In this document: in pieces, positions 1 to 64,000 of the stretch | Layout of the letters: the number at the start of each line of letters is the position of its first letter | Numbering within the stretch: the first letter of the stretch is position 1 | Sequence record: MT764208.1 | Strand: one strand, 5' to 3' | Length of the DNA stretch: 64,000 nucleotides | Source of the DNA: Escherichia phage JEP8 | Notes under the pieces: model-generated | The model's database searches: none | Seen by the model: only the letters and a program-made list of their open reading frames with translations | Told to the model about the DNA's origin: nothing | Translations under genes and position numbers: made by a program

Positions 1-2321
<2,321 letters not shown>

Positions 2322-2352
2322 CGATAATGCATAAAAAGATGAGGAAATTCTA

Positions 2353-4353
2353 ATGACTCTATTATCACCGGGTTTCGAAACGAAAGAAACTACTCTCTCC
2401 ACTACCATTGTGCAATCTGCGACTGGTCGCGCGGCACTGGTAGGTAAATTCCAATGGGGTCCAGCTTTCCAGATTATTCAAGTAACTAATGAAGTTGAAT
2501 TAGTTAATAAATTTGGTCAGCCGGATAATAACACCGCAGACTATTTCATGAGCGGGGCTAACTTCCTCCAGTACGGTAATGACCTGCGTGTTGTTCGTGT
2601 ATTGAATAAAGAAAAAGCGAAAAACGCAACCGCACTGGCTGGTAACGTCGAGTTTGAAATCACAAACGAAGGTTCAAACTATGAAGTAGGCGATACTATC
2701 AAGATTAAACATAACCGTCAAGATATTGAAACGGCGGGTAAAGTAACTAAAGTTGATGGTGATGGTAAAGTTAAGGGCGTATTTATCCCAACTGGTAAAA
2801 TTATCGCTCACGCTAAAGCAATCGGTGTATATCCAGAACTCGATGGCGGTTGGACGGCAGAGTTCACTTCTTCGTCAGGTAACGGTAGTGCGGCGCTGTC
2901 AGTAACTAAAATTGTCACTGATTCCGGTCTTCTGTTAACGGATCTGGAAACTTCCCGCGCCAATATCACAAATCAAACTTTCTTGACTAAACTCAAGAAA
3001 TATGATATGCCAGCGGTAAGCGCGATCTATGCTGGTGAGATTGGAAACTCGCTGGAAGTTGAAATTCTGGCGCGTAGTGCGTTTAAGAACACTGCACCGG
3101 ATCTGACCATGTATCCTTATGGTGGCGAGCGCACCGCAGCACGCAACCTGATTCCATATGCACCGCAGAATGATAATCAATATGCGTTTATTGTTCGTCG
3201 TGATGGTGTTGTGGTAGAATCCTATGTACTGTCTACTCTGAAAGGGGATAAAGACGTATACGGCAATTCTATCTATATGGACGACTTCTTTGCTCGTGGT
3301 TCTAGCCAGTACATCTATGCAACCGCTCAAGGGTGGGTAGATGGTTTCAGTGGTATTATCTCTCTTGCTGGTGGTGTTTCTGCTAACGAAGCAACGACTG
3401 CTGGTGTTGGTGCTGATCCGTTCATCGGTGCGATGATGCAAGGATGGGATCTGTTTGCTGAACGTGAATCTATTCACGTAAACCTGTTGATTGCTGGTGC
3501 ATGTGCTGGCGAAGGCGATGCGTTCTCTACCGTACAGAAACATGCTGTTTCCATCGGTGATGAGCGTCAGGATTGCTTAGTAATGGTTTCTCCGCCGCGT
3601 AGCACTGTTGTTAATATTCCGGTGACTACTGCAATTGATAACCTGATTGCATGGCGCGAAGGTTCAGGAAACTATAATGAAAACAACATGAACATTAATA
3701 CCACTTACGCGGTTATTGATGGTAACTACAAATATCAGTATGACAAATACAACGACGTAAACCGTTGGGTTCCGTTGGCTGCTGATATTGCTGGTTTGTG
3801 CGCTCGTACTGATGCTGTATCCCAGCCGTGGATGAGTCCGGCAGGTTATAACCGTGGTCAGATCATGAACGTGGTTAAACTGGCAATTGAGCCTCGCAAG
3901 GCGCACCGCGATCGTCTGTATCAGGCCGCAATTAACCCGGTAATCGGTGCTGGTGGTGAAGGGTTTATCCTGATGGGTGATAAAACCGCTACGACTGTTC
4001 CTAGCCCGTTTGACCGCATTAACGTTCGTCGTCTGTTTAACATGCTGAAAAAGAATATCGGCGATTCAAGCAAATACAAACTGTTTGAAAACAACGATAA
4101 CTTTACTCGCGCTTCCTTCCGTATGGAGGTTTCGCAATATCTCAGCACGATTCGCTCTCTGGGTGGCATTTATGACTTCCGAGTACAATGCGACACCACG
4201 AATAACACGCCGGATGTAATTGATCGTAACGAATTTGTTGCTAGTATGTTCATCAAACCAGCAAAATCGATCAACTATATCATGCTCAATTTCACTGCTG
4301 TTGCAACTGGTTCTGATTTTGACGAAATTATCGGTCCAGCTAACCAGGCATAA
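2353..4353 (+). CDS. 18: tail sheath protein (gp18-like)
   Basis: 666 aa; N-terminus MTLLSPGFETKETT… and overall match to T4 gp18; RBS GAGGAAA upstream. Confidence 0.93.
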   Translation: MTLLSPGFETKETTLSTTIVQSATGRAALVGKFQWGPAFQIIQVTNEVELVNKFGQPDNNTADYFMSGANFLQYGNDLRVVRVLNKEKAKNATALAGNVEFEITNEGSNYEVGDTIKIKHNRQDIETAGKVTKVDGDGKVKGVFIPTGKIIAHAKAIGVYPELDGGWTAEFTSSSGNGSAALSVTKIVTDSGLLLTDLETSRANITNQTFLTKLKKYDMPAVSAIYAGEIGNSLEVEILARSAFKNTAPDLTMYPYGGERTAARNLIPYAPQNDNQYAFIVRRDGVVVESYVLSTLKGDKDVYGNSIYMDDFFARGSSQYIYATAQGWVDGFSGIISLAGGVSANEATTAGVGADPFIGAMMQGWDLFAERESIHVNLLIAGACAGEGDAFSTVQKHAVSIGDERQDCLVMVSPPRSTVVNIPVTTAIDNLIAWREGSGNYNENNMNINTTYAVIDGNYKYQYDKYNDVNRWVPLAADIAGLCARTDAVSQPWMSPAGYNRGQIMNVVKLAIEPRKAHRDRLYQAAINPVIGAGGEGFILMGDKTATTVPSPFDRINVRRLFNMLKKNIGDSSKYKLFENNDNFTRASFRMEVSQYLSTIRSLGGIYDFRVQCDTTNNTPDVIDRNEFVASMFIKPAKSINYIMLNFTAVATGSDFDEIIGPANQA

Positions 4354-4386
4354 TCAGTAAATTGGCATAGATTAAAAGTTAAATCA

Positions 4387-4407
4387 AGCGGGGAGAAAAT
4401 CCCCGCT
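4387..4407 (+). other. intercistronic GC-rich stem-loop between genes 18 and 19
   Basis: inverted repeat AGCGGGGA-gaaaa-TCCCCGCT; no downstream T-run, so probably an RNA structural element rather than a terminator. Confidence 0.5.
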
Positions 4408-4426
4408 CTATTAAGGAATATCAATT

Positions 4427-4921
4427 ATGGCACTCGATTTGAATGATATTACACGCGGTTTCGAGTCTGGCGATTTTGCTCGTCCTAACCTGTTTGAAGT
4501 TGAGATCCCGTATCTGGGGCAAAACTTTAAGCTGATGTGTAAGGCTGCGACTGTCCCGGCTGCTACCGTAGAAAAAATTGCTATAGGCTATCAAAACCGT
4601 AAAATTAACATCGCTGGCGACCGTGTATACGACGACTGGACCATCACTGTATTCAACGATGACGCACACAAGATCCGTGATGCTATCGTTGCATGGAGCG
4701 ATCAGACACACGGCACTGGTTCGGCGATCACTGGTGCAACTCCTGCACAATATAAGAAACAAGCTATTGTTCGTCAACTTAACCGTAACACCGAATCAAC
4801 TAGCGAAAAAACATTGTACGGTATTTTCCCTACCAACGTTGGTGAAGTAACCCTCGATTGGGAACAAAACAACGAAGTTGAAACGTTTGAAGTTACTTTT
4901 GCTATCGATTGGGTAGAATAA
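4427..4921 (+). CDS. 19: tail tube protein (gp19-like)
   Basis: 164 aa; …FESGDFARPNLFEVEIPYLGQNF…; matches T4 gp19 and is paralogous to the gp54 N-terminus. Confidence 0.9.
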   Translation: MALDLNDITRGFESGDFARPNLFEVEIPYLGQNFKLMCKAATVPAATVEKIAIGYQNRKINIAGDRVYDDWTITVFNDDAHKIRDAIVAWSDQTHGTGSAITGATPAQYKKQAIVRQLNRNTESTSEKTLYGIFPTNVGEVTLDWEQNNEVETFEVTFAIDWVE

Positions 4922-4933
4922 ATATATTATCAT

Positions 4934-4952
4934 GCGGGGAGAAGTTCCCCGC
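4934..4952 (+). other. intercistronic stem-loop between genes 19 and 20
   Basis: GCGGGGA-gaagt-TCCCCGC, nearly the same hairpin as at 4387. Confidence 0.5.
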
Positions 4953-4979
4953 CTAATTTCTCCCAATTCGAGGTGAATA

Positions 4980-6545
4980 ATGTTTAGTAGATTAAAAATG
5001 CTTGCGCGTTGGGCTGATTTTGACAACGACAAATACGAAGAACAAATTAAAGATAAAGCAGAGTCTATCGCCGCACCTAAAAACAATGATGGTGCTACGG
5101 AAGTAGAAATTAACGATAATTCACCTGCTAGCTCGTGGAACTCTCTTACCCAGCAATTTTACAGCACAGACCAGAAAATCAGCACAACTAAGCAATTAGT
5201 TAACACATATCGCGGTTTGATGAATAACCATGAAGTCGAAAACGCTGTACAAAATATCGTTAACGATGCGATTGTATTTGAAGAAGGTCATGAAGTTGTT
5301 TCATTAAATCTTGAGGCGACTGGCTTTAGTGAATCTGTAAAAGAGCGCATTCATGAAGAATTTAAAGATCTTTTAAACACTATCCAGTTTGATAGGCGCG
5401 GTCAGGATATGTTCCGTCGCTGGTATGTCGATTCGCGTATTTTCTTCCATAAAATCATCGGCAAAAATCCAAAAGATGGTATCGTAGAATTACGCCAGCT
5501 TGACCCACGTAATCTTGAATATGTTCGCGAGATCATTACAGAAGACACACCGGAAGGTAAAATTTATAAAGCAACGAAAGAATATTTCATTTACACCGTA
5601 GGCAATAGTTCTTATTGCGCGGGTGGTCAAGTATTCTCTCCCAATAGTCGCGTTAAAATCCCGCGTAGTGCTATTACATACGCTCACAGCGGCTTGATGG
5701 ATTGCGATGATAAATATATCATTGGTTATTTGCATCGGGCGGTTAAGCCAGCAAACCAGCTTAAATTGTTGGAAGACGCAATGGTCGTTTATCGTATCAC
5801 GCGTGCACCGGAACGCCGAGTGTTCTTTATTGATACCGGAAACATGAACAACCGCAAGGCTGCACAGCACATGAACTCAGTGGCACAGTCTTTTAAAAAC
5901 CGCGTTGTTTATGATGCATCGACTGGTAAACTTAAAAACCAGCAAGCAAATCTATCAATGACAGAGGACTACTGGTTACAGCGTCGAGATGGTAAAGCAA
6001 TCACCGACGTTACTACTTTACCCGGTGCATCCGGTATGAGTGATATCGATGATATTCGCTACTTTAACCGTAAGTTGTATGAAGCGTTGCGTGTGCCATT
6101 GTCACGTAGTAATCTCTCCGATGCTAATATGGTGATCGGTGGTGACGGTTCAGAAATTACTCGCGATGAGTTGGAATTTTCGAAATTCATTAGAACTCTG
6201 CAATCACAGTTTTCGGAAGTATTGCGCGATCCTCTGAAATATAATCTGATTCTCAAAAATGTAATTACGGAAGACGATTGGGATCGTGAAATAAATAATA
6301 TCAAGGTGGTTTTCCATCGGGACTCTTACTATACAGAAGTTAAAGACGCGGAAATTTTAGAACGTCGAATCGGTCTAATCGAACGTATTACACCTTACAT
6401 TGGTAAATATTTCTCTAACCAGACAGTGATGCGTGACATTCTGAAATATACCGATGACCAGATGGACACCGAGAAGAAACAGATCGAAGAAGAAGCGAAC
6501 GATCCGCGCTTTAAACAAACTCCCGATGAAATAGAGGATTTTTAA
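4980..6545 (+). CDS. 20: portal vertex protein (gp20-like)
   Basis: 521 aa in the T4 gene-20 position; conserved portal core. Confidence 0.93.
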   Translation: MFSRLKMLARWADFDNDKYEEQIKDKAESIAAPKNNDGATEVEINDNSPASSWNSLTQQFYSTDQKISTTKQLVNTYRGLMNNHEVENAVQNIVNDAIVFEEGHEVVSLNLEATGFSESVKERIHEEFKDLLNTIQFDRRGQDMFRRWYVDSRIFFHKIIGKNPKDGIVELRQLDPRNLEYVREIITEDTPEGKIYKATKEYFIYTVGNSSYCAGGQVFSPNSRVKIPRSAITYAHSGLMDCDDKYIIGYLHRAVKPANQLKLLEDAMVVYRITRAPERRVFFIDTGNMNNRKAAQHMNSVAQSFKNRVVYDASTGKLKNQQANLSMTEDYWLQRRDGKAITDVTTLPGASGMSDIDDIRYFNRKLYEALRVPLSRSNLSDANMVIGGDGSEITRDELEFSKFIRTLQSQFSEVLRDPLKYNLILKNVITEDDWDREINNIKVVFHRDSYYTEVKDAEILERRIGLIERITPYIGKYFSNQTVMRDILKYTDDQMDTEKKQIEEEANDPRFKQTPDEIEDF

Positions 6546-6788
6546 ATGAAACAATTTATCGAAGCAATTAAAACTCGCGATCTAACGCTGATCGAAAAAG
6601 AATTTGATAAGATCATGGAGGCTAAAAAAGCCCAGATCATCGAATCCCAGCGTGTCGAAATCGCATCCAGTATCATGATCGAAGGTGAAGAAGAAAAAGA
6701 CCGCGATGATGAAGAAGATATGGAAGATGAGGACGACGAAGACGAAGATCGCAAAGACGATAAAAAAGACAAAGAAGACGACGAATAA
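6546..6788 (+). CDS. 67: prohead core protein (gp67-like)
   Basis: 80 aa with a highly acidic C-terminal tract (EDMEDEDDEDEDRKDDKKDKEDDE), like T4 gp67; position between 20 and 68. Confidence 0.7.
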   Translation: MKQFIEAIKTRDLTLIEKEFDKIMEAKKAQIIESQRVEIASSIMIEGEEEKDRDDEEDMEDEDDEDEDRKDDKKDKEDDE

Positions 6789-6800
6789 TAGGAAGCCAAC

Positions 6801-7208
6801 ATGATTAAAGATTTTACTCCTAAAGCTGACTTAGAAACTTTTCTGCCGGAAGCACAGGAAAAATTGGACATGTTGGCTATGTTTGAGTCAGAAGAACTAT
6901 TGAAAATCGTTGAAGGTATCTCCGAGGATGAGCCTGAACTGGCGGTAGCAATGCTGTCTATCATCGACGGAATTACTGTAAATGAAGCAATGGTTAAACA
7001 TGTAAACGCACGCGGGGAAGTTGCACGTAAGAAAGATCGCAAAACCCGTGAGCGTAATGCTTACATGACTACTGGCCTAAGCAAAGCTAAACGCCGTCAA
7101 ATTGCCCGTCGTGCTGCAAAAACCAAACGTGCAAATCCATCTATCGAACGTCATGCGGAACGTAAGCGCAAAAAAGCAATGCGTAAACGTAAGGCGTTAG
7201 GATTATAA
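6801..7208 (+). CDS. 68: prohead core protein (gp68-like)
   Basis: 135 aa, basic C-terminus; synteny between 67 and 21. Confidence 0.65.
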   Translation: MIKDFTPKADLETFLPEAQEKLDMLAMFESEELLKIVEGISEDEPELAVAMLSIIDGITVNEAMVKHVNARGEVARKKDRKTRERNAYMTTGLSKAKRRQIARRAAKTKRANPSIERHAERKRKKAMRKRKALGL

Positions 7209-7219
7209 CAGGAAACAAC

Positions 7220-7915
7220 ATGGAAAAGAACGAATTACTGATCGAACAATGGGGCGTTCCTTGTGCTCGCGGTAGTTCGTCATTGCTTGAATCATTTGAT
7301 GATAAGGCTACAGGAAATCTCTATATTCAAGGGATTTTCCTGCAAGCCGAAACAGTAAACCGCAATAAACGCTGGTATCCTCGCAGTGTTCTAGAAAATG
7401 CGGTTACTAAATACATACATGAACAAGTTGAGACACATCAAGCTCTAGGCGAACTTAATCACCCAGCAAGAGCAATGCCAGATCCATCTAATGCTTGCAT
7501 CATAATTGAAAAATTATGGTGGGAAGGTAATAACGTGATGGGTAAAGCCCGTGTTATTGAAGGGGATAAAGGCGCAGGTGATAAACTTGCTGCACTGATT
7601 CGCGCTGGCTGGATTCCTGGCGTTTCCTCCCGTGGGTTGGGTCGGTTGAAAGACTCTGGTCGCGGATACAATATTGTACAGGAAGGTTTTGTGTTGACGG
7701 TTGGTGTTGATGTTGTTTGGGGTCCGAGCGCACCAGATGCGTGGGTAACTCCGGTGGTTGAGTCAACGGATAGCGATTCTAGCGCGTCAGACGCACCAGA
7801 AAGCGATAAAACCGAAAAAGTGACTAACCCTACAGCCTCACAACAAAACATCGTAGAATCGAATAATAGCGCGTTTATGGCGCTCGCAGAAGCGTTATCT
7901 AAACGCTATAAATAA
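7220..7915 (+). CDS. 21: prohead core scaffold protein and protease (gp21-like)
   Basis: 231 aa; …GIFLQAETVNRNKRWYP…GELNHP…RAGWIPGVSSRGLG… matches T4 gp21. Confidence 0.88.
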   Translation: MEKNELLIEQWGVPCARGSSSLLESFDDKATGNLYIQGIFLQAETVNRNKRWYPRSVLENAVTKYIHEQVETHQALGELNHPARAMPDPSNACIIIEKLWWEGNNVMGKARVIEGDKGAGDKLAALIRAGWIPGVSSRGLGRLKDSGRGYNIVQEGFVLTVGVDVVWGPSAPDAWVTPVVESTDSDSSASDAPESDKTEKVTNPTASQQNIVESNNSAFMALAEALSKRYK

Positions 7916-7946
7916 TAACGTCGTTATCAACAAGAAGGTTATAACC

Positions 7947-8741
7947 ATGCTTAAAGAAATGCTGCTCGAAGAAGCAAAACAGATCACCGTAGACGTTGCT
8001 CTCGATGACCTGTTTGAATCCGTCGAACTGTCGCCGGAAGTAAAAGAAAATTTTGGTACTATCTACGCTCAGGCGGTAAAAGCTAATGCTGTTGCTCTGG
8101 CAGAAAGCCACATTGAAAAAATCGCCGCTAAAGCCGATGAACTGGTAGAATCAAAGGTCGAAGAAGCACGCACCGAGATTGAAACCAAACTGTACGAAGA
8201 TGCAGATAAATTCCTGAATCACTTAGGCGCTAAATGGCTGGCAGAAAATAAAGAAGCCGTTACCCGTAATATTAAAGCGGATCTGTGCGAATCCCTGATT
8301 GGTTCTCTGAAAGATGTTTTCGTTACTCACAATGTTGTAGTACCGGAAGAATCTGTAGACGTTGTTGCTGAACTTGACGAAGCACTCAAAGAAGAAAAAG
8401 AAAAAACCTCTGAACTCTTTGATGCCAAACTGCAACTTGAAAGCGAAATTCGTGGCATGAAGCGCGAACAAGCGATCAATGAAAGCACTCGTGATCTTTC
8501 CGATACTCAGAAAGAAAAAGTAACCGCGCTGATTGAAGGTCTGGAATATAGCGAAACTTTCGATAAGAAATTAACTGCAATTGTCGAAATGGTTGCTAAG
8601 AAAGAAGACAAACAAGCGAAGATTGAAGAATCACTAAATACTGATGCCGACAAGCTGAATGTTATTGCAGAAAATGTCGAAAAATCAGATAAAAAGGCAA
8701 CTGTAGATTCCGGCGTATCCCGCTACCTGAATTTCATCTAA
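7947..8741 (+). CDS. 22: prohead scaffold protein (gp22-like)
   Basis: 264 aa, acidic coiled-coil-rich; gene-22 position. Confidence 0.8.
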   Translation: MLKEMLLEEAKQITVDVALDDLFESVELSPEVKENFGTIYAQAVKANAVALAESHIEKIAAKADELVESKVEEARTEIETKLYEDADKFLNHLGAKWLAENKEAVTRNIKADLCESLIGSLKDVFVTHNVVVPEESVDVVAELDEALKEEKEKTSELFDAKLQLESEIRGMKREQAINESTRDLSDTQKEKVTALIEGLEYSETFDKKLTAIVEMVAKKEDKQAKIEESLNTDADKLNVIAENVEKSDKKATVDSGVSRYLNFI

Positions 8742-8759
8742 TGTAATTCAAATCTACTT

Positions 8760-8767
8760 TATAAATA
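8760..8767 (+). promoter_or_regulatory. T4-type late promoter TATAAATA upstream of gene 23
   Basis: exact TATAAATA about 35 nt upstream of the major capsid gene start. Confidence 0.65.
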
Positions 8768-8800
8768 CTTTAGGTTAACAACAAACAAGGTTTAAAGAAC

Positions 8801-10387
8801 ATGAAAACTACCAAAGAACTGATGGAAAAATGGTCCCCGCTGCTGGAGAACGAAAAACTGCCGGAAATCGCAACTGCGTCTAAGCAGAAACTGGTTGCTA
8901 AAATTCTGGAATCTCAGGAAGCGGATTTTGCTGTAGACCCGATCTATAAGGATGAAAAAGTTGTTGAAGCATTCGGTGGCTTTATCGCAGAAGCCGAAGT
9001 TGCTGGCGACCACGGTTATGACGCATCTAATATCGCGGCTGGTCAGACTACCGGTGCAATCACCAACGTAGGTCCGGCTGTTATCGGTATGGTTCGCCGT
9101 GCTATCCCTAACCTGATTGCATTTGATATTTGTGGTGTTCAGCCGATGAGCACTCCGACTAGCCAGATCTTTGCAATCCGTTCTGTATACGGTGGCGATC
9201 CGCTGAAATCTGGTGCTCGCGAAGCATTCCATCCGATGTATGCACCTGATGCGTTCCATAGCTCTCTTGCTGCTAAAGAGGCAACTGTAGGTTCACCAAC
9301 TGGTACTGCATTCGCTAAACTAACTCTTTCCCAGGCTATCGCTGCTGGTGATATCGTATATCACACCTTCGCAGAAACTGGTATTGCTTATCTGCAAAAC
9401 GTAACTGGTGATTCTGTAACACCACAGAAAGTAGGTAGCGAATCCGAAGATGAAGTAGTAATGAAGCTGATTGAAGAAGGTAAATTGGCTGAAATCGCTT
9501 TCGGTATGGCTACTTCCATTGCCGAAATTCAGGAAGGCTTTAACGGTTCCAGCAATAACCCGTGGGCTGAAATGTCAATGCGTATTGACAAACAGGTTGT
9601 TGAAGCGAAATCTCGCCAACTGAAAGCCCGTTATTCTATCGAAGTTGCGCAGGATCTGCGTGCTGTACACGGTATGGATGCTGATGCCGAACTGAATGCT
9701 ATCCTGGCTAACGAAGTTCTGCTGGAAATCAACCGTGAAATCGTTGACGTTATCAACTTTACCGCTCAGGTTGGTAAAACTGGTATGACTCAGACCGTTG
9801 GTTCTAAAGCTGGTGTATTTGACCTGCAAGACCCGATCGATACTCGCGGTGCTCGTTGGGCTGGTGAATCCTTCAAATCTCTGATCTACCAGATCGACAA
9901 AGAAGCTGCTGAAATCGCTCGTCAGACTGGTCGCGGTGCGGGTAACTTTGTTATCGCTTCCCGTAACGTTGTAAACATTCTGGCTTCTGCTGATCAGGGT
10001 ATCAGTCTTGCTATGCAGGGTGCTGCAAAAGGTCTGAATACCGACACCACTAAAGCTGTTTTCGCTGGTGTTCTGGCTGGTAAGTACAAAGTGTTCATCG
10101 ACCAGTATGCTCGTCAAGACTACTTCACCGTAGGTTACAAAGGCGACAACGAAATGGATGCTGGTATCTACTATGCTCCGTATGTTGCTCTGACTCCGCT
10201 GCGTGCAACTGACCCGCAGTCTTTCCACCCGGTTCTGGGCTTCAAGACTCGCTATGGCATCGGCATTAACCCGTTTGCAGACAGCAAATCCCAGGCACCG
10301 TCCGCTCGCATCACCTCCGGTATGTTGAGCAAAGACAGCGTAGGTAAAAACGCATACTTCCGTCGTGTATGGGTTAAAGGTTGCTAA
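8801..10387 (+). CDS. 23: major capsid protein (gp23-like)
   Basis: 528 aa; near-colinear match to T4 gp23 (…MVRRAIPNLIAFDICGVQPM…YFTVGYKG…GKNAYFRRV…). Confidence 0.97.
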   Translation: MKTTKELMEKWSPLLENEKLPEIATASKQKLVAKILESQEADFAVDPIYKDEKVVEAFGGFIAEAEVAGDHGYDASNIAAGQTTGAITNVGPAVIGMVRRAIPNLIAFDICGVQPMSTPTSQIFAIRSVYGGDPLKSGAREAFHPMYAPDAFHSSLAAKEATVGSPTGTAFAKLTLSQAIAAGDIVYHTFAETGIAYLQNVTGDSVTPQKVGSESEDEVVMKLIEEGKLAEIAFGMATSIAEIQEGFNGSSNNPWAEMSMRIDKQVVEAKSRQLKARYSIEVAQDLRAVHGMDADAELNAILANEVLLEINREIVDVINFTAQVGKTGMTQTVGSKAGVFDLQDPIDTRGARWAGESFKSLIYQIDKEAAEIARQTGRGAGNFVIASRNVVNILASADQGISLAMQGAAKGLNTDTTKAVFAGVLAGKYKVFIDQYARQDYFTVGYKGDNEMDAGIYYAPYVALTPLRATDPQSFHPVLGFKTRYGIGINPFADSKSQAPSARITSGMLSKDSVGKNAYFRRVWVKGC

Positions 10388-10470
10388 TATAAGCCATTCC
10401 TGAAAACTCCGGTCGGGTGCAATACCCGACTTATCATAAACCTTATGACAGTGTAAAGTGTTAATTCCAA

Positions 10471-10502
10471 AGGGAAGACTCGAAAGGGTCTTCCCTTTTT
10501 GC
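10471..10502 (+). terminator. rho-independent terminator after gene 23
   Basis: 9-bp stem AGGGAAGAC/GTCTTCCCT followed by TTTTT. Confidence 0.7.
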
Positions 10503-10885
10503 GTATTATAACCAGTTATAAATAAGGTTGCAAGCCTATATTCTATTGTGAGCGAAAATAGATACACACAACAAAGACAGGAAGATGCAGAACATCGGTG
10601 GGTTGCTAGCCTAAATCCGGTGGCTATGATATGTGATTTCTTTTGATGCTGGATTTATTAAAACACAACAAACAATTCCACCAATTTTCGTAGTAACTGC
10701 ATGGCAAAGGGACCAATGAATGAAATGAGCGTTCATGTTGATATTGGGTCGGATAGATTTGGTAGATATACAGATCTGGTGTATGCCGACCTTTTTATGA
10801 CATTCCAGCGTGACGCTAGCGGTAATTTTTGGTTTTGGTACGCTGTTCCCTGAATTAACCCCAAATTCTCCATAAGGAGGAATGC

Positions 10886-11038
10886 ATGAGTAAGAAAGAA
10901 AACAGCTATGTTATGACTCGTAAGGAATACAACGAATTGATGTTAGCATTAGCTTATGCAATTATTCGTTCTGATCATGCAATTAATCTGGTAAACAAAG
11001 TTAACCGTAGCGTTGATAATGTTTCTAGGAAGAAGTAA
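10886..11038 (+). CDS. hypothetical small protein (50 aa)
   Basis: ORF MSKKENSYVMTRKEY… preceded by a strong RBS AAGGAGG; not in ORF track (below 60 aa); coordinates approximate. Confidence 0.3.
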   Translation: MSKKENSYVMTRKEYNELMLALAYAIIRSDHAINLVNKVNRSVDNVSRKK

Positions 11039-11048
11039 GTTTATTTTG

Positions 11049-11076
11049 GAATCCTTCGGATTCCTTTTTCTTTTTG
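11049..11076 (+). terminator. rho-independent terminator upstream of gene 24
   Basis: GGAATCC-ttc-GGATTCC followed by TTTTTCTTTTT. Confidence 0.65.
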
Positions 11077-11084
11077 TATAAATA
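11077..11084 (+). promoter_or_regulatory. T4-type late promoter TATAAATA upstream of gene 24
   Basis: exact TATAAATA about 38 nt upstream of the gene 24 ATG. Confidence 0.6.
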
Positions 11085-11121
11085 TGATATATCCATTAAG
11101 GCAAATACAGGATTCATAAAC

Positions 11122-12363
11122 ATGACTCATATTTTTACTGAACTGTTGCGGGAATCTACTTCCTCAGTAGCTAACCAGACAGCGCGACCGCAACTATTAT
11201 CATTAACTCGCGCGGTAAACAACCTGATTTTCTCTGATCTGGTAGCAATCCAGCCAACGGATCAACCAGTATCTGCATTGTACGGCCTACGTTATCTTAA
11301 TCGTGATGGTCAGATGACTTTCCGAACTGCTACAACCTACGGTGGCGCGGCTGGTGATCGCACAGAGATTGAAGAGTTTTCAAAAGAAAAATCTTATGAC
11401 GAAGGCGCACTGTTCAAATCAGACGATGTTGTATACGAAGTTGTGACCGCTGGTACAGTCGGTGAAGATGCCGAAACTCCAGAAGCTGCAATCTTTAAAG
11501 GCGTAATGACAAACAAAATTCGTTTCTATAGCGATTGTGCATCGGTAGAATACTTTGAAGATAAAAACACCGAAATTTCGTCTACCTCTATGCAGTTTGA
11601 TAAATGGCAGGTTAATGTAGGTTCTCGTAAACTGAAAACCTCATTCACGACCGAATTGATGCAGGATCTTGAGGCAAGCCAAATCAACTCTGAAAACTCT
11701 GTAATTGATCTTCTGGCTACTGTTGCTTCCGAAGAGATCAACAAAGATATTATTCAGAAGTTGATCACTGTATCATCTCGCTATAAAATTAAAGGGATCA
11801 CCCCTGATGGCGTACTTTCTCTCGTTAGCGTTAAGGATGCACCAACACAAGCGCGTGAACTTTACCGCTATGCTTGCGAAATGAGCAATCAAATGTTGCG
11901 GACTTCCTCCTTTGCTGGTACATACGTTTTGGCGTCTTCTCGCGTGGTTGGCCTCCTGCAATCTACCGGATGGATGGAAGAAACCGACAATGCTCTAAGC
12001 GAAGGTCGTCTACGTTGCGGTCTGGAAGTGTACGCAGACACGACGACACCTTTCGATTATATGCTCGTTGGTTGTAAGCACATGATCGGTGATATGGAGA
12101 GTGTAGGTTCTCTGTTCTACTCCCCATATACAGAAGCCGACGGCGCTGGCGCGTATAAGAGCGTAATTGACCCTAATAGCTTCCAGCATCATGTAGCTAT
12201 TATGAATCGTTATTCACTCTCTGTCAACCCATACACATCAAAAGTTGATCAGGAAGAACACCAGGTCATCAAGGGTGACGATTGGGGTAAAATGGCTGGA
12301 CGTTCAGAAATGTCCTACATTTTAGGAATCGAACTGCCACCGCTTGAGATTGACAACGCTTAA
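11122..12363 (+). CDS. 24: head vertex protein (gp24-like)
   Basis: start placed at the internal ATG (MTHIFTELLRES…) that aligns with the T4 gp24 N-terminus; gp23 paralog. Confidence 0.9.
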   Translation: MTHIFTELLRESTSSVANQTARPQLLSLTRAVNNLIFSDLVAIQPTDQPVSALYGLRYLNRDGQMTFRTATTYGGAAGDRTEIEEFSKEKSYDEGALFKSDDVVYEVVTAGTVGEDAETPEAAIFKGVMTNKIRFYSDCASVEYFEDKNTEISSTSMQFDKWQVNVGSRKLKTSFTTELMQDLEASQINSENSVIDLLATVASEEINKDIIQKLITVSSRYKIKGITPDGVLSLVSVKDAPTQARELYRYACEMSNQMLRTSSFAGTYVLASSRVVGLLQSTGWMEETDNALSEGRLRCGLEVYADTTTPFDYMLVGCKHMIGDMESVGSLFYSPYTEADGAGAYKSVIDPNSFQHHVAIMNRYSLSVNPYTSKVDQEEHQVIKGDDWGKMAGRSEMSYILGIELPPLEIDNA

Positions 12364-12951
12364 CTAAATATCTAACCAAGACAAGTCAGATCCGCCCAAG
12401 ATTTTTTCGACGGCGGATCTATTTTCTTGATGATATAAGTTAAAACATGGTATCCCATGTCTACGGGCAACATAAACAGCAATTCTAGTTCCTCCAGAAA
12501 CAATCCCATTAACTTCTTTCGCCCAAAATAACACACAATCTACAGGATCATCAAGTGTCTCACCTAAGACTTGAGCAACATTTCTAGAAAACAGATTTTG
12601 CATGTATAACGGTATAGAACGAGGATTATCATAAACGTGTTCTAATTCATCCATCGCCAGATTTTTTTGTTCTAAGGTTTGCCATGCAATCACATCATGA
12701 CCGTTATGCTTATGGTCGTAAAACTTCCAATTTGGAATGAAAATTTTTCTATAATCTGGATCGTAATACTTCATGAAAGCATTGTCCATACCGTAAGCCC
12801 CTCCAGAATGCGCTACAACGCGATTTTCTGACAATACCCTCCCAATGGTACTAGCCATTATCAAAATGTCGCTAGGCGCTTTTCTAGAGCCGATTAAAGC
12901 ACATCTACGAAGTGGTTTTACTCCAAATAGATCTTGTAACTGGTCAAACAT
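12364..12951 (-). CDS. SLOG/DprA-Smf-like Rossmann-fold protein (hypothetical)
   Basis: 195 aa; GSRKAP…HSGGAYGMDNA and …GGTRIA… resemble the GxR…SGGAxGxD signature of SLOG/DprA-like domains; call is motif-level only. Confidence 0.4.
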   Translation of the reverse strand: MFDQLQDLFGVKPLRRCALIGSRKAPSDILIMASTIGRVLSENRVVAHSGGAYGMDNAFMKYYDPDYRKIFIPNWKFYDHKHNGHDVIAWQTLEQKNLAMDELEHVYDNPRSIPLYMQNLFSRNVAQVLGETLDDPVDCVLFWAKEVNGIVSGGTRIAVYVARRHGIPCFNLYHQENRSAVEKILGGSDLSWLDI

Positions 12952-13104
12952 AATATTTCCTCCATAGAAAGCAATATCATACTACAAGTTAATAACAAAT
13001 ACAAGTATCCGCGTAGCGGAAGCGAGCACAGCGAGCAATAAAAACACTTCCAGTAATTGATTAATAAATGTTCGAAACAAATTTTTATTATTCTATAAGA
13101 TAAG

Positions 13105-13130
13105 TCTTCGTTTTGATCATAATTTAATCA
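13105..13130. repeat. 26-bp direct repeat copy 1 (TCTTCGTTTTGATCATAATTTAATCA)
   Basis: exact copy recurs at about 13254-13279 in the same intergenic region. Confidence 0.8.
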
Positions 13131-13253
13131 TACATGTAAAAACTACACAAAAGGATATCGCTTCGCGAACTCCTACGGAGTATAACATTTGTGTTACAAT
13201 ATGTAGTGATTAATAATTAACCAAAGATACATTTTCTATGTTCTAAAGATCTT

Positions 13254-13279
13254 TCTTCGTTTTGATCATAATTTAATCA
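13254..13279. repeat. 26-bp direct repeat copy 2
   Basis: identical to copy at 13105-13130. Confidence 0.8.
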
Positions 13280-13333
13280 AACAGTATTAATATTGTGCAC
13301 ATGTAAACTAAAATTATGTCAATAATAGATACG

Positions 13334-13358
13334 AAAAAGCCGCCCCGAAGGACGGCTA
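13334..13358 (-). terminator. rho-independent terminator (minus strand) after ORF 13366-13803
   Basis: AGCCGCCCC-gaag-GACGGCT hairpin with an A-run on the plus side, giving a U-run on minus-strand RNA. Confidence 0.55.
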
Positions 13359-13365
13359 ATGTTAA

Positions 13366-13803
13366 TTATTTGTTGATAACGATCTGATTTCGGCGAATGG
13401 TAACATTACTCTTAGAGATGATCAGATCATCCGGCACTACGTTAGTTTTGTATGGTTGGAAGCGAACAAGCATCTGATTGCGTTTAGACCCTTCCTTAAT
13501 CTTGATTTCCATCTGGATATTGTTGCCTACGTGAGCAACCGCAATTTCACCTTTATTCTCATAGACCCACTTGTTGGTAACGTCTCCAGCAAAAGCCTTA
13601 ATAACTTGCAATGCTTCGTCGTATGCGGTAGAGCTGTGAACTTTCAGAAGTCCAGCCGTAGCAAGACGGGAGCAGGTGATCGCCGGAGATTGCCAAACAT
13701 CAACATTAATTTGCTCAATCAGAGTAACACCGCCCTGATCAACTGCTTTGAATGCTTCGAACATTGCCTTTTTCATTGCTACGTGGTTTTTACGGAATTT
13801 CAT
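13366..13803 (-). CDS. hypothetical protein (145 aa)
   Basis: ORF with RBS GAGGTG upstream; no recognised motif; the antisense track ORF 13456-13809 is judged spurious. Confidence 0.4.
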   Translation of the reverse strand: MKFRKNHVAMKKAMFEAFKAVDQGGVTLIEQINVDVWQSPAITCSRLATAGLLKVHSSTAYDEALQVIKAFAGDVTNKWVYENKGEIAVAHVGNNIQMEIKIKEGSKRNQMLVRFQPYKTNVVPDDLIISKSNVTIRRNQIVINK

Positions 13804-13849
13804 AATTAGTCACCTCTATTGATTAGTTATTCAGAATATTAATTACAAA

Positions 13850-14125
13850 TCAGGACATTGCCCGTTTGAATGCGTCCATTATAACAGTGTTATTTGGCTT
13901 GTCAACACGTTTTTGAACTTTATTTTTAAATTTTTTGTTGATGTGGTGTTTACGATAAACAACCTTTTCACGGCTGGCGTAAGCCTCGCGTGCATCTTTT
14001 ACCATCAACCATGCCTTAGCCGCATCTTGTCCGCTGATCCCGCCAATCTTCTTAGCAATATCAACAAAATTAAGACCGTGGTCTTCGCGTAGCATGTAAA
14101 CCATTAACGCTGTTTTCTTGTCCAT
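13850..14125 (-). CDS. hypothetical protein (about 92 aa)
   Basis: start placed at internal ATG (MDKKTALMVYML…) that overlaps the stop of the upstream small ORF (TGATG coupling). Confidence 0.35.
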   Translation of the reverse strand: MDKKTALMVYMLREDHGLNFVDIAKKIGGISGQDAAKAWLMVKDAREAYASREKVVYRKHHINKKFKNKVQKRVDKPNNTVIMDAFKRAMS

Positions 14126-14322
14126 CACTTCGCCCCATTGACGATTAACAGGATAGTGATCAGTACCGGAAACTGGATCATGACAGTACCAATAAACCGG
14201 ATAAACGCATTTTCTGACTTCCACACATGACATGCGACTAGCTGATAGACCATTGTTGCAACCAAAGCCAGAAAATACATCTCGATTGGTGTTTCTTTGA
14301 TCAATCGTACAATCTCATTCAT
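14125..14322 (-). CDS. hypothetical small membrane protein (65 aa)
   Basis: hydrophobic segments (…MYFLALVATMVYQLV…VLITILLIV…); RBS GAGGTG upstream. Confidence 0.35.
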   Translation of the reverse strand: MNEIVRLIKETPIEMYFLALVATMVYQLVACHVWKSENAFIRFIGTVMIQFPVLITILLIVNGAK

Positions 14323-14481
14323 ACTTCACCTCATACATTCATAAACACAACAACGAATAGGACAGTAACAGTTATTAAAGCCATTTTCAACCCCATATTC
14401 ATAATATTTTCTTCGCCTCACTATGACAGTAGCATGTCGATGCGTGCCATTATAGGCATCTAAATCGCTCTGTCAAGCACT

Positions 14482-14513
14482 AAAAACAAAAAAAGCCACC
14501 CCGAAGGATGGCT
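14482..14513 (-). terminator. rho-independent terminator (minus strand) after hoc
   Basis: AGCCACCCC-gaag-GATGGCT hairpin flanked by a long A-run on the plus side. Confidence 0.6.
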
Positions 14514-14524
14514 GATAGATTTCA

Positions 14525-15727
14525 TTAATCACGAATGCGTAGAACTCGCTCTAACGTATCTCGGTCCAGTTTATGTAACTCTTTGGAATGATACATGAAA
14601 CCATTGCGAGATTCCATGCAAGTGCAATCACTATATTTTTCTTCCGCTGCCGCGATTGTCTCCAGATCTTTGGCGTACTTGCTGGTAGAATAAACTTCTC
14701 GGTCACGCCACTCTAACCCAGCCTCATTGAATTTAACAATCTCGTCAAATACCCACCATCCAATGTAGATAAATGAAGTTTTGCGCCACGGGATCGGGTG
14801 TACGTAACGAAACATTTTAACAACTTCCATTGAACATTTTCTACTTGTACTTGTTGCAACTTCTACTGTTTCATTTTCGATCTGTTGATATAGTTTAGCA
14901 ACACACCAGAATTTGGCTGTGTCATCGTAAGTAGCACTCTCTTTGAACAGATGACCGTCTGGAGTGATAGAAAATCCTTCCTGTGCTTCGCCGACCTCAT
15001 TACCGATCAGAGTCGGTGACAGTTGCCCTTCGCGCTGCAAATACCAGTTATGTTTGATCGTCAATTCAGGCATACCGCTAGAATCGCCTACAATGTCCTC
15101 TGACACAACATAATTAAGTAAGATCTCATTACCTAGTGCCACGGTCTTTGATTCCACCACATCCTGTTCTACGTTCATTGTTGCCAGCATGATTTTAGTC
15201 GATGCGCTATTGGCTGAATCTTCCGACTCACCCCACACTTTTACAGTATACACGCCGTTTTTATCTGCTGTAAATTTTTGGATTGTAATATCCTGTTTTG
15301 TGTCTATAACTTCTTCGCCCTTACTCCAACTATAATGTAGTTCATAGTTGTCTGATGGAGTCTTCCCACCAGAAAAATTTACTGTTGCATGTAATTCTAC
15401 GTCTGTTTGTGATGATACGTAGAAATGCTGCGGTTCGGTGATATTTACGATTAATTCCGCTTCTTCCATGAGGAAAACTTCAGATTCTACTGATGTCGTC
15501 GTATCGGTATCTTGTACCGTTACTTTATAGCTACCCGCATTTTCACTTGTTGCGCCTTCTACAGTTAGCGTAGCTGTGTTATTTTCATGCGGTTGGTCGT
15601 CTTTTGTCCATGTATATGTCAAATTGCTGGGTAATGGTTCGTCACCATCTACAGTCGCCGTTAAGGTGAAACCATCGCCAGCAAGAAAACATCTTTTGTC
15701 AGATTTAATTGATACTGTGAAAGCCAT
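14525..15727 (-). CDS. hoc: outer capsid decoration protein Hoc-like (Ig-like repeats)
   Basis: 400 aa; repetitive Ig-like N-terminal region; C-terminal …YVHPIPWRKTSFIYIGWWVFDEIVK…ESRNGFMYHSK matches the T4 Hoc capsid-binding C-terminus. Confidence 0.85.
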   Translation of the reverse strand: MAFTVSIKSDKRCFLAGDGFTLTATVDGDEPLPSNLTYTWTKDDQPHENNTATLTVEGATSENAGSYKVTVQDTDTTTSVESEVFLMEEAELIVNITEPQHFYVSSQTDVELHATVNFSGGKTPSDNYELHYSWSKGEEVIDTKQDITIQKFTADKNGVYTVKVWGESEDSANSASTKIMLATMNVEQDVVESKTVALGNEILLNYVVSEDIVGDSSGMPELTIKHNWYLQREGQLSPTLIGNEVGEAQEGFSITPDGHLFKESATYDDTAKFWCVAKLYQQIENETVEVATSTSRKCSMEVVKMFRYVHPIPWRKTSFIYIGWWVFDEIVKFNEAGLEWRDREVYSTSKYAKDLETIAAAEEKYSDCTCMESRNGFMYHSKELHKLDRDTLERVLRIRD

Positions 15728-15896
15728 ATAAAGCCACTCCCATCGAAAATCCGAATTTAATTAATTGAAATAGTTGATTGTCATCAACCAGATAACCATT
15801 GCGAGATTCCAATACATGAGTATTAGAATAGTGATGCAACGAGGCCGAAATAGTATCGATCTCGTCTGGGTATTTGTTCTGTTTGATGTAATACAT
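15705..15896 (-). CDS. hypothetical small ORF with Hoc-C-terminus-like ESRNGY motif
   Basis: 63-aa track ORF overlapping the hoc start; contains …HVLESRNGYLVDD… similar to the Hoc C-terminal ESRNGFMYH; may be a remnant rather than a gene. Confidence 0.2.
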   Translation of the reverse strand: MYYIKQNKYPDEIDTISASLHHYSNTHVLESRNGYLVDDNQLFQLIKFGFSMGVALYGFHSIN

Positions 15897-15992
15897 TGAT
15901 TTTGTTAGACATGTAGTATCCTCTTTTTAATTGCATAACGGAACTACAATTAAAATTATAACAAATATTTCACAACTTTTATCACCCAAAAA

Positions 15993-16718
15993 TTACTTGA
16001 GTGTGTGGAATTGGCTATGTTTAGTCTCTCGCACCTTGACAGACCCATCGCGTTTGATATAATAGATCAGTGACTTGAGGGTGTCGTGTACATACGCGTG
16101 CGGGAAACGCTCTGGATACTTCTTCCAATCTGGAGTATTAACGATCCAGTCGAAAATCCACCACGGGCAGGAGTAGTAACCACGACCGCCACCGATCAAG
16201 CAAATGGTCGGACGGAAGCCAGTAAGATCGCAAAATGAATCAGTGTCATGTGATGGGGAACGATGTTCTGCTTCGTCAGAGAAAATGTTTGCTACCGGAG
16301 ATTTCACTTTAACTTCCGGTGCTTCTTCAACATCTGACTTAACTTCTTCGACCACTGGTTCAACTGCTGGAGATTCTTCTTTTGTTTCTTCAATGACGAT
16401 CTCAGTTTCTTTCATTGCTTCAACCAGAGACGGGTCAACTTCGTCGAATACCACTTTATCATCTGCGGTGTCTGCTGCCAGAATAAGATCGTTAATACTG
16501 GTTCCTTCTGCCGGAGTTTCTTCTTCCATTTCGGAAGCCAGTTTAGTTAATTCGGTTTCTACGAACTCGATCATGTTCTCTAGTGATAAAGTCTTTTTGA
16601 CCTTAATATCAAATTGTTTTGCGTAGTCAGCTAATTCTGTTTTAGCTGTTTTCTGTGCTTCTTTGTCGTCGGACGCCGCAATAGCGCGGAGTTCTTCGAA
16701 ATATTCTTTATCAAACAT
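15993..16718 (-). CDS. inh: Inh-like protein (prohead protease inhibitor-like) sharing the Hoc C-terminal motif
   Basis: 241 aa, acidic middle; C-terminal …CPWWIFDWIVNTPDWKKYPERFPHAYVHD… shares a WW[IV]FD motif with Hoc; position next to hoc as in T4. Confidence 0.55.
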   Translation of the reverse strand: MFDKEYFEELRAIAASDDKEAQKTAKTELADYAKQFDIKVKKTLSLENMIEFVETELTKLASEMEEETPAEGTSINDLILAADTADDKVVFDEVDPSLVEAMKETEIVIEETKEESPAVEPVVEEVKSDVEEAPEVKVKSPVANIFSDEAEHRSPSHDTDSFCDLTGFRPTICLIGGGRGYYSCPWWIFDWIVNTPDWKKYPERFPHAYVHDTLKSLIYYIKRDGSVKVRETKHSQFHTLK

Positions 16719-16744
16719 GTTATTCTCCTGATTGGGGGTGTTTG

Positions 16745-16752
16745 TATAAATA
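16745..16752 (+). promoter_or_regulatory. T4-type late promoter TATAAATA upstream of uvsW
   Basis: exact TATAAATA about 37 nt upstream of the uvsW ATG. Confidence 0.55.
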
Positions 16753-16788
16753 TTTGTATACTGTATTTATTGAGTGAGGCTATTCGCT

Positions 16789-18291
16789 ATGCAAGATATT
16801 AAAATTCACTTTCTGAACTACTCCCATGTTCAAATTGAATGTAGCGATTCAATTTTATTAGAAATGCGAGATTATTTTAGTTTTGAAGTCGAGGGAGCGC
16901 GGTTTCAAAAAAGATTTAAGTATGGTGGATGGGATGGGCGTATTCGTCTTTTAGATTACAACGGAAAGCTGCCAATCGGCCTAACTAAAACCGTGGGAAT
17001 CTTCGCTAAAAATATGGGCTATAGCGTATGGGTAGATCCTCGCTTATTCGAAAAAGAACAAGTTACAGAAGAAGAAATTACAAAATGGTGTAATGACTTA
17101 GAATTATATTCCGGTGATAACAGGATCACCCCGCATTGGTATCAATCAAAGGCCGTCTTTGAAGGTATTCATCATAAACGCCGTATGTTAGTTTTGCCTA
17201 CGTCCGCTGGTAAATCTGCGATTGCTTGTATGTTGTCTCGTTGGTACTTAGAGAACTACGAAGGGAAAGTGTTGATCATCGTTCCTACCACGTCGCTAGT
17301 GCTGCAAATGCGTGATGACTTTGTTGATTATCGCCAGTTTCCTTATGAAGCAATTCATACTATCATGAGCGGTACTAGTAAACACGTAGGTGATCGCCTG
17401 ATCGTTGTTAGTACGTGGCAATCTGCATGTAAACAACCTCGTGAGTGGTTCCAACAATTCGGGATGGTTATTGTTGACGAATGTCACAAGGCCACTGCTA
17501 AAAACCTGCTAAACATCGTTACTGATATGGATCATTGCCAATTTAAGATCGGCATGACTGGTTCCCCTCGTGACGGGAAAGCTAACATGATGCAGTATGT
17601 CGGGCTTTTCGGTGATATTTCTAAGATCGTGAGTATTGACCGCCTGATGGAAGAAGGGCAGGTGACAAAACTGAAAATTAACTGTCTTTTCCTTCGTTAT
17701 ACCGATGAGGAATGTAGCGCGGTTAAGGGGAGAGAATATGCGGAAGAGATCAAGTATATTACATCTAACCCACGACGAAATAAGTTTGCTTGCAATTTGG
17801 CGCTAAAACTCGCTAAGAAGGGCGAAAACGTATTCCTGATGTTCCGCAATACTAAGCACGGAAAACTTATGTATGACGCGTTACAGAAGGTACACGACAA
17901 GGTTTATTATATTGACGGTGGAGTTAAGACAGAAGAACGTGATGAATTTAAGAAAATGGCGGAGGGTGACACCGGGATCATTTGTGTTGCGTCTTATGGT
18001 GTGTTCTCTACTGGTGTTTCAATTAAGAATTTGCACCATGTTATTTTCGGTCATCCAGTGAAGGAATCAACTATCGTTCGTCAGAGTATCGGTCGTGCAT
18101 TGCGTAAACATGGTTCTAAGGATATTGCTACCGTTTGGGATCTTATAGATCATCTGGCGGTGAAGACAAAGAGCAAGAATGCTAAGAAACAGTTTAGTCA
18201 CCTTAATTATGCTCTTAAACATGCCCTTGAAAGAATAAAAATTTACAACACCGATCGATTCGAATATGTCACGAAAACCATCGAGATTTAA
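16789..18291 (+). CDS. uvsW: UvsW RNA-DNA/DNA helicase
   Basis: start placed at MQDIKIHF… aligning with the T4 UvsW N-terminus; SF2 helicase motifs (LPTSAGKS, DECH). Confidence 0.93.
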   Translation: MQDIKIHFLNYSHVQIECSDSILLEMRDYFSFEVEGARFQKRFKYGGWDGRIRLLDYNGKLPIGLTKTVGIFAKNMGYSVWVDPRLFEKEQVTEEEITKWCNDLELYSGDNRITPHWYQSKAVFEGIHHKRRMLVLPTSAGKSAIACMLSRWYLENYEGKVLIIVPTTSLVLQMRDDFVDYRQFPYEAIHTIMSGTSKHVGDRLIVVSTWQSACKQPREWFQQFGMVIVDECHKATAKNLLNIVTDMDHCQFKIGMTGSPRDGKANMMQYVGLFGDISKIVSIDRLMEEGQVTKLKINCLFLRYTDEECSAVKGREYAEEIKYITSNPRRNKFACNLALKLAKKGENVFLMFRNTKHGKLMYDALQKVHDKVYYIDGGVKTEERDEFKKMAEGDTGIICVASYGVFSTGVSIKNLHHVIFGHPVKESTIVRQSIGRALRKHGSKDIATVWDLIDHLAVKTKSKNAKKQFSHLNYALKHALERIKIYNTDRFEYVTKTIEI

Positions 18292-18334
18292 TAAATAGGG
18301 GCTTTAATGCCCCTTTATTCTACGGAGATTAAAA

Positions 18335-18571
18335 ATGATTAGCTTTAAACGTTTTTTGGTTGAGGCCGCTATTGACGGTTTCATGAGTAAGATTTATTCT
18401 TGTAATACTATCGAGGGATTAAATGAACTTGAGGCATATTATGAGAAGCGCAAGAAAGAAACAGAATTGAAACCTGCTGATGATATTTCGATCCGTGATG
18501 CCATCGCTGGACGCCGTAAGCAATTGGAGGCCGACAACGAGCCAGAAGAGGAGCCAGAAGAGGATTTTTAA
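18335..18571 (+). CDS. UvsW.1-like small protein
   Basis: 78-aa ORF directly downstream of uvsW, acidic C-terminus; assignment by position only. Confidence 0.4.
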   Translation: MISFKRFLVEAAIDGFMSKIYSCNTIEGLNELEAYYEKRKKETELKPADDISIRDAIAGRRKQLEADNEPEEEPEEDF

Positions 18572-18575
18572 GATA

Positions 18576-18608
18576 TAAAAAAGCCCCATCAATGATGGGG
18601 CAAAATAA
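18576..18608 (-). terminator. rho-independent terminator (minus strand; convergent junction)
   Basis: GCCCCATC-aat-GATGGGGC hairpin with plus-side A-run; sits where plus (uvsW) and minus (uvsY) transcription converge. Confidence 0.55.
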
Positions 18609-18634
18609 ACCAATTAAAATCGGTTATCAACAAA

Positions 18635-18811
18635 TTACATTAACAGCATTGTTTGCTCTACGAGTTGTTCTTGTTCTTCGCCGTTCGCATCTTCACTAAT
18701 CGAACGTTCTGTTACTAGCTGTAAGCAGTAGCCAGTGTGAACAACGCCGTTTTCTGTCTGGACGGCTAACGCATCCTCGACAGGTTGTTTACAACAAATA
18801 CAGATTTTCAT
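18635..18811 (-). CDS. hypothetical Cys-rich small protein (58 aa; uvsY-adjacent)
   Basis: ORF MKICICCKQPVEDALAV… with RBS GGAGGAA; not in ORF track; coordinates approximate. Confidence 0.35.
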   Translation of the reverse strand: MKICICCKQPVEDALAVQTENGVVHTGYCLQLVTERSISEDANGEEQEQLVEQTMLLM

Positions 18812-18832
18812 AAAAATTCCTCCTGCATGTAT

Positions 18833-19240
18833 TTAGCGACCAGATTCAAGCATACGCAATTCTATAGCATTCTTGATCGCAAATCCACGAGATTTAACGA
18901 TATCAAGTGCGCGACCAGCGAAATCCATTACCATCTGGTAGTATGCAATTTTCGTATCAAGTGGTAAGATCTCGTCGTCTGCTGCCATGACAACTTTCAA
19001 TTCTGATTTCTCATACTCAGCGCGACACCAGTCATCACTACGGTTAGTGTAAAAGTCAAGACGATTTTTCATAGCCTTTTTCTTTTTAGCCTCAAGAGCA
19101 ATCGTCTCTCTTTTCGCCTCGCTGTAAATCCTTAACCACTTTGAGTATACTACCGGATTATTCAGCGCCTCCCATTGCAACTTAGTCGCATCGATCTTCA
19201 TGTCAGCTTCTAATTGTTCTTTCAAATCGTTTAGGTCCAT
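18833..19240 (-). CDS. uvsY: UvsY recombination mediator
   Basis: 135 aa; …KLQWEALNNPVVYSKWL…IKSRGFAIKNAIELRMLESG matches T4 UvsY. Confidence 0.9.
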   Translation of the reverse strand: MDLNDLKEQLEADMKIDATKLQWEALNNPVVYSKWLRIYSEAKRETIALEAKKKKAMKNRLDFYTNRSDDWCRAEYEKSELKVVMAADDEILPLDTKIAYYQMVMDFAGRALDIVKSRGFAIKNAIELRMLESGR

Positions 19241-19287
19241 AATATCCCCTTATTCACACTAAGACCTATATCATATCACACACAAAA

Positions 19288-19674
19288 TCACTTTGCAAGT
19301 CTTATGCGTAGTTGTTCAAGATCATCTGGGTTATCTATTACTGAAAAGTAGATTGATACTATGATTGAGTTATCGTCGTACTGCGGAGTTACTTCTACTG
19401 TCAGGTTTCGGACCCGTGGTTCATAGTTTCGGATCGCCTCATTGATGTTTTTTGATAAGGTGTCCACTGTCAGTGGGTTCATGTTCTCAAACAGTGATTT
19501 ATTGAGATCGCATCCAAACAGTGGATCAAATGGACGAGATCCCTTGCGAGTAGTAACGATCAGTAGAATCGAATCCTTAACCGCTTTAATTCCTATGTTC
19601 TTTTTAACGTCGTTATTCCATGATCTGGATATATTGAGATCCAAATCAGTATACATCTGATTAATAGTTGCCAT
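19288..19674 (-). CDS. 25: baseplate wedge protein (gp25-like)
   Basis: start placed at ATG (MATINQMYTDLD…); …TTRKGSRPFDPLFGCDL…NYEPRV…FSVIDNPDD matches T4 gp25. Confidence 0.9.
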   Translation of the reverse strand: MATINQMYTDLDLNISRSWNNDVKKNIGIKAVKDSILLIVTTRKGSRPFDPLFGCDLNKSLFENMNPLTVDTLSKNINEAIRNYEPRVRNLTVEVTPQYDDNSIIVSIYFSVIDNPDDLEQLRIRLAK

Positions 19675-19682
19675 GTTATACC

Positions 19683-20312
19683 TCAAAGAATTTTAAGGAA
19701 ACTGGATAGACCTGATAATGAATATACACCAGATTCCCCGCATTCGCATTTGATCGGTACTGCCAGCGTGATTTGATTTCTTGTTAGCTCGTCGATCACT
19801 TCTTCCACTTTATCCGTGGTAAGCATATCCAACACACGGTCAAAGTCCTGTGCGTTCAGGTCGTCTATATTGAATTGCTGATCGCCGATCACGATATATT
19901 CGATACATGCAATTACCATCTGCATAATATCAACATCTTCTGTAAACTTAGGTTGACGAAATTTAATTTTTATTTGACCTAAGTCCAGAATATACGGTTC
20001 AACTTCTGGTATCTGTGTGCGTGAAACATCAAGAGAATATACTTTCTCTTTATTGCATACACCACATACCCAAGTAGCATCAATTTTCATCTTATTTAGG
20101 CTGTGACACCATAAGAGAAGAAAAATATATTCTGCTTCGCATTTCTCTAGCTCTAATGCATTGATCCCCGTACATTCATGTATGATCTCTATAACAACCT
20201 CTGACAGCTTGCCAGTCTCTTTTGCTGCTACCAGTTTTTGAAATTCGCCGAAGGTGAAAGCACGGGCGTGTATTAACTTTTCGCCTAATTGGATCTTGAA
20301 AAAGTATTGCAT
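19683..20312 (-). CDS. 26: baseplate hub protein (gp26-like)
   Basis: 209 aa, divergently oriented from gene 51 as in T4; weak sequence signal, synteny-based. Confidence 0.75.
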   Translation of the reverse strand: MQYFFKIQLGEKLIHARAFTFGEFQKLVAAKETGKLSEVVIEIIHECTGINALELEKCEAEYIFLLLWCHSLNKMKIDATWVCGVCNKEKVYSLDVSRTQIPEVEPYILDLGQIKIKFRQPKFTEDVDIMQMVIACIEYIVIGDQQFNIDDLNAQDFDRVLDMLTTDKVEEVIDELTRNQITLAVPIKCECGESGVYSLSGLSSFLKIL

Positions 20313-20354
20313 AATAAAACACCCTTTATAAACACATAGAATTATTTAGTATTT

Positions 20355-20362
20355 TATAAATA
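20355..20362 (+). promoter_or_regulatory. T4-type late promoter TATAAATA upstream of gene 51
   Basis: exact TATAAATA about 21 nt upstream of the gene 51 ATG, in the divergent 26/51 intergenic region. Confidence 0.55.
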
Positions 20363-20382
20363 CCCGAAAGGGGGATTATACC

Positions 20383-21153
20383 ATGAATATTATCCGAATA
20401 AAACTACCGGAAGGTGTGCAGAGATTTAAACCATTCACGGTAAAAGATTATAGAGATTTCCTTCTGGTGTCAACTGAAATTAAGATGAATCCAGAAGAAG
20501 AACACACGATTCTTGATGAGCTATTAGAAGAAATATATCCAGATGTAGATCCGGCATTTCGTGAATATATTTTCCTGAATGTCTTTACTAGTTCAATTGG
20601 TAAAACGAAGATACCGCTTTGTTTTACTTGCCCGACTTGCAACAAAGAAAGAAGAATGTTGCTTAACTTACAGGTTGAAGCACTAAAACCAATCGTTCTG
20701 GAGGCCGCAGGGCTTAAAATAACTTTCCGGTATGTTAAACCATCAACCGACTATGCAAAAACGTTTCTGGATGCGATAGAGCGTGTATCTGATGGTGTTA
20801 ATGATTATCTATGGACTGAATTACCGGAAGAAGTCAGAGAACAGGTTATCGATTCAATCTCATTTGCTGAATTTGAAGAAGTTGTTAAGCAGATGCACAC
20901 GATCAAGATCGAACAAAAGATATCTTGTTGTGAAAGTCATGACCTGAAATACATAGGTCTTCTTCCATTATTCAAATTGTTGTTGAATCCAGATGAGTTA
21001 TTCATCTTTTATCGAATAAACCATCTATTGGCAAAATCAAATTATTCTATCAGTGATCTTATGGACATGTTGCCCGTCGAGAGAAACATTGCACTGACAC
21101 TGGTCGAGAAAGACGTAAAAGAGGCAAACAATGCAAAGAACGGGGTTTCCTAA
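20383..21153 (+). CDS. 51: baseplate hub assembly protein (gp51-like)
   Basis: 256 aa with CxxC motif (CFTCPTC); first gene of hub operon; synteny with T4. Confidence 0.75.
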   Translation: MNIIRIKLPEGVQRFKPFTVKDYRDFLLVSTEIKMNPEEEHTILDELLEEIYPDVDPAFREYIFLNVFTSSIGKTKIPLCFTCPTCNKERRMLLNLQVEALKPIVLEAAGLKITFRYVKPSTDYAKTFLDAIERVSDGVNDYLWTELPEEVREQVIDSISFAEFEEVVKQMHTIKIEQKISCCESHDLKYIGLLPLFKLLLNPDELFIFYRINHLLAKSNYSISDLMDMLPVERNIALTLVEKDVKEANNAKNGVS

Positions 21154-22240
21154 TGTCTCAATAAAACTTTATCAGGATTATGAGGCGTTTCTAAATCATC
21201 GCTTTATAGAATTGGGTGCTACCTTTGTTACAATGACTCTGCGTGATTCGATTCGTGGGGTGAACGAAGGATTGTTGCAATTCTATGATAATAAAGCGAT
21301 GCATACAAAATTAAACGGACGAGAGATTATTCAGATTTCGCTATCCACTGCCAACACAGATGAAGTGTTCAACCGAATCTATGGGATCTCTCATAGTAAT
21401 GTAACTATTGACCAAAAATCTGACAACATTTTAACATTCCAGTTAAAGAGCTATCACGAAACACTAAACCTTAAATTTTCTCGCGCATTGACAAATAACG
21501 CTGTTAATAACGTAACCAGTATGATTGATGCCATCTATAAGGAAGTTCCTTTATGGAAACCTACTATAAAGGGTGATAACGTTGTTATTCCTCGTTGTCC
21601 GTGGGTTAGTACCATAAATGACTATATGGATTTTGTTAGGGCATACGGGCAAAGCGTAGAAACCGAGTCTTTCGTGTATTGCTGGGAAGATTTTGATGGT
21701 ATAACGATCGCTGGACACGATACAATATTAAAAAATGAGCCAATACCAGCTATAATCTGTGAGCCTAGACTCATGGGGCAATTTATTGATATGTCGCCTA
21801 ATCTGATGGTTTTTAATTTCGAGTGGCAGACTAAGAGCAATGCTAAAGTTAAAAATTCATTTAGCAATGTGACATACACAACTATTGATTTTGTTACTAA
21901 GCAGTATAATAAAATTGTTGTTGGTAATGGGGATAATATTGCACACTTTGCTCATGGTGGCGCTTATGGTAATTTAACTTATAAGAATGCGTTTTTGGAA
22001 GGTTCTAAACTTGCCACAATAGAACAATATGATTCATATGCTACCGCCGTGTGTCACGGTAATTTTTCGTTGCGCCCCGGTATGGTTATTCGATTCTTTG
22101 ATGAGAAGCAACAAGCACGCAATGATTTTATTGTTGACGAAGTGGTGCATGAAATTAGCCGAGAGCAATCATTAACTCACCTGTATATGATCGGTAACAG
22201 CGAAGAATTACAGGAAGTCAAATTTGAAGGTAAGATATAA
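21131..22240 (+). CDS. 27: baseplate hub protein (gp27-like)
   Basis: 369 aa; …YDNKAMHTKLNGREIIQIS…EPRLMGQFIDMSPNL…THLYMIGNSEEL… aligns with T4 gp27. Confidence 0.9.
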   Translation: MQRTGFPNVSIKLYQDYEAFLNHRFIELGATFVTMTLRDSIRGVNEGLLQFYDNKAMHTKLNGREIIQISLSTANTDEVFNRIYGISHSNVTIDQKSDNILTFQLKSYHETLNLKFSRALTNNAVNNVTSMIDAIYKEVPLWKPTIKGDNVVIPRCPWVSTINDYMDFVRAYGQSVETESFVYCWEDFDGITIAGHDTILKNEPIPAIICEPRLMGQFIDMSPNLMVFNFEWQTKSNAKVKNSFSNVTYTTIDFVTKQYNKIVVGNGDNIAHFAHGGAYGNLTYKNAFLEGSKLATIEQYDSYATAVCHGNFSLRPGMVIRFFDEKQQARNDFIVDEVVHEISREQSLTHLYMIGNSEELQEVKFEGKI

Positions 22241-22758
22241 TGACAGAAACTAAACCTATGTTAAAATTTGTTGTTCCTGTAAAAAAATTAGAGATAAACG
22301 GGAAACATATCAAGATCCCAAAAATGGGGATTAAGCAACATCGATTATTAAAAGATGTTCGTAGCTGTGATGAAACATTAAAGATTCTTCTTGATTCAAT
22401 CTGTCCTGGGTTAAACGCTGCCGAGTCTGAATTGGTTATGCTTAACCTTTGTGCGTTTAATGGTAAGTGTCTGGAAGAAAAAGATGGTCTTAAGCTGTCT
22501 GATGTGTATATTTGTACAGAGACTGAATTTACTTTAAATGGTAAAGTCTTTAAATTTAAAAATCCAATGTATACTTCTGACCCCATTATCGATGACGCTG
22601 ATTTCTTGAGTCATCATTATCACGATCCTAGTGTAGACTTCCATGATTTCCCAGCTTTTATTATGGATTGGGCTACAGGATTAAGAAAAACTATTGCACT
22701 TGATACACCGGAAGGTACTATCTATGGTGGAATTAACATATTGGATCGCCTATCATGA
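22240..22758 (+). CDS. 28: baseplate hub distal subunit (gp28-like)
   Basis: 172 aa; position between 27 and 29; start overlaps the gp27 stop. Confidence 0.8.
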   Translation: MTETKPMLKFVVPVKKLEINGKHIKIPKMGIKQHRLLKDVRSCDETLKILLDSICPGLNAAESELVMLNLCAFNGKCLEEKDGLKLSDVYICTETEFTLNGKVFKFKNPMYTSDPIIDDADFLSHHYHDPSVDFHDFPAFIMDWATGLRKTIALDTPEGTIYGGINILDRLS

Positions 22759-24488
22759 ATGACGCATTAACATCATTTCGCGGGATGCGCAAGGAAGCGG
22801 AAGAAAACCCGATTGATAAACTTAACAAGTTAGATAAACTTGATTCTATTGATAATCTGCAAGCCGCTACCGAATTGGTGGCGGAGACAGTAGAACAAAA
22901 ATCTAATGAAGTTGTTGGTGCGGTAGAGGATAACACCGCAGCCAATGAATTGACGGCAGAAAATACACAATCTACCGCTGGCAATACCCAAAAAACTTAT
23001 GAAGAATTGCAAAAACTCAATAATTTCTCTTCTCAGATGAATGAGAAATTACGTGGTTTTGGTGTTATGATGGAACGTAGATTTGGTGTTGTCAGTAAAA
23101 TGGCTAGCGGTATTGGTGCGATTGAAGAAGCACTGAAAAAACCGGAACAACCGCAAACAATGCCATCACCTCAGCCAGTTTTGCCTACTGTACCGGAACA
23201 GCCTAATAATGACAACTATCAAGGTCTTCCGAAGAAAAAACCAGATGTTGATGACCGAAAGAAAAAGAACGCCACAGATAAGCGTAATGCGGATTCTATG
23301 GAAAATCTTCTTAAAGTTGTTCGTGGAGGATTTAAAGAAACCATAGGTATCTCTAATAAGGTCTTAGGGATGTTATTTAAGATCACTTTGACCGCTATGG
23401 CAGAAGCCGCAAAATGGGGTGCTATTTTGATGGGTATTGTTTTTGTCATTGATACCCTGATGGTTCATTTCAGATATTGGAGCGATTTATTCGAGACAAA
23501 ATTCAGTGAATTTATGGATAAGGCCGGAGATTGGGCTGGTCCTATTAGCGATATTTTAACTACTGTTCGTCAGGTTAGAGATTATTGGTCTAAAGGAGAA
23601 TATAAAGAATTAATTAAATCGCTGGTTATGGGTATTGGTGATGCATTCTATAAAACCTTTATCCAACTTGATCGAATTATCACTACTGGTATTGCTAAAA
23701 TTCTTCGCATGATCCCTGGTATGGGTGATTATGCCGATAATTTAGAATACGGTGCTTTAAAGTCTGCTGTTGCTAAAGGCTATAAGCCAAATGACAGAGA
23801 ACTCGAATTAATGGATAAGATCGAGTCTGAACACGAAGAAGACAAATATGGAGAGCGCACAGGATGGACAGGAAAAGCCCGTGATATTGGCGAAGCTATT
23901 GGGGATTCTATTAAGGATAAAGTTAACGAAGGTCTTGTTAGTCTGGGCTGGAGAGATCAAAAGGATGTTGACGCAGAGAAACGACAAGAAGAATTAAAAC
24001 GCGGGGAATACAAGTCTGTTTCTGCTGAACAACGATCTGCTAGTCGTAAACTTAAAATTAAAAGCGAGGGAGCGATCAATAATATTAATGAAGTTATGGA
24101 GAATTTGAGCGGTGACTATGACAAAGAAAGAATGGAAGAGTTGAAAAAGGATATTGATGTTTACCGTGAGCAAGTTCAAGATCCTACATTAGTTGAAAGT
24201 GATCGTTCTCAGTTAGAGCGTCTTATTGAAAAATTTGATGAGATGTATGCTGATAAAACTAATGGTGTGGTTCCAACTAACCCTGTTCCTGCAACTGAAA
24301 CGGAAACAGCAAAACAAGCGGAACGTACTGAACAAATGCAGAAACAAGCTGCAATCCAGCAACAAACGACAAATCAGACCTCAAACGTAAATAATACACA
24401 AATTGTAACAAACAATAGAACTATTAAACAGGGTGCACCAACAACTAGAATTGATGCCCCTGGTACAATTAATATGGGGAACTTTTAA
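22755..24488 (+). CDS. 29: baseplate hub / tail length determinator (gp29-like)
   Basis: 577 aa, coiled-coil and Q/N-rich C-terminus; synteny. Confidence 0.85.
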   Translation: MNDALTSFRGMRKEAEENPIDKLNKLDKLDSIDNLQAATELVAETVEQKSNEVVGAVEDNTAANELTAENTQSTAGNTQKTYEELQKLNNFSSQMNEKLRGFGVMMERRFGVVSKMASGIGAIEEALKKPEQPQTMPSPQPVLPTVPEQPNNDNYQGLPKKKPDVDDRKKKNATDKRNADSMENLLKVVRGGFKETIGISNKVLGMLFKITLTAMAEAAKWGAILMGIVFVIDTLMVHFRYWSDLFETKFSEFMDKAGDWAGPISDILTTVRQVRDYWSKGEYKELIKSLVMGIGDAFYKTFIQLDRIITTGIAKILRMIPGMGDYADNLEYGALKSAVAKGYKPNDRELELMDKIESEHEEDKYGERTGWTGKARDIGEAIGDSIKDKVNEGLVSLGWRDQKDVDAEKRQEELKRGEYKSVSAEQRSASRKLKIKSEGAINNINEVMENLSGDYDKERMEELKKDIDVYREQVQDPTLVESDRSQLERLIEKFDEMYADKTNGVVPTNPVPATETETAKQAERTEQMQKQAAIQQQTTNQTSNVNNTQIVTNNRTIKQGAPTTRIDAPGTINMGNF

Positions 24489-25546
24489 TGAAAATTAGTG
24501 TTATCAATGATGCCGTTGATAGCTTTAAAGCGGGGGTTAAAACCTCCGCTGGTTTTACCTCAAAAAATAAAGGGAAAACATTAACCGCTCAATTCCCCGC
24601 TGAACGTGCTAGCGGTAATGATGCTAGCGGTTATTATATCAACGACTTATATAATAATGGTCTGTTATTCACTGCATACGATTATACATCTCGTACTACT
24701 GGATCGTTGCGTGATTTCAGGAAAAAGAAAAATGTTGCTAGCGGTTTTGGCGGTAGCGTTAATATCGCTGGTTTTGATTTAAATTTGGGAGGGAGAAATG
24801 CTGCATTTGACCGCGAGGCAATTGCTAATATTCTTCTTCCTCGTAGTCAATCTGACGTTGACGCTGCTAGCCATAAGTTTAATGATGTTGGTGAATCTGT
24901 CATTTCTCGCGGCGGTGGTACTTTAGGTGGTGCTCTTTCTAATATGGCATCTACTGCCGTTTTTGGTGGTATCGAAAGTATTACTGGTGGATACCTTGCC
25001 GATCACGGTGAACAGATTTATAATACTGCGCGAAGCATGTATGCTGGTGCTGACGCACGAACTAAAAACTACGTATGGCATCTAACCCCACGTAGTATTG
25101 AAGACCTTCGCAATATTCTGATCATATACGAAACGTTTTTAGAATTGTCTTATGGTTCTAGTGGTATTTCCAGCACAGCAAAAGAATTAAAAGCGGAAGT
25201 TGATGCGTGGTATAAAAATACACTATTGAGAAAATCCACTCCAGAGGAAGCGAAGAGAAATGATACTCTTTTTGAAGGGATCACCGATTTTCTATCAAAC
25301 GCAATTACTGTATCTAACCCGACAATATGGATGATCTCTAACTTTGGTAAGCGTACATCGTTTGAAGGGCGTAGCGATGCATTTGGTCCCGCTCAGATCT
25401 CAAGTGTACGTCTGGACAAGTCGCCTGATGGTAAGTTTAATGGCCTTGCTATTTCTCCTAACTTGCCTAGTACATTTGTTCTGGAAGTATCATTTAGAGA
25501 GATCTTGACACTTTCCCGTGGTACTATATTTGGGAGTGTGGTATAA
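24488..25546 (+). CDS. 48: baseplate tail tube cap (gp48-like)
   Basis: 352 aa; synteny between 29 and 54. Confidence 0.85.
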   Translation: MKISVINDAVDSFKAGVKTSAGFTSKNKGKTLTAQFPAERASGNDASGYYINDLYNNGLLFTAYDYTSRTTGSLRDFRKKKNVASGFGGSVNIAGFDLNLGGRNAAFDREAIANILLPRSQSDVDAASHKFNDVGESVISRGGGTLGGALSNMASTAVFGGIESITGGYLADHGEQIYNTARSMYAGADARTKNYVWHLTPRSIEDLRNILIIYETFLELSYGSSGISSTAKELKAEVDAWYKNTLLRKSTPEEAKRNDTLFEGITDFLSNAITVSNPTIWMISNFGKRTSFEGRSDAFGPAQISSVRLDKSPDGKFNGLAISPNLPSTFVLEVSFREILTLSRGTIFGSVV

Positions 25547-26478
25547 TGTTTGATTTAAATGATTTTAACGAACAAGCCGCTAACCTTGACTTTCAGCGAT
25601 CTAACTTATTCAGCGTGGCATTTGCCACCACTCCAAGTAATAAGACACAAGCGATCCTAGAAAGTATGGGCGGTGCGGTATATGATATTATACCAAATGC
25701 ATTAAATGACTATTTCGGGATTACTCGTGGTGATTATACTGACGCATTAACAAATCTTGCTGTACAGGGTGTTAGGCGTGCTGTTGATTCATCTGGTGTC
25801 AAAAAGTATCTTTTAGGTGCAATGTCATCCCGCGTAGTTCAATCTCTTCTGGGGCAATTTGATGTTGGTACATATGCGCTTGACTGGTTCAATATGGCAT
25901 ATAAGACAAGCGGTCTTCTGGTGTATGCTGTTAAGGTTCCAGAAAACAGATTGAATTATGAAATGGACCGTAACCACAATGCGCCAAACATTAGAATTAC
26001 CGGACGTGATTTCGATCCGCTTGTATTGAGCTTTAGAATGGACTCTAGCGCATCAAACTATCGAGCAATGCAGGATTGGGTTAACTCAGTAGAAGACCCC
26101 GTTACAGGGCTTCGTGCGCTTCCTGTTGACGTTGAAGCAGATATTCAGGTCAACTTACATAACCGAATGGGAGTTCCTCACACGATCATGATGTTTAATG
26201 GTTGTGTTCCTGTTGGTGTGAGTGCACCGGAATTAACCTATGAAAACAACAACGAAATTACAACATTCGATGTTACTTTCGCATATCGTTCTATGCAAAC
26301 TGGTGCTGTAGGAGAGCAAGCCGCGCGAGAATGGATTGAGGATAAGGCAATAAACGCAATAACAAACACTTTCGGCAATAATTTACTTGATAGTGGGTTA
26401 TCTGCTGCTGGTAATGCTTTATCGCGTCTAAATGGCGTTGGTGGGCGTGTGGTGAATACTGTCACTAACTGGTTCTGA
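25546..26478 (+). CDS. 54: baseplate tail tube initiator (gp54-like)
   Basis: 310 aa; N-terminus MFDLNDFNEQAANLDFQRSNLFSV… is paralogous to tail tube gp19. Confidence 0.85.
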   Translation: MFDLNDFNEQAANLDFQRSNLFSVAFATTPSNKTQAILESMGGAVYDIIPNALNDYFGITRGDYTDALTNLAVQGVRRAVDSSGVKKYLLGAMSSRVVQSLLGQFDVGTYALDWFNMAYKTSGLLVYAVKVPENRLNYEMDRNHNAPNIRITGRDFDPLVLSFRMDSSASNYRAMQDWVNSVEDPVTGLRALPVDVEADIQVNLHNRMGVPHTIMMFNGCVPVGVSAPELTYENNNEITTFDVTFAYRSMQTGAVGEQAAREWIEDKAINAITNTFGNNLLDSGLSAAGNALSRLNGVGGRVVNTVTNWF

Positions 26479-26484
26479 TAAGCG

Positions 26485-26518
26485 AAAGGCGGGGATTATC
26501 CCCCGCCTTTTTATTTTG
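26485..26518. terminator. bidirectional rho-independent terminator between gene 54 (+) and the lipoprotein gene (-)
   Basis: 10-bp stem AAAGGCGGGG/CCCCGCCTTT flanked by an A-run and TTTTATTTT. Confidence 0.75.
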
Positions 26519-26996
26519 CTAAATCATTGCAATATTTTAGTGCCTTAGTTTGAAATTCTGCGCTGTTAAGTTCTTCATAACGGTCATAATCACCGTTTAA
26601 TGCTGCCTTTCTTGCTTCTTGCTCTATCTGCATGTCAGACATGATAATACAGCGATCCCGCGCTTTCATCTTCTCAAGTTGTATAGACTCTTCTTTCTGC
26701 TTGCGCAATTCTTCTTGACGCTTCTTTTCTTCTTGTGCTTTCTCTTCCCGCGCTTCTTTGATTGCATCCTTGAACATCTGCGTTTGTGGTGCTAAACCAA
26801 CTTTAACGCGATCTACGTCTCGACGTTCCATTTTAGAAATAAAGCATGATTCGATCTGATCATCACTTGCATATGCTGCTTTACATTCACGAAGCAAGAA
26901 AACCGGATCTGATTTAGCATTCATCATAGCTTCCATGTTGGCACAACCAGTAAGCATGAATGCAGCCGCAAGACCAATCAGTTTAATCATTTTCAT
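26511..26996 (-). CDS. putative lipoprotein with coiled-coil region
   Basis: 161 aa; N-terminal signal peptide ending in lipobox LTGC (MKMIKLIGLAAAFMLTGC); K/E-rich helical middle. Confidence 0.55.
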   Translation of the reverse strand: MKMIKLIGLAAAFMLTGCANMEAMMNAKSDPVFLLRECKAAYASDDQIESCFISKMERRDVDRVKVGLAPQTQMFKDAIKEAREEKAQEEKKRQEELRKQKEESIQLEKMKARDRCIIMSDMQIEQEARKAALNGDYDRYEELNSAEFQTKALKYCNDLAK

Positions 26997-27817
26997 TTAG
27001 TCACCTCACCGAAAATTGTAAATTGTCTACGATTCTCATCACCGAAAGATTCTACTACGTCGTTTACCTTGACGCAAGTCCCGCGCGGTAAAATTACTTC
27101 ACATTCGCAAGGATTCCATGCAATTGACCCAACAACAAAACCTTTATGATCTTTTACGTCAATTACCCACGATACATTACAAGAATGTTGCATCTTTCCG
27201 GTCATGGATTCATATCGATTCTCACAATAAAGGCTAGTGCTGTTTGATAGCCAGCCTCCAAAGATGATCGGTGTCATGCTGGTTGACACAAAGTTTTTAA
27301 AGGTAAATTCCTTATCTTCAATAATACGCTCTATTGTCTGAATGTCAAGATGTTGACCGCGATAAAGAGTACCGTTTAACTTTTCGGTTTTATCCATGAC
27401 GCAATCCATCAAATCAACAATCTCTGATATCTCATCGGTCATGTCTTCTTCCCCTAAGAGAGCACCATTTACCCATTCGTATTGTTCAGACACATAATCA
27501 CAGATTGCATTATATTCTGCTGGGGTTATGTTGTTATGTTTGTAATGTTTGAATACATTATCTCCAAAGTCTTCGGAGTGTACTTCATACATCACATTAA
27601 TGATTTTCTTGACAAATCCATAATCTTGTGTCTCACGCTCAAGGAAGCGGATAACCTTCACATAATCATCAAAGTTAATCTGATCGCTAATCATCTCAGT
27701 GATCATGTAACCATTAATCCCCTCGATGTCATATGTTTCGATGTAATTATCCATACGTTCCATCATTGATTCGCGTGATTCTTCTGAAAGACGAAAATCC
27801 TGTAATTGTTTGAACAT
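26993..27817 (-). CDS. ADP-ribosyltransferase, Alt/Mod-family paralog
   Basis: 274 aa; R-S-E triad context …GTLYRGQ…FKNFVSTS…ECEVILPRG… parallels the catalytic region of the adjacent Alt (…ILYRGM…FKNYVSTS…ECEILLPRG…). Confidence 0.75.
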   Translation of the reverse strand: MFKQLQDFRLSEESRESMMERMDNYIETYDIEGINGYMITEMISDQINFDDYVKVIRFLERETQDYGFVKKIINVMYEVHSEDFGDNVFKHYKHNNITPAEYNAICDYVSEQYEWVNGALLGEEDMTDEISEIVDLMDCVMDKTEKLNGTLYRGQHLDIQTIERIIEDKEFTFKNFVSTSMTPIIFGGWLSNSTSLYCENRYESMTGKMQHSCNVSWVIDVKDHKGFVVGSIAWNPCECEVILPRGTCVKVNDVVESFGDENRRQFTIFGEVTK

Positions 27818-27849
27818 TTTAAACCTACCATATAACAGAAAACGGGGCT

Positions 27850-27878
27850 AGTATAAAACTAGTCCCCGTTTGAGTCAA
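27850..27878 (-). promoter_or_regulatory. sigma70-type promoter (TTGACT-N17-TATACT) within a stem-loop, upstream of the ART paralog
   Basis: read on minus strand; overlaps inverted repeat ACGGGGCTAGT…ACTAGTCCCCGT; approximate. Confidence 0.45.
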
Positions 27879-27894
27879 CCATTATTTCTTAAAA

Positions 27895-29946
27895 TTACAT
27901 TTTAAATTTATCTGGCATTGCGTCTACAGATACCAGATCAGCGATAAGCTGACGTAGAGTTGCCTTATCTGCTTTCTTACGTTCGGTTTTAGCTTCGCTA
28001 ATGAAGCTGGAGAAAGACAGGTCAGAAGCAGGTTTAATAACACCTTCACGGATGAATGCATCACCGTCTGCGATCATCTCGCCAGATTCTTGTAATGCTG
28101 CCAGTTCATTTTTGTTCATAATATGTGCCTCAATGTAATAAGTTTCTTGTGAATCCGTCGATGCCGTAGCACGAGTTACCGTATCAAAGGATAACACAAC
28201 ACCGCGAGGAAGTAAAATCTCGCATTCTTTGTAAGCAAATGCTTTGTTACCTACTGGCAATACAGGGATGTTTTCCGCGCCAGCAATGGAGAAAGCAACA
28301 TTAGCGCCACCTTCACCGCGAGAGCCAGCCATAGAATCTACACCAGCAACGGCACTAGCCACGTTTGCATTCCAGCCGCCAAAAATGTTAGGTGCAAGGG
28401 AAGTGCTCACATAGTTTTTAAAGTAAAACGCTTTTTGCTTACGTGCAGTTTCCCACATTTGCGACCGGAAGTCCATACCACGATACAGAATAGTACCAGG
28501 ATCAAGTTTAACACCATAGTTAGAGAAGGCATTATCCAGTGCATCGCACATCTTGACCAATTCTTCTGGATCTGCGATTCCCTCAAACTCTTCCAGCTTA
28601 CGATCAGTTAGGAAGTTGTTCATATTGATGTATGCTGCATCGGCATATTCGCTCAACACAAAACCTTCCGCGCCCGGCAGATCAAGATCAATATCTGCCA
28701 TCATTTCACCCATGTTGCTAGCAATTGCTTCAAACATACCGGACGCAACATTACGAAGGGCATCGGTTTTAATCTGGGTGATATGACTACGCAGCATTTC
28801 AGCTTTTACATCTGCTGGCATAGACTGGTCTACTCGATCCATTGCCAGGGCGGTGATCTTGTTTTCAAATACTTCCTCGCTCATGATTTCTTTTAAGCGT
28901 TTGATTGATGCTGCGATAACTTCCGCAGACAACGGATCATATTGATCCTGAACTTTTACCAGTTCGCTTACTGCGTATTTTGCATCGGCTTCGCTTTCAA
29001 AAATAGTACGCATGAAACCATAGCGAGTGATAATATCACTTGTCCAGTCATTCAGAGAACGGGCGGTTGAACGTTCTAAGGCTTGACGGTCAATCAGAGT
29101 ATTAAACTGTTTCTTAGGTTCTGCTTCGGTGATATCTTCTTCCGGTTTAAGATTAATTTTTTCTGGATGATTCACGTAGTCGCTGTTATAGGTCGCTTGA
29201 GTTTTCAGCATTTCTTCTTTAGTCAAACGAGATTTAGCCGCTACGCGTTGTTCTGCTTCCGCGTTTCGTTCTTCTTCTGACACAAGACTAGCCGCATACG
29301 CCTCATCTTTAGTCAGAGATTCACCAGTAGCCTTAGATACCCAGCGATCACCTAAATCACTTTCTACTTTAGTGAACAAGGATTCATCAAGTTTAATCCC
29401 TTTAATCTTATCAATCGCCATCCCGCGACGCTTGACAACAACTAAAGCGATCTTTTTGCTGGTCATTACTTCCTGCTGGAATACTTCAAACTTCGGTGTA
29501 CGACGCACCAAACGCTCTATAACGCGCTTAACCAGTTCGGTCTTACCTTTCATGCGGGATACGTTAAAACGGAACATAACAGCGTCTAATTGCGCTTTAC
29601 GGGCTGTTTCCATAACCACATCAAAAGCACTTGCCATAACTGCAATCGGGTTATCGCCTAGACCATTTTTAAGCTGTACAATACGACCGCTTTTGTTCAT
29701 TTCGCACAGTACAACATGTGCGGTTTTGTCACCCATACGAATGATTTTAGGTGTTTTGTTGGTGAAGTTACAAAGACGGACAATCACATCTTTATCGCGT
29801 GTCTGTACTGCAAAAAGCTGTTTAGGATTCTGCTTAGGCTTTAAGCACTGTACCGGAGCAATACTGCCAAAGTTTTCTTCCTCTTCCGTCAACAGCCATT
29901 TCTCGAAAGATTCAATCATTAGATCGTCGATTTCTAAGTTAAACAT
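27895..29946 (-). CDS. alt: Alt ADP-ribosyltransferase (packaged RNAP-modifying enzyme)
   Basis: 683 aa (T4 Alt is 682 aa); conserved ART motifs; located after gene 54 as in T4. Confidence 0.9.
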   Translation of the reverse strand: MFNLEIDDLMIESFEKWLLTEEEENFGSIAPVQCLKPKQNPKQLFAVQTRDKDVIVRLCNFTNKTPKIIRMGDKTAHVVLCEMNKSGRIVQLKNGLGDNPIAVMASAFDVVMETARKAQLDAVMFRFNVSRMKGKTELVKRVIERLVRRTPKFEVFQQEVMTSKKIALVVVKRRGMAIDKIKGIKLDESLFTKVESDLGDRWVSKATGESLTKDEAYAASLVSEEERNAEAEQRVAAKSRLTKEEMLKTQATYNSDYVNHPEKINLKPEEDITEAEPKKQFNTLIDRQALERSTARSLNDWTSDIITRYGFMRTIFESEADAKYAVSELVKVQDQYDPLSAEVIAASIKRLKEIMSEEVFENKITALAMDRVDQSMPADVKAEMLRSHITQIKTDALRNVASGMFEAIASNMGEMMADIDLDLPGAEGFVLSEYADAAYINMNNFLTDRKLEEFEGIADPEELVKMCDALDNAFSNYGVKLDPGTILYRGMDFRSQMWETARKQKAFYFKNYVSTSLAPNIFGGWNANVASAVAGVDSMAGSRGEGGANVAFSIAGAENIPVLPVGNKAFAYKECEILLPRGVVLSFDTVTRATASTDSQETYYIEAHIMNKNELAALQESGEMIADGDAFIREGVIKPASDLSFSSFISEAKTERKKADKATLRQLIADLVSVDAMPDKFKM

Positions 29947-29986
29947 TTTATATCCTCTAGTTGATAACCTATAAACCTATATTTAT

Positions 29987-30008
29987 GAAAAAGGGGCTTA
30001 ACGCCCCC
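29987..30008 (-). terminator. rho-independent terminator (minus strand)
   Basis: GGGGC-ttaac-GCCCC with plus-side A-run; the same hairpin recurs at about 34028-34048. Confidence 0.5.
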
Positions 30009-30013
30009 ATTTA

Positions 30014-30226
30014 TTATAATGCACCATCGAGCAATTGCTCTAATGTGTATCCTGAATAGTCTTTTTCAATCAGGATATATTTTCCTACTCGTTTAATACA
30101 ACCGCGCATTTCAACGTATTCTGCGTAGTTGATGGTACGGGTTGTTCCATCTTCCAGTAATGCAGTACCGATTTCGTTAATGCGGTCATAAGTTACGTCG
30201 GTAATGATGATTTCGATGTTAGCCAT
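30014..30226 (-). CDS. hypothetical protein (70 aa)
   Basis: small ORF behind a PeSL-type promoter; no motif recognised. Confidence 0.4.
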   Translation of the reverse strand: MANIEIIITDVTYDRINEIGTALLEDGTTRTINYAEYVEMRGCIKRVGKYILIEKDYSGYTLEQLLDGAL

Positions 30227-30262
30227 TTGATACTCCTTAGTAGTTCGTTTCGGTGTGGGTGT

Positions 30263-30291
30263 ATTATGCTATACACCCTCTGTTATGTCAA
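30263..30291 (-). promoter_or_regulatory. PeSL-type early promoter (TTGACA-N17-CATAAT; -10 embedded in hairpin GGGTGTAT…ATACACCC)
   Basis: minus-strand reading; followed by conserved leader …CCGAAACGAA…GGAG…ATG; approximate. Confidence 0.55.
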
Positions 30292-30297
30292 CAACTT

Positions 30298-30477
30298 TTA
30301 GAACATTTTTGAAATTAATTCTGCTTTGATTTCGCAGAGAACACCTAAAGATTTCTCGTCACCCGCTTTTGCTGCTTCTGATTGCATTTTTGAAATGGCT
30401 TCAATGTCAGTGCAATTATAAGCCGCTTGAACTTTAGCGATTGCGATGATTGCCGATTCGATGGTTAATTGTTTCAT
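30298..30477 (-). CDS. hypothetical protein (59 aa)
   Basis: ORF MKQLTIESAIIAIAKVQ… with RBS GGAG; not in ORF track; approximate. Confidence 0.3.
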   Translation of the reverse strand: MKQLTIESAIIAIAKVQAAYNCTDIEAISKMQSEAAKAGDEKSLGVLCEIKAELISKMF

Positions 30478-30509
30478 GTTTGATTCTCCTTTCGTTTCGG
30501 TATGGGTGT

Positions 30510-30538
30510 ATTATAGGGGATCGATGATCCCCTGTCAA
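30510..30538 (-). promoter_or_regulatory. PeSL-type early promoter (TTGACA-GGGGATCatcGATCCCC-TATAAT)
   Basis: perfect -35 and -10 hexamers with 17-nt palindromic spacer; approximate. Confidence 0.6.
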
Positions 30539-30546
30539 CAAATTTT

Positions 30547-31083
30547 TTAGTTATTTTTTAATTGCTCATCTTGCAATAGGGCAATCACATGCTGGCGATG
30601 TTCTTCCGATTGAGGCACACCGAAAAAGTTTGTTTTGTAGAAATACTCTAATCGGTCTTCTCGTGTGCTCTCTTCCATCATGATCGCGGGTAGTCCGAGA
30701 TTTCGGAAACGTCGCTTTTCTGCTGGCGTAAAATCACTGTAATACAACATAGAATCATCATTACAAGCAATGCTAAACTCATCCTTCATAAAGGAGAATA
30801 TTGCGTTTAAACGCTGTTTACCGTCCACGATTTCGATCTCATAGCGAGAGCCATCATCAATCTTAGCCATTGCGATAGCACCAACCGGAAAATCATTAAT
30901 CAGGTTTTCGATAAACATACGTTTGTTTTCGGTGTCCCATACTAAAGGACGCTGATAATCTGGGTTCATGTTGATATAGCCATCTTCTAACCATGCATCA
31001 TAAACAGAGATGACAAAGTTTTTAGTATTGGTATAGTAACGGCGTTTAGGCGTTAAACGGCGTTTAGGCGTTAAACGGTTCAT
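30547..31083 (-). CDS. DUF262 / ParB-like nuclease-domain protein
   Basis: start placed at ATG preceded by AGGAG (MNRLTPKRR…); hallmark motifs …NPDYQRPLVW… and …EIVDGKQRLNAIF… (DGQQR-like); lacks any C-terminal HNH/DUF1524 module. Confidence 0.65.
   Translation of the reverse strand: MNRLTPKRRLTPKRRYYTNTKNFVISVYDAWLEDGYINMNPDYQRPLVWDTENKRMFIENLINDFPVGAIAMAKIDDGSRYEIEIVDGKQRLNAIFSFMKDEFSIACNDDSMLYYSDFTPAEKRRFRNLGLPAIMMEESTREDRLEYFYKTNFFGVPQSEEHRQHVIALLQDEQLKNN
31041..31076. repeat. exact 18-bp tandem duplication (GGCGTTTAGGCGTTAAAC x2) inside the DUF262 gene
   Basis: in-frame; encodes duplicated peptide LTPKRR-LTPKRR at the protein N-terminus. Confidence 0.8.
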
Positions 31084-31084
31084 G

Positions 31085-31414
31085 TTATAGTCTCCTGAAT
31101 GGATCATCACGTAAATCAATATCTTTTAAGAACTCATCCCATGAATGGCGGATGTTGTTCTTAATTCTCCAGATAAGAGCAGGGATTGAACGCTCTCCCA
31201 TCTGGAAGTATGGATCATATGATCCGTATGCCCAATATGCTACTACAATTCCACAATCAGCGCAATAGTATTCTATTTCACTTGCTGGCGACCAAAGTCC
31301 ATCAATATGATCGGTGATCTTGCTTTCGATGTTATGGCTATGACAATCAGGGCAACGGATGCAATGACCTTGTTTATCGTAATTTGACGTTAGCGAATAC
31401 TTAAACAATCTCAT
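31085..31414 (-). CDS. zinc-ribbon protein (two CxxC pairs)
   Basis: 109 aa; …CIRCPDCHSH…CADCG…; translationally coupled (TAATG) to the upstream methyltransferase-like gene. Confidence 0.45.
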   Translation of the reverse strand: MRLFKYSLTSNYDKQGHCIRCPDCHSHNIESKITDHIDGLWSPASEIEYYCADCGIVVAYWAYGSYDPYFQMGERSIPALIWRIKNNIRHSWDEFLKDIDLRDDPFRRL

Positions 31415-32130
31415 TATAGATCCTTATTTGCTTCAAATACTGCCTTTGCGAATCCTCGCGGGGTAAGTGACCTTATAGTCTTTGTTCTGGTTCCTTTCCC
31501 GCCTAGCTTAGAATGCTGTTTACTGTACCCTTTATTAATCTGCAACGGTTTCTTTTCTGGCATTATAAAGCCTTGTCCGGTCCATAAGCAAGTCTTTTTC
31601 GGGTACATATCACGGGCGGCAATATACTCAGGAAACGTAGGATGCTTATCATCTTCCGGCAAATAACCGCCATATTCCCACGGATGGAACATGTAATCAG
31701 GCTTACGCCACATGCTAGAGATAACGCTTACAGGATTCTCTATCATGTAGGGAACTCCGAGCCATTCACCCAAATAAGCGGTTATTTTAGCTGCCCGTAC
31801 ATCATGAACTTGAATCAATGGTCCTTGTTCTCGTTTCTTTCGTTCAAAGTGCGCAGCGCCACTAACAGCTAAATTGGTGCACGGTGGGAATGCAAAGATA
31901 ATATCCGGTTTCCCCCATTCAAGGTCCATTGCTCTTTCCAGCCAGTTCAAATCAATCCAGGTGTTTACATAGGTAATGTTTGGATGTTCAAATCTGGTAT
32001 TATACTTTTTGTATGTACCGTGGTCGGCGTCATCCGCATTAAAGCAGACTACCTTATGACCTGCTTTAGCCCATTCTAGCCCCATTATCCCCGATCCGTC
32101 AAAGTTGCAGAATATTAATTTTTGTTTCAT
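31414..32130 (-). CDS. C5-cytosine methyltransferase-like protein, truncated (catalytic motifs I, IV, VI only)
   Basis: 238 aa; motif I FCNFDGSGIMG, motif IV PDIIFAFPPCTNLAVSG (PC Cys), motif VI YMIENPVSV (ENV-like); colinear with the M.HhaI N-terminal half; no target-recognition domain or motifs IX/X visible. Confidence 0.6.
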   Translation of the reverse strand: MKQKLIFCNFDGSGIMGLEWAKAGHKVVCFNADDADHGTYKKYNTRFEHPNITYVNTWIDLNWLERAMDLEWGKPDIIFAFPPCTNLAVSGAAHFERKKREQGPLIQVHDVRAAKITAYLGEWLGVPYMIENPVSVISSMWRKPDYMFHPWEYGGYLPEDDKHPTFPEYIAARDMYPKKTCLWTGQGFIMPEKKPLQINKGYSKQHSKLGGKGTRTKTIRSLTPRGFAKAVFEANKDL

Positions 32131-32372
32131 ATACGACCCTTTAACCCAGCACAGATTTTAGTCGGTTCTTTACCGTGCCACATTAAGTAAAGTCCGTTAA
32201 TGCGACCTTGTTTTGTGTGTGATTCTTTTCTGATCTTCTTATAGTGTCGTGCTTCCTCAACCGATTGTTTAGAATACCAATCATAAAGGAAGAGGCACAA
32301 AGGCCAACCATTAGCGGCCTTAATGCAGTTATTAAGAAATTCCTTATTGCGTTTAATTAATTTTCTTTTCAC
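32127..32372 (-). CDS. hypothetical protein (81 aa)
   Basis: basic small ORF overlapping neighbours by 4 nt on both sides (operon member). Confidence 0.35.
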   Translation of the reverse strand: MKRKLIKRNKEFLNNCIKAANGWPLCLFLYDWYSKQSVEEARHYKKIRKESHTKQGRINGLYLMWHGKEPTKICAGLKGRI

Positions 32373-32620
32373 GCTGCCCCCATTGGTTTGATAGTAACAG
32401 AATCTAAAAGACCTTTGTTAGCCAGTTCGCGGCAAGTTTTCAGATCCGCAACTTCCCAGCCAGCCGCAATCAGGTTATCAATCAGGCTGTTAGCAACTTC
32501 TTCGCTCATGAAAGAGCACTGTTTGCCGATGGTGTAGCGTACACGCTGTAATTTCAGTTTACGGAAGCCTTTAACGTTCAGGTCTTTAGCGATTTTCTTT
32601 GCGGTTTCGATGTTAGCCAT
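32369..32620 (-). CDS. hypothetical protein (83 aa), first gene of cassette
   Basis: ORF directly downstream of a PeSL-type promoter. Confidence 0.4.
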   Translation of the reverse strand: MANIETAKKIAKDLNVKGFRKLKLQRVRYTIGKQCSFMSEEVANSLIDNLIAAGWEVADLKTCRELANKGLLDSVTIKPMGAA

Positions 32621-32660
32621 TGTTTGATTCTCCTAAGTGGTATCTCGTCTTGATGGTTGT

Positions 32661-32689
32661 ATTGTAGGGGAGTTATCCTCCCCTGTCAA
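32661..32689 (-). promoter_or_regulatory. PeSL-type early promoter (TTGACA-GGGGAGgataaCTCCCC-TACAAT)
   Basis: minus-strand; palindromic 17-nt spacer; approximate. Confidence 0.55.
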
Positions 32690-32703
32690 CACTTTTTATA
32701 AAA

Positions 32704-32871
32704 TTATTTGTTAATTTCTGGTGCGTTGCTAGGATAGTAACCTTCTTTAACTCCGAGGTATTTCGCAACCATCCCTACAATCTTCTGTGCTACTACAATG
32801 TCAAATTTCAGATAATCTTCGCCGTGGGTTTCAATGATATATGCTTCACATGCTGCTTTAGTCTCGAACAT
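32704..32871 (-). CDS. hypothetical protein (55 aa), paralog of 35962-36129
   Basis: MFETKAACEAYIIETHGEDYLKFDIVVAQKIVGMVAKYLGVKEGYYPSNAPEINK; about 85-90% identical at DNA and protein level to the copy at 35962-36129. Confidence 0.45.
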   Translation of the reverse strand: MFETKAACEAYIIETHGEDYLKFDIVVAQKIVGMVAKYLGVKEGYYPSNAPEINK

Positions 32872-32904
32872 TTTGATTCTCCTATTTCGTTTCGGTATGT
32901 GTGT

Positions 32905-32933
32905 ATTATAGGGGATCTCCCGATCCCCGTCAA
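32905..32933 (-). promoter_or_regulatory. PeSL-type early promoter (TTGACG-GGGATCgggaGATCCCC-TATAAT)
   Basis: minus-strand; approximate. Confidence 0.55.
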
Positions 32934-32947
32934 CAACTTTTTTAAAA

Positions 32948-33229
32948 TTATTCGTGATTAGTTTCGATGTTGTGCATTTTGCACCAATTCAGCCAATCAC
33001 CCAGATCCTGATAGTTAATGCTTTTATCTGCTGCCATCGTTTTTGTCTTGATACCCATATGTGCGTTATGAGTAAGCATTTTTACAGTGAACTCAATTTT
33101 ATCGCCTTTAGCTTTAACATCAACCAGTTTGGTCCACTGGCTACCAGCGCCGCGAATGTTCATACCAACGATGTTTCCGATGTATGCTTCTTTGTTTTTC
33201 AGGATTTCGGTTGCTTTGATGAATTTCAT
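32948..33229 (-). CDS. hypothetical protein (93 aa)
   Basis: ORF behind PeSL promoter; no motif recognised. Confidence 0.4.
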   Translation of the reverse strand: MKFIKATEILKNKEAYIGNIVGMNIRGAGSQWTKLVDVKAKGDKIEFTVKMLTHNAHMGIKTKTMAADKSINYQDLGDWLNWCKMHNIETNHE

Positions 33230-33262
33230 TTTTGATTCTCCAGTTCGTTTCGGTATGGGTGT

Positions 33263-33291
33263 ATTATGCTATGTTCTTACTTTGGTGTCAA
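33263..33291 (-). promoter_or_regulatory. PeSL-type early promoter (TTGACA-N17-CATAAT)
   Basis: minus-strand; approximate. Confidence 0.5.
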
Positions 33292-33299
33292 CAACTTTT

Positions 33300-33569
33300 T
33301 TAGATATTTTCAGAAATAAATTTTAAAACTTGACGTAAATGTTTCTCATCTTTGATAGTCGCCGGAAGTTCTTCTTTTACTTCCTGTGCAAGATAGATAT
33401 TTCCGTTCCAAGTGAAAGATCCGTCTTCGTTTACGCGATAGCTGAACATCCACTCGCAATCATTTTCGATTTCATATACACACAGAAGAGTGTAATCTTC
33501 AAAGCTATTGAGTTCAAGGTCGAAGCCGTGACGTTTTGCAAAGTTGGTAGTGGTTTTAGTCAGTGCCAT
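33300..33569 (-). CDS. hypothetical protein (89 aa)
   Basis: ORF behind PeSL promoter. Confidence 0.4.
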   Translation of the reverse strand: MALTKTTTNFAKRHGFDLELNSFEDYTLLCVYEIENDCEWMFSYRVNEDGSFTWNGNIYLAQEVKEELPATIKDEKHLRQVLKFISENI

Positions 33570-33609
33570 TGTTTGATTCTCCTAAGTGGTATCTCGTTTC
33601 GATGTGTGT

Positions 33610-33639
33610 ATTATGCTATAGGCGTGATCTGGTGTCAAT
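33610..33639 (-). promoter_or_regulatory. PeSL-type early promoter (TTGACA-N18-CATAAT)
   Basis: minus-strand; approximate. Confidence 0.5.
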
Positions 33640-33663
33640 GCCTTTTTTAAAATTTTATGCAAT

Positions 33664-33688
33664 AAAAAAGCCGACACTAAGGTCGGCT
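33664..33688 (-). terminator. rho-independent terminator (minus strand)
   Basis: AGCCGAC-actaa-GGTCGGCT hairpin with plus-side A-run. Confidence 0.5.
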
Positions 33689-33695
33689 AATAAAA

Positions 33696-34004
33696 TCATT
33701 TAGACAAATAATCATTCTGTGCAATCCGGTCGGCGTATGCTGGTGTTATGTCAATCGCCAGCACTTTAACGCGTGCTTTCTTGCGACCTGGGTTTTCTCG
33801 TAACCAGTGCTCATGGCCGTGAACATTTTTATACTGCGATGCTTCTTCGAAGGTACGGATCGGACCTGGGTAATCAGCGTAAAGGATCTCTAGATCTTCG
33901 GTGATGTAAAAATATACATCGTAATTGCTGTTCTCTAGCTTAAGCAGAGACTTTCGGAACATTGGGAGATTTTCGCGGGTAAATTCAAAGATATTATCTT
34001 TCAT
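33696..34004 (-). CDS. HxHW-motif small protein, paralog family member a
   Basis: 102 aa; …YDVYFYITEDLEILYADY…NVHGHEHWLRENPGRKKARVKVLAIDITPAYAD…. Confidence 0.5.
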   Translation of the reverse strand: MKDNIFEFTRENLPMFRKSLLKLENSNYDVYFYITEDLEILYADYPGPIRTFEEASQYKNVHGHEHWLRENPGRKKARVKVLAIDITPAYADRIAQNDYLSK

Positions 34005-34027
34005 AGTATTATCCTCAATAGTTGGAT

Positions 34028-34048
34028 GAAAAGGGGCTTAACGCCCCG
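34028..34048 (-). terminator. rho-independent terminator (minus strand), repeat of the 29987 hairpin
   Basis: GGGGC-ttaac-GCCCC with A-run. Confidence 0.5.
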
Positions 34049-34052
34049 TATA

Positions 34053-34340
34053 TTAAAACAGTCCTTCCTGTACACCGTAGTAGAGTTCATCGCTGATAAT
34101 TTCATTAATGCGACGGTGTGCATATTCCTGATTTGCGAAGTTGTCAGCAAGTTCTACTTTAGTTTCGCCGTCATGAGTCCATTTAGTGATAACTTTACCA
34201 TCGGCAAATTTGAAGTTGAACTCTTTAGCTACCGCATCGCGTACCAGACGTGCGAACTTGTTGTTACGGATTGCATTATCGGTTTCGTGTGCAGCGTGAG
34301 CAAATTTGTTAACTTTCAGAGTGATGGTGATGTATGCCAT
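34053..34340 (-). CDS. hypothetical protein (95 aa), paralog of 37346-37657
   Basis: shares …ARLVRDAVAKEFNFKF… with …TLIREVRKALAKEFNTKI… in the 37346-37657 protein. Confidence 0.45.
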   Translation of the reverse strand: MAYITITLKVNKFAHAAHETDNAIRNNKFARLVRDAVAKEFNFKFADGKVITKWTHDGETKVELADNFANQEYAHRRINEIISDELYYGVQEGLF

Positions 34341-34386
34341 AATTTGATTCTCCTAGTTAGAAAGTGTATCTCGTTTCGATGGGTGT

Positions 34387-34415
34387 ATTATGCTATACAC
34401 CCGATCTTATGTCAA
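34387..34415 (-). promoter_or_regulatory. PeSL-type early promoter (TTGACA-N17-CATAAT; -10 inside hairpin GGGTGTAT…ATACACCC)
   Basis: minus-strand; approximate. Confidence 0.55.
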
Positions 34416-34421
34416 CACTTT

Positions 34422-34715
34422 TTATAAAATAATTTTTTGATATTTTTCTATGATGTTTGTGTAGGTCACATCAACCGCGAGCACCGTTGCTTCGAATCCA
34501 CCGTTTAGCCAATGGCTATGATCGTGATCGTTAAAGAAACCGAGGCCAGTGCGAAGACCTTCTTTATATTCGGCGCGTACATTCAGTTTGTCGTCGATAA
34601 ACAGATAAAACCATGAATTTTTACTAGGATTGATGATACAACCTTTCAGATTAGGGAGAATATCACGACTAAGAATAAACTTATCACCTACTTTGAACAT
34701 AATATTAGTCCTCAC
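34422..34715 (-). CDS. HxHW-motif small protein, paralog b
   Basis: 97 aa; …WFYLFIDDKLNVRAEY…NDHDHSHWLNGGFEATVLAVDVTYTN…. Confidence 0.5.
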   Translation of the reverse strand: MRTNIMFKVGDKFILSRDILPNLKGCIINPSKNSWFYLFIDDKLNVRAEYKEGLRTGLGFFNDHDHSHWLNGGFEATVLAVDVTYTNIIEKYQKIIL

Positions 34716-35025
34716 TTATAAGGTCAAACCAATTGTTTTTCGCATAATGCTTAATGCGTGCTTGATCTGCTTCCGCTGGTGATAGATTCCATGCAACCAC
34801 TACAACTTCTGACGCATCGTCATCCGTTTTTGATACCCAATGATTGTGATTCATACAGTTATTTGCTATCGAGTGAGCAAATGATTTCATCACTGGAGAC
34901 GTATAATCATAGTAACGGATTTTCAGATTTTCATCAACATACAAGTAGATCGTATACGGCTTATATTCAGTAACCAATAACAGACAGTTACGCAATTCTG
35001 GGAAAATCTTTTTAGTTAATTTCAT
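34705..35025 (-). CDS. HxHW-motif small protein, paralog c
   Basis: 106 aa; …YTIYLYVDENLKIRYYDY…NHNHWVSKTDDDASEVVVVAWNLSPAEAD…. Confidence 0.5.
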   Translation of the reverse strand: MKLTKKIFPELRNCLLLVTEYKPYTIYLYVDENLKIRYYDYTSPVMKSFAHSIANNCMNHNHWVSKTDDDASEVVVVAWNLSPAEADQARIKHYAKNNWFDLISED

Positions 35026-35227
35026 ATTCTAGTTCTCCGTAATACACAGTAATCCATTTTTCTTCATACTTTGTATCTTTCCAACACACAATCCCGTTTA
35101 CTGTGCAATCTTTGGAATTGACGAATGATTCATATTGTTCTGCATCTTCCATCATTGCATGAGCGGTCTTTTCATCGAATATATCGCAGATCGCTTTATA
35201 TGCTCGATAATCTTTAAATTTGCTCAT
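35012..35227 (-). CDS. hypothetical protein (MSKFKDY…), tandem paralog 1
   Basis: start placed at ATG of MSKFKDYRAYK…; adjacent gene starts MSKFKEYKAYQ…. Confidence 0.4.
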   Translation of the reverse strand: MSKFKDYRAYKAICDIFDEKTAHAMMEDAEQYESFVNSKDCTVNGIVCWKDTKYEEKWITVYYGELEYEIN

Positions 35228-35229
35228 AA

Positions 35230-35439
35230 TTAACACCACTCAAGAGTTTTTGAAAACACATCTATCCATTGTTGAGTATATGCGGTTTCTTTCCATGACA
35301 CAATACCAGTCGAATAATGGTTTTTGTTTCCAGAAAAGGACGGGCATTTTGATGCATCTTCCATCATCTTTTCGGCGAACTCTGGTGCGTATACTCGCAA
35401 AATCTGTTGATATGCTTTGTATTCTTTAAATTTGCTCAT
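35230..35439 (-). CDS. hypothetical protein (MSKFKEY…), tandem paralog 2
   Basis: start placed at MSKFKEYKAYQQ…; shares N-terminus and …MMEDA…GIV.WK.T.Y… with the neighbouring gene. Confidence 0.4.
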   Translation of the reverse strand: MSKFKEYKAYQQILRVYAPEFAEKMMEDASKCPSFSGNKNHYSTGIVSWKETAYTQQWIDVFSKTLEWC

Positions 35440-35704
35440 AATCATTCACTACCTTATCAGCTTCTTTTGTTGTTTTTACATCAACTGCGATAACTCGTAA
35501 AGGTTCGTCATGGTTCCACCAGTGGTCATGAATATCGGCTTGTGATTTATCACCAAAGGAATCACGAATATCATTTTTACATTTATAGCTAATGTGACCG
35601 TCATAGTCAACATAAAGGTAATTATCGAAAATCGGCGTTTTTAAGATCATACCGAAAAATCTTTCTTTGTGTGTCTTATCCAGCGTTGCAGTAATTCGCA
35701 TCAT
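35426..35704 (-). CDS. HxHW-motif small protein, paralog d
   Basis: 92 aa; …FDNYLYVDYDGHISYKC…DIHDHWWNHDEPLRVIAVDVKTTKEAD…. Confidence 0.5.
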   Translation of the reverse strand: MMRITATLDKTHKERFFGMILKTPIFDNYLYVDYDGHISYKCKNDIRDSFGDKSQADIHDHWWNHDEPLRVIAVDVKTTKEADKVVNDYEQI

Positions 35705-35716
35705 AATATATTCCTC

Positions 35717-35896
35717 TTAGAAAGGGATGGTCATTTCTTGAGCTTGTATGTTCTCGTTAGGATTAAACTTCATCCAACCGATATTGTCTACCAGCATATT
35801 TACATTTTTATCATATCCTACGTGAGTAGTCAACACTAAATGTGCTTTACCTTCAACGATGATTTCCATGTACTTCTGAACTTCGATAGCTTTCAT
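35717..35896 (-). CDS. hypothetical protein (59 aa)
   Basis: ORF MKAIEVQKYMEIIVEGKAHL… behind PeSL promoter; not in ORF track; approximate. Confidence 0.3.
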   Translation of the reverse strand: MKAIEVQKYMEIIVEGKAHLVLTTHVGYDKNVNMLVDNIGWMKFNPNENIQAQEMTIPF

Positions 35897-35929
35897 TTTT
35901 GATTCTCCGTTTGTTGTCTTGATGGGAGT

Positions 35930-35958
35930 ATCTTACTACTCCCTTTAATCATTGTCAA
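35930..35958 (-). promoter_or_regulatory. PeSL-type early promoter (TTGACA-N17-TAAGAT within GGGAGTA…TACTCCC hairpin)
   Basis: minus-strand; approximate. Confidence 0.45.
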
Positions 35959-35961
35959 CTA

Positions 35962-36129
35962 TTATTTGTTAATTTCTGGTGCGTTGCTTGGATAGTAACC
36001 TTCTTTAACACCCAGATATTTTGCAACCATTCCGGTGATCTTCTGTGCTACTACGATATCGAATTTCAGGTAGTCTTCACCGTGGTTTGCTACAATGTAT
36101 GCTTCGCATTCTGCTTTAGTCGGGAACAT
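35962..36129 (-). CDS. hypothetical protein (55 aa), paralog of 32704-32871
   Basis: start placed at MFPTKAECEAYIVANHGEDYLKFDIVVAQKITGMVAKYLGVKEGYYPSNAPEINK. Confidence 0.45.
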   Translation of the reverse strand: MFPTKAECEAYIVANHGEDYLKFDIVVAQKITGMVAKYLGVKEGYYPSNAPEINK

Positions 36130-36163
36130 TTTTGATTCTCCTATATCTCGTTGGTATGTGTGC

Positions 36164-36192
36164 ATTATAGGGGATCACCGATCCCCTGTCAA
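36164..36192 (-). promoter_or_regulatory. PeSL-type early promoter (TTGACA-GGGGATCaccGATCCCC-TATAAT)
   Basis: minus-strand; approximate. Confidence 0.6.
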
Positions 36193-36197
36193 CAACT

Positions 36198-36491
36198 TTA
36201 TAATGCTTTATATGCGTATTTCATAAATTTGTCTGCCACTTCATTGGCATGTTCAGCTTCTACGCCTGATTCGAGAACAATAGCTAGGTCGGTTTCGTCA
36301 TTCCCGCCGTACCAATGATTTGATGTTCGATTTTTTTCAATTGGAAATTGGTCACTTTTATCTGTGCGACAAAATACATCTAAATGCTCGTCGATGTAAA
36401 AGATCCAATCTTCATAAAGAATAACGGTATTAGCCAGATTTTTATTGCCTTCAACGAAAGGTTCGGCTACAAACAAATTAGTATGTTCCAT
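36198..36491 (-). CDS. HxHW-motif small protein, paralog e
   Basis: start placed at MEHTNLFVAEP… (RBS GAGGAAA); …VILYEDWIFYIDEHLDVF…SNHWYGGNDETDLAIVLESGVEAEHAN…. Confidence 0.5.
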   Translation of the reverse strand: MEHTNLFVAEPFVEGNKNLANTVILYEDWIFYIDEHLDVFCRTDKSDQFPIEKNRTSNHWYGGNDETDLAIVLESGVEAEHANEVADKFMKYAYKAL

Positions 36492-36507
36492 AGTAATTTC
36501 CTCAAAA

Positions 36508-36699
36508 TTATACAGCTTCGTAAACTTCCCAATGTCCAACACCAGCACGCTTAACGAAAAGGTTTTCTTTGATGTTATTCATAAACGTCTGGATGGATTT
36601 AATGCGGTTTGAAGGTTTCCATTCTTCGTTGGCATTGCGTCGATACATCATAACATTACCAGTTCGCTTATATTCAGCAACCATTTTAAGACCACACAT
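36508..36699 (-). CDS. hypothetical protein (63 aa)
   Basis: ORF MCGLKMVAEYKRTGNVMMY…; no motif recognised. Confidence 0.35.
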   Translation of the reverse strand: MCGLKMVAEYKRTGNVMMYRRNANEEWKPSNRIKSIQTFMNNIKENLFVKRAGVGHWEVYEAV

Positions 36700-36756
36700 A
36701 ATATTATCCTCAATTTGTGGGAGAGTATTACCCCTCCCAATGATTGTTATGTTATA

Positions 36757-37077
36757 TCACACAAAATGGCGTGTCAATGCTTCTTTTGCGGTTCCGCTAA
36801 GACTTTCGATCTCGCCTGGCATAACATCAACCGCCAGAACTTCTACAACATCCTCGGACCCTAACCAGTGAGTATGACCTTTGTAGAACTTGATAACCAG
36901 ACTACCTTCCTCGTCCCATTTAACGCTATCGCTAGCCCACCACACATCACCGTCGATAAAGTTGATGTAAAGCACACTACGCCACATTGAATTAATTACT
37001 TTCAATACTGCGCCTTTCATCTCTTCCACGGTATGGTCTTCCATTTTGAAGACCTCACCTACCTGAACTTTTGCCAT
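36757..37077 (-). CDS. HxHW-motif small protein, paralog f
   Basis: 106 aa; …VLYINFIDGDVWWASD…KGHTHWLGSEDVVEVLAVDVMPGEIES…. Confidence 0.5.
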   Translation of the reverse strand: MAKVQVGEVFKMEDHTVEEMKGAVLKVINSMWRSVLYINFIDGDVWWASDSVKWDEEGSLVIKFYKGHTHWLGSEDVVEVLAVDVMPGEIESLSGTAKEALTRHFV

Positions 37078-37094
37078 TTAGTCACCTCTCTTTA

Positions 37095-37274
37095 TTACAT
37101 AACAATCACGCCAGCCGTTGAAAGTTGATGTTTCAACTGAGCATTTTCTGCTACCGTCAAATCAATGATTTCTTGTGACGCTGCAATCATATATCCATTG
37201 GTGATATTGTTTTGCATCAGTTCAATGGTTTCTTCGTTGTAGCGGATTTTAGCGATGATTTCGTTGAAGTTCAT
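37095..37274 (-). CDS. hypothetical protein (59 aa)
   Basis: start placed at MNFNEIIAKIRYNEETIELMQNN… immediately after the conserved PeSL leader. Confidence 0.35.
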   Translation of the reverse strand: MNFNEIIAKIRYNEETIELMQNNITNGYMIAASQEIIDLTVAENAQLKHQLSTAGVIVM

Positions 37275-37308
37275 GATTGATTCTCCTAGTTCGTTTCGGT
37301 ATGTGTGT

Positions 37309-37337
37309 AGTATAGGGGATCGGTGATCCCCTGTCAA
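37309..37337 (-). promoter_or_regulatory. PeSL-type early promoter (TTGACA-GGGGATCggtGATCCCC-TATACT)
   Basis: minus-strand; approximate. Confidence 0.55.
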
Positions 37338-37345
37338 CAACTTTT

Positions 37346-37657
37346 TTAAAGTTTTTCCATGATAACGGTCATAATTACATCTTCTGCGCGAGCGGTCAGA
37401 TTATCAGCGTCAGCATGTGGGCGGTTGGTTGTTACAGAGATAACACCGTTGCGCACTGGTTTGATATTGATATCAAGATGATCCGCGAAACGTTCGCCAG
37501 TTACAGAATGAATTTTGGTGTTAAATTCTTTTGCCAGTGCCTTGCGAACTTCACGAATCAGGGTAGCGTTTTTCAGTTGGTTCTCCGCGCTCATGGTCTT
37601 CTGGGTGTTAATGGTTCCGTCGAAGTCAATCATTGGCAGCGTTACGATGTATTTCAT
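37346..37657 (-). CDS. hypothetical protein (103 aa), paralog of 34053-34340
   Basis: shared AKEFN motif region with 34053-34340. Confidence 0.45.
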   Translation of the reverse strand: MKYIVTLPMIDFDGTINTQKTMSAENQLKNATLIREVRKALAKEFNTKIHSVTGERFADHLDINIKPVRNGVISVTTNRPHADADNLTARAEDVIMTVIMEKL

Positions 37658-37702
37658 TTTTGATTCTCCGTTTAAGAAAGTGTGTTTCGTTTTGATGTGT
37701 GT

Positions 37703-37731
37703 AGTATAGGGGATACGTGATCCCCTGTCAA
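37703..37731 (-). promoter_or_regulatory. PeSL-type early promoter (TTGACA-GGGGATacgtGATCCCC-TATACT)
   Basis: minus-strand; approximate. Confidence 0.55.
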
Positions 37732-37744
37732 CAACTTTTTTGAA

Positions 37745-38221
37745 TTATTTTTCTTGATGCTCGCGCTCGTACTTTTCGAAATAAAATTCTACTGGCTGGT
37801 CATGAATTGACAGCAAGCCAAAGCGTTTAGCCGCTCGCAATCCCATATTGCGCTGAATGTACTTCTGGAAGTTCTCGCGTATACACTTACGCCAGTATTC
37901 TAAGCCCATACAGCTTTTATAAAGATTGCATTGCACACACGCCGGATTCATGTTATCAAGTATATCATGCTCCGGTTTATGCATTCCTACGACCTTATAC
38001 TTCCACAATCCATCATCATTACGGGCAATTCGTCCATTTTCATCATAGACTACCTTTGAGCGTCGCAATACTGGTTTGATGTGGTCTGCGTGCCAGCGAT
38101 CCCCTAGTTCCTCGCCACAATAGGCACAACGTCCACCGTATTTCATTTTCAGGATCTGGCGTTGCTCTTTCTTTGACAATTTTTTAGGTTTAGGGGCTTT
38201 CGCCCCTTCATTATCACACAT
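37745..38221 (-). mobile_element. free-standing HNH endonuclease (putative homing endonuclease) gene
   Basis: 158 aa; HNH signature …GRCAYCGEEL…WHADHIKPV…DNMNPACVQCN…; sits between DNA ligase and the hyperplastic small-gene region. Confidence 0.7.
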
Positions 38222-39710
38222 CGAATACCTCTTTTACTGTATTTGCAGTGGTCTTGTCGTAGCGAATACGTTTGATGATTGGGAGAAATAAAGAGAACTC
38301 CGGTTCATCTTCTTTACGTGATTTGCTGCGAATGTACCCGTTGCATGTCATCTCAATGACTTTTCCAATCAGGTTATGACGGTCAGCCCATAACATTTCT
38401 CGGTCGAGTTCATTTCGACTATCGAACGGAATTACACGTTCGATACCATCATCACCTTTTTCGGTTGTGGTGTCGGTCAATCCCGATCCGGTGTTAGTCA
38501 TCATTCGTCCGCACGCACTACGGACAGTAAAACCGCCTACCTTATTAGGATCTTTACTATGCGGATATACATCAACAATTTCCGCGTCGAAGTCAATCAC
38601 TTCTTTAAATTTAACCTGATCTTTACTGCGACGATCTTCAAATACACCATGCAGATTTTTAAGGATAATACCTTCTAATCCCATGTTTACATAGCGATGA
38701 TATACTTCGCGAGCTTCATCGAGATTGTTAACTACGGTATTTTCGATTATCTGAACACGAGGATCGTTAAGTTCTTCAACAATCTGTTTTAGTTCTTCGA
38801 ATCGATCTTTATACTGCTTCGTTGCTTTCTCGTTACCGTAGTACACATCACGGTCGATAACATCCCAGACAGTGTAAACAATACATTGGGCTTCTTCTTT
38901 TGGAATAGTTCCTTTCAGTGATTTGTTGAGGATACCATTTCCGGTCTGACGATCTGCAACAACGGATTCTTTCACTGCTTCCGCTACTGGCGTTAATGGC
39001 ATTTCCTCTTCTTCAAATATCCATGACAGAGTACCATCATAAACGCTCTCAACGAAGTTCTGCGCTGGTGTTTGCGAAAGGGTAGGCATATATACCAATT
39101 CGCCATCTAGAACAATTCCACGGCCTCGTAGACGCTCTAAAACCGCAAACAAATCATCAAGCCCTTGATAGGTATTACCTGAGCGGGTATAGATTGCTAA
39201 TGTTTCCCCGTCAATATCAGCCATACCACGAGCGCCATCGCTTTTAAGTTGTGCATACGCCGGATACTTGATATTAGCAATAGTCTTATCAGAACATGAC
39301 GATGCAAGGTGGCACGGTTGCTGAGGGATCAGTTTCTTCCATACCTTGTTTGCAGTGGTAGCGGAACAGCCGCATTCCAGATCACGATTCAGGACCATCA
39401 TTGCAACTTTAGCATCATCCTCTGACAAGCAAGTCAGAGTATCGGTAACTAGTTGTAATGCTGCATTACCAGTTACTTGACGCGTGGCAAGTTTATTTTT
39501 AAAGACCTGTAATGCACCGGATAAAGACAATACAGACGAATAGCGAGATGGTTTATCGTATTTCTTTACGCCAAACGTAACCTGTTTGCAATATGCCAGA
39601 TAAAAGCATTCTTTCAGCGTTTCATTGCTCGCGGATTCTTTCAGAATCTTTTCTTTCAGCGATGTTTTGTCTGTTGCTGCAAGCTGATTAATGATATTAA
39701 GAATTGACAT
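38214..39710 (-). CDS. 30: ATP-dependent DNA ligase (gp30-like)
   Basis: start placed at ATG after GAGGTG; adenylation motif KSDGARG and colinear similarity to T4 DNA ligase. Confidence 0.93.
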   Translation of the reverse strand: MSILNIINQLAATDKTSLKEKILKESASNETLKECFYLAYCKQVTFGVKKYDKPSRYSSVLSLSGALQVFKNKLATRQVTGNAALQLVTDTLTCLSEDDAKVAMMVLNRDLECGCSATTANKVWKKLIPQQPCHLASSCSDKTIANIKYPAYAQLKSDGARGMADIDGETLAIYTRSGNTYQGLDDLFAVLERLRGRGIVLDGELVYMPTLSQTPAQNFVESVYDGTLSWIFEEEEMPLTPVAEAVKESVVADRQTGNGILNKSLKGTIPKEEAQCIVYTVWDVIDRDVYYGNEKATKQYKDRFEELKQIVEELNDPRVQIIENTVVNNLDEAREVYHRYVNMGLEGIILKNLHGVFEDRRSKDQVKFKEVIDFDAEIVDVYPHSKDPNKVGGFTVRSACGRMMTNTGSGLTDTTTEKGDDGIERVIPFDSRNELDREMLWADRHNLIGKVIEMTCNGYIRSKSRKEDEPEFSLFLPIIKRIRYDKTTANTVKEVFDV

Positions 39711-40176
39711 TTTCACCTCGTTTTGTTAAACGTTCACGAATATCATTGAGGATACTACAAAATTCCGATTCAGTCAATATAGTCTTTAACGGATCAGTTC
39801 CACCTATACTATGACGCAATTTCTTATTTCCGGTAGCGAGTAATGCTTTACAAAATTCTGGGTTATTCCGTGCCATCGTAACAAATGCCAGATGTACCAG
39901 TCTGTAATAATGCTCACTCATTCGATGAATCGGGCGACCCTGAAAATATAACATGTGATTCTCTATCTTTTCGGTCCTTCCGGTTCTTTTTGCTTTGCCA
40001 CCGTGCATCAAAAAGATTTCTCTTTGTCTCTGAGGGTTCTTAAATCTTAGCCCCTGTAAAAATCCTTCTGTGCTGTTAATATCGCAACCAAATAGACGGA
40101 ATGGTCTTTTATTGAAATTACTCAATTCACCCGATGGATAAGGTCCACCCGCATAGATATCAATTTCAGAAGTCAT
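39697..40176 (-). CDS. NADAR-domain (YbiA-like, DUF1768) protein
   Basis: 159 aa; …GELSNFNKRPFRLFGCDINSTEGFLQGLRFK… fits the NADAR signature; coordinates from ORF track. Confidence 0.6.
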   Translation of the reverse strand: MTSEIDIYAGGPYPSGELSNFNKRPFRLFGCDINSTEGFLQGLRFKNPQRQREIFLMHGGKAKRTGRTEKIENHMLYFQGRPIHRMSEHYYRLVHLAFVTMARNNPEFCKALLATGNKKLRHSIGGTDPLKTILTESEFCSILNDIRERLTKRGENVNS

Positions 40177-40371
40177 TGAAACTAATCTCGCTAATCAGAG
40201 AGAACGGATCATAATCGTCACTAGGAATATCGATAGTAATCGAGTGAGGGTTTACCCATACACCAAACTGGTCTTCTTCGGTGAATACTTCGGTATGGAT
40301 TTCGTGGATGTTTACATTCATAGTTTTCATAATAAAATTCCTTAATAATCAATAACTTACAAAATCATATA

Positions 40372-40401
40372 GCCAAAATATAGGCGGGATTATTACCCGC
40401 C
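40372..40401 (-). terminator. rho-independent terminator (minus strand) after gene 31
   Basis: GGCGGG…CCCGCC hairpin followed on minus-strand RNA by UAUAUUUU. Confidence 0.5.
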
Positions 40402-40412
40402 GTTTAAAATCA

Positions 40413-40736
40413 TTAACCGTAAACTACCACAATATTCTGTTTGTGCGTTACAGTCCATTTCAGGTCGATCTCTTCTTCCTTCTTAACGCCGTTAATAACG
40501 TCTGGATGAGGAACTTTATTCATCTTTCCATGTGGCAGTAAAACAGTTTTACCCAGCAATTCTTTATCTACCGTCTCGCCAATATCAATAATCTTACCTA
40601 CCAGCGGAATCTCACCCATAGTGCGCTTTTGCTCAATAATGATCCCCATAGAGCTTTTTACTTCGGTCCCTGCGCTTTCTGCTTTAGCTTCGATAATTAC
40701 ATAATCACCAAGTGCTTTAGGAGTTTTAACGGTCAT
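40413..40736 (-). CDS. 31: co-chaperonin GroES-like (gp31-like)
   Basis: 107 aa; GroES-like pattern (…DYVIIEAKA…GEIPLVGKIIDIG…); position between ligase region and cd as in T4. Confidence 0.75.
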   Translation of the reverse strand: MTVKTPKALGDYVIIEAKAESAGTEVKSSMGIIIEQKRTMGEIPLVGKIIDIGETVDKELLGKTVLLPHGKMNKVPHPDVINGVKKEEEIDLKWTVTHKQNIVVVYG

Positions 40737-40777
40737 AATTTTATTACCTCTTCAAATCAATACAGTTTAATGATGAA

Positions 40778-40957
40778 TTATTTATAAATTTCGACGATCT
40801 GCGCTGGAGTCAGCCCGTCTACATTAATCAGACTATCAAGCCCAAAACTACGGAAACCTTCAACTGCAATTTCATATACTGGCAAAGATGTTTCTGATTC
40901 TTTACGCGGTTTCTCAACATTCGGAACTAACCACTTTTCGTATGTTTCGAAAGGCAT
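40778..40957 (-). CDS. hypothetical small protein (59 aa; 31.x-like position)
   Basis: ORF MPFETYEKWLVPNVEKPRKE…; start overlaps stop of upstream small ORF (TGATG); approximate. Confidence 0.3.
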   Translation of the reverse strand: MPFETYEKWLVPNVEKPRKESETSLPVYEIAVEGFRSFGLDSLINVDGLTPAQIVEIYK

Positions 40958-41076
40958 CAGTGCCGGATCTCGCGGACAGTACCATCTTTCTTAGTAAACT
41001 GCAAAGAGTGAGTACCGACCGAAAACATTTTCTTTAGTGCTTCACGAAGTGCGATATTATCAATTTGTTCCGTCAT
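40957..41076 (-). CDS. hypothetical small protein (39 aa)
   Basis: ORF MTEQIDNIALREALKKMF… beginning inside the last codons of cd (+1 frame); approximate. Confidence 0.25.
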   Translation of the reverse strand: MTEQIDNIALREALKKMFSVGTHSLQFTKKDGTVREIRH

Positions 41077-41575
41077 TATCAATACCCTTCAAATCAGTCA
41101 ATAATGCTTTTGGAATACGCGTAACCGTAATATCGGCATTATTCAGAATATCAGCCCAATCACGCCCACCATTTCGATCATATGTGTCGCAGTAATATAT
41201 GTGTTTAATACCACTGTTTGCAATTGCTTTAGCGCAATCTGGACATGGTGAAGCAGTACACCACATACTAGCGCCTTCAATCGACACACCGCTACGGGCA
41301 GCAAACAAAATAGCATTTAATTCAGCGTGGATCTCGTTTTTCTGCGACCATGCACTATGCTCTGGTCGTTTTTCTGGGATCATTTTGCCTTCATCATCCA
41401 GCCAACCGCTTTTATGTGCATGACAGCTACAGTTTTCTTGCCCTGCTGGAGTGCCGTTAAATCCAGTAGAAATGATTCGCCCGTCTTTTTCGATCAGTGC
41501 GCCTACCTTCCACGAAACACATTTAGAGTTCTTTGCGATTAGATAAGCGATCTGCATGTAAGTTTGTGACAACAT
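41060..41575 (-). CDS. cd: dCMP deaminase
   Basis: 171 aa; zinc-binding deaminase motifs …HAELNAILFAA… and …CTASPCPDCAKAI…. Confidence 0.9.
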   Translation of the reverse strand: MLSQTYMQIAYLIAKNSKCVSWKVGALIEKDGRIISTGFNGTPAGQENCSCHAHKSGWLDDEGKMIPEKRPEHSAWSQKNEIHAELNAILFAARSGVSIEGASMWCTASPCPDCAKAIANSGIKHIYYCDTYDRNGGRDWADILNNADITVTRIPKALLTDLKGIDNDGTN

Positions 41576-41596
41576 AATATAATCCTCACATATTAA

Positions 41597-41800
41597 TTAA
41601 CCGTATACGCGAAAGTATTCTACTGATCCGTCGCTATACTGTTTTACATTGAATGTATTCACACCATGACCATTGCTCATAATGACATATACACTACGAC
41701 GCTCATCGCTAAACGGGTTAACTGGTGCGGGTTCAATTTCAACATTAAAACCACGTTTAGCAAGTGCTTCGCCCAATTGCTTGAGTTTATCGGTAAACAT
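41597..41800 (-). CDS. hypothetical protein (67 aa)
   Basis: small ORF between pseT and cd. Confidence 0.4.
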   Translation of the reverse strand: MFTDKLKQLGEALAKRGFNVEIEPAPVNPFSDERRSVYVIMSNGHGVNTFNVKQYSDGSVEYFRVYG

Positions 41801-42678
41801 TAAAAGTCTCCGTAGTTAACCTGAAAACATTCTACACCAATTGCGCGGTACATGTCAACCACTTGATCACGGTCATCTACTGCCAACACAACATGATAAC
41901 GCGGTGCAATTTCAGAGAAGAAAATCTCTTTCTTCACTTCATGGTCAGGACGACGATCATTAGTTTCACGTTGAAAGTGAACACTAGGTTCAATACCCTG
42001 TTCACGCAACCATTGCAGAGTATCTTCTTCGCAAACATCCTCACGCCCTGAGCATGTAATGATACGATAGCCATTATCACGATACAGTTTAAGCATTTCG
42101 ATCACTTGCGGACGTGGTTTATCTTCTTTGACCTTTGTCCAGTCAAACGGATGACGACCGCCCTTATCCGCTAATGTCCCATCAATATCAAAGATCACTG
42201 CCTTTGGCAGCATGGTATTCGGTTTGTATACTTCTTGACCCATATATTCCTGCATCAGATAAAATTGGTTACGCAAATGAGAAAGTGGGATTGCTTTCTC
42301 TCCACGATAGAAATTACGTTTCTTTAGTGTCTCGAATGATTCATTGAACACTTGTTCAGTATACACCGCGTTAAATTCTTTTGCAAGTTCTTTGTAGAAT
42401 ACACGATGTTTTTCTTTCAGGTTAGTATCAGAGATAATGATACTTAATCCGCGTGATAGAGTCTCACGAGCAATCATTCTCTGAATAGACTCTACCAGCT
42501 TTTCTTTTTCCTTAGTATACTTGTATTTCAAATGTGAGTCAACACCAAACAACATAAGACGAAGGTCATCACGATTAACATTACGATAATTACTAAACCG
42601 TTTACATGTCTCCATAGCCCATGTAGTTTTACCGGACCCAGAACAACCAACGGTTAAAATCACTTCACATTTCGGCAT
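41800..42678 (-). CDS. pseT: polynucleotide 5'-kinase / 3'-phosphatase
   Basis: start placed at MPKCEVILTVGCSGSGKTTW… (P-loop) with ATG overlapping the upstream stop; HAD-type phosphatase motif IFDIDGTLA; matches T4 PseT. Confidence 0.9.
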   Translation of the reverse strand: MPKCEVILTVGCSGSGKTTWAMETCKRFSNYRNVNRDDLRLMLFGVDSHLKYKYTKEKEKLVESIQRMIARETLSRGLSIIISDTNLKEKHRVFYKELAKEFNAVYTEQVFNESFETLKKRNFYRGEKAIPLSHLRNQFYLMQEYMGQEVYKPNTMLPKAVIFDIDGTLADKGGRHPFDWTKVKEDKPRPQVIEMLKLYRDNGYRIITCSGREDVCEEDTLQWLREQGIEPSVHFQRETNDRRPDHEVKKEIFFSEIAPRYHVVLAVDDRDQVVDMYRAIGVECFQVNYGDF

Positions 42679-43130
42679 TATTTCTCCTTCGGTTTGCACC
42701 GTTCCTCATTAAGTTCTTTGCGATAATAACACATGATCAACTTACTTTCAAGTGTATATCTCTTAATATCCGCAAGCCAGACTCTGAATTTTTGGGAGTC
42801 CTCCCACGACATAGAAACTCTAGGTTTACCGTCTATTGTATCCACTTTCAGGTCAATGTCAACTTTTTCTATTGGTGCTGGTAGTGGAGGATGTAATTTC
42901 GGTTCCTGTGAATAATAGTCCATTGTACACGAAGAAAGCGCAAATACAATAGGCACAGCGAAGACATGGATTATGGCGGTCTGAAAATTCTTATGTGCTT
43001 TCTTAAACATCCAGTGTATCACGAAAATTGAAAACACCATCAGGATAATAATGCTTGCACCTATCCACAGATAATCAACCAGATTAAAATGGCTTATCTG
43101 CTCTTGTGTAGGCAATATTTCTATGCTCAT
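42678..43130 (-). CDS. putative o-spanin (outer-membrane lipoprotein)
   Basis: contains signal-peptide-like MFKKAHKNFQTAIIHVFAVPIVFALSSC with lipobox LSSC; true start ambiguous (ATGA-coupled M1 at 43130 versus internal Met about 43010). Confidence 0.45.
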   Translation of the reverse strand: MSIEILPTQEQISHFNLVDYLWIGASIIILMVFSIFVIHWMFKKAHKNFQTAIIHVFAVPIVFALSSCTMDYYSQEPKLHPPLPAPIEKVDIDLKVDTIDGKPRVSMSWEDSQKFRVWLADIKRYTLESKLIMCYYRKELNEERCKPKEK

Positions 43131-43450
43131 TTAGTAGCCTCCTTTAATTCTTCGGTAAACTCCTTAAATGAGTCATTAAGCTGTTTCTCTACCAACTTGG
43201 GTTTTTGTGCGACTACATAGCCTCGTGTAGCGTCTTTCATTGCTTTGTTTTGTTCTTCTGCAAACTTAGTTCTTATCCCGTACATCTCCTTTTGTAGTGA
43301 GTCTACGACCTTCATCTTTTCATCTGTCTTTTTCTTATACTCTGTAAATTCCTGATTCAGTCGATCTACCTCCTTTTTATTTTCCCACCACATATTTCCA
43401 CCTACCCCCAGCAACACAGAGATGATAACAATGTATATCAGCTTTGACAT
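43127..43450 (-). CDS. putative i-spanin (N-terminal TM helix plus coiled coil)
   Basis: start placed at MSKLIYIVIISVLLGVGG…; K/E-rich helical C-terminal part; position equivalent to T4 pseT.3. Confidence 0.5.
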   Translation of the reverse strand: MSKLIYIVIISVLLGVGGNMWWENKKEVDRLNQEFTEYKKKTDEKMKVVDSLQKEMYGIRTKFAEEQNKAMKDATRGYVVAQKPKLVEKQLNDSFKEFTEELKEATK

Positions 43451-43461
43451 ATTACCCCCAA

Positions 43462-43488
43462 CGACAAAAGGCGGGGAACTAGCCCCGC
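43462..43488 (-). terminator. stem-loop / weak terminator between rnlA and the spanin genes
   Basis: GCGGGG-aactag-CCCCGC followed on minus RNA by CUUUUG. Confidence 0.4.
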
Positions 43489-43494
43489 TTATTA

Positions 43495-44664
43495 TTACCA
43501 ATCAATCTTATCAGCCGGAATCAGTTTCTTATAATTCCGTAGATAGTAAGTTTTCATTGAATCCAGAATACGGTCATAATCAAGACCATCAAATGCAATC
43601 ATCAGACACATGAAAATATATGCTTGTGCATCACCATGTTTACGCGATTCGATAGTCGCATTGGATGCATATGTCTTTCTATCTTCACCCGCGTGTGCGT
43701 TATAAAACTCTGTTGCTGTCGTAAAGGCATTGCGAAGAATAGACCTGAATGCTTCCTCGAATAGCTCGATTCGTTCCAGTGCTTCCGGTTCGCCTTCATA
43801 TGCAGCACGCAAATCATCGGTTTCGCTTTCTACGACATAGTAGATCAGGTTATTAGGAAACATCGATGTGTTTTTAATGTTATGCACACCAATATACCAT
43901 TCACTCTTCACTTTGAACAGTTGACCGTCTTTAGTGCGTGCAACAATTCCTTCGATACCTTCTGCGGTCCGAACTTCATCAAGAATATTGCTAAAACGCG
44001 CTGAATCAACCTGTAACGCATTTACCAGATGAGGACGTAGGATTGAATCGGCGAATAGCATTTGATGCGGTACATACTCTCCTGTGACGTTATGGCGTAC
44101 ATTCAGAAGTGTTAGCGACGGTTCAGAATATTCTACAACAATTCGGTTGCTGGGTGCTGTATATTCAAAGTTGAAAGTATAATCAGACCCAATATCGGCG
44201 ATCTTAGCGCGTAGATCCGCATACTTCTCGGAATACAGAAGACCGTTTGCTCTCTCTGCCTGGCTTGAGTATAAGGCCGCTTTAGACTTCAACTGAACAT
44301 AGCCGTTATCAATGTATGTGCTTACTAGACTACCGTCCATTTTGTCCATGACCATTTCCACATCTTCCGGCTTAAAGCGAGCGCGATCATTCTCGCCTAA
44401 ATTAAAAAACTTCTCCATAGGACGAGATGCAATGCGGACCGGACTACCTTTATCGTCAATTTCAAACATGATCCCGCGACACTCTAACGCATCTGGTTTA
44501 TTCCACATTTCCGGTTTGCTCAAGTACAGATAACTAAAAATGCGCATACGGGTTTGCATCGCCGTAATTTCATCTTTGTAATAGAACGTATCAGATCCGT
44601 CACATAGTGCCATCAGATTTTTGAACAATGCTAAAACTTTTTTGTTGTTTTCTTTTGTTGACAT
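43495..44664 (-). CDS. rnlA: RNA ligase 1 (gp63-like)
   Basis: 389 aa; …PDALECRGIMFE…VRIASRPMEKFFNLGEN… and adenylation-lysine context KMDGSL match T4 Rnl1. Confidence 0.9.
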   Translation of the reverse strand: MSTKENNKKVLALFKNLMALCDGSDTFYYKDEITAMQTRMRIFSYLYLSKPEMWNKPDALECRGIMFEIDDKGSPVRIASRPMEKFFNLGENDRARFKPEDVEMVMDKMDGSLVSTYIDNGYVQLKSKAALYSSQAERANGLLYSEKYADLRAKIADIGSDYTFNFEYTAPSNRIVVEYSEPSLTLLNVRHNVTGEYVPHQMLFADSILRPHLVNALQVDSARFSNILDEVRTAEGIEGIVARTKDGQLFKVKSEWYIGVHNIKNTSMFPNNLIYYVVESETDDLRAAYEGEPEALERIELFEEAFRSILRNAFTTATEFYNAHAGEDRKTYASNATIESRKHGDAQAYIFMCLMIAFDGLDYDRILDSMKTYYLRNYKKLIPADKIDW

Positions 44665-45061
44665 AATTTGTGTTCCATTCTGGTTTAAATTTTGTGATCA
44701 AAACAGGTTCTTCGATATCGGCAGTGCTTATAATATCCTTACCCGTTGGATTCTCAATATATAACTCAAAGCACTGGCGGTAATAGAATGTTACTGTCTT
44801 ACCTTCCTCTAGCGCCTTATGAATATTCTTACTCTTGCGAGTATCCGCTGTTGGTGTTTGTCTGTTAATGCTAGTCCGGTAATAGTTGATCCGCTTTCTG
44901 AGATTGACAGTCTGACCAATGTATACCAGTTCATCATCAACTACAATAGCGTAAAGAACATTTAAACGGTTCTTCTGAGGCGGCAGAATCACATCACCAT
45001 CTTTACACTCTAAACATGAATATTTAACGAATCCATAGTTTTCTATTAGCTCATTAATCAT
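44600..45061 (-). CDS. denA: endonuclease II (GIY-YIG family)
   Basis: 153 aa; …NVLYAIVVDDELVYIGQTVNLRKRINYYRTSINR… closely matches T4 EndoII; overlaps rnlA start by about 65 nt. Confidence 0.85.
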   Translation of the reverse strand: MINELIENYGFVKYSCLECKDGDVILPPQKNRLNVLYAIVVDDELVYIGQTVNLRKRINYYRTSINRQTPTADTRKSKNIHKALEEGKTVTFYYRQCFELYIENPTGKDIISTADIEEPVLITKFKPEWNTNYVNKRKQQKSFSIVQKSDGTM

Positions 45062-45075
45062 TATCCTTTCCTCAC

Positions 45076-45104
45076 GTCACAACAAAGGCGGGATTTCTCC
45101 CGCC
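45076..45104 (-). terminator. rho-independent terminator (minus strand)
   Basis: GGCGGGA-tttc-TCCCGCC followed on minus RNA by CUUUGUUGUG. Confidence 0.45.
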
Positions 45105-45111
45105 CACCTTA

Positions 45112-45510
45112 TTAACTTTCCAGAATATCGCGAGCTTCGTTACGCTCCTTGATGATTTTCAGGACAAATTCCAGTTTTTCTTTGTTCAGTGTTCCATTTT
45201 CCATTGCTTCTTTGACGGTAAACACTCCGCCACCTTGCCCGTATACAGTGACAGTGATTTCACCTAACATCGTAGTATGAAAACCGCCAATTTTCGGTGA
45301 TTCGAAAGAAACAATTACCTCGCGGACAGTATTACCGTCGTTGATTTCTGAGAGGGTAATGTCGTTTTTGTAGGCGGTTGCTTTAACCATACGGATCAGC
45401 ATAGTCTGATCTGGGGAGATGGTCATTTTGTCCATTGCATGTTGCAATGCAGCGTAACCGAAAACTTTAACGAAGTCCAGAACGTCTTTGCGAGTTTGAA
45501 ATTTAATCAT
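45112..45510 (-). CDS. hypothetical protein (132 aa)
   Basis: ORF behind a PeSL-type promoter. Confidence 0.45.
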   Translation of the reverse strand: MIKFQTRKDVLDFVKVFGYAALQHAMDKMTISPDQTMLIRMVKATAYKNDITLSEINDGNTVREVIVSFESPKIGGFHTTMLGEITVTVYGQGGGVFTVKEAMENGTLNKEKLEFVLKIIKERNEARDILES

Positions 45511-45543
45511 CTTGATACTCCTTAGTTGTTTTGGTATGGGAGT

Positions 45544-45572
45544 ATCTTACTACTCCCGTGATATGCTGTCAA
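45544..45572 (-). promoter_or_regulatory. PeSL-type early promoter (TTGACA-N17-TAAGAT)
   Basis: minus-strand; GGGAGTA…TACTCCC inverted repeat spans the -10; approximate. Confidence 0.45.
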
Positions 45573-45582
45573 CTGCTTTTTT

Positions 45583-45732
45583 ATGCAACCGCAAACATCA
45601 ACATTTGAACATTCTTGGCTGTCTGGCTTTCAAAGTTCTGACATTCTTTGATAATGTCCTCTACTTTCTCGCCGGAGAACTCCGCGTAAATTTCGATTGC
45701 CATTTTCAGTACCGCGTCAAAGTTGTTCATTT
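45583..45732 (-). CDS. hypothetical small protein (49 aa)
   Basis: ORF MNNFDAVLKMAIEIYAEF… behind PeSL promoter; not in ORF track; approximate. Confidence 0.3.
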
Positions 45733-45768
45733 GATTCTCCTTAAAGTGTATTTCGTTTCGATGGGGGT

Positions 45769-45797
45769 ATATTACTATCCCCGTTTCATGCTGTCAA
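45769..45797 (-). promoter_or_regulatory. PeSL-type early promoter (TTGACA-N17-TAATAT)
   Basis: minus-strand; approximate. Confidence 0.45.
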
Positions 45798-46016
45798 CTA
45801 CTTTTTAATGACAAGTTCGAATTTTGCTACCTTGCGTCCTCGTTTATTGAAAGCAACCCACGGACGGTTTTCAATGTAGAACAATTCTTCACCAATAATG
45901 AATATTGGCTGATTGTAAAGGCGACCCATCAGGTCACGCTGGCGAATGGTAGTAGATTCGTATACTTCGCCTACTACAAAGTGTTTGCTGATAGAGTCGG
46001 TGCAAGTAAATTTCAT
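45798..46016 (-). CDS. hypothetical protein (72 aa)
   Basis: ORF behind PeSL promoter. Confidence 0.4.
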   Translation of the reverse strand: MKFTCTDSISKHFVVGEVYESTTIRQRDLMGRLYNQPIFIIGEELFYIENRPWVAFNKRGRKVAKFELVIKK

Positions 46017-46049
46017 TTTGATTCTCCTTTGTTTCGTTTCGATGGGAGT

Positions 46050-46078
46050 ATCTTACTACCCCCGTTATTCAGTGTCAA
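46050..46078 (-). promoter_or_regulatory. PeSL-type early promoter (TTGACA-N17-TAAGAT)
   Basis: minus-strand; approximate. Confidence 0.45.
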
Positions 46079-46085
46079 CTACTTT

Positions 46086-46304
46086 TTACTTGTTGTATTC
46101 ATTCCACCATTGGGTGAGCTTATCAATTATTTTTGTGTTTCTATCCAACTTCTCCCACCGTTTTCTAGGGTTTATCAACCGGAATAGGTAAGGTGTACTT
46201 GTTAAGTGAATTTGGTCAATGTAGTGATTGATGTACTGCTTTTCGATTCTAAGTTTCATCTTTTTACGATGAAAATATGCAATGACTTGTTCTTCTGTTT
46301 CCAT
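46086..46304 (-). CDS. hypothetical protein (72 aa)
   Basis: ORF behind PeSL promoter. Confidence 0.4.
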   Translation of the reverse strand: METEEQVIAYFHRKKMKLRIEKQYINHYIDQIHLTSTPYLFRLINPRKRWEKLDRNTKIIDKLTQWWNEYNK

Positions 46305-46328
46305 ATGTTCCTCCGTTTCGATGTGTGT

Positions 46329-46357
46329 ATTATGCTATGGCAAGATCAGATTGTCAA
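46329..46357 (-). promoter_or_regulatory. PeSL-type early promoter (TTGACA-N17-CATAAT)
   Basis: minus-strand; approximate. Confidence 0.5.
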
Positions 46358-46404
46358 CACCCAATAACAAAAAAGTCGCCATTATGGGCGACTTTGAACA
46401 AACA

Positions 46405-46881
46405 TTAATCATGACCGTGATTTGCAATATCCGCTCGCGTCTTATCTTTGTGATTTCCTACGTCAAAGACACGATAACCATTTTCACGCAAAACTTTAAT
46501 CACTTCTGGGTTATCCTCAAAGACTCCGACAACTTCATCTTTATCAAAGGATTTAATTACCTCTAATTTGATGTGATAGTCTTTACGGGAATCGGTACGG
46601 CCTCTCATAAAGATTTTATCAAAACACACCCCGTTAGAAATTAACCAATCAATTGTTTCCATGTAAGCATGTGAACTTCGTCCGGTGAGGATGTAAATCA
46701 AATGCCCGTTGTCGGAAAGAGCATTAATAACACGAATTACATCGTAAATGGGGGAATCTCCCCCACATGCCTTGTTATATTCGATCCATGACTCGACTTT
46801 ATCAAGATTTTCGGTTGGCATCTTTGCTAGTCGATGTGTTGGATCTGTGATCGTAAAATCTAAATCGACAAAATATATCAT
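46405..46881 (-). CDS. HAD-superfamily phosphatase-like protein
   Basis: 158 aa; N-terminal FVDLDFTITD (DxD motif I), ILTGRS (motif II), later K and ED motifs; motif-level call. Confidence 0.45.
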   Translation of the reverse strand: MIYFVDLDFTITDPTHRLAKMPTENLDKVESWIEYNKACGGDSPIYDVIRVINALSDNGHLIYILTGRSSHAYMETIDWLISNGVCFDKIFMRGRTDSRKDYHIKLEVIKSFDKDEVVGVFEDNPEVIKVLRENGYRVFDVGNHKDKTRADIANHGHD

Positions 46882-48038
46882 AGATATTTCCCGAATCGGT
46901 TGTAGTCATCGTCTGTTAAATCGGTATTAACCTGAGATACCAGATACATGATCTCTACTTCCTGCGCTGCATTCTGTACTTCGTCAGAGTTCAACCATTT
47001 ACGCATCCACGGTAACGGATGACGACGAACACTAAACGGGCTTTTCAGTCCGGCTGCACGCATACGGGAATCTGCCAGGTATTCTACATAGGTTTTCAGA
47101 ATTTCCGGTGACAGGTTAGGAATTGCCCCCATTGCGAATAGGTGGTCTACCCATTCTTTTTCTTGCTCGACAACATCCAGAAAGATTTTCGTTGCTTCGC
47201 CTTCAAGTTCTTCCGCAATCTGTTTCCACTCATCACCATCAACCCCCGTTTGCCATTGACGAATAATGTATTGTGTGCCTTTTAAGTGAAGTTGTTCATC
47301 ACGCGCAATAAATTTCATGATCTTCGCGTTACCTTCCAGTAAACCACGTTCGGCAAAGCTGAAAGTACATGCAAAGGACACATAAAAACGAATTGCTTCC
47401 AGTGCATTGACGCAGTGTGCACACAGATAAATCGAAGCCATCAGATCTCGTTTTGTATCTTCAAAAAATCTTCTTGCATCATCTAATGCTGTCTGGTCGT
47501 CTCGTTCTTCCCAATAGCGGAGATCTTCTTTTGCATTCTCATACTTACGAATCCAATAAAGAACGTCATCATAATATTTCCCGATAGATTCCGCTCGCTT
47601 CATGATAGCAGGGTTATCGATGATCTGGTCGAACTCACTAGCCGGATCAATGAAACAGTTACGCATAATGTGTGTATAGCTTCGGCTATGAATCGTTTCG
47701 CTGAATGTCCATGTTTGCAACCATGTATCGAGAGTTGGATCAGATACAATTGGACCAAATGCTGCGGACGGTGCGCGACCTTGAATAGAATCAAGTAATG
47801 TCTGATACTTCAAGTTTTCAGTAAAGAAACGCTTTTCAACGTCACCCATATTAAGATATTGAATGCGGTCGGTTGCAAGTGAAATTTCTTCGGGGCGCCA
47901 AAAAAATGACAATTGCTTTTCGATCAGTTCTTCAAATACTTGATGACGCTGAATATCATAGCGAGCGATACCCAACCCACTACCCAGAAACATTGGTTCG
48001 TTCATAATATCAACATGTTCGCGGTTAAATACGCTCAT
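46878..48038 (-). CDS. nrdB: ribonucleotide reductase small subunit (beta)
   Basis: 386 aa; di-iron/tyrosyl radical protein matching T4 NrdB; uninterrupted ORF (no intron). Confidence 0.95.
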   Translation of the reverse strand: MSVFNREHVDIMNEPMFLGSGLGIARYDIQRHQVFEELIEKQLSFFWRPEEISLATDRIQYLNMGDVEKRFFTENLKYQTLLDSIQGRAPSAAFGPIVSDPTLDTWLQTWTFSETIHSRSYTHIMRNCFIDPASEFDQIIDNPAIMKRAESIGKYYDDVLYWIRKYENAKEDLRYWEERDDQTALDDARRFFEDTKRDLMASIYLCAHCVNALEAIRFYVSFACTFSFAERGLLEGNAKIMKFIARDEQLHLKGTQYIIRQWQTGVDGDEWKQIAEELEGEATKIFLDVVEQEKEWVDHLFAMGAIPNLSPEILKTYVEYLADSRMRAAGLKSPFSVRRHPLPWMRKWLNSDEVQNAAQEVEIMYLVSQVNTDLTDDDYNRFGKYL

Positions 48039-48053
48039 TAATTCACCTCACTA

Positions 48054-48221
48054 TCACTTTTTAACACAAAAGAACTTAGTATTTCTGTTAACTTCGCTAT
48101 CCTGCTGCAATTCCTGCACAGCTTCAAAACAATTTTGATATGATGAAAACTCTACGCTGGTAACAGTTCCTTTATTATATACGCCTACGCTAACGGAAAG
48201 CAATAACCATATTGTAGCCAT
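48054..48221 (-). CDS. hypothetical small protein with hydrophobic N-terminus (55 aa), tandem paralog 1
   Basis: MATIWLLLSVSVGVYNKGTVTSVEF…; not in ORF track; approximate. Confidence 0.3.
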   Translation of the reverse strand: MATIWLLLSVSVGVYNKGTVTSVEFSSYQNCFEAVQELQQDSEVNRNTKFFCVKK

Positions 48222-48396
48222 TAGTTCACCTTTTGTTTTTCAACGCAATATAGATTCATAAAGCGTTTATTGTCTTCGCGGATAATCTCGCGAGCTTTAA
48301 CGAAATCCTGCTTTGTTGCAAATTCAATGCTTGACATATTTCCGTAATTATACATTGAATTGCTGATTGCAATCAATAACCATACAGTAGCCATTA
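48221..48396 (-). CDS. hypothetical small protein with hydrophobic N-terminus (57 aa), tandem paralog 2
   Basis: MATVWLLIAISNSMYNYGNMSSIEF…; stop overlaps start of paralog 1; approximate. Confidence 0.3.
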
Positions 48397-48438
48397 TTCG
48401 ACAACCTCAAAGCATTTATCATCAGGAAGAATAGCCCA

Positions 48439-48561
48439 TTATATGCCGTATTCATCCTCAACGTAGTAGCAACTCCCATCATGTCGAGCATCATATACAT
48501 CACCGACAACAAAGCTATCAGCTAGCTCAAAATCTACAGCAACACATTTTAATTTGGTCAT
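48439..48561 (-). CDS. hypothetical small protein (40 aa)
   Basis: start placed at MTKLKCVAVDFELADSF… after GAGG RBS. Confidence 0.3.
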   Translation of the reverse strand: MTKLKCVAVDFELADSFVVGDVYDARHDGSCYYVEDEYGI

Positions 48562-48592
48562 AATAAAATCCTCACTTGTTTTTGATGGTTGA

Positions 48593-48621
48593 ATTATAGC
48601 GGGGATTTCTCCCCGCGTCAA
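48593..48621 (-). promoter_or_regulatory. PeSL-type early promoter (TTGACG-GCGGGGAtttcTCCCCG-TATAAT)
   Basis: minus-strand; spacer hairpin equals the 4387 hairpin in reverse orientation; approximate. Confidence 0.5.
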
Positions 48622-48629
48622 CACTTATT

Positions 48630-50873
48630 TTACAGCTTGCAAGATGAGCACTCGCTAGAGTCTTCCGTACCATCTGCACCGTCGCGAACGTTCGCATAAT
48701 ACAGGGTTTTCAGACCGTAATATTGAGCAAACAACATATCATCTAAAACATCAGCAATATCGACTTTACCAGTCTTATAAGTGCTTGGATCGTAGGATGT
48801 ATTGGAACTAATCGCCTGATCCACAAACTTCTGCATGATCGCTGCCAGTGTCAGATAAGGCTTGTTACCTTTCTTGATCAGTGTCCAAAGCAGGTCAATA
48901 ACATCAGCATTATTCTCTACGTTCGGAATGACCTGATTAAATTGCCCTTCTTTCGATCCTTTAACCGATACAATCCCGCGAGGCGGTTCAATACCGTTTG
49001 TGCTGTTAGATACCTGAGAAGACGACTCACACGGCATCAGCGCCGAAAGTGTACTGTTACGAATGCCATATTTTTTCAGGTCTTCGCGCAGTTCTTCCCA
49101 ATCCATCTCATACACAGGATCAACCAGTTCATCTACTGTCTTTTTGTACCAGTCGATAGGAAGTTCACCGCGACCATAGCGTGTTTCGTGCATCAGTTCG
49201 CAAGCACCCTTCTCTTTAGCCAGTTGCACACTAGCCTTAATCAGAGCATATTGCAAGCGTTCAAACGTTTTATGCGTAAACTCGTTAGCGTCTTCATATG
49301 TGAAGAAATTATCTGCTAGATATGATGCAAAGTTAGTCACACCAACACCCAGAGAGCGACGTTTTTTGGCTGTCAGAGCTTGTTCTACAGGATAATCCTG
49401 GTAATCTAACAGGTTGTCAAGTGCACGCACCATAACCATAGCGATCCGCTCTACTTCTTCCATATTTTCGATATCAAAGTTTCCTAAAACATATGCTGCC
49501 AAAGTACATAGGCTGATCTCTGAATCATCACGACCCATCGGTTTAGTAGGCAGAGCAATTTCACAACACAGGTTAGATTGTTTAATCGGTGCTACATTAC
49601 GAATAAACGCCCCGTGATTGTTCATGTTGTCTGTGAACGTTGGGTAGATTCGACCAGTGTTAAAACGTTCAATTGCCACCGCTAAAAACAGGTCTTCGGC
49701 TTTAACACGAGTTTTACGAACACTCGGATCTTTTTCCAGTTTTTCGTAAAGCTGACGGAAACCTTCCTCATCTCGGAAGTATAGATCCCACAACAAGCCA
49801 CCTGCAACATCTGGACTAAACAGAGTAATGTAATCCCGTTTAAGGAATCGCTCTACCATCAGGTTATTAATCTGTACGCCGTAATCAAGATGACGAATGC
49901 GGTTATCTTCCACCCCCTTATTGTTCTTTAACACAATCAGACTTTCAAACTCTAAATGCCACATTGGGTAATAGAGAGTCGCCGCCCCGCCACGAATACC
50001 GCCTTGTGAGCATGACTTAACAGCAGTCTGAAAATGTTTCCAGAATGGGATAACGCCAGTATGACGAACTTCACCATGCCCGATCTTAGATCCTTCCGCG
50101 CGAATCATGCCAGCGTTGATACCGATACCAGCACGCTTGCTAATATACTTGATGATTGCATTTGCTGTTTCGTTGATGCCCTGCAATGAGTCATCACTTT
50201 CAATCACAACACACGAACTAAATTGGCGTGTTGGTGTACGCACACCTGCCATAATCGGAGTAGGCAGAGAGATTTGCTTATTCGCAACAGCATTATAAAA
50301 ATCAATCACATGTTCAAGTCGATTTTCTGTCTCTTCTTGATGCAAGCACATACCGATCAGCATATACGCAAATTGCGGTGTTTCGATGATTTTCTTAGTG
50401 CTGCGATCCTGAACAAGATATTTCTCTTTTAACTGCATAGCACCAGCATAGGTCATTTTAAAATCAAGTTTATGGTCGATGAATTTCTCCAGATATTCCA
50501 CTTCTTCACGGGAATACTTTTGTAGAATTTCACGATCATATTTTCCGGTTGCAATATTACGCTCAATATGGCTGTAAAAATCAATCGGTTGGAATTGACC
50601 GTATACTGATTTGCGAAGCGCGAACATTGCAAGGTTACTTGCTACATATTGATAATCTGGTGTTTCTACAGTAATGTTATCTGCGGCGACCTTAATCAAT
50701 ACTTTCTGGATATCATTGGTAGACATACCTTCTGTCAGAAGTGGTTCAACCATATCAAACAATTCATATGGATCAACGTTATGACCTTCGGCTGCCGCTT
50801 CCAGAATTTTCATTACTTTTTCTTTTTCAAACGGAACAGTCAGACCGGAAGACTTAACAACATTTTTAATCAT
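48630..50873 (-). CDS. nrdA: ribonucleotide reductase large subunit (alpha)
   Basis: 747 aa; class Ia RNR catalytic subunit with ATP-cone N-terminus and C-terminal Cys pair. Confidence 0.95.
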   Translation of the reverse strand: MIKNVVKSSGLTVPFEKEKVMKILEAAAEGHNVDPYELFDMVEPLLTEGMSTNDIQKVLIKVAADNITVETPDYQYVASNLAMFALRKSVYGQFQPIDFYSHIERNIATGKYDREILQKYSREEVEYLEKFIDHKLDFKMTYAGAMQLKEKYLVQDRSTKKIIETPQFAYMLIGMCLHQEETENRLEHVIDFYNAVANKQISLPTPIMAGVRTPTRQFSSCVVIESDDSLQGINETANAIIKYISKRAGIGINAGMIRAEGSKIGHGEVRHTGVIPFWKHFQTAVKSCSQGGIRGGAATLYYPMWHLEFESLIVLKNNKGVEDNRIRHLDYGVQINNLMVERFLKRDYITLFSPDVAGGLLWDLYFRDEEGFRQLYEKLEKDPSVRKTRVKAEDLFLAVAIERFNTGRIYPTFTDNMNNHGAFIRNVAPIKQSNLCCEIALPTKPMGRDDSEISLCTLAAYVLGNFDIENMEEVERIAMVMVRALDNLLDYQDYPVEQALTAKKRRSLGVGVTNFASYLADNFFTYEDANEFTHKTFERLQYALIKASVQLAKEKGACELMHETRYGRGELPIDWYKKTVDELVDPVYEMDWEELREDLKKYGIRNSTLSALMPCESSSQVSNSTNGIEPPRGIVSVKGSKEGQFNQVIPNVENNADVIDLLWTLIKKGNKPYLTLAAIMQKFVDQAISSNTSYDPSTYKTGKVDIADVLDDMLFAQYYGLKTLYYANVRDGADGTEDSSECSSCKL

Positions 50874-50920
50874 ATTACCTCACTTCATATTTTAGCAGGA
50901 ACAAGTTTATCCTCCATATT

Positions 50921-50944
50921 GGGGGCTTTCGCCCCCTTTTGTTT
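50921..50944 (+). terminator. plus-oriented intrinsic terminator-like hairpin between td and nrdA
   Basis: GGGGGC-tttc-GCCCCC followed by TTTTGTTT on the plus strand although flanking genes are on the minus strand. Confidence 0.4.
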
Positions 50945-52175
50945 ATACTGCCATTTGAGCGGTGATCGCTGGATGGCTTTGATAGTTGTGAATTTTAAAG
51001 TCTTTCGGAGTCTTTGTCAATACCTCATCTAAAGATTTAAATTCCGGCAACTCGATTGTTGGTTTATCAAACGGAACACGGCTTAACTGTTCCATAACTT
51101 GATCAAAATGGTTTTTGTAAATGTGAGTATCTCCACCAGAGAAAATCAGTTCTCCTACCTCAAGGTCACACATTTTAGCTATGATGTGAGTTAACAGCGC
51201 ATAGCTGGCGACGTTAAAGGGCAAGCCCAAAAAGCTGTCTACGCTTCGCTGAAACCACATACAAGACAGTTTACCCTCATTGACATAGAATTGCACGAAC
51301 GGATGACATACACCTAATACAGCATTATGTGTTCCTTGTACGTTCCATGAGTCAATGATGATACGTCGATCCGTTGGATTGTTTTTAATTTGTTCAATCA
51401 CGTTTTGTAACTGGTCTTCCCAAATCTTCGGGCGATAGACATATTCTTCATCGTCTTTAGTGCTCGATGTGTCTACGTCCATACTAGCAAAGATCGTGGT
51501 ATCGGGTGCTAAAATATCCCCACCCAGATAATCACTATCAAGCAGATAACCGAAATAACCATCATCTACCCATTCCTGGAATCCCCACAAGCAATATGCA
51601 TCATTAACAAAATTAGATTGAGTCTTCCAGTGATCTGCTACTAAGAATTGATTATATTCAGAATCAAACTCTTCATAACGCATACCACGCCAGATAGCAC
51701 ATAAACGGTCTTCTGTGTCGTTGGTTGGCGTAAAGTCTTCTACCCACGGGTGTTTAAATGTATGTGTATATTTGCTCTTAACGCGCTTAATTTTGATTTC
51801 ACCGTGTGGATGAATCGGTTTGCGTCGCCATGCCATACCATACATATTGCCAACATTATAGCCGTTGAATCGTAGCGGATTCTTTTCTTTCATATCAAGA
51901 CAGTTGCCGCGCCAAATGTCGAAGGCTTCTTCGTCAAACTGACCGCGTGTAATTTCCTGTAATCGACGGCGGTCAAGTGATCCCTCCATAAACCATAGCA
52001 ACTCGCCAATTACAGAGGCTGTAGCCATCTTTTTAGTGGTCAGTAATGGGAAACCCTTGCTTAAATCAATTCGCATCTCTGCGCCGAATTTAGAGAGCGT
52101 ACCTACCCCCGTGCGGTCTTCACGAGGCCAGCCATTATCAAGAACATCACGCAATAGTTTCAAATATTCTTTCAT
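50943..52175 (-). CDS. td: thymidylate synthase (ThyA/Td type) with a large internal insertion
   Basis: 410 aa; TS motifs …DRTGVGT…, …NPTDRRIIIDSWN…, catalytic …VCHPFVQFYV…, …FQRSVDSFLGLPFNVASYALL…; about 115 extra residues between the …MYGMAWRR… and …DQLQNVIEQIK… blocks. Confidence 0.9.
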   Translation of the reverse strand: MKEYLKLLRDVLDNGWPREDRTGVGTLSKFGAEMRIDLSKGFPLLTTKKMATASVIGELLWFMEGSLDRRRLQEITRGQFDEEAFDIWRGNCLDMKEKNPLRFNGYNVGNMYGMAWRRKPIHPHGEIKIKRVKSKYTHTFKHPWVEDFTPTNDTEDRLCAIWRGMRYEEFDSEYNQFLVADHWKTQSNFVNDAYCLWGFQEWVDDGYFGYLLDSDYLGGDILAPDTTIFASMDVDTSSTKDDEEYVYRPKIWEDQLQNVIEQIKNNPTDRRIIIDSWNVQGTHNAVLGVCHPFVQFYVNEGKLSCMWFQRSVDSFLGLPFNVASYALLTHIIAKMCDLEVGELIFSGGDTHIYKNHFDQVMEQLSRVPFDKPTIELPEFKSLDEVLTKTPKDFKIHNYQSHPAITAQMAV

Positions 52176-52416
52176 CCCACATCACCTTTTTCTTATTGAT
52201 TGCTTTCTTACGCAGTTTTGCTACTGTCTCGTCAATATTGATAAAGACAACGCCCGGATCGAATACAGTAACAGGTCTTGAAATGTCGCTATTTTCCTGT
52301 ACTGGAAGCCATGACGCTTGAGCTTCATCATAGAGATATTGTAAGCCGTAATAATCTACGGCTACTGCGTAGTTTTCACTGGTAGCCGTCCATAATTGAA
52401 TAATACTGATTTTCAT
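52147..52416 (-). CDS. hypothetical protein (about 89 aa)
   Basis: track ORF; start placed at internal Met MKISIIQLW…; overlaps td start. Confidence 0.3.
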   Translation of the reverse strand: MKISIIQLWTATSENYAVAVDYYGLQYLYDEAQASWLPVQENSDISRPVTVFDPGVVFINIDETVAKLRKKAINKKKVMWDERIFETIA

Positions 52417-52509
52417 TATTGTTCCCGTCCACAATGTAAACACCGACTACCAGCAAACATCAAAGATTCACCACAATGTTTGCACTCATAATCTGTCAGA
52501 ATTTTCATG

Positions 52510-53091
52510 TTACGCCTTCTTACGTTCTAAAATTTGTTCGCTGACCAGGTAATCATCAAGGAAGTAATTATGTTCTTCTTTTGTTGCAAAGTTAAAATAT
52601 AATTCCTGAATCATTTCCTTAGAGATTCCAACATCATGTTCAAATGGATCGTTGATCCCTGAACGTTGAACATACGTTAACACAATACGGTCCGCAAAGT
52701 CAACCGCTTTTTCAATCAGGGAAGGTCCACCGATAACACTTACCAAACCTTGCAATTTCTCTATGACTTCTAATAATTCCTTCAATCCACCATCATTAGT
52801 AATCGCGGTATACACATCAGGTTGTTCGCCGTTTTTTGCTTTCGGTGCTGGCTTACTGGTATCGGTACTAACAACCACATTCACACGACCTTCCAGTGCT
52901 TTAGGGAGACTTTCAAAGGTATTACGTCCCATTACAACCGCCGCAAGATCAACATCTCCCATAGTGCGCATTTTAAAGTTTTCCATGTCCTTTTTGATTG
53001 GACGACCCCACGGTAAACCGCCTTTAAAACCAAACGCCCAATTTTCATCTGACATTTTAGTGTCACCAATCGCAAATACACATTGAATCAT
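52510..53091 (-). CDS. frd: dihydrofolate reductase
   Basis: 193 aa; …GFKGGLPWGRPIKKDMENFK…VMGRNTFESLP… DHFR signature. Confidence 0.85.
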   Translation of the reverse strand: MIQCVFAIGDTKMSDENWAFGFKGGLPWGRPIKKDMENFKMRTMGDVDLAAVVMGRNTFESLPKALEGRVNVVVSTDTSKPAPKAKNGEQPDVYTAITNDGGLKELLEVIEKLQGLVSVIGGPSLIEKAVDFADRIVLTYVQRSGINDPFEHDVGISKEMIQELYFNFATKEEHNYFLDDYLVSEQILERKKA

Positions 53092-53106
53092 AATATAAAT
53101 CTCCCA

Positions 53107-53436
53107 TCAAATCAGTTTGAAATAGTTTTCGTTTACATTTTCTTCTGTGATTGCTGTCTTAAATTCTTGACCGTTATCCGGTGTGATGAAATAACGGTCA
53201 GAATAATCACGAAAACGTTTTAAGTGAGATACCCCAACATTAACACCATTTTCCCAAAAACGAAAGGTAATCATTTTTGGTTCATATCGATAGTCGCTGG
53301 TTAACACAGTACCATCCCCGCGACGGGCTTCATAAACCGTAATACATTCACGATTGGCGGCTTTTAGGCATTCTTCAATAGTGCCGCACGAGATAATACT
53401 TACTTTTTCATCTACGATTTGTTCTACAGTCCACAT
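53107..53436 (-). CDS. hypothetical protein (109 aa)
   Basis: start placed at MWTVEQIVDEK… after the PeSL leader. Confidence 0.4.
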   Translation of the reverse strand: MWTVEQIVDEKVSIISCGTIEECLKAANRECITVYEARRGDGTVLTSDYRYEPKMITFRFWENGVNVGVSHLKRFRDYSDRYFITPDNGQEFKTAITEENVNENYFKLI

Positions 53437-53467
53437 AATATAATCCTCTCTTTGTTTCGATATGTGC

Positions 53468-53495
53468 ATTATACACTATTGCGTTACGCTGTCAA
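53468..53495 (-). promoter_or_regulatory. PeSL-type early promoter (TTGACA-N16-TATAAT)
   Basis: minus-strand; approximate. Confidence 0.5.
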
Positions 53496-55112
53496 CTCTT
53501 TTTCAAAAGTTTTTACGATATACATGATAGTGCTCAATTCAGACGGCGCTACTGTTTCTGTGTAGCCATCCGGCATATCTTCTTTTGAGATATAGGAAGT
53601 TTTACCTTTCATCGCTTCCTTGATCTTGTTCTCTAAGTCTAAGATCTTTTGACCGTCTTGTAAAGTCAATTCATAAAAGATCTCGTGGTTGAATTTGGAA
53701 AGTCGAGATTGACCTCCAATTCGTTCTTTTGTTGTTCTATTGGTTATTCCAAATTTAACGCCAACGAATATTTTTTCTTTTATTAGTTTTTGAATATACA
53801 ATACTCCTTTTTTTAAGGTATTATATCCATATTGTGCGCATTTAGGACAACGAGTTCCTTTCTGAAAGTTTGTTATTGTCGGTGTAAATTCATGGCCTTC
53901 ACTACACACCAAATTTAACTTTGTAGACACACCGTTCCATTCTCCAATAAATCCATTAAATATGATATTTTCTTTTTCGAAAATTGGTTTAAGTCTTTCA
54001 AGATATTCTTCTTTTGATAATGCATAATTATTTGCACATTTAGGACAACGAGTTCCATTCTGAAAACTGGATATGATAGGAGTGAAATTGTGGCCTTCAC
54101 AACACACCAAATCCAATTTTGTTACGTTACCTTTCCACTCACCAACGATTCCATTACAGGTTATATTTTCTTTAATAAATATCGGTGCTAATTTTTCGAA
54201 ATATTCTTCCTTTGGAATCAATTTACGTTCTCTTAATTTAAGAGCTTTACATTTCGGACAGCGGCGACCTTGTTGAAAAACTGCTATGCTCGGGGTGTAA
54301 TTGTGTTTTTCATTACACACCAAATTCAGCCTAGTTCTGCTACCTTTCCACTCACCAACGATTCCATTACAGGTTATATTTTCTTCAACGAAGATTGGTT
54401 TTAATCTTTTAAAATATTCTTCTTTTGATATTTTTCTACTGTTTCTCCAGTTGATAATACCGCAGGTCGAACACCTATTACCGGATTGAAAACCGTTTAC
54501 AGTCGGTGTAAATTTATGGCCTTCACTACACAATAAATTCATTTTTGTTGTGCTTCCGTTCCATTCTCCAATAAATCCATTAAATACGATATTTTCTTTT
54601 TCGAAAATTGGTTTAAGTCTTTCAAGATATTCTTCTTTTGATAGTAATTTCAATTCTCTTAATTTAAGAGCTTTACATTTAGGACAACGACTTCCGACCT
54701 GAAATGCTGTTATCGTCGGAGTAAATTCATGATCCTCACAACATGTTAAGTTTAGTTTTGTGTGCACGCCTTTCCATTCTCCGACGAATCCATTAAACTT
54801 TATATTTTCCTCAATAAAGATTGGTTTAAGTTTTTTATAATATTCTTCTTTTGATAGGGCATAATTATTTGCGCATCTAGAGCATCGTTTACCTTTTTGA
54901 AAATCTGATATTCTTGGTGTAAATTCATGTCCTTCACAACACACCAAACCCAATTTTGTTACGTTACCTTTCCACTCACCAACAAATCCATTAAATACGA
55001 TATTTTCTTTTTCGAAAATTGGTTTAAGTCTTTCGTAATATTCCAATGGGCTAATCGAGTTATAATTTTTCTTAACCCATTCAATCTCATGCGCCTTACG
55101 TACCAACATCAT
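53484..55112 (-). CDS. tandem-repeat zinc-ribbon protein (six repeats of about 70 aa; homing-endonuclease-associated-repeat-like)
   Basis: start placed at MMLVRKAHEIEW…; six repeats of consensus EEY.ERLKPIFEKENI.FNGF.GEWKG..TKLNL.C.EGHEFTP.I..FQ.G.RCPKC; C-terminal 110 aa non-repetitive. Confidence 0.5.
   Translation of the reverse strand: MMLVRKAHEIEWVKKNYNSISPLEYYERLKPIFEKENIVFNGFVGEWKGNVTKLGLVCCEGHEFTPRISDFQKGKRCSRCANNYALSKEEYYKKLKPIFIEENIKFNGFVGEWKGVHTKLNLTCCEDHEFTPTITAFQVGSRCPKCKALKLRELKLLSKEEYLERLKPIFEKENIVFNGFIGEWNGSTTKMNLLCSEGHKFTPTVNGFQSGNRCSTCGIINWRNSRKISKEEYFKRLKPIFVEENITCNGIVGEWKGSRTRLNLVCNEKHNYTPSIAVFQQGRRCPKCKALKLRERKLIPKEEYFEKLAPIFIKENITCNGIVGEWKGNVTKLDLVCCEGHNFTPIISSFQNGTRCPKCANNYALSKEEYLERLKPIFEKENIIFNGFIGEWNGVSTKLNLVCSEGHEFTPTITNFQKGTRCPKCAQYGYNTLKKGVLYIQKLIKEKIFVGVKFGITNRTTKERIGGQSRLSKFNHEIFYELTLQDGQKILDLENKIKEAMKGKTSYISKEDMPDGYTETVAPSELSTIMYIVKTFEKELTA
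53600..54990 (-). repeat. about 210-bp tandem coding repeats (x6) within the zinc-ribbon repeat gene
   Basis: repeated DNA segments correspond to the protein repeats; boundaries approximate. Confidence 0.6.
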
Positions 55113-55139
55113 TTTATCCTCCGTTGTTTCGATGTGTGC

Positions 55140-55167
55140 ATTATACATTACATCATCAGCATGTCAA
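55140..55167 (-). promoter_or_regulatory. PeSL-type early promoter (TTGACA-N16-TATAAT) upstream of the repeat protein gene
   Basis: minus-strand; approximate. Confidence 0.5.
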
Positions 55168-55193
55168 CACCTTTTTCATAAAATTTTAGGCAA

Positions 55194-55222
55194 TAAAAAA
55201 GCCTCCCCGAAGGGAGGCTTTA
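55194..55222 (-). terminator. rho-independent terminator after gene 32 (possibly bidirectional)
   Basis: AGCCTCCC-cgaa-GGGAGGCT flanked by AAAAAAA and TTT. Confidence 0.7.
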
Positions 55223-55229
55223 AAATTCA

Positions 55230-56198
55230 TTACATCGCTAACAGAGAATCCAGGTCATCCAGATCAGAAGCGGAGGAAGTACCGCCACCCAGGTCCAGAG
55301 ATGCCATCAGATCATCAGCGGAAGAATCTAACGCCGTGCTAGCTGCGTTAATACCAACTACAGTGCTAGCTGCGGTAGTACCAGCGTCGAATGCATTCAT
55401 CTGTGCGTCAAAATCATCAAGCTGGCTGTTAATCGCTGCCGCAGCACTGGAAGCCGCAGAACCAGCTACCATAGAAACGCCCATAGTTTTCTTAAATTTG
55501 GTTTCCAGTTCATCGAACGGTTTAAACTGGCTAGGCGCTACAATCTCACTCAGATCAACCATGTTTTCCATCAGATATTTCTGATATGCTTCGTCTTCAA
55601 TTTTCGGAAGCTGTGATTGCTGCATGAAACGAGAATCATCATAGTTCTGGTGTTTATCAACCTTCTTAGCTTTCAGGAGGAAGTTAGCACCGGAGAACAC
55701 ACAAGTTACATCTACCGGAACTTCGCCCATGTCGGTATTCACGTTCACCATTGCAACGATCTTATCATAAATTTTCTGACCGAAGCGGAATTTGAATACC
55801 TTACCTTCATTTTCTGGTGCTTGAGGATCTTTCAGTACCAGAATATTTGCGTAGTAAGACGCTTTACGCTTAATCAGTTGCCATTCTGTTTTATCGGTAT
55901 TGTACAGATCTTTTTCGTTAATATATTTGCACACAGGGCAAGAATCAAAATCACCGTGGGTGCTGGAGCAGTTTTCCCAATACCATTTGCCATTAACTTT
56001 GAAGGAATGGTTTACCAGTTTCACAATCGGCAGACCGTCTTCTGTCTTAGACGGCAGGAAGCGAATCAGGGCTTCACCGTTACCTGCTGCATCAGTCTTA
56101 ATCTTCCACTCTTTCGGATCTTCTTTGGAGAAACCGTTGCCACCTTTCAGTGCGGCCAGTTGAGCTTGCAGTTTGGAAGAATCTTGGCGTTTAAACAT
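55230..56198 (-). CDS. 32: single-stranded DNA-binding protein (gp32-like)
   Basis: start placed at ATG (MFKRQDSS…) after AAGGA; zinc site …[14 protein letters not shown]… and acidic/Ser-rich C-terminus match T4 gp32. Confidence 0.93.
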
Positions 56199-56234
56199 AT
56201 TCACTATTCCTTCTTTTGATTAATTTACTAGACT

Positions 56235-56262
56235 ATTATACAGATTTAAATTTACTTGTCAA
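56235..56262 (-). promoter_or_regulatory. sigma70-consensus promoter (TTGACA-N16-TATAAT) upstream of gene 32
   Basis: minus-strand; perfect hexamers; approximate. Confidence 0.55.
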
Positions 56263-56939
56263 CTATTTGTTTCGGCTTTTAATTGAGATATTTCTTTACA
56301 CTCTTTAACTACTTTAACAAATAATGCTCTTGCTTTTGCGGCGTCAATAACAAGTAGTTTCTTGTACGCCTTCATTTTAACACTATAAGTTTGCCAAATC
56401 AAGTCTTTGGCTACCTTGTCGTGTGCGTCGATTATATTTAGAAAGCTATCTAACAACATAAACGACTCAAACGATATAATCCGATTTTGCAGTAGTTTAA
56501 AGATACCGCTAGTTTCGGTTGCGGGATTGTATGTAATTAGCTCTTTAAGAGTAACCCCGCGTTTCTCTGAGAAGTATACCAGACTTTTAATGTCATCGTC
56601 AAATCGTGTTGCTGCATCGGTTATCTTTCCTATGTATTCCATATAAAAGCCGTATGCGTCAACATCAGTGATTTCACCTACCCATGCATCGGTATTAGCT
56701 ACCAGATTGCTTAGGAATAGGAAGTATAATTCTCTTAGATTGTACTTTTCCGCTAATTTTGCGAAATAATACTTATCTCTGCGTTTATTGAATGCGGTAT
56801 CAGACAACCGCATCCTCCAATTGTATTTTACGCAATCATAACGCCCGTTCATGTGAGCTTTCATCATGCAATATAACATATACACAGATTTAGCATTAAT
56901 TCGCATATCTGGATCTGGAGGAAGACGGTTTCTGATCAT
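56259..56939 (-). CDS. 59: helicase loader (gp59-like)
   Basis: 226 aa; …DMRINAKSVYMLYCMMKAHMNGRYDCVKYNWRMRLSDTAFNKRRDKYYF… matches T4 gp59. Confidence 0.85.
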   Translation of the reverse strand: MIRNRLPPDPDMRINAKSVYMLYCMMKAHMNGRYDCVKYNWRMRLSDTAFNKRRDKYYFAKLAEKYNLRELYFLFLSNLVANTDAWVGEITDVDAYGFYMEYIGKITDAATRFDDDIKSLVYFSEKRGVTLKELITYNPATETSGIFKLLQNRIISFESFMLLDSFLNIIDAHDKVAKDLIWQTYSVKMKAYKKLLVIDAAKARALFVKVVKECKEISQLKAETNS

Positions 56940-56948
56940 ACATACCCC

Positions 56949-57218
56949 TTAAATATCGAGAGTGTTGGTCGGTTCGTCGATCACTCCCTTCCTGAGCGTT
57001 CTATTTACTATACATTCTTGTGTGATCTTGTCAATAATGGACACCGGAATATACTTCTGATAGTGACCATATTCTATAGAGTTTTCCTCTACAAACTGAG
57101 TTGTCGCTTCAAGATAAGTCAATCCCTCTTCAACAACCAGTTTTTCGATTGCAAGACCGTTTGCTGTTTTATTCGCGGCTTTTACCGCATGTTCATTAAG
57201 CATTGAACACCCGATCAT
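56949..57218 (-). CDS. 33: late transcription accessory protein (gp33-like)
   Basis: 89 aa; …EKLVVEEGLTYLEATTQFVEENSIE… resembles the T4 gp33 core; synteny after 59. Confidence 0.7.
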   Translation of the reverse strand: MIGCSMLNEHAVKAANKTANGLAIEKLVVEEGLTYLEATTQFVEENSIEYGHYQKYIPVSIIDKITQECIVNRTLRKGVIDEPTNTLDI

Positions 57219-57471
57219 AGAGTTCTACTGCCTCATCGCGTTCTGCTTCGAAGGTTTCGCGCTGTTGCTGGTGATACAGTTTAAACAGAATGCCCCACAT
57301 TTTACCATCTACGCCTAATTCTTCTTTAGCACGCTGCTTGATCTCTTTGATCTTATCGCCATATGCTTCTTGAATGGTTTTCTGATCGCTGGCTTCTTTA
57401 ATCAGTTGTGCCAGGGTATTTCCGTGCACTGCTTCGTCAAATACTACTTTTTCTTTTTTCTGTTCAGCCAT
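57196..57471 (-). CDS. dsbA: DsbA-like double-stranded DNA-binding protein
   Basis: 91 aa basic/acidic helical protein in the T4 dsbA position (between 33 and rnh); weak direct sequence evidence. Confidence 0.55.
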   Translation of the reverse strand: MAEQKKEKVVFDEAVHGNTLAQLIKEASDQKTIQEAYGDKIKEIKQRAKEELGVDGKMWGILFKLYHQQQRETFEAERDEAVELYDRVFNA

Positions 57472-57475
57472 AATA

Positions 57476-58072
57476 TTAACCCTCTTTCGTCATTAATTGA
57501 AAACCACGTTCAGCTTTTGAAATTTCGCTAGGACTTAAATCGTCACCAACATATTCTAGCATCATTTCTCGGATAATGTCAAGTGCTTTTTCATCACCTG
57601 ATTTTAACTCGAACTCAAGTTCATAGTGAGCATCTCCCATTACTTCGCCGACTTTGCAATAATAGAAAGTGTCTTTGCACATTTCCACTATAGCACCCTC
57701 AAGGTCAAGTGTCAATGACTTGCGGTATGTCATTACTTGCAACAAAGGAACTATAAGGTCGGAGTTTACGCCTAGACTATCAACATAGTGATAGAAATCA
57801 TCCATTGTTGAAAAAGTAATTTCTTCTCGGTTGAATAGTCCAGATTCACCATCACCTATTTTGACCATGATCAATGATCTATTAACGTCAAGTCGAGCAT
57901 AAATTCCTTTTCGACGCAGTGCATGATCTTCGGTATCATAATAAAATTCGTGTTTTAGAGTGTTAGCATGATCTACGATATTGTACCCGTCATACATTGC
58001 TACCCACAAATCACGGATTGTTTCTACACCATCCTGTGAATGAGCATAGTATTTTAATTCAAGTTCTTTCAT
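57476..58072 (-). CDS. CYTH-like (triphosphate tunnel metalloenzyme) domain protein
   Basis: 198 aa; N-terminal ExExK signature (MKELELKYY…), …LRRKGIYARLD…, and acidic EhEhE strand (HYELEFELK). Confidence 0.55.
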   Translation of the reverse strand: MKELELKYYAHSQDGVETIRDLWVAMYDGYNIVDHANTLKHEFYYDTEDHALRRKGIYARLDVNRSLIMVKIGDGESGLFNREEITFSTMDDFYHYVDSLGVNSDLIVPLLQVMTYRKSLTLDLEGAIVEMCKDTFYYCKVGEVMGDAHYELEFELKSGDEKALDIIREMMLEYVGDDLSPSEISKAERGFQLMTKEG

Positions 58073-58082
58073 GTGTCAACCC

Positions 58083-59030
58083 TTAGAACTCACCAATTTT
58101 CTGCAACATTTTAACTAACGCATTTGTTACAAAATAGTTATAAATTTTACCGCGTGGTGCTGGTTTAGATTTTTCCCATGCTAACAAAATTTCATATTCG
58201 ATGTTATCGGGAATAAATTCAAAATCAATAAGTTCGCGGTTTTCGTCAAAGCGTCGTGCTTCTTCCTCTGTCATCAAAGACTTTGGATCTTCGGCATCGA
58301 AAATTTGCTCCAACCATTTGGTTGCAATTGGTTTAGCTCGTTCCCCTTCCAGTCGTGAGATAATGAAATCACTACGGCACTTGATAGAAGCTACACCGTC
58401 TTTTGCGTCACCCTTAACACATTTTACCATAAGGTCTTTGTAAGGGCTACCATATTTGCATTTCTTCCACGCTTTCTGTACTGGCGCCCACTGTTTCACG
58501 TTTTTGTATTTGTGCAACTGTGTGTAGTCACCATCGCCGGAGTTGATCAGCACCTGGCGACCTTCTACAGAAAACTTTTTAGTTAACACAGCGATTATAT
58601 CATCTGCTTCAACTTTGTCAACCTTAATAACGTGATAAGGCATGTTCTCTTTAAACTCTTCGGTGATCTTATTGATTGCAGCAAAGATCATCTCCCAATC
58701 ACGCGGATCTGCGTCTCGCTTTTCCTTACGGTTGCGTTTATAGTAAGGGGCGATATCACGTCGCCAGTAACCTTTGCTTGAATCAAAAGCAAGCACCGTA
58801 ATAGGGTATTGCTCTTTGAATTTTGTCATATTATAACGCATGGTGTCAAGAATAAGATGACGGATCATGCCTTCATTAATGGGATCTTCCGGTTTAAAGG
58901 TATGCGAGATAGTAGCAATCATAAGCTGCGACATATCAATCAAATGCACACCTTCCGGCAGTTTATCTTCTGGATCATCGAAGAAATCATTAAGTGTAGC
59001 GGTAGTTTTTGTAAACGGGTTATACGTCAT
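58083..59030 (-). CDS. rnh: RNase H / 5'-3' flap exonuclease (FEN-1 family)
   Basis: 315 aa; colinear with T4 RNase H (…DFIISRLEGERAKP…PRGKIYNYFV…). Confidence 0.9.
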   Translation of the reverse strand: MTYNPFTKTTATLNDFFDDPEDKLPEGVHLIDMSQLMIATISHTFKPEDPINEGMIRHLILDTMRYNMTKFKEQYPITVLAFDSSKGYWRRDIAPYYKRNRKEKRDADPRDWEMIFAAINKITEEFKENMPYHVIKVDKVEADDIIAVLTKKFSVEGRQVLINSGDGDYTQLHKYKNVKQWAPVQKAWKKCKYGSPYKDLMVKCVKGDAKDGVASIKCRSDFIISRLEGERAKPIATKWLEQIFDAEDPKSLMTEEEARRFDENRELIDFEFIPDNIEYEILLAWEKSKPAPRGKIYNYFVTNALVKMLQKIGEF

Positions 59031-59032
59031 AA

Positions 59033-59230
59033 TTAAGTTCTCTCCACTCTCACAACAACATATTCGCCAAACGAGTTAGATACTTCACGATCATACCCGT
59101 ATTTCTCCATAACTCGCAGAATTGCATTGTTTAATTCGGCGCGGAAATAATTGTAATCCTTATCAGGGATTCTGTCAACTACCCATTTTGCACCGTCTGA
59201 CAAATCAACTTTAACCATAATATATATCAT
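59033..59230 (-). CDS. hypothetical protein (65 aa)
   Basis: small ORF between rnh and the gene 34 promoter region. Confidence 0.35.
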   Translation of the reverse strand: MIYIMVKVDLSDGAKWVVDRIPDKDYNYFRAELNNAILRVMEKYGYDREVSNSFGEYVVVRVERT

Positions 59231-59258
59231 CCTCTTTTGTTTCTATCAAGCCTTATTT

Positions 59259-59266
59259 TATAAATA
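59259..59266 (+). promoter_or_regulatory. T4-type late promoter TATAAATA upstream of gene 34
   Basis: exact TATAAATA about 30 nt upstream of the gene 34 ATG, followed by RBS AAGGAG. Confidence 0.65.
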
Positions 59267-59294
59267 TGAACATACTATAAAAGGAGACCCAATA

Positions 59295-62200
59295 ATGGCA
59301 GATTTTTCTCAACATTTCAAGGCCACATTTGGCTTTGACGCTGGTAATGAAAAGGTCGTCAATGTAGCATTGGCTGATAAGAATGTCAACACCGATGCGG
59401 TCAACGTTGAATTTTTCAATTACCATAATGGTATTACTCAGTATGACACAACTCGCGGTTATGATCAATACGGAACTACAATCTATCAAAACCGTCCGTA
59501 TTATGCAAAAGAAGATATCACAAAACCAGCAGGTGATTTTGACCCGACTAAATGGCAAGCACTGCGCACGGACCCACGTTGGGATTATATTGCAGCAACT
59601 TCCGGTGATACTCCTTTACAGTCTGGTGATTATATCGCAGCAGATGGTCAATTTGCAAACTTGACTTTCTCTATGCCAACTAAACCAGCAGAGGGAGACA
59701 CTATAACAGTAAAAGATATCGGTGGCAAGTGTGGTGTTAACGAATTATCGTTCTTGAGTTCAGGACATGAGTTTTACCATAACGGTAATGTGTATAACCG
59801 AAAATGGTATTGCACTACCCCGTATGCAATGAACTATTTCATCTTTGTTCGTAATCGTTGGCATGTTTATCAGACAGGAACAGAGCCACGCGGTGTGTAC
59901 GCACAGCCAGCGATTGATGCTATTCAAATGCAGAATGGTGATCAGGTCTTTCGTCGTAGTTCGTTGGGTAATATTACCTTAGTGCTTCCTAAGTTTGCCA
60001 ACAATGGCGACATGATCCAGACTACAGACCTTGACGGATTAACCGCAACCAACCACGTTACGGTTAAAGTTCATGAGCACGCAGAAGAACAATCAATTGG
60101 CACGTCCGGTCTAAAAGAGATTATCGGTAAGCGTAGCGGTCATGGTGTATTCATCTTTGACAAGACGGAAAACTTATGGCGTTTGTGGGATGGTGATCAG
60201 TCTGTTCGTCTTAAACCGATCATCGATGACACTCGCTTGCAACCTAATAGCTATGTTGCTGTATTTGGTGGTCGTGATGTTACTCTGACGCTGCCGACCA
60301 ATGTCGAGCCGGGTGATCGTATTCAAGTTTCTATGCAGTATATGCACGGAAACCAGAATTGCCGTATTATCACCCCCACAGAGGATACAAAAATCCTTAT
60401 GCAGAAAAACATGGTTCAGTTTCCTAAGCGTAGCGAGTACCCATTCAATGGGACCGATACATGGACTGGAGTGTCTGAATTGTCTTTCAACGCTGCAAAT
60501 GATTATGTACCTTATCTGGAGTTCTCTTATTCAGAAGGTGATGATGGTAAGAAATACTGGTTGGTGGCACATGCTCACCCGATTGTAGAACGAGTAGATC
60601 CGACTCGTAAAGACCGTGTTGGTGTAATTGCACTGGCTACCCAGGATGAAACAAACAAAAACCATGAAGATAATCCTAGCGACGAAGTTGCGGTGACTCC
60701 AAAGGTTCTGGCTAATAAAACAGCCAACGAAACTCGACGCGGTATTGCTCGCATTGCAACTCAAGCGGAAACGCATCAAGATACTGGTTCCAACTTCCTG
60801 GATGATGTTATCGTTACGCCTAAAAAGTTAAATGACTGTGTTGCTACCGAAGCCCGTCGTGGTGTGATGGAAATTGCAACCCAGCACGAAACCAATGAAG
60901 GTTTAGACGATACCCGCGCTATTACTCCTAAGAAATTAGAAGAACGTCGCGCTTCCGAAGATCTCGCTGGTATTGCTGAAATTGTTCAGGTTGGCGGTAG
61001 TGCTGCCGCTCGACGTGGCGAAGCTGGTACAGGGATCTATAACATCAACGACCATGCTAAAATTGTTACGCCAAAAAACATCAACGAGGTCAAGGCGACC
61101 GAAACTTCCCGTGGTGTTGGCTATCTGGCAACTGACGCGGAAGTGCAAGGGGCTACAGAATCAACCCCGCAAGATGCTTTACTAATCACGACTCGCACGC
61201 TAACGAAACGTACTGCTACCGAATCGCGCACTGGTATCGCTGAAATTGCAACTCAGGAAGAAACAAACTTAGGTCAAAGTGATAACCATATCATCACGCC
61301 TAAAAAGCTGCATACTCGCCGCGCAACGGAAACTTTACACGGTTTAGCAGAAATTGCAACTCAGCCGGAATTTGACGCAGGTCTTGACGATGCTCGCATT
61401 TCTACCCCATTGAAGATTAAAACCTTCTTTGAGAATGCACAGCGTTTGAAAGTAGATCCGACTCAGGGGCTTAACCTTACTGGTGATTTGTGGCAAGGTA
61501 TCATGATCCGTGGTCTGGACGCAACCGAAGACACAAAAGGTGTCGCTAAAGTTGCTACTACTCAGCTTACGGATGCTGGTCAAGATGATACTACAATCAT
61601 CACGCCTAAAAAGCTGCAAGACAAAAAGGCCACAGAAGGTAAAGAAGGTATTATCCGAGTTGGTACTCAAGCCGAAACCGTGGCTGGTACACTGGCTAAT
61701 GTAGCAATTTCTCCGAAGAACTTCAAATATGTTGTTCAGACAGAGGATACATGGAAAGCAACCGAAGCGCGTCGTGGTTTCTTGAAAGTTGCCACTCAGG
61801 AAAACTGTTTTGTTGGTGATAATCTGCAAGGTTCTACTCAAGAACTAGGAAACTACCAGCATGACGGAATTGCTGTTACTCCTAAAGGATTAAACTACGC
61901 TCTTGCTAATTTCTTACCTAAGATGGCAACCGCTCAGAATAGTTTGAAATTGGGTAACGTAGAGGCCGCTAAATGGGCGCGTAGAGACATTGACCAGACC
62001 ATAGAGAGCAATTACACGTTTAATAAAAACGTTAACGTGAAGGGCGATTTAGGGTGCTTAAAATCCGGTTCCTTTGAAACTCTGTCTGTGACTAAGAACT
62101 CTACTGATGTTCCGAGTAATGGTCATCTGGTGTTGGGTGAGCGTGGAGTTGACGGTCACACCGGAATTACATTGCATGGCACAACCGCATCGGAAGGCAT

Positions 62201-63035
62201 GAAAAACTCCTGGTCTATTATCGTTGGTGGTACTGGAACGGCGCAAGCAGTTAATAGTGGCGCTATCGCTTTCGGTCAAATCAATGATGGTGGAGTCGTC
62301 GAGCATTACGCCTTTGCTATGGAACACAATGGCGACGCGACAGCATATAGAGACTTTATTGCAGGTCGCAACCTGTATGCGAAACAAGGCGGTTTATACA
62401 TTGTTGACCAGTCTAATCCGGCAATGACTCGTTCCCCAGATGGTATGCTGAATATCGGTCACGGTGGAAGTGTTAACATCAAGGCAGGTCATCAAACGTT
62501 AACTACAGAGATCGCCGGACAGAAATATCAGATCGTACACGCAGGAAACGCCGACGAAGTTCTTAACCGTCGGTTTGTTAAGAATGCTGGCGATACAATG
62601 GTCGGTAAGCTGACTATGGATAATGCGCCTATTGTTTCTGTTAAACATGAAGCTAGCGCGGCAACCGCTCCGGCAATTGGTAACATCGGTTTCTGGAATA
62701 TGCGAGTTACTACCCAGAACATCAAAGAAACTTATCCAGAGAAGAAAAACGGTACTCTGATGCAATGGGGTACTGACGCGGACGGGCTTACCCAGCTTTG
62801 GTCCCCTGATGGTACTCATAAACATTATATCCGTTCCGGTACTGGTGGTCAATGGACCGCATGGGGTGAAATTTACACCAAACAGAATAAGCCTACCGCT
62901 CAGGAAATCGGGGCAGTAGTTGCAGAAGGTGGTTTAATGAACTCTATGACGGTGCGTGACTGGATCAAGGTTGGTAATGTTAAAATCATCGCCAATAATC
63001 TGACTCGTACCGTAGATTTTATCTGGGAAGACTAA
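59295..63035 (+). CDS. 34: long tail fiber proximal subunit (gp34-like)
   Basis: 1246 aa; repeated …TPKKL…ATE.RRG.AEIATQ… modules and C-terminus …TVRDWIKVGNVKII…VDFIWED like T4 gp34. Confidence 0.92.
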   Translation: MADFSQHFKATFGFDAGNEKVVNVALADKNVNTDAVNVEFFNYHNGITQYDTTRGYDQYGTTIYQNRPYYAKEDITKPAGDFDPTKWQALRTDPRWDYIAATSGDTPLQSGDYIAADGQFANLTFSMPTKPAEGDTITVKDIGGKCGVNELSFLSSGHEFYHNGNVYNRKWYCTTPYAMNYFIFVRNRWHVYQTGTEPRGVYAQPAIDAIQMQNGDQVFRRSSLGNITLVLPKFANNGDMIQTTDLDGLTATNHVTVKVHEHAEEQSIGTSGLKEIIGKRSGHGVFIFDKTENLWRLWDGDQSVRLKPIIDDTRLQPNSYVAVFGGRDVTLTLPTNVEPGDRIQVSMQYMHGNQNCRIITPTEDTKILMQKNMVQFPKRSEYPFNGTDTWTGVSELSFNAANDYVPYLEFSYSEGDDGKKYWLVAHAHPIVERVDPTRKDRVGVIALATQDETNKNHEDNPSDEVAVTPKVLANKTANETRRGIARIATQAETHQDTGSNFLDDVIVTPKKLNDCVATEARRGVMEIATQHETNEGLDDTRAITPKKLEERRASEDLAGIAEIVQVGGSAAARRGEAGTGIYNINDHAKIVTPKNINEVKATETSRGVGYLATDAEVQGATESTPQDALLITTRTLTKRTATESRTGIAEIATQEETNLGQSDNHIITPKKLHTRRATETLHGLAEIATQPEFDAGLDDARISTPLKIKTFFENAQRLKVDPTQGLNLTGDLWQGIMIRGLDATEDTKGVAKVATTQLTDAGQDDTTIITPKKLQDKKATEGKEGIIRVGTQAETVAGTLANVAISPKNFKYVVQTEDTWKATEARRGFLKVATQENCFVGDNLQGSTQELGNYQHDGIAVTPKGLNYALANFLPKMATAQNSLKLGNVEAAKWARRDIDQTIESNYTFNKNVNVKGDLGCLKSGSFETLSVTKNSTDVPSNGHLVLGERGVDGHTGITLHGTTASEGMKNSWSIIVGGTGTAQAVNSGAIAFGQINDGGVVEHYAFAMEHNGDATAYRDFIAGRNLYAKQGGLYIVDQSNPAMTRSPDGMLNIGHGGSVNIKAGHQTLTTEIAGQKYQIVHAGNADEVLNRRFVKNAGDTMVGKLTMDNAPIVSVKHEASAATAPAIGNIGFWNMRVTTQNIKETYPEKKNGTLMQWGTDADGLTQLWSPDGTHKHYIRSGTGGQWTAWGEIYTKQNKPTAQEIGAVVAEGGLMNSMTVRDWIKVGNVKIIANNLTRTVDFIWED

Positions 63036-63041
63036 TTAAAG

Positions 63042-63057
63042 GGGGCGAAAGCCCCCT
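63042..63057 (+). other. GC-rich stem-loop after gene 34 (GGGGGC-gaaa-GCCCCC)
   Basis: same hairpin sequence as at 50921 but in opposite orientation; no strong T-run. Confidence 0.4.
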
Positions 63058-63068
63058 ATGGGGTTATT

Positions 63069-64000
63069 ATGACACAAGATATAGAATTACGCAACACTGG
63101 AATTAGGTTTGCGCATTTCGATGAGGACTCCGCGACATTTACCAGCATTTCAGAAAACAACTCTGTGATGTATAAGCTGGAAGTGCGCGGATCTAATGCG
63201 GATTCTACCAAACCAGCAAGGATTAGATTTAATGGAGTGGAGATCGTTGGCACTGGCTATGAAAATGGCCTAAATTTTAAAGTTCTTACTCCAACTGGAC
63301 AACTACACGAAGAAAAGGTATTCTATGGTCGCGGTGCTGTTTTGGCAATGCGTGATTATCTTTCTTTGCTGAAAGGTGACTATATCATTGCGATGGCAAC
63401 GCATGGAGAATTGTTTGCAGATCCGGTAAGTGATGTTGTATTTTCTAAGCTGGGTTCTGTATCATTCCCGAATCACATTTTGTTACAGCAAATGCCTCGT
63501 GTATCCTATGCAGCAATTTATTCTACGAAAATGGGTAAAATTGTGTGCGAAGGTATGCAAGCGACCCACGGGGAAGGACAAGATTCATCTATACAAATTG
63601 AGAAAGTCTATGATACTATAGATGATCTTGCTATAACAGGAACACCACAACGATTTTTAGATTATCCGGTTGAGTATGTTAGCGAAGATGCCGAACATTT
63701 CGAGCTAATACAATGGCCTCACGATGAGATCAGCGCCCCACTTGAGGATTTTAACATAAAGGCAGGTGACAAACTATCAATATCCTTTGAATTGTTCCGT
63801 GATAGTGCCGCAGCCGCAGCCAACGTAACAGCGCGTTTCTATCACAACTACTTCACCGATGGACAATATAAAACTGGTGTTCGATACAATGCCAGCAAAA
63901 AAGATCAATGGGAAAAGTTTGAAGCCGTCTATACCGTACCGGAAGGAGTTGATAGTGTAGTAACTGGTTGTATCAGATATCCAACCAACTCAAATGAAGG
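63069..64000 (+). CDS. 35: long tail fiber hinge protein (gp35-like), 3'-truncated by window end
   Basis: open reading frame MTQDIELRNTGIRFAHF… runs without stop to the window end (absent from ORF track for that reason); assignment by position after gene 34. Confidence 0.5.
   Translation, partial: MTQDIELRNTGIRFAHFDEDSATFTSISENNSVMYKLEVRGSNADSTKPARIRFNGVEIVGTGYENGLNFKVLTPTGQLHEEKVFYGRGAVLAMRDYLSLLKGDYIIAMATHGELFADPVSDVVFSKLGSVSFPNHILLQQMPRVSYAAIYSTKMGKIVCEGMQATHGEGQDSSIQIEKVYDTIDDLAITGTPQRFLDYPVEYVSEDAEHFELIQWPHDEISAPLEDFNIKAGDKLSISFELFRDSAAAAANVTARFYHNYFTDGQYKTGVRYNASKKDQWEKFEAVYTVPEGVDSVVTGCIRYPTNSNE

Follow-up and report, generated by a model that had tools for sequence, protein, structure and literature searches.

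We consider it about 70% probable that the five-gene block at positions 30547-32620 of Escherichia phage JEP8 is a PeSL-bounded mosaic early unit, in which the 238-aa protein is a Dcm-like DNA methyltransferase that acts independently of partners and the other genes are separate. The basis of this explanation in JEP8 is gene structure, predicted folds, conserved residues, homology and gene distribution, while the literature on a homologue with 56% identity provides the formation of 5-methylcytosine (5mC) on DNA and the triggering of a retron; for the 238-aa copy itself, we infer activity, biological role and sequence specificity. What had been supposed to be a new split modification system gives way to a more ordinary picture, in which the methyltransferase is one more example of an enzyme that is very common among phages. 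The window referred to below is the whole stretch of DNA analysed, 64,000 nucleotides of sequence record MT764208.1.

Organization of the block and its promoters

Read from the sequence, the five ORFs lie on the minus strand between two PeSL-type early promoters (Table 1). The upstream PeSL, TTGACAggggaggataactcccctACAAT, is a promoter of sigma70 consensus whose spacer contains a G/C stem-loop. The downstream PeSL, located just 3' of the block, has a promoter match of 12/12 and, as a predicted promoter, would both end the block and drive the next gene. The features of the PeSL regulatory cassette (sigma70 -35 and -10 elements, a G/C-rich stem-loop in the spacer, and variable ORFs flanked by the element) were found at both sites, and PeSLs of the same type are also present in contigs L098 and L099. 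PeSLs are known from phages RB49 and phi1, and PeSL-mediated shuffling has been documented (Arbiol et al. 2010, PMC2839356).

Table 1. Positions of the genes, promoters and repeat of the block in the window
Feature	Coordinates	Strand	Details
Upstream PeSL	32661..32689	-	TTGACA, 17 nt, TACAAT; GGGGAG/CTCCCC stem-loop in spacer
83-aa gene	32369..32620	-	ATG start; RB49p190, PHROG 14908
81-aa gene	32127..32372	-	GTG start; RB49p189.1, PHROG 7065
238-aa C5-cytosine methyltransferase gene (predicted)	31414..32130	-	RB49p189, PHROG 757
109-aa zinc-ribbon gene	31085..31414	-	RB49p188, PHROG 2993
178-aa DUF262/ParB-like gene	30547..31083	-	ATG at 31083; RB49p187
Tandem duplication, 18 bp, perfect	31038..31078		inside the 178-aa DUF262 gene
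Downstream PeSL	30510..30538	-	TTGACA, 17 nt, TATAAT; GGGGATC/GATCCCC stem

The first-pass annotation had described a minus-strand set of 83, 81, 238, 109 and 178 aa downstream of a PeSL, and this set is present as described. Its claim that all of the genes overlap by 4 nt or 1 nt stands for the first three junctions, which are GTGA (4-nt overlap, 83 aa/81 aa), ATGA (4-nt overlap, 81 aa/238 aa) and TAATG (1-nt overlap, 238 aa/109 aa), but fails for the 109-aa/178-aa pair, which is separated by a 1-nt gap (TAAcATG).

The block matches 56 Krischvirus genomes at 95-99% identity, and RefSeq annotates all five ORFs under the RB49 designations of Table 1. Because the pN/pS ratio relative to other Krischvirus genomes is 0-0.25 for every one of the five ORFs (0 for the 83-aa protein), which indicates purifying selection, we regard them as real genes and not chance ORFs. 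The block appears to be an early transcription unit in a hyperplastic region of an RB49-like (Krischvirus) genome. Most Krischvirus genomes have retained all five genes; this retention and the translational coupling of the ORFs would also fit cooperation among the products, and are points against our explanation.

A short Dcm-like methyltransferase

The 238-aa protein belongs to a widespread and previously studied family, the short "Dcm-like" C5-cytosine DNA methyltransferases of phages, and its existing annotation in RefSeq and the BASEL collection is that of a DNA or "Dcm-like" methyltransferase. The family comprises 7,322 sequence clusters, all of about 225-260 aa, and the protein matches PHROG 757 over residues 1-237 (E 8.1e-91). 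Its motifs occur in the order I (FDGSG), IV (PPC84T) and VI (E131-N-P), followed by Lys178/179. These positions were assigned by eye, the reference being what we take to be the motifs of M.HhaI and DNMT3A. The 51 aligned sequences of the family all have C84, E131 and K178, and K179 is conserved in at least 90% of them; PPCT, ENP and LGGK..TK.IRSLT.R are likewise invariant. The position of the target-recognition domain (TRD) is occupied by only about 25 residues, from the PKKTCLWTG segment to LGGK..TK.IRSLTPRG, and in the family alignment the motif VIII QxRxR is absent from the protein, which has PKKT instead.

The PF00145 score of the 238-aa protein is 15.2 bits relative to a cut-off of 22 (E 0.014) and concerns only the N-terminal 90 residues; this sub-cut-off score, and the lack of a recognisable TRD or QxRxR, are also points against our explanation. 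Motifs I-IV are covered by the Pfam and hhalign alignments, the latter having been made with an approximate M.HhaI sequence, of which only motifs I-IV aligned at low probability, so that it serves as a lead only. Searches of PDB sequences with the protein and with its 51-member profile returned no useful match, and NCBIfam had no match for four of the five block proteins. The link to the C5 methyltransferases came only from fold comparison. The AF2 model (pLDDT 92) has the C5-methyltransferase catalytic-domain fold and resembles the DNMT3-type catalytic domain, and a natural C5-carboxymethyltransferase is among its best structural matches. The fold, Cys84, Glu131 and the family alignment bear out the earlier description of a protein with C5-methyltransferase motifs I, IV and VI that lacks a TRD.

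A full-length homologue with 56% identity (E 2e-92) is encoded by bas06_0055 (711 bp, 236 aa) of phage KarlJaspers (Bas06). The K42 enzyme is near-identical to this KarlJaspers Dcm-like methyltransferase and, when expressed alone from a plasmid, raises 5mC on the msDNA of retron Ec86 and activates Ec86 (bioRxiv 10.1101/2023.08.16.553469). In the same work the 5mC was identified by LC-MS, the substrate being msDNA, a single-stranded DNA hairpin, whereas CCWGG as the K42 Dcm site is an assumption taken from E. coli Dcm and not a measurement (bioRxiv 10.1101/2023.08.16.553469). Residues C82, E128, K175 and K176 of K42 Dcm align with C84, E131, K178 and K179 of the 238-aa protein. The block had been thought to be uncharacterised, which no longer holds for the methyltransferase, given that a 56%-identical homologue methylates DNA and triggers retron Ec86. 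No homologue of the other four block genes was found in the non-structural half of the KarlJaspers genome.

On the mechanism we propose, S-adenosylmethionine would be held by the motif I FDGSG, and a flipped cytosine would be attacked at C6 by Cys84 of PPC with the help of Glu131 of ENP and of Lys178/179. Methylation at C5 would occur early in infection, restricted to certain sites in the DNA, and no phage partner would be required. The likely benefit is that phage DNA would be protected during replication against a cognate restriction enzyme of the host, and the known cost is that methylation of such a type sets off retron Ec86 in hosts carrying it.

Analysis of DNA of the Krischvirus TB34 by HPLC/MS detected no modified nucleosides (PMC13390438), and RB49 DNA is likewise reported as unmodified; the DNA of the 238-aa gene in TB34 shows 98% identity to that in JEP8. 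The window contains 27 CCWGG sites, about 0.2% of its cytosines if CCWGG is, hypothetically, the target. The TB34 result is compatible with sparse methylation sites and lends no positive support to activity. Krischvirus SAP, on the other hand, is reported to contain hmC/glucosyl-hmC. Across the block SAP and TB34 have identical coding sequences, and the only differences are a 79-bp duplication of the downstream PeSL in SAP and two indels of a single T each in intergenic tracts, so that the block offers no obvious explanation for the difference in modification between these two phages.

From the DNA methylation and Ec86 triggering by the homologue, two predictions follow: Krischvirus phages may be sensitive to Ec86-type retrons, and their DNA may contain 5mC at so few sites that it would escape bulk HPLC. 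Krischvirus phages are used in phage-therapy cocktails.

The neighbouring proteins and their linkage

The 178-aa protein matches GmrSD_N (PF03235) with 72.5 bits (E 6.6e-20; cut-off 33.2) and contains the motifs YQRPLVW, DGKQR and N..G. Residues Q44, R45, W49 and D87-R91 are invariant in the alignment of DUF262 homologues, and N152 and G155 nearly so. Its AF2 model (pLDDT 90.6) has a ParB/Srx fold, with Foldseek matches to Noc, ParB, PadC, BrxU, Srx and SspE. PADLOC matched it to NsnA (E 6.5e-20, positions 48-187 of a 385-position profile), and a further match in the defence library was to PD-T4-2_A (E 5.8e-12); in longer proteins of phages and defence systems, it corresponds to the N-terminal ParB core alone. 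A Pfam search of the five block proteins gave no nuclease family match at E<=1 in any of them. The fold, the above-threshold Pfam score and this negative search agree with the first-pass annotation, which had seen a stand-alone DUF262 protein unaccompanied by an HNH/DUF1524 partner. The 18-bp duplication gives the protein an additional N-terminal RLTPKR, the length being 172 aa in other Krischviruses. Several T4-like lineages, RB43 and Slopekvirus among them, encode homologues with about 35% identity, and we propose that the protein is a minimal nucleotide-binding ParB/DUF262 domain that also occurs in other T4-like phages whose cytosine is reportedly unmodified.

The double-CxxC zinc ribbon that had been recognised in the 109-aa protein is confirmed by two conserved CxxC pairs: Cys21, Cys24, Cys51 and Cys54 are invariant in homologues from Krischvirus, Nonagvirus, Felixounavirus and Jedunavirus. 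The four cysteines are followed by a conserved WAYGxYxP motif, and the Pfam zinc-ribbon matches are below the cut-off. In the phage database, the 83-aa protein occurs in Krischvirus only. Its homologues with 73% and 57% identity adjoin zinc-ribbon homologues in L098 and L099, and the 83-aa protein is the most persistent neighbour of the zinc ribbon. PADLOC gave it a weak match (E 2.6e-5) to the C-terminal part of RT_UG35. The 81-aa protein is dispensable, because some Krischviruses, pEJ01 (L097) and L006, are missing the gene.

The taxonomic distribution differs from gene to gene across the block. Of 80 viral methyltransferase loci, 78 have none of the other four genes within 6 kb of the methyltransferase homologue, and the 2 that have any are both from Krischvirus. 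Elsewhere the neighbours of the methyltransferase homologue include helicases and HNH proteins, and a conserved partner gene was not found among the 80 loci. In three phage contigs (L045, L046 and L048) the start of the methyltransferase homologue is overlapped by the gene for an unrelated 63-aa double-CxxC protein. The DUF262 homologues of RB43, a Slopekvirus and two metagenomic phages have neither zinc-ribbon nor methyltransferase neighbours, and the zinc-ribbon homologues of Nonagvirus, Felixounavirus and Jedunavirus are in unrelated gene contexts, in which no 83-aa-like neighbour was found. The diverged relative L098 has the arrangement 83aa-81aa-Zn-46aa-DUF262 and no methyltransferase, and the T4-like L099 and L100 have PeSL-83aa-Zn only.

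The first-pass annotation had proposed a single split module of cooperating proteins, and had named dispersal of the five genes in related phages as evidence against it. Dispersal is what we found outside Krischvirus, with variant blocks in close relatives, and the proposal is not supported. Because the distributions differ and relatives carry partial versions of the block, it appears to be a PeSL-shuffled mosaic of independently distributed accessory genes and not one multi-protein system.

Alternative readings and known systems

That all five genes nevertheless form one modification or anti-restriction module, with the zinc ribbon and/or DUF262 protein targeting a TRD-less methyltransferase core, is highly improbable. 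The tight coupling of the ORFs, the roughly 25 residues at the TRD position and the 63-aa double-CxxC protein overlapping some methyltransferase starts would suit such a module, but K42 Dcm is active alone from a plasmid, the partners are missing at 78/80 loci, and the five genes differ in taxonomic distribution. In L098 the zinc ribbon and DUF262 are present without the methyltransferase, and L099 has only the 83-aa protein and zinc ribbon. The distribution data seem already to have largely ruled this reading out. We also think it very unlikely that the 238-aa protein is something other than a DNA 5mC methyltransferase, acting on RNA or single-stranded DNA, forming another C5 adduct by use of another cofactor or an aldehyde, or having an hmC-type role as in SAP. 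Such a function could account for the absent TRD and the replaced motif VIII arginines, for the C5-carboxymethyltransferase among the structural matches, for the hairpin substrate of K42 Dcm and for the unexplained modification pathway of SAP. It is opposed by the plain 5mC that LC-MS identified for the K42 homologue, by the coding sequence shared between SAP (modified) and TB34 (unmodified), which differ by the 79-bp PeSL duplication, and by the reports that RB49 and TB34 DNA is unmodified.

A different proposal, which we judge unlikely, is that the DUF262 protein, possibly with the 83-aa protein and zinc ribbon, is a counter-defence factor independent of the methyltransferase, a nuclease-less ParB-DUF262 copy that would poison or titrate GmrSD/BrxU, Menshen NsnA or SspE/DndB-type systems. 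Its best defence-library matches are NsnA and PD-T4-2_A, it consists of the N-terminal ParB core only, its gene is one of the early genes of an accessory region, and it has been kept at about 35% identity across several T4-like lineages. However, the invariant NTP-binding motifs (QR, DGKQR and N..G) point to an enzyme or switch that is active, rather than to a passive decoy, and RB49 and TB34, with their reported unmodified cytosine, are not GmrSD substrates. DUF262 occurs together with the 83-aa and zinc-ribbon genes in close relatives only, where synteny alone may explain the association. It is decidedly unlikely that the 83-aa protein and zinc ribbon (with DUF262 in Krischvirus and L098) form a small counter-defence unit of hmC-lacking T4-like phages into which the methyltransferase was inserted secondarily; it might work, for instance, as a ParB-DUF262 decoy or an NTP-dependent switch that blinds the DUF262-based DNA sensors of the host (Menshen, BrxU/GmrSD, Ssp/Dnd).

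The preferred reading, a mosaic early unit with a partner-independent methyltransferase, can be set against several known systems. Relative to the canonical C5 methyltransferases (PF00145; M.HhaI, E. coli Dcm, DNMT3A/B), the 238-aa protein is about 90-100 residues shorter, lacks a TRD, has PKKT in place of the motif VIII QxRxR and falls below the PF00145 cut-off. With the K42 and KarlJaspers Dcm it has in common the catalytic Cys, Glu and Lys-Lys, the TRD-less architecture and the DNMT3-type resemblance, although KarlJaspers is a siphovirus of the Drexlerviridae and JEP8 a T4-like myovirus, and the gene neighbourhoods differ. The 178-aa protein shares with GmrSD/BrxU and Menshen NsnA the DUF262 N-terminal ParB-like domain and all three conserved motifs. 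Unlike the GmrSD type IV restriction enzymes, it has no fused or adjacent DUF1524/HNH among the block genes, and unlike Menshen (NsnABC), it has no ParBDB C-terminal domain and no NsnB ABC-ATPase or NsnC effector beside it. It is a single-domain protein of 170-180 aa in a lytic phage, and its neighbours are small phage ORFs. The PeSL-flanked ORFan modules of RB49 and phi1 (PMC2839356; PMC4122927) have the same brackets of early promoter and stem-loop, and the gene content of the relatives likewise varies at PeSL boundaries, a PeSL being duplicated in SAP. No difference in kind separates the block from those modules, and it looks like one more instance of this known architecture.

Layout of the block and its promoters

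The window is a Krischvirus genome, from an RB49-like T4-type coliphage, and 56 Krischvirus genomes match the 2.4 kb around the block at 95-99% identity; the 238-aa protein has an identical counterpart in the protein database that is named from phage JEP8. The five minus-strand ORFs lie exactly where the first-pass annotation placed them, and each has an RB49 counterpart. Their junctions, read from the sequence in gene order, are GTGA, ATGA, TAATG and TAAcATG. The first three pairs show the tight overlaps described earlier (4, 4 and 1 nt); the 109-aa and 178-aa genes, also thought to overlap, are separated by a one-base gap. Because pN/pS is 0-0.25 for all five ORFs wherever they differ from five other Krischvirus genomes, they are genuine genes. 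The PeSL-type promoter sequence proposed ahead of the ORFs was confirmed, and a second PeSL follows them. In RB49 and phi1, PeSLs are described as an early promoter plus stem-loop and as mediators of modular shuffling (PMC2839356).

Genes and promoters of the block, in window coordinates
Feature	Coordinates	Strand	RB49 counterpart	Description
Upstream PeSL	32689-32661	-		sigma70 consensus + G/C stem-loop in spacer
83-aa ORF	32369-32620	-	RB49p190	
81-aa ORF	32127-32372	-	RB49p189.1	
238-aa ORF	31414-32130	-	RB49p189	methyltransferase
109-aa ORF	31085-31414	-	RB49p188	zinc ribbon
178-aa ORF	30547-31083	-	RB49p187	DUF262
Downstream PeSL	30538-30510	-		sigma70 consensus + G/C stem-loop in spacer

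Directly downstream of the block region is a gene for a 683-aa Alt-like ADP-ribosyltransferase (window 27895-29946 and upstream), so the block belongs to the hyperplastic region near alt. RB49 has another ADP-ribosyltransferase paralogue after the Alt-like gene (RB49p183/p184).

The 238-aa cytosine methyltransferase

The 238-aa protein had been described as having methyltransferase motifs and no target-recognition domain. That description is accurate, the motifs being conserved and only ~25 residues occupying the position of the domain. The Pfam model PF00145 gives a sub-threshold match to the N-terminus only (E 0.014, 15.2 vs 22 bits); PHROG 757 ("DNA methyltransferase") spans the protein end to end (E 8e-91). 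Its relatives form 7,322 clusters in the protein database, all about 225-260 aa. Among 51 of these in our alignment, the PPCT tetrad, E-N-P, K178, T180, W183 and the C-terminal LGGK..TK.IRSLT.R are invariant, and FDGSG is at least 90% conserved; no QxRxR motif VIII was found in the 238-aa sequence. Given the end-to-end PHROG 757 match and the conserved motifs, the protein has the fold of a C5-cytosine methyltransferase catalytic domain and retains both its nucleophilic Cys and the Glu of motif VI.

The suggestion that the block was not characterised fails for the methyltransferase, a homologue of which has been studied as a trigger of retron Ec86. In phage K42, which is 95.4% identical to KarlJaspers/Bas06, a 711-bp dcm gene was disrupted in all escapers from Ec86. 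K42 Dcm expressed alone was toxic only with the retron in the cell and raised msDNA 5mC by LC-MS, and a C82A/E128A/K175A/K176A mutant was inert; the enzyme thus produces 5mC on DNA without phage partners and activates Ec86. Its CCWGG specificity was taken over from E. coli Dcm, not measured (all bioRxiv 10.1101/2023.08.16.553469). The 711-bp gene in the fetched KarlJaspers genome is bas06_0055, whose product shares 56% identity with the 238-aa protein over the whole length (E 2e-92), and C84, E131, K178 and K179 align with the residues mutated in inert K42 Dcm. The 238-aa protein thus belongs to a family in which one enzyme is known to methylate DNA unaided by any phage partner. The copies in BASEL-collection phages are already annotated as "Dcm-like C5 cytosine methyltransferase".

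We infer that the 238-aa protein is active as a C5 DNA methyltransferase, needs no partner and modifies a limited set of sites; its gene would be expressed early from the PeSL. Its methylation may protect phage DNA from some host restriction enzyme and would expose the phage to Ec86-type retrons. RB49 has been treated as a phage with unmodified cytosine (PMC4041780), and HPLC/MS of TB34 DNA gave no modified nucleoside (PMC13390438); in TB34 the gene has 98% nucleotide identity to the copy here. Both reports would fit sparse methylation, and they show no more than that. If CCWGG were the target, its 27 sites in the 64-kb window would correspond to roughly 0.2% of cytosines methylated. This count represents a roughly two-fold depletion (51.9 ± 6.9 expected from dinucleotide-preserving shuffles of the window), which would fit avoidance of restriction as well as deamination of 5mC and is not decisive.

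Phage SAP is reported to carry hmC/glucosyl-hmC, whereas TB34, 99.96% identical, has plain cytosine (PMC13390438). The block coding sequences are identical between the two. In this region the PeSL immediately after the DUF262 gene is duplicated in SAP (79 bp, 1080-1158 of comparison locus L003 vs L004; insertion point at window 30478), and two single-T indels fall in intergenic T-runs; the two phages do not otherwise differ there.

The DUF262, zinc-ribbon and small proteins

Assignment of the 178-aa protein to DUF262 was borne out by a GmrSD_N/DUF262 match passing the Pfam cut-off (E 6.6e-20); PADLOC matches were NsnA and PD-T4-2_A. Q44, R45, W49 and D87-G-K-Q-R91 are invariant among homologues, and N152 and G155 nearly so. 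The structural model (pLDDT 90.6) matches Noc, ParB, PadC, BrxU, sulfiredoxin and SspE, and the protein consists of a full minimal ParB/DUF262 nucleotide-binding domain without any further parts. Homologues of ~35% identity occur in RB43/RB16, Slopekvirus (KP27-like), Cronobacter and Enterobacter T4-like phages and a few others; Tequatrovirus and Mosigvirus probably lack the gene, since the number of Escherichia matches approximates that of Krischvirus genomes. A perfect 18-bp tandem duplication (window 31038-31078) gives a second RLTPKR at the N-terminus, and the protein has 178 aa here vs 172 aa in all other Krischvirus copies seen; no exact match to the longer form was found in the protein database. 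The most attractive hypothesis for the non-methyltransferase genes, if an improbable one, is that a nuclease-less ParB-DUF262 protein disturbs the DUF262-based sensors of the host.

In RB43, a Slopekvirus and a metagenomic T4-like contig, a stand-alone DUF262 gene follows nudE at a distance of a few genes (L088 2074-4019; L089 2071-4010; L085 3713-5561), and a conserved protein of ~80-85 aa (M.TVDF..LS..GLLWKIN..ILHPLGLAL) is encoded one or two genes ahead of the DUF262 gene. This neighborhood is unlike that in Krischvirus.

The double-CxxC zinc ribbon noted in the 109-aa protein stands: C21, C24, C51 and C54 are invariant among homologues, and these cysteines and a conserved WAYGxYxP motif are common to those in Nonagvirus, Felixounavirus and Jedunavirus. 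No informative matches were found for the 83-aa and 81-aa proteins. PADLOC gives the 83-aa protein one match that is weak though not trivial (E 2.6e-5), to positions 722-785 in the C-terminal part of the defense reverse transcriptase model RT_UG35. It is nearly invariant in Krischvirus, with zero amino-acid changes in five genomes compared, and its gene is always the first after the PeSL. In the phage database it is restricted to Krischvirus; the range of the 81-aa protein extends to T5-like and Dhakavirus-type phages.

Gene content in relatives and comparison with known systems

The genes had been suggested to form one module, with dispersal in related phages named as grounds for rejecting it. 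They are indeed dispersed in relatives: any of the other four genes lies within 6 kb of a methyltransferase homologue in 2 of 80 viral contigs, both Krischvirus, and none does in the remaining 78. In other viral contigs the methyltransferase gene adjoins genes for helicases, HNH proteins or DNA polymerase and miscellaneous small ORFs. With the block as blastn query, ~580 non-Krischvirus phage records, including Dhillonvirus, Drexlerviridae, Vequintavirus and Kagunavirus, were reached via the methyltransferase segment only, and the fetched non-structural half of KarlJaspers contained no homologues of the other four genes. Neither a methyltransferase nor a zinc-ribbon gene neighbors the DUF262 homologues of RB43, a Slopekvirus and two metagenomic phages, and zinc-ribbon homologues in other genera adjoin dUTPase, DHFR/thymidylate synthase or helicase genes.

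In three 28-141 kb contigs of a different lineage (L045, L046 and L048, ~5980-6020), the gene for an unrelated 63-aa protein, which contains two CxxC pairs (MQKVVCDWMECDNCG...), shares 18 nt with the start of a methyltransferase homologue. The arrangement is a second, independent zinc-ribbon/methyltransferase adjacency.

Diverged relatives are the most telling evidence on the module question. L098, a 2.6-kb metagenomic contig, has in order the 83-aa (73% identity), 81-aa (68%) and zinc-ribbon (67%) genes, a 46-aa ORF, DUF262 (55%) and a PeSL, and lacks the methyltransferase gene. The T4-like ligase-to-alt region of L099 (with L100) holds a PeSL, the 83-aa gene (57%) and the zinc ribbon (39%) and no other block genes, making a two-gene PeSL cassette in L099. 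Krischvirus pEJ01 and contig L006 have no 81-aa gene, and the 83-aa gene directly overlaps the methyltransferase start. Because these relatives differ in gene content, the block is a mosaic, in which the 81-aa gene is optional. A methyltransferase gene was seen in the Krischvirus version of the block alone; the three diverged relatives examined have none. The most persistent association is that of the 83-aa and zinc-ribbon genes, whose adjacency recurs in increasingly distant T4-like contigs (L098 20-833; L100 754-1302; L099 4938-5513) and therefore suggests a functional pair or old synteny; the association may reflect inherited gene order.

The block exemplifies the PeSL-flanked accessory module, an architecture already known, and is not a new system. 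Its methyltransferase is a new member of a known, partly characterized family and is accompanied by uncharacterized small proteins of known fold classes.

Follow-up and report, generated by a model that had tools for sequence, protein, structure and literature searches.

The window analysed here is a stretch of 64,000 nucleotides from Escherichia phage JEP8 (MT764208.1). It belongs to Krischvirus, the RB49 group, sharing 97–99% nucleotide identity with RB49, Phi1, GEC-3S, TB34 and others. On its minus strand lies an early unit of five genes (Table 1), in the order orf83, orf81, a gene for a compact protein of the phrog_757 family that resembles cytosine-C5 methyltransferases (C5-MTases), a zinc-ribbon gene and a DUF262/GmrSD_N gene. 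The unit is headed by a sigma-70-type early promoter and closed by the next promoter downstream, and promoters are annotated in GEC-3S at positions matching both.

As an earlier reading made from the sequence only had assumed, the MTase-like ORF is a real gene rather than a chance reading frame. It matches phrog_757 ('DNA methyltransferase') over its full length (residues 1–237, E = 8.1e-91), has 7,322 homologues at E ≤ 1e-3 in a set of 5.8 billion proteins, is conserved in at least 55 Krischvirus genomes at 97–99% nucleotide identity, and overlaps both neighbours at its start and stop (ATGA, TAATG), an arrangement indicating translational coupling. The gene travels without a fixed partner. 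No adjacent cognate restriction endonuclease was found in Krischvirus, T1-like or rV5-like contexts; orf83 and orf81 do not adjoin the MTase-like gene in the T1-like and rV5-like lineages, and the zinc-ribbon and DUF262 proteins show no conserved partnership with it there.

The DUF262 gene is co-transcribed with the MTase-like gene in Krischvirus only. Its product comprises DUF262/GmrSD_N without a nuclease domain and matches the N-terminal parts of the PADLOC defence proteins NsnA (6.5e-20) and PD-T4-2_A (5.8e-12); it may act on GmrSD-type enzymes as a modulator or a decoy. At the 5' end of this gene, an 18-bp unit (AACGGCGTTTAGGCGTTA) is tandemly duplicated (window 31038–31073), giving RLTPKR-RLTPKR in the protein, and is present as a single copy in the phages TB34 and SAP.

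Table 1. Features of the JEP8 window and motifs of the MTase-like protein (window positions)
Feature	Position	Strand	Details
Early promoter heading the five-gene unit, sigma-70 type	32661–32689	−	TTGACA-17-TACAAT, 11/12
orf83, upstream small ORF	32369–32620	−	83 aa
orf81, upstream small ORF	32127–32372	−	81 aa
Compact C5-MTase-like ORF (phrog_757 family)	31414–32130	−	238 aa, 27.4 kDa, pI 9.1, ATG start
Motif I FDGSG, putative SAM-binding loop	32089–32103	−	residues 10–14
Motif IV PPCT, putative catalytic nucleophile Cys84	31876–31887	−	residues 82–85
Motif VI ENPV	31729–31740	−	residues 131–134
KKTCLW on beta-7, at the position of canonical motif VIII (QxRxR)	31582–31599	−	residues 178–183
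RSLTPRG, resembling motif IX (RxLTxRE)	31453–31473	−	residues 220–226
Zinc-ribbon protein	31085–31414	−	109 aa
DUF262/GmrSD_N-domain protein, last gene of the unit	30547–31083	−	Pfam E = 8e-20
Next promoter, closing the five-gene unit	30510–30538	−	perfect 12/12
rnlA	43495–44664		Pfam RNA_lig_T4_1 and T4_Rnl1_C
Two spanin ORFs	43127–43501, 42678–43130		abut rnlA; spanin annotation from GEC-3S
pseT	41800–42699		after the spanin ORFs

The fold of the protein is that of a class I SAM-dependent methyltransferase, closest to C5-MTase catalytic domains. The sequence-only reading had pointed to an FxGxG motif, a catalytic PC dipeptide and an ENV-like motif. FDGSG, PPCT and ENPV are all in place, but the first glycine of FxGxG varies outside the clade of the JEP8 protein, and the family consensus of motif I is (F/Y)-D-x-(S/T)-G. 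A low-confidence loop after PPCT (residues 86–104) matches the mobile catalytic loop of C5-MTases. The reading saw the motifs as colinear with the N-terminal half of M.HhaI-type enzymes, but the protein is not such a half: it is a whole catalytic domain, which reaches the motif IX-like RSLTPRG and ends 12 residues further on with a conserved Ala-Asn235.

The distal part of this domain departs from the canonical plan. In canonical C5-MTases, the arginine of the motif VIII pattern QxRxR contacts the flipped cytosine. Neither this pattern at beta-7 nor the motif X sequence GNxV is present in the JEP8 protein; judging from sequence, two conserved arginines, R142 and R220, might substitute for the motif VIII arginine. 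Likewise absent is a variable target-recognition domain (TRD) between motifs VIII and IX. In its stead the protein has a strongly basic C-terminal tail (residues 186–238, 53 residues, pI 10.6), in which the roughly 34 residues separating the motif VIII position from motif IX (186–219) are basic and highly conserved, not variable. Compared to the PF00145 enzymes M.HhaI, M.HaeIII, E. coli Dcm and prophage 3g7u, the JEP8 protein is about 90–230 residues shorter, offers only this short stretch where they carry a real TRD, and has K-x-T-x-x-W in place of QxRxR. Its PF00145 match reaches 15.2 bits against a gathering threshold of 22 and covers residues 10–100 (motifs I–IV) only. PADLOC returned a weak Type II MTase match (E = 3.6e-4), an NCBIfam search gave no match, and neither did a PDB search with the single sequence; with the family profile, the best PDB match was M.HaeIII at E = 0.79. 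Because the Pfam threshold is not reached and motif VIII, motif X and the TRD are missing, the protein is best described as a compact variant of the C5-cytosine DNA methyltransferases, rather than a plain member of the canonical family. Its identity to the catalytic domains of DNMT3A and DNMT3B is 12–17%. The DNMT3 enzymes form oligomers with DNMT3L and read CpG partly via dimer-interface loops, whereas the JEP8 protein is a stand-alone phage protein without regulatory domains.

The small size is a family trait. An exhaustive profile search of 1.84 billion representatives returned, at E ≤ 1e-3, 1,993 clusters defined at 50% identity (889 at 1e-10), and nearly all of the best 150 of the 1,993 combine a length of 210–260 aa with coverage of the whole profile. 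Conservation was counted in 45 divergent homologues (30–53% identity). Cys84 and Glu131 are each kept in 44/45 and Asn132 in 43/45; Pro133, Pro150, Tyr176, Trp183 and Pro224 are found in every one, and Lys178 and Thr180 each in 43/45. The residue following beta-2 (motif II) is acidic (Asp) in 41/45, but is Asn31 in the JEP8 protein.

The gene occurs in 1,487 of 50,697 phage records (about 3%), among them 575 from Escherichia, 521 from Klebsiella and 107 from Salmonella phages. Annotations vary between 'DNA methyltransferase', 'C-5 cytosine-specific DNA methylase' and, in BASEL, 'Dcm-like C5 cytosine methyltransferase'; the family is already catalogued and named in databases, phage collections and some 1,500 phage genomes. 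Its members are 58–62% identical among this T4-like phage, T1-like phages and the rV5-like SSE121, and the MTase-like gene and one unrelated small ORF are all that the T4-like, T1-like and rV5-like neighbourhoods have in common. Another small gene exchanged across unrelated phage lineages is an 89-aa early ORF (window 33300–33569, minus strand), which shares 66% identity with an early ORF of a T1-like Salmonella phage (contig L007, 3717–3986). Like T4/T2 Dam, T1 Dam and the 'Dcm-like' genes of BASEL Drexlerviridae and Vequintavirinae, the MTase-like gene is early, lacks a cognate endonuclease, is mobile and is found mainly in Enterobacterales phages; the BASEL genes are themselves members of the phrog_757-type family (H44, H47). 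In contrast to the anti-restriction orphan phage MTases, we found no activity, target site or protective phenotype reported in the literature for the compact family.

There is hardly any doubt that the ORF is a real gene whose product has a C5-MTase-type fold and intact catalytic residues. That Cys, Glu and Asn are nearly invariant across the family speaks for catalysis rather than for a dead binding protein, and the enzyme is probably active. In one homologue of 563 aa (P0249), the MTase-like module is fused to a D12-class N6-adenine DNA methyltransferase, which favours DNA as the substrate; we consider DNA a reasonably likely one. By analogy with Dnmt2, which carries every DNA C5-MTase motif yet methylates tRNA, the protein might instead be an RNA cytosine-C5 (or uridine-C5) methyltransferase. 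Its target would then be an RNA of the host or the phage in the early phase of infection; tRNA, for instance, could be shielded from host anticodon nucleases. We judge an RNA substrate unlikely.

Whether phage DNA is open to such an enzyme depends on its cytosines. The sequence-only reading had observed that rnlA is followed directly by the spanin genes without an alc-like ORF, and had seen in this the arrangement of a T4 relative that keeps ordinary cytosine. Both observations hold. The coordinates leave no space for alc between rnlA, the spanins and pseT in the window, and GEC-3S is annotated alike. Gene 42 and the glucosyltransferases, to which the same reading had drawn attention, are not at their syntenic positions in GEC-3S: the beta-gt/gene 42 position (uvsX to gene 43) holds a single 62-aa ORF and nothing else, and the alpha-gt position (genes 47 to 55) two small ORFs and nothing else. 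Published work describes Krischvirus as hmC-, alc-, denB-, denA+ and dCTPase+ (PMC12115623 Table 4), RB49 and the krischviruses as containing cytosine (PMC4041780, PMC6563267), and homologues of hmCMP synthase and glucosyltransferase as absent (PMC13390438). Cytosine DNA and the lack of alc and the hmC genes in Krischvirus are correct and already published.

A denA-like GIY-YIG endonuclease and a gp56-like protein (weak dUTPase_2 match) are kept (window 44600–45061, minus strand; GEC-3S 9669–10187), the endonuclease being retained although the phage DNA has ordinary cytosine. The window also carries the nucleotide-metabolism genes for dCMP deaminase, td and nrdAB. The thymidylate synthase ORF (50943–52175, minus strand) encodes 410 aa, and its Thymidylat_synt Pfam match is split in two by an in-frame insert of about 140 aa that has no Pfam match of its own.

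TB34 and SAP encode exactly the MTase-like protein of the window, and RB49 a version 98% identical to it; this identity newly links published negative modification data to the protein. TB34 DNA showed no detectable modified nucleoside by HPLC/MS, and it resisted BrxU, which cuts 5mC-DNA, both in vivo and in vitro (PMC13390438). HpaII and NheI, two enzymes that cytosine methylation blocks, both digested RB49 DNA from E. coli B (PMC4041780 Fig S1). These data exclude methylation in bulk, modification at the nucleotide level and general methylation of CCGG, and any methylation must be sparse. Although DH5alpha, the host used for these phages, is dam+ dcm+ and the phages have a Dam-family enzyme of their own, the published analysis lists no minor methylated base, so the HPLC/MS assay bears on abundant modifications only. 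Of the earlier suggestion that the enzyme acts on the phage genome, bulk methylation has to be given up, while sparse methylation is compatible with the published data. Given DNA as the substrate, methylation is very likely to be sparse and site-specific.

The lack of a detected product on virion DNA would also fit a protein that does not methylate at all, but sequesters SAM, occupies DNA, or traps or decoys a host defence protein. The missing canonical motifs VIII and X agree with such a binder, as does the finding of the BASEL study that C5-cytosine MTases, abundant in Drexlerviridae, show no simple correlation with restriction resistance. However, a binder has no need of near-invariant catalytic Cys, Glu and Asn, and the residues of the SAM pocket are conserved too. 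We regard the catalytically dead binding protein, one of the options in the sequence-only reading, as improbable.

The phage SAP poses a different problem. Its DNA was reported to be fully modified to hmC/glucosyl-hmC, though Krischviruses lack gene 42 and glucosyltransferases (PMC13390438). The MTase-like protein could account for this if it took the first step of a post-replicative hypermodification (5mC to 5hmC to glycosylation), or if, like CmoX with Cx-SAM, it transferred a non-methyl group. But SAP (OZ034687.1) is 99.96% identical to the unmodified TB34 (OX001802.1) and, since the MTase-like protein is identical in both, it cannot alone explain the difference in modification. No TET/JBP-like or glycosyltransferase partner adjoins the gene in the lineages examined, HpaII cuts RB49 DNA, complete replacement of cytosine usually arises at the nucleotide level, and the 'differences' between SAP and TB34 are mostly TB34 assembly errors, as described below. 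CmoX itself, a phage DNA cytosine-C5 carboxymethyltransferase (PDB 8yf3; PMC12783734), is a protein of 333 aa with a TRD (GC motif), typically encoded with the Cx-SAM synthase CmoA and CmoY homologues; the JEP8 gene has no such neighbours, and TB34, with its identical protein, shows no modified base. Hypermodification or non-methyl transfer by this protein is highly improbable, and a mixed lysate, or else a different locus, is worth considering as the source of the SAP modification. Methylation of free dCMP or dCTP before incorporation, also raised in the sequence-only reading, would suit just the small size of the protein, with dCMP deaminase, td and nrdAB encoded in the same window, and has next to no probability given the canonical cytosine of TB34 DNA and a motif IX and basic tail that suggest a polymer substrate; known nucleotide-level C5 modification is the work of thymidylate-synthase-family enzymes with folate, not of SAM-dependent C5-MTase folds.

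A SAP–TB34 difference in the MTase-like gene was looked for and rejected, the nearby differences being a 79-bp duplication and homopolymer indels. The duplication (SAP 39624–39702) is a tandem repeat of an intergenic early-promoter/hairpin element just downstream of the DUF262 gene; its single-copy equivalent lies at about 30479–30546 in the window. It creates a 38-aa ORF, SAP_052, is absent from TB34, the window and GEC-3S, and is the only confirmed structural difference between SAP and TB34 in the aligned 6-kb stretch.

A pointer to a target site came from the remaining SAP–TB34 differences, which were taken from Table S5 of PMC13390438 and checked against the whole SAP genome (165,332 bp). 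From SAP to TB34, all 14 substitutions turn the central base of CCCGG into T, giving CCTGG, with no other substitution in 165,332 bp; they affect 14 of 32 CCCGG/CCGGG sites (44%), and two were confirmed directly in the TB34 record. Among 49 indels or complex variants in TB34, 39 are deletions in homopolymers of at least 4 bases, one deletion splits the gp29 gene into two CDSs, and the window and GEC-3S side with SAP at 19/19 testable indels. SAP was sequenced on Illumina, and the same laboratory routinely uses native-DNA MinION R9.4.1 with Guppy; we deduce the TB34 platform from the error profile and that laboratory's later methods. The TB34 assembly looks like an error-prone native long-read consensus, in which the CCCGG changes seem to be miscalls, not mutations. 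Most of the Table S5 'variants' are TB34 assembly errors, and the real genetic differences are far fewer than listed. Motif-specific miscalls of this kind inflate the apparent differences between isolates and can mislead comparative analyses.

We rejected true 5mC deamination as the source of the C-to-T changes in TB34, given dozens of homopolymer frameshifts in essential genes and independent genomes that match SAP. At a palindromic CCGG core, real deamination would hit the cytosines of both strands, whereas all 14 changes lie on the central base pair. In independent genomes, S-to-W polymorphism at CCNGG is about 4-fold above background, a figure confounded by synonymous third positions of Pro codons and left out of the argument for that reason. 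A deamination footprint in the form of a CTNGG/CCNAG excess was not seen, CTTGG/CCAAG itself being depleted.

When consensus errors in native nanopore data cluster at one motif, they typically point to modified bases. DH5alpha methylates GATC, CCWGG and the EcoKI site, but not CCSGG. If the second C of CCSGG carried 5mC on both strands, a Dcm-trained basecaller would read CCWGG; the miscalls of the two strands would meet at the central base pair, and the 79 genuine CCWGG sites of the genome would stay error-free. The error signature tentatively suggests an enzyme specific for CCNGG or CCSGG that methylates the second C, though the errors affect only 44% of the sites and could instead be a basecaller or polisher artefact; we hold this specific site to be possible but less likely than not. 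Methylation of CCSGG/CCNGG would equal about 0.1–0.3% of cytosines and block about 10% of HpaII sites, amounts compatible with the published TB34 and RB49 data. Each of the four CCNGG pentamers is far rarer than expected (O/E 0.37–0.42, z −7 to −10), whereas CCGG is not depleted (O/E 1.13). The motif is under selection in this lineage, but depletion alone does not separate restriction avoidance from methylation. The signature is a new and testable pointer to the target site.

Altogether, these results lead us to favour, by a modest degree, a stand-alone (orphan) enzyme that is expressed early: a compact, phage-specific kind of SAM-dependent cytosine-C5 DNA methyltransferase that methylates sparsely and probably serves anti-restriction. 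A complete catalytic domain, with the basic stretch of about 34 residues standing in for the target-recognition domain, would deposit 5-methylcytosine at specific sites of the replicating phage DNA, and host DNA would inevitably receive it as well. Such sparse 5mC could give portable protection from the restriction enzymes of enterobacterial hosts. At CCSGG/CCNGG it would add protection against SsoII, Ecl18kI, StyD4I, EcoHI and EcoRII-type enzymes. A bolder version, which we hold to be possible but doubtful, is that the protein is the smallest known autonomous sequence-specific C5-MTase, reads a CCSGG/CCNGG-type site in a new manner, via its conserved basic C-terminal stretch and perhaps as a dimer, and forms a one-gene shield against restriction enzymes of the EcoRII/SsoII family. 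If so, the shield would be widely exchanged, being carried by about 3% of sequenced phages, and native nanopore assemblies would already show its trace in systematic CCCGG-to-CCTGG miscalls.

The TRD-less architecture is described here explicitly across some 2,000 clusters. Should the protein be active, it would set the lower size limit for sequence-specific DNA C5-methyltransferases and show how a site is read when the usual recognition domain is lacking, a matter of interest to enzyme engineers and developers of epigenetic tools. Its gene would then be a common mobile anti-restriction gene of therapeutic-type coliphages and Klebsiella phages, bearing on host-range prediction. If inactive or irrelevant, it would be merely another annotated orphan methyltransferase.

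Other short motifs stood out in these genomes. CCAAG/CTTGG is the most depleted 5-mer (O/E 0.27), and GGGCC/GGCCC does not occur in the window or in SAP, where about 24 would be expected; both are strong signs of restriction-site avoidance. GATC is frequent, with 352 occurrences in the window. The insertion-type errors of TB34 form a second motif-specific class: 8/8 fall at TAGACC/GGTCTA, affecting 8 of 51 sites, and a further modified motif may lie behind them. In the window, TAGACC and GGTCTA occur 7 times each. Besides the MTase-like protein, the phage has one other methyltransferase, which belongs to the D12 class of N6-adenine enzymes (GEC-3S BN201_0064).

Follow-up and report, generated by a model that had tools for sequence, protein, structure and literature searches.

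Promoter/stem-loop (PeSL) cassettes were defined, and the formation of mini-circles was demonstrated, in the hyperplastic region HPR3 (Arbiol et al. 2010, PMC2839356). In RB49 and phi1 these elements stand ahead of ORFans and combine a sigma-70 promoter with a G/C stem-loop and an SD, and the indel junctions between isolates fall within PeSLs. Promoter or terminator activity, or circles, have been reported in phi1/RB49 for PeSL206/205 (a strong promoter whose activity was measured in phi1), for PeSL211/210, and for ORF191-194 and ORF210, and the mini-circles holding ORF191-194 and ORF210 were sequenced and proposed as vectors of horizontal transfer (PMC2839356). Small variable early genes with repeated promoter and stem-loop elements that are thought to drive shuffling are also described for the internal-protein (IP) loci of T-even phages (PMC2839356), and the morons of lambdoid phages are small accessory genes that carry their own promoter and terminator and are inserted between other genes (Nolan et al. 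2006, PMC1524935). The paralogues mentioned in the latter publication are of the alt type alone. A text search of PMC2839356 returned neither duplication nor paralogues, nor the names ORF191, 198, 201, 202 and 205, and a text search of Comeau et al. 2014 (PMC4122927) similarly returned no mention of duplication or paralogues. A broader literature search for earlier accounts of these paralogues gave nothing relevant.

Gene content of HPR3 in JEP8

The window analysed here, i.e. the whole 64,000-nucleotide stretch of Escherichia phage JEP8 (MT764208.1), is that of a Krischvirus (an RB49/phi1-like T4-type coliphage) with 94-98% nt identity to Krischvirus genomes. Its genes between 30 and 38 kb correspond one by one to phi1 ORF185-212 and constitute HPR3, the hyperplastic early-gene region flanked by alt and gene 30 (DNA ligase), where small ORFan genes form a minus-strand array divided into short transcription units with a PeSL at the head of each (all features described below lie on the minus strand). 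An earlier note on this sequence had claimed that three gene pairs of the region were duplicated, recently and through shuffling of cassettes mediated by the repeated promoter modules. The three pairs are all true homologues, and the positions and peptides given for them were exact; the dating and part of the mechanism, discussed below, did not stand. Of the 18 genes between ORF191 and ORF210 inclusive, 12 fall into four paralogue families, namely a 55-aa family (two members), a tandem family of ~70 aa (two), the ~100-aa PHROG 7474 family (two) and a ~100-aa family named HxHW (six). None of ten proteins from the region had a Pfam match reaching the cut-off. Wider homologues amount to two clusters for ORF198, to four 90% clusters in all among 5.8 billion proteins for the 55-aa gene, and to 22 representative clusters among 1.84 billion proteins for the HxHW profile; judged from these searches, all three families are narrow.

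The PeSL modules

The ten best promoter matches (11-12/12, 17-nt spacer) are all intergenic and on the minus strand, and include those at 32933, 36192, 34415 and 37731, which precede copy A and copy B of the 55-aa gene, ORF198 and ORF210, respectively. These four possess near-consensus sigma-70 -35/-10 hexamers, an AT-rich upstream tract, and a stable stem-loop between or overlapping the hexamers. The PeSL upstream of copy A (32872-32947) consists of TTGACG, a 17-nt spacer with a GGGGATC...GATCCCC stem-loop (GGGGATCGGGAGATCCCC) and TATAAT, followed by the SD GGAGAATC; a further PeSL, the ORF190 promoter, lies downstream (32621-32703), and copy A is thus a single-gene cassette. Copy B follows PeSL206/205 (36130-36197; 12/12 consensus; stem-loop GGGGATCGGTGATCCCC), and the promoter downstream of it (35897-35961; TTGACA-17-TAAGAT, with the stem GGGAGTA/TACTCCC over the -10 box) heads the operon ORF204-203-202-201-200-199. 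The claim that each 55-aa gene stands directly behind its own PeSL is therefore borne out, both promoters matching the consensus at 11-12/12 positions and both bearing a GGGG...CCCC stem-loop between the hexamers. The PeSL of ORF198 (34341-34421) has the stem GGGTGTA...TACACCC over its -10 box, that of ORF210 (37658-37744) has the stem-loop GGGGATCACGTATCCCC, and the leader motif ACACTTTCT is common to the former and to the ORF210 leader. ORF191, ORF205, ORF198 and ORF210 each stand first behind a PeSL, and ORF191, ORF205 and ORF210 are single-gene cassettes with a PeSL on either side.

The possibility that duplicated genes carry specially similar promoter modules was rejected, since copies A and B have PeSLs that are 86% alike, and that of copy A is equally close to those of unrelated cassettes (86% to P209 and 85% to P186). 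The promoter part thus bears no specific trace of co-duplication, and alignment of the flanking modules, as had been suggested for locating junctions, places these within the PeSLs and no finer. A promoter kinship of ORF198 and ORF210 was likewise rejected, as P198 is less similar to P210 (68%) than to P194 (73%).

The 55-aa pair

Copy A (32704-32871) and copy B (35962-36129), the orthologues of phi1/RB49 ORF191 and of ORF205, both belong to PHROG 8009 and share 89% aa identity over 55 aa (BLASTP, E 4e-34). At the DNA level they are 85% identical over 240 nt (32703-32940 against 35961-36199; self-blastn, E 4e-71), the sole long coding match in a self dot-plot of 28-40 kb and one that extends beyond the promoter modules. 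Between the copies dS is 0.92-1.04 and dN 0.05-0.06 (dN/dS ~0.06), whereas orthologues of the gene show a dS of 0-0.06, and 51 of 58 Krischvirus records contain both copies. The protein model has two predicted helices and is of too poor a quality (pLDDT 61, pTM 0.32) to be suitable for a fold search.

This contrast in dS might also arise if the 55-aa cassettes (and ORF198/ORF210) were pseudo-paralogues that had diverged in separate phages before being joined by horizontal transfer, for instance of packaged PeSL mini-circles, which Arbiol et al. (PMC2839356) regarded as possible vectors. In agreement with such an origin, the gene is found at 72% aa identity in Salmonella phages and in the unrelated siphovirus swi2, a third variant from metagenomes (P0095) mixes A-like and B-like residues, and ORF201, 203, 206 and 197 occur as highly divergent alleles within Krischvirus, a sign of frequent replacement from outside. 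However, copies A and B are closer to one another than to the swi2 homologue (72% and 68% aa identity), which is without a PeSL, and among the four clusters no donor lineage outside Krischvirus was found with an A-like or a B-like gene alone. We therefore regard this origin as unlikely, though worth bearing in mind, and favour true, ancient duplication.

Comparison of isolates

The base-by-base comparison covered nine genomes. Brandy, JK32 and UPWr_E1 are without ORF191 and have in its place a single PeSL whose 5' part derives from PeSL193/191 and whose 3' part derives from PeSL191/190; they also are without ORF210, where the remaining PeSL is a chimera of PeSL212/210 and PeSL210/209. The crossover zones at these two empty sites are the zones that were sequenced in mini-circles by Arbiol et al. 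(PMC2839356). A chimeric PeSL, taken alone, would look the same whether ORF191 and ORF210 had been lost or gained. Cognac and FL04 carry ORF206, then one 55-aa gene, then ORF190, and at this single site B-type sequence upstream gives way to an A-type ORF with A-type sequence downstream. The change occurs between SD and ATG in Cognac and within the PeSL stem-loop in FL04. Indel junctions between related genomes are found inside PeSLs at the ORF191 and ORF210 sites and in the FL04 stem-loop. Both phages lost the 3.26-kb interval through recombination between the 55-aa cassettes, at different crossover points. Gene conversion is also seen: copy B of Brandy contains an A-type tract of ~45 nt, though this phage is without copy A, and the 55-aa copy of Cognac has a small B-type patch.

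The tandem pair and the age of the duplications

ORF201 (35012-35227) and ORF202 (35230-35439), both of PHROG 8471, are adjacent genes on the same strand with significant full-length similarity (44% identity over 68 aa, E 3e-20), as tandem duplicates should be, and had rightly been called tandem paralogues. Their DNA similarity is restricted to the 5' ends (72.5% over 91 nt, self-blastn). Two copies of the family occur in nearly all Krischvirus records. ORF202 lies 2 nt upstream of ORF201 within a six-gene operon and, since the operon and PeSL map shows no promoter module between the copies or on either side of them, their duplication is not ascribable to PeSLs.

The proposal that the duplications are recent events made by the repeated promoter modules draws on the 85% nt identity of the 55-aa pair and on its homology block, which is PeSL-bounded on both sides. 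It is, in our view, highly improbable, and a recent date is refuted by the dS values and the genus-wide distribution: the synonymous sites of that pair are nearly saturated under a low dN/dS, both of its copies are conserved orthologously rather than confined to a few genomes, and the other two pairs, at 44% and 28% aa identity, are older than the 55-aa pair. The promoter-module model fits ORF191/ORF205 and ORF210, which are PeSL-bounded, chimeric PeSLs being present in isolates that lack ORF191 or ORF210, and does not fit ORF201/ORF202 or for most HxHW genes, which are in operons.

The PHROG 7474 pair

ORF198 (34053-34340) and ORF210 (37346-37657) both contain the AKEFN block that had been noticed in them. 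Direct BLASTP gave nothing (E = 8), the 28-40 kb dot-plot showed no DNA similarity of the pair outside the promoter modules, and the Smith-Waterman score of 57 (shuffles 26 +/- 4.8; p = 1.6e-4) is reduced to a significance of 0.04 on correction for 253 pairs, all of which would suit a chance or convergent short motif. Such an origin can nevertheless be set aside as very improbable, as each protein matches PHROG 7474 over its whole length (E 4.8e-43 and 1.4e-42), both align collinearly and at full length with SP18 gp146 (pairwise E 3e-15 and 4e-13), reciprocal tblastn with either query converges on the same gene in ~30 Gaprivervirus-type phages, and in an alignment of five sequences 16 columns, distributed over the entire protein, are invariant. 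The PHROG 7474 and SP18 gp146 matches, through which alone the homology is visible, make ORF198 and ORF210 true though distant paralogues.

The HxHW family

The largest family of the region was absent from the earlier note. It comprises ORF197 (33696-34004), ORF199 (34422-34700), ORF200 (34705-35025), ORF203 (35426-35704), ORF206 (36198-36491) and ORF208 (36757-37077), falls into PHROGs 9345, 17255, 15972, 16486 and 15965, and is confined to the RB49/phi1-like phage group. The alignment is collinear through Y-x-Y/F-hydrophobic-D, H-x-H-W and V-L-A-V-D-V blocks, of which H and W are invariant. ORF197, 199, 200, 203 and 208 form ten pairs, seven of which have a corrected p of 7e-9 to 5e-3, and ORF206, the most divergent member, joins by profile alone, its orthologues being retrieved at E 1e-13 to 1e-17. 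ORF199 and ORF200 are adjacent tandem paralogues, 4 nt apart (Smith-Waterman p = 1.9e-5), and most members are operon genes that no promoter separates from their neighbours. No fold match was obtained for the family, at which functional screens could reasonably be directed. The order ORF210...208...205 against ORF198-197...191 had prompted the idea of a segmental duplication [PHROG 7474 - HxHW - ... - 55-aa]; this is unsupported, since ORF197 is nearest to ORF200 (score 116) and scores just 65 against ORF208, and the intervening small genes have no pairwise similarity.

Origin and turnover of the paralogues

Taken as a whole, the region is probably best explained by ancient paralogues, some dispersed by the PeSL route and others copied locally in tandem, among which losses and conversion are continuing. 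All duplications would predate the radiation of the sampled genus, the copies being held by purifying selection, and the original events are too old for diagnostic junctions to be left. Dispersed cassettes (ORF191/ORF205 and probably ORF198/ORF210) may have been moved or copied by homologous recombination in their flanking PeSLs, presumably by excision as mini-circles and re-insertion at another PeSL, and tandem in-operon copies (ORF201/202, ORF199/200) may have arisen by local unequal exchange without promoter modules. Comparison of the isolates shows that PeSL x PeSL exchange is still removing cassettes, and that the 240-bp repeat of ORF191/ORF205 itself serves as a recombination substrate, by which 3.26 kb (10 genes and one copy) has been deleted at least twice and conversion patches have been swapped; this explains the recurrent 3.3-kb size polymorphisms of the region.

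A more speculative view, which we consider rather doubtful, is that the alt-to-gene 30 region is a self-renewing cassette nursery, in which PeSL circles copy and move early genes, the paralogue families, in particular the six HxHW genes with their highly divergent alleles, are diversifying host-takeover or anti-defence proteins, and copy number and alleles are tuned by PeSL and paralogue recombination. If true, it would represent a homologous-recombination analogue of the integron or of the poxvirus gene 'accordion'. Returning to ancient duplication with continuing turnover, old paralogues make up two thirds of the genes in the very region where PeSL shuffling was defined, the duplicated cassettes are themselves recombination substrates through which 10-gene blocks are removed in natural isolates, and new early genes have a second source, independent of promoters, in tandem duplication within operons. 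Furthermore, the 55-aa cassette repeat could cause assembly collapse, a warning for annotators and for phage-therapy genomics that concerns the therapy-related phages phi1, ECD7, GEC-3S and JSE.

Comparison with known systems

The closest system is that of the RB49/phi1 PeSL cassettes, with which JEP8 shares the region (HPR3, ORF185-212) and the elements (PMC2839356; PMC4122927), ORF191-194 and ORF210 being the same cassettes that were shown to form mini-circles (PMC2839356). The pairs fit the cassette-shuffling model already published, which gains detail, and no new model is opened. What is added is that four paralogue families hold most of the genes and that their duplications are ancient, that a duplicated gene and PeSL pair acts as the repeat for 3.26-kb deletions and gene conversion, and that tandem in-operon duplicates exist without PeSL involvement. 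The T-even IP loci resemble HPR3 as arrays of small variable early genes between repeated promoter/stem-loop elements; however, their promoters are of the T4 early type, their stems are AT-rich and their genes are unrelated, and the elements are thus analogous and not homologous to PeSLs. Integrons release single promoter-proximal genes as small circles, which insert again at a repeated recombination site. Small-circle excision and re-insertion at a repeated site are the likeness to PeSL cassettes, but those of JEP8 have no integrase or attC and each carries its own promoter, and PeSL exchange presumably relies on the general homologous recombination of the phage acting on ~70-100 bp of PeSL homology. 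Lambdoid morons are similar in being small accessory genes with their own promoter and terminator between other genes, but differ in a GC content unlike that of their surroundings and in their origin by illegitimate recombination, whereas the PeSL cassettes of JEP8 are of phage-typical composition and would move through homology in the regulatory modules.

HPR3 and its paralogous genes

Nucleotide matches to positions 32000-38000 of the window were found in 58 phage records at 90-98% identity, all of them RB49/phi1-like T4-type coliphages of the genus Krischvirus, the nearest being ELT4 and ECD7 (~98% nucleotide identity). The phi1 annotation corresponds to the window gene for gene and provides the ORF names used here. 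The interval from alt (27895-29946) to the DNA ligase gene 30 (38214-39716), in which every gene lies on the minus strand, is "HPR3", where PeSLs (promoter-early stem-loops; modules of a sigma-70 promoter and a stem-loop) were defined by Arbiol et al. 2010 (PMC2839356).

Three gene pairs had been described as duplications in an earlier note, with coordinates and peptides that proved exact. The 55-aa genes ORF191 (32704-32871, -; copy A) and ORF205 (35962-36129, -; copy B) are duplicates, with 89% amino-acid identity over 55 residues (BLASTP, E 4e-34), while ORF201 (35012-35227, -) and ORF202 (35230-35439, -) are paralogues (44% identity, 68 residues, E 3e-20). The self dot-plot of 28-40 kb upheld similarity at the DNA level for these two pairs and failed to do so for the third: ORF191/ORF205 alone produced a long coding match, with 85% identity across 240 nt (32703-32940 versus 35961-36199), which begins within the AT-rich/-35 portion of the upstream PeSL and stops 2 nt past the stop codon, i.e. 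at the beginning of the next promoter, and the similarity of ORF201/ORF202 (72.5%) is confined to the first 91 nt. The remaining off-diagonal matches were promoter modules of roughly 70-100 nt.

For the third pair, ORF198 (34053-34340, -) and ORF210 (37346-37657, -), no coding DNA similarity was observed in the same dot-plot, nor any similarity by direct BLASTP (E = 8), and their Smith-Waterman score of 57, against 26 +/- 4.8 in shuffled sequences, corresponds to p = 1.6e-4, or 0.04 once corrected for the 253 pairs tested. PHROG 7474 matches both proteins end to end (~1e-43), and SP18 gp146 can be aligned with each of them along its entire length (E 3e-15 for ORF198, E 4e-13 for ORF210). On the basis of these matches and the shared SP18 homologue the paralogy (28% identity) is real but distant, and the suggested kinship is thus borne out. 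Searches by tblastn with either protein led to this one gene, gp146 in SP18, in about 30 Gaprivervirus-type phages. The RB49 orthologue of ORF210 (L002 2128-2457) carries an in-frame six-codon tandem duplication (ERFADH ERFADH) that is not in the window.

All-against-all comparison of the window ORFs revealed a larger family, overlooked previously and here termed HxHW, comprising ORF197 (33696-34004), ORF199 (34422-34700), ORF200 (34705-35025), ORF203 (35426-35704), ORF208 (36757-37077) and, as a weaker member, ORF206 (36198-36491), all on the minus strand. The six proteins align collinearly, with an invariant H-x-H-W and a V-L-A-V-D-V-like strand. A profile built from the six recovered orthologues of those genes and nothing else, ORF206-type proteins among them (E 1e-13 to 1e-17). 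Run against 1.84 billion proteins, this profile matched only 22 representative clusters. With this family included, four paralogue families account for 12 of the 18 genes in the ORF191-ORF210 stretch. The same comparison identified small adjacent paralogues at 48054-48221 and 48221-48394 (both -; 36% identity, 55 aa, E 1e-11).

No Pfam match above threshold was obtained for any of the ten proteins searched, the PHROGs of all four families are labelled 'unknown function', and the structure model of the 55-aa protein (pLDDT 61) was too poor for a fold search. Roles in host takeover or anti-defence would be compatible with the strong early promoters upstream, the purifying selection and the divergent alleles. 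Elsewhere in the window, a 554-aa ORF (53484-55148, -) adjoining the gene for a gene 32-like ssDNA-binding protein (55230-56204) contains six internal tandem repeats of ~71 aa each (period 198-213 nt), every one with a zinc ribbon-like cysteine/histidine motif (…EGHxFTP…RCxKC), followed by a non-repeated C-terminal domain.

Transcription units

A transcription-unit map was built from the intergenic sequences and a consensus scan, in which the ten top sigma-70 matches were all intergenic and on the minus strand. Listed along the gene order, the units are P-ORF210, P-ORF209-208-(stem-loop)-207-206, P-ORF205, P-ORF204-203-202-201-200-199, P-ORF198-(terminator)-197-(terminator), P-ORF194, P-ORF193, P-ORF191 and P-ORF190-189.1-189-188-187. 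Both 55-aa genes are single-gene units, each behind its own PeSL as had been proposed, and the presence of a PeSL on either side of ORF191, ORF205 and ORF210 defines these three as single-gene cassettes. ORF198 is promoter-proximal. One operon holds both ORF201/ORF202 (2 nt apart) and ORF199/ORF200 (4 nt apart), with no promoter module in the intergenic sequence of either pair, and none of the HxHW genes lies directly behind a PeSL.

When ORFs are called mechanically, copy B gains 12 codons (MHTYQRDIGESK…; 35962-36165, -) that reach back into its own PeSL, and at least one metagenomic protein record (P0096) bears this artefactual N-terminus; alignment with copy A favours position 36129 as the start, preceded by the SD GGAGAATC.

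Age of the duplications

The pairs had been regarded as recent duplications, which is not borne out. The two 55-aa copies differ by a dS of 0.92-1.04 and a dN of 0.05-0.06 (dN/dS ~0.06), orthologues of the gene (window, phi1, RB49 and JK32) have a dS of 0-0.06, and both copies are found in 51 of the 58 Krischvirus records. The 85% DNA identity of this pair reflects strong protein constraint, not youth. The divergence of the other two pairs and of the HxHW family far exceeds that of ORF191/ORF205, and almost every Krischvirus record likewise has both copies of the ORF201/ORF202 pair.

Sharply divergent alleles occupy the same position within the genus at ORF201 (~62% amino-acid identity in 32 records versus at least 95% in 21), ORF203 (71% nt in phi1), ORF206 (76-79% nt in five of the eight compared genomes) and ORF197 (89% nt in three genomes), which indicates allele replacement besides insertions and deletions.

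Recombination in natural isolates

The region was compared base by base between the window and eight other Krischvirus genomes. ORF191 is absent from Brandy, JK32 and UPWr_E1, where one PeSL is left between ORF193 and ORF190; this element corresponds to PeSL193/191 in its 5' portion (-35, stem-loop, -10) and to PeSL191/190 in its 3' portion (leader, SD). In the ORF192-193 mini-circle, Arbiol et al. (PMC2839356) sequenced a crossover in this same zone between the -10 box and the SD. ORF210 is likewise missing from these three isolates, whose PeSL at that site is a chimera of PeSL212/210 and PeSL210/209 that switches at or before the stem-loop's loop, in agreement with the crossover seen in the ORF210 mini-circle of RB49 (PMC2839356).

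Cognac and FL04 possess a single 55-aa gene, with ORF206 upstream and ORF190 downstream, and lack 3,258 bp comprising ORF193-204 and one 55-aa copy. Crossovers were read at sites that tell copy A from copy B. In the Cognac cassette the PeSL and the SD are B-type and the sequence from the start codon onward is A-type, apart from a brief B-type stretch close to the 3' end, while the FL04 cassette changes from B-type to A-type within the PeSL stem-loop. The two phages carry ORF206 alleles with 100% and 79% identity to the window's, and the RB49-type ORF211 is present in Cognac and not in FL04. Given these differing crossover points and genetic backgrounds, the interval was probably deleted in Cognac and in FL04 independently, each time by homologous exchange between the two 55-aa cassettes. 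Gene conversion is also evident: copy B of Brandy contains an A-type tract of ~45 nt, yet copy A is absent from this phage. In MIZ4 (L007 11686-12046) and MIZ5 the ORF186-ORF191 block is absent and the order is ORF193, ORF185, alt, one more natural deletion with an end in a PeSL-rich stretch.

Origin of the duplicates and the published model

The earlier note was correct in its observation and partly correct in its interpretation, namely that cassettes are duplicated and shuffled through the promoter modules. Loss or gain of single-gene cassettes fits this model, which is the published one, and is well supported. The duplicates themselves may have originated through promoter modules. The upstream PeSL of copy A shares 86% identity with that of copy B and about as much with the PeSLs of cassettes unrelated to it (86% and 85%), and the promoter part thus holds no specific record of co-duplication. 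Tandem duplicates within an operon cannot be explained by the model.

Alternatively, the two 55-aa genes could be homologous cassettes acquired independently from different phages, as the gene also occurs, without a PeSL, in the siphovirus vB_EcoS_swi2 (72% identity) and a third variant is present in metagenomes; however, the closest known relative of copy A is copy B and vice versa, which favours duplication. The swi2 homologue (L005 3001-3156; 72% to copy A, 68% to copy B) adjoins the terminase genes of this unrelated 47.6-kb siphovirus, behind an ordinary promoter, and four Salmonella phage records have matches to the 55-aa gene.

Paralogy among these HPR3 ORFs is not mentioned in the searchable papers, while PHROG clustering implies it. 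In HPR3, Arbiol et al. 2010 (PMC2839356) measured how PeSL206/205 acts as a promoter and how the PeSL211/210 stem-loop acts as a terminator, and sequenced mini-circles with ORF191-194 and with ORF210. Mechanism and region are already published, and the present points are incremental to that system: how far the paralogy extends and how old it is, block deletion via paralogues together with gene conversion in natural isolates, and a route of tandem duplication independent of PeSLs.

Follow-up and report, generated by a model that had tools for sequence, protein, structure and literature searches.

Our analysis indicates that the window (the whole stretch of 64,000 nucleotides that was analyzed) carries a gene, 30.3, for a Krischvirus ortholog of T4 gp30.3/AdfN, which would be a minimal, single-domain ADP-ribosylglycohydrolase of the NADAR fold (Table 1). 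During infection, gp30.3 would most likely cleave the N-glycosidic bond that joins ADP-ribose to N2 of guanine in phage DNA; modification by a host DarT1 would thus be undone, and replication could continue in E. coli carrying DarTG1. We put at roughly 80% the probability that the protein does the job of T4 AdfN in this way, i.e., that it removes guanine-linked ADP-ribose from phage DNA and so defeats DarTG1.

This reading leans on work with T4, whose gp30.3 was renamed AdfN (anti-DarT factor NADAR). The purified T4 protein strips ADP-ribose from DarT1-modified DNA, T4 without 30.3 becomes DarTG1 sensitive, RB69 is rescued on DarTG1 hosts by expression of AdfN-T4, and a transposon screen lost 30.3 insertions only on DarTG1 hosts. 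AdfN-T4 neither binds DarT1 nor has an effect against DarTG2, and in an independent in vitro study it hydrolyzed guanine-ADPr but not thymine-ADPr. DNA guanine-ADPr hydrolysis together with protection against DarTG1 has been reported only for T4 AdfN, AdfN-Bas32, and AdfN-Bas60 (PMC11825919, PMC11125620). In the literature and its supplements, we found no test of gp30.3 from RB49, Phi1, or any Krischvirus and no paper linking RB49 or Krischvirus to DarTG. We infer that the T4 activity carries over to the 38%-identical, R44-bearing protein of the window. Our confidence is held back by (i) the Arg-for-Lys replacement, (ii) the dependence of AdfN-T4 on T-even infection, during which alone it is fully effective, suggesting an unknown phage cofactor, and (iii) the negative result of this literature search. 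Krischvirus is, moreover, outside the Tevenvirinae and lacks 30.1 and 30.2 between 30 and 30.3; these points, like the low score with the Pfam NADAR model (see below), also speak against the assignment. Because the family, the fold, the chemistry, and the anti-DarTG1 role were already published between 2023 and 2025 and the exact sequence is already in GenBank, the assignment has little value as a discovery. Its value is one of annotation: 30.3 is still a “hypothetical protein” in most phage records and can be labeled an AdfN-like NADAR ADP-ribosylglycohydrolase.

Table 1. Features of gene 30.3, its product, and other genes discussed in the text (window positions)
Feature	Position	Strand	Basis or remark
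Gene 30.3 (adfN ortholog), 159-aa single-domain phage NADAR	39697..40176	-	ORF; ATG at 40176, stop ending at 39697
LSNF motif, residues 18-21, N-terminal NADAR signature	40114..40125	-	Aligns to FSNF of YbiA
E37	40066..40068	-	Corresponds to T4 AdfN catalytic E36 and YbiA E48 (alignments)
R44	40045..40047	-	Position of phosphate-binding Lys: T4 K43, YbiA K55, E. coli C7 DarG1 K95
H122, phage-NADAR histidine	39811..39813	-	Aligns to Glu of YbiA VEHT
C-terminal helix, residues 136-157	39706..39771	-	Helix in model; protein extends beyond the T4 gp30.3 C terminus
Gene 30, ATP-dependent DNA ligase	38214..39710	-	PF01068, Phi1 annotation, sequence
54-aa upstream ORF (Phi1 ORF215), phrog_15277	40166..40330	-	Overlaps 30.3 start by 11 nt
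Terminator-like GC hairpin and T-run	40383..40401	-	Consensus match only; separates gene 31 from the ORF215-30.3-30 block
Short Alt-like ADP-ribosyltransferase, 274 aa	26993-27817	-	PF03496 at E = 4e-16, phrog_15144
Full-length alt, 683 aa	27895-29946		PF03496, Alt-like PHROG

A sequence-only reading of this DNA had placed a 159-aa NADAR-domain protein at 39697-40176, and our ORF matches these limits exactly (159 codons, minus strand). The motifs it had quoted are likewise present: GELSNF constitutes residues 16 to 21, and STEGFLQGLRF, which fits S.E.F.QG.RF, constitutes residues 35 to 45. Over the 2 kb around 30.3, identity is 99.3% with Escherichia phage Phi1 and 98.5% with RB49, and the protein is 100% identical to RB49 gp30.3 in GenBank. 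Phi1 is classified in the genus Krischvirus of the family Straboviridae, in a lineage without a subfamily, which places Krischvirus outside the Tevenvirinae; the host phage differs from T4 in this respect. Gene 30.3 is a real gene under purifying selection and not a chance ORF. It contains no frameshift or early stop, and its dN/dS is 0.075, 0.104, and 0.124 against three relatives (two from Krischvirus and a metagenomic one, 69% identical, in which the gene order is the same). Homologs of 30.3 were found in 1509 phage records by tblastn. When 1.84 billion cluster representatives were searched exhaustively with HMMER, 973 matched at E values of ≤1e-3 and 432 at ≤1e-10; a word-index search gave only 13 proteins, so that the size of the family was visible only from the exhaustive search.

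The expected Pfam assignment was obtained in one part and failed in another. The protein scores 132.5 bits with PF08010 (Phage_30_3), above the gathering threshold of 36 (E = 1.2e-38), in a match that spans 137 of the 138 model positions, but as a single sequence it misses the gathering score of PF08719 (NADAR), with 15.5 bits against 35.1 (E = 0.021), and it falls far below the threshold of the NCBIfam model “NADAR family anti-phage protein.” Because both NADAR models were missed, the link to the superfamily was made through structure and profile-profile comparison. Among 87 family members, 22 singly match the Pfam NADAR model at E values of ≤0.01 (best, 1.1e-6). The profile of these 87 members matches YbiA in the PDB at an E value of 3.3e-4, and its comparison with E. 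coli YbiA by hhalign gives a probability of 95.5% (E = 1.5e-8; 130 columns). The AlphaFold2 model of gp30.3, computed from a 12-sequence alignment, has a mean pLDDT of 94.3 and a pTM of 0.89. When the model was compared with known structures, the highest scores were those of E. coli YbiA (2b3w; 12.1), the Phytophthora NADAR with ADP-ribose (8bau; 12.0), and the DarG1 NADAR of Geobacter lovleyi (8bat; 9.9), the next best match being unrelated (4.1). Model and profile matches thus bear out the YbiA/NADAR fold, and with it the NADAR identity that had been read from the motifs.

Within the superfamily, the closest characterized likeness is to T4 AdfN, which belongs to the same Pfam family and PHROG (phrog_652, matched by the window protein at E = 2.5e-45), is of the same length class (152 aa versus 159 aa), and is 38% identical end to end (151 aligned residues; E = 2e-30 in a pairwise alignment). 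Both proteins consist of the same NADAR core without extensions. The supplement to Schuller et al. 2023 lists another homolog, YP_009143184 of phage phiM12 (40% identical), by name under “Phage NADARs.” Many metagenomic members of the family are longer (250 to 540 aa) and have the gp30.3 domain at either end (P0019, P0021, P0024, P0039, P0058, P0061, P0069, P0076, P0117, and P0135), several of them with two matched stretches; the branch thus includes fused as well as tandem NADAR architectures. In two T4-like phages, Klebsiella phage vB_KpnM_TU02 (L007 3001-3450) and Aeromonas phage AS4 (L008 3001-3450), the gp30.3/NADAR homolog is flanked on either side by tRNA genes within the phage tRNA cluster and is away from ligase and alt.

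The residues of the NADAR signature are retained, with one exception (see below). L18, S19, and N20 show little or no variation across the family. More than 90% of the family domains have the same residue at each of these three positions and at Q41, G125, T135, and E138, and the window protein has all seven. E37 is invariant in three alignments (A1, A2, and A3), and the corresponding E36A mutation impairs AdfN-T4 function (PMC11825919). The window protein shares with T4 AdfN this Glu, the phage-specific His (H122, T4 H123), and a C-terminal helix that is complete according to both model and alignment. In the inactive RB69 allele, an early stop truncates the helix, and RB69 was the one DarTG1-sensitive phage of the study concerned (PMC11825919). 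The His is found at the H122 column in 160 of 167 family domains. In this last strand, His is the mark of phage NADARs, whereas YbiA-type proteins have Glu and DarG1-type proteins have Asp (PMC11543638, PMC11125620). The window protein, with His, is accordingly of neither other type. DarG1, the NADAR antitoxin of DarTG1 (BC4488 family; G. lovleyi 8bat and E. coli C7), also differs in having extra N-terminal elements (219 aa versus 159 aa) and in being encoded beside DarT1, whereas the neighbors of 30.3 are the ligase gene and a 54-aa ORF; no DarT gene adjoins 30.3 in the window at 36 to 44 kb or in the Phi1 annotation of the surrounding 26 kb. E. coli YbiA and the Phytophthora NADAR (PF08719, YbiA family) have the last-strand Glu in place of H122; YbiA carries the annotation of an N-glycosidase acting on riboflavin intermediates and gives no protection against DarT1 in cells. 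The earlier proposal of a counterdefense enzyme against a DarT-type toxin is therefore supported by orthology to T4 AdfN, fold, conserved residues, and selection.

The ligase neighbor recognized in the sequence-only reading is genuine, as gene 30 matches PF01068 at an E value of 4.8e-22. It lies directly downstream of 30.3 with an overlap of 14 nt (the annotated Phi1 ATG is window position 39710), and its GAGG ribosome-binding site is within the end of 30.3. The gene order alt ... 30 ... 30.3 ... 31 ... cd is that of T4, but 30.1 and 30.2 of T4 are missing between Krischvirus 30 and 30.3, which is why 30.3 directly overlaps gene 30 here; the window gene also lacks the internal 30.3' ORF of T4. 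The 54-aa ORF upstream was considered as a diverged T4 30.4 and rejected, since it has no similarity to T4 gp30.4, and it matched no family with known function. Its arrangement with 30.3 is also kept in the 69%-identical metagenomic relative (L011 4847-5011). Because the genes overlap, 30.3 and the ligase gene probably share one transcript, and the close packing suggests cotranscription and translational coupling of the two. No sigma-70-like promoter for the ORF215-30.3-30 block stood out above the shuffled background (10 found versus 11.3 expected). Directly downstream of the ligase gene, and overlapping its end by 8 nt, is an HNH/endonuclease VII-like ORF of 158 aa (37745-38221, minus strand; PF01844; phrog_2118 at E = 7e-55), which may encode a homing endonuclease.

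The exception in the signature is the phosphate-binding Lys, which is present in T4 AdfN as K43 and is conservatively replaced by R44 in the window protein. Among the 167 aligned family domains, this column has K in 150 and R in 11; Lys is thus common but not universal, and R44 does not exclude family membership. The column requires at least 7 changes on a neighbor-joining tree, and R-bearing sequences have K-bearing nearest neighbors in several places, indicating that Arg arose repeatedly. Arg is found at the same position in the Acinetobacter T4-like phage MD-2021a, and the closest K-bearing relative is 62% identical.

The replacement could mean that the R44 lineage has a changed or weakened activity, with poor hydrolysis of base-ADPr in vivo or with another substrate, such as RNA guanine-ADPr or the product of another host ADP-ribosyltransferase. 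Besides the loss of the Lys itself, this would be in keeping with the K95R mutant of E. coli C7 DarG1, which kept guanine-ADPr hydrolysis in vitro and yet lost the rescue of cells from DarT1 (PMC11543638), and with the finding that NADARs, including that of T4, also act on RNA guanine-ADPr (PMC12945103). We nonetheless consider it unlikely, because R is also seen in several independent lineages whose signature is otherwise intact, 30.3 is under purifying selection, Arg can still bind phosphate, and AdfN-T4 K43A suffers only a partial loss of function. It is similarly doubtful that phage NADARs with the Lys-to-Arg change, which Krischvirus shares with some Acinetobacter T4-like phages and which also arose several times elsewhere, form a sub-branch of distinct function; this sub-branch might have a different substrate range or be independent of the T-even cofactor of AdfN-T4. 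If it existed, it would help to explain the split between in vitro activity and in vivo protection among NADARs. The Arg-for-Lys variant is in any case a cheap natural experiment on why the in vitro activity of NADARs fails to predict cell protection.

Removal of ADP-ribose from DNA also has to be weighed against a role on soluble substrates, which Iyer, Burroughs, Anantharaman, and Aravind proposed for phage NADARs on the basis of comparative genomics (PMC9503650). According to this proposal, gp30.3 would mainly degrade soluble ADP-ribose derivatives or NAD-derived immune signals and not DNA adducts, and the location of some homologs in tRNA clusters, away from replication genes, would agree with it. 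However, the proposal is older than the experiments, AdfN-T4 has ADP-ribosylated DNA as a substrate and no known phenotype other than that against DarTG1, and no NAD-salvage genes adjoin 30.3. We regard a mainly soluble substrate as quite improbable.

The two ADP-ribosyltransferases that had been pointed out at 27 to 30 kb do exist; the notion that the NADAR protein is their functional counterpart is disfavored. Both are PF03496 exoenzyme-family members that fall in Alt-like PHROGs, and we take them to be modifiers of protein arginine. It is very improbable that gp30.3 undoes or adjusts the ADP-ribosylation that the phage itself carries out with these enzymes: although many T4-like phages have alt and 30.3 in one early-gene region and the two are coexpressed as early genes (PMC9503650), the reported NADAR activities are on base N-glycosidic linkages (with none on a protein-arginine linkage in the NADAR literature examined), alt lies about 10 kb from 30.3, with more than 25 genes in between, homologs occur in phages with quite different local contexts, and the shared neighborhood is conserved T4-type synteny. 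In the same part of the window, a 190-aa protein (30547-31119, minus strand) has only a GmrSD_N domain (DUF262, ParB-like; PF03235, E = 8e-20); the nuclease half that forms the C terminus of GmrSD restriction enzymes is absent from it. The 274-aa transferase is directly downstream of alt, and the two have the motifs FKN[FY]VSTS...FGGW...ECE[IV][IL]LPRG in common.
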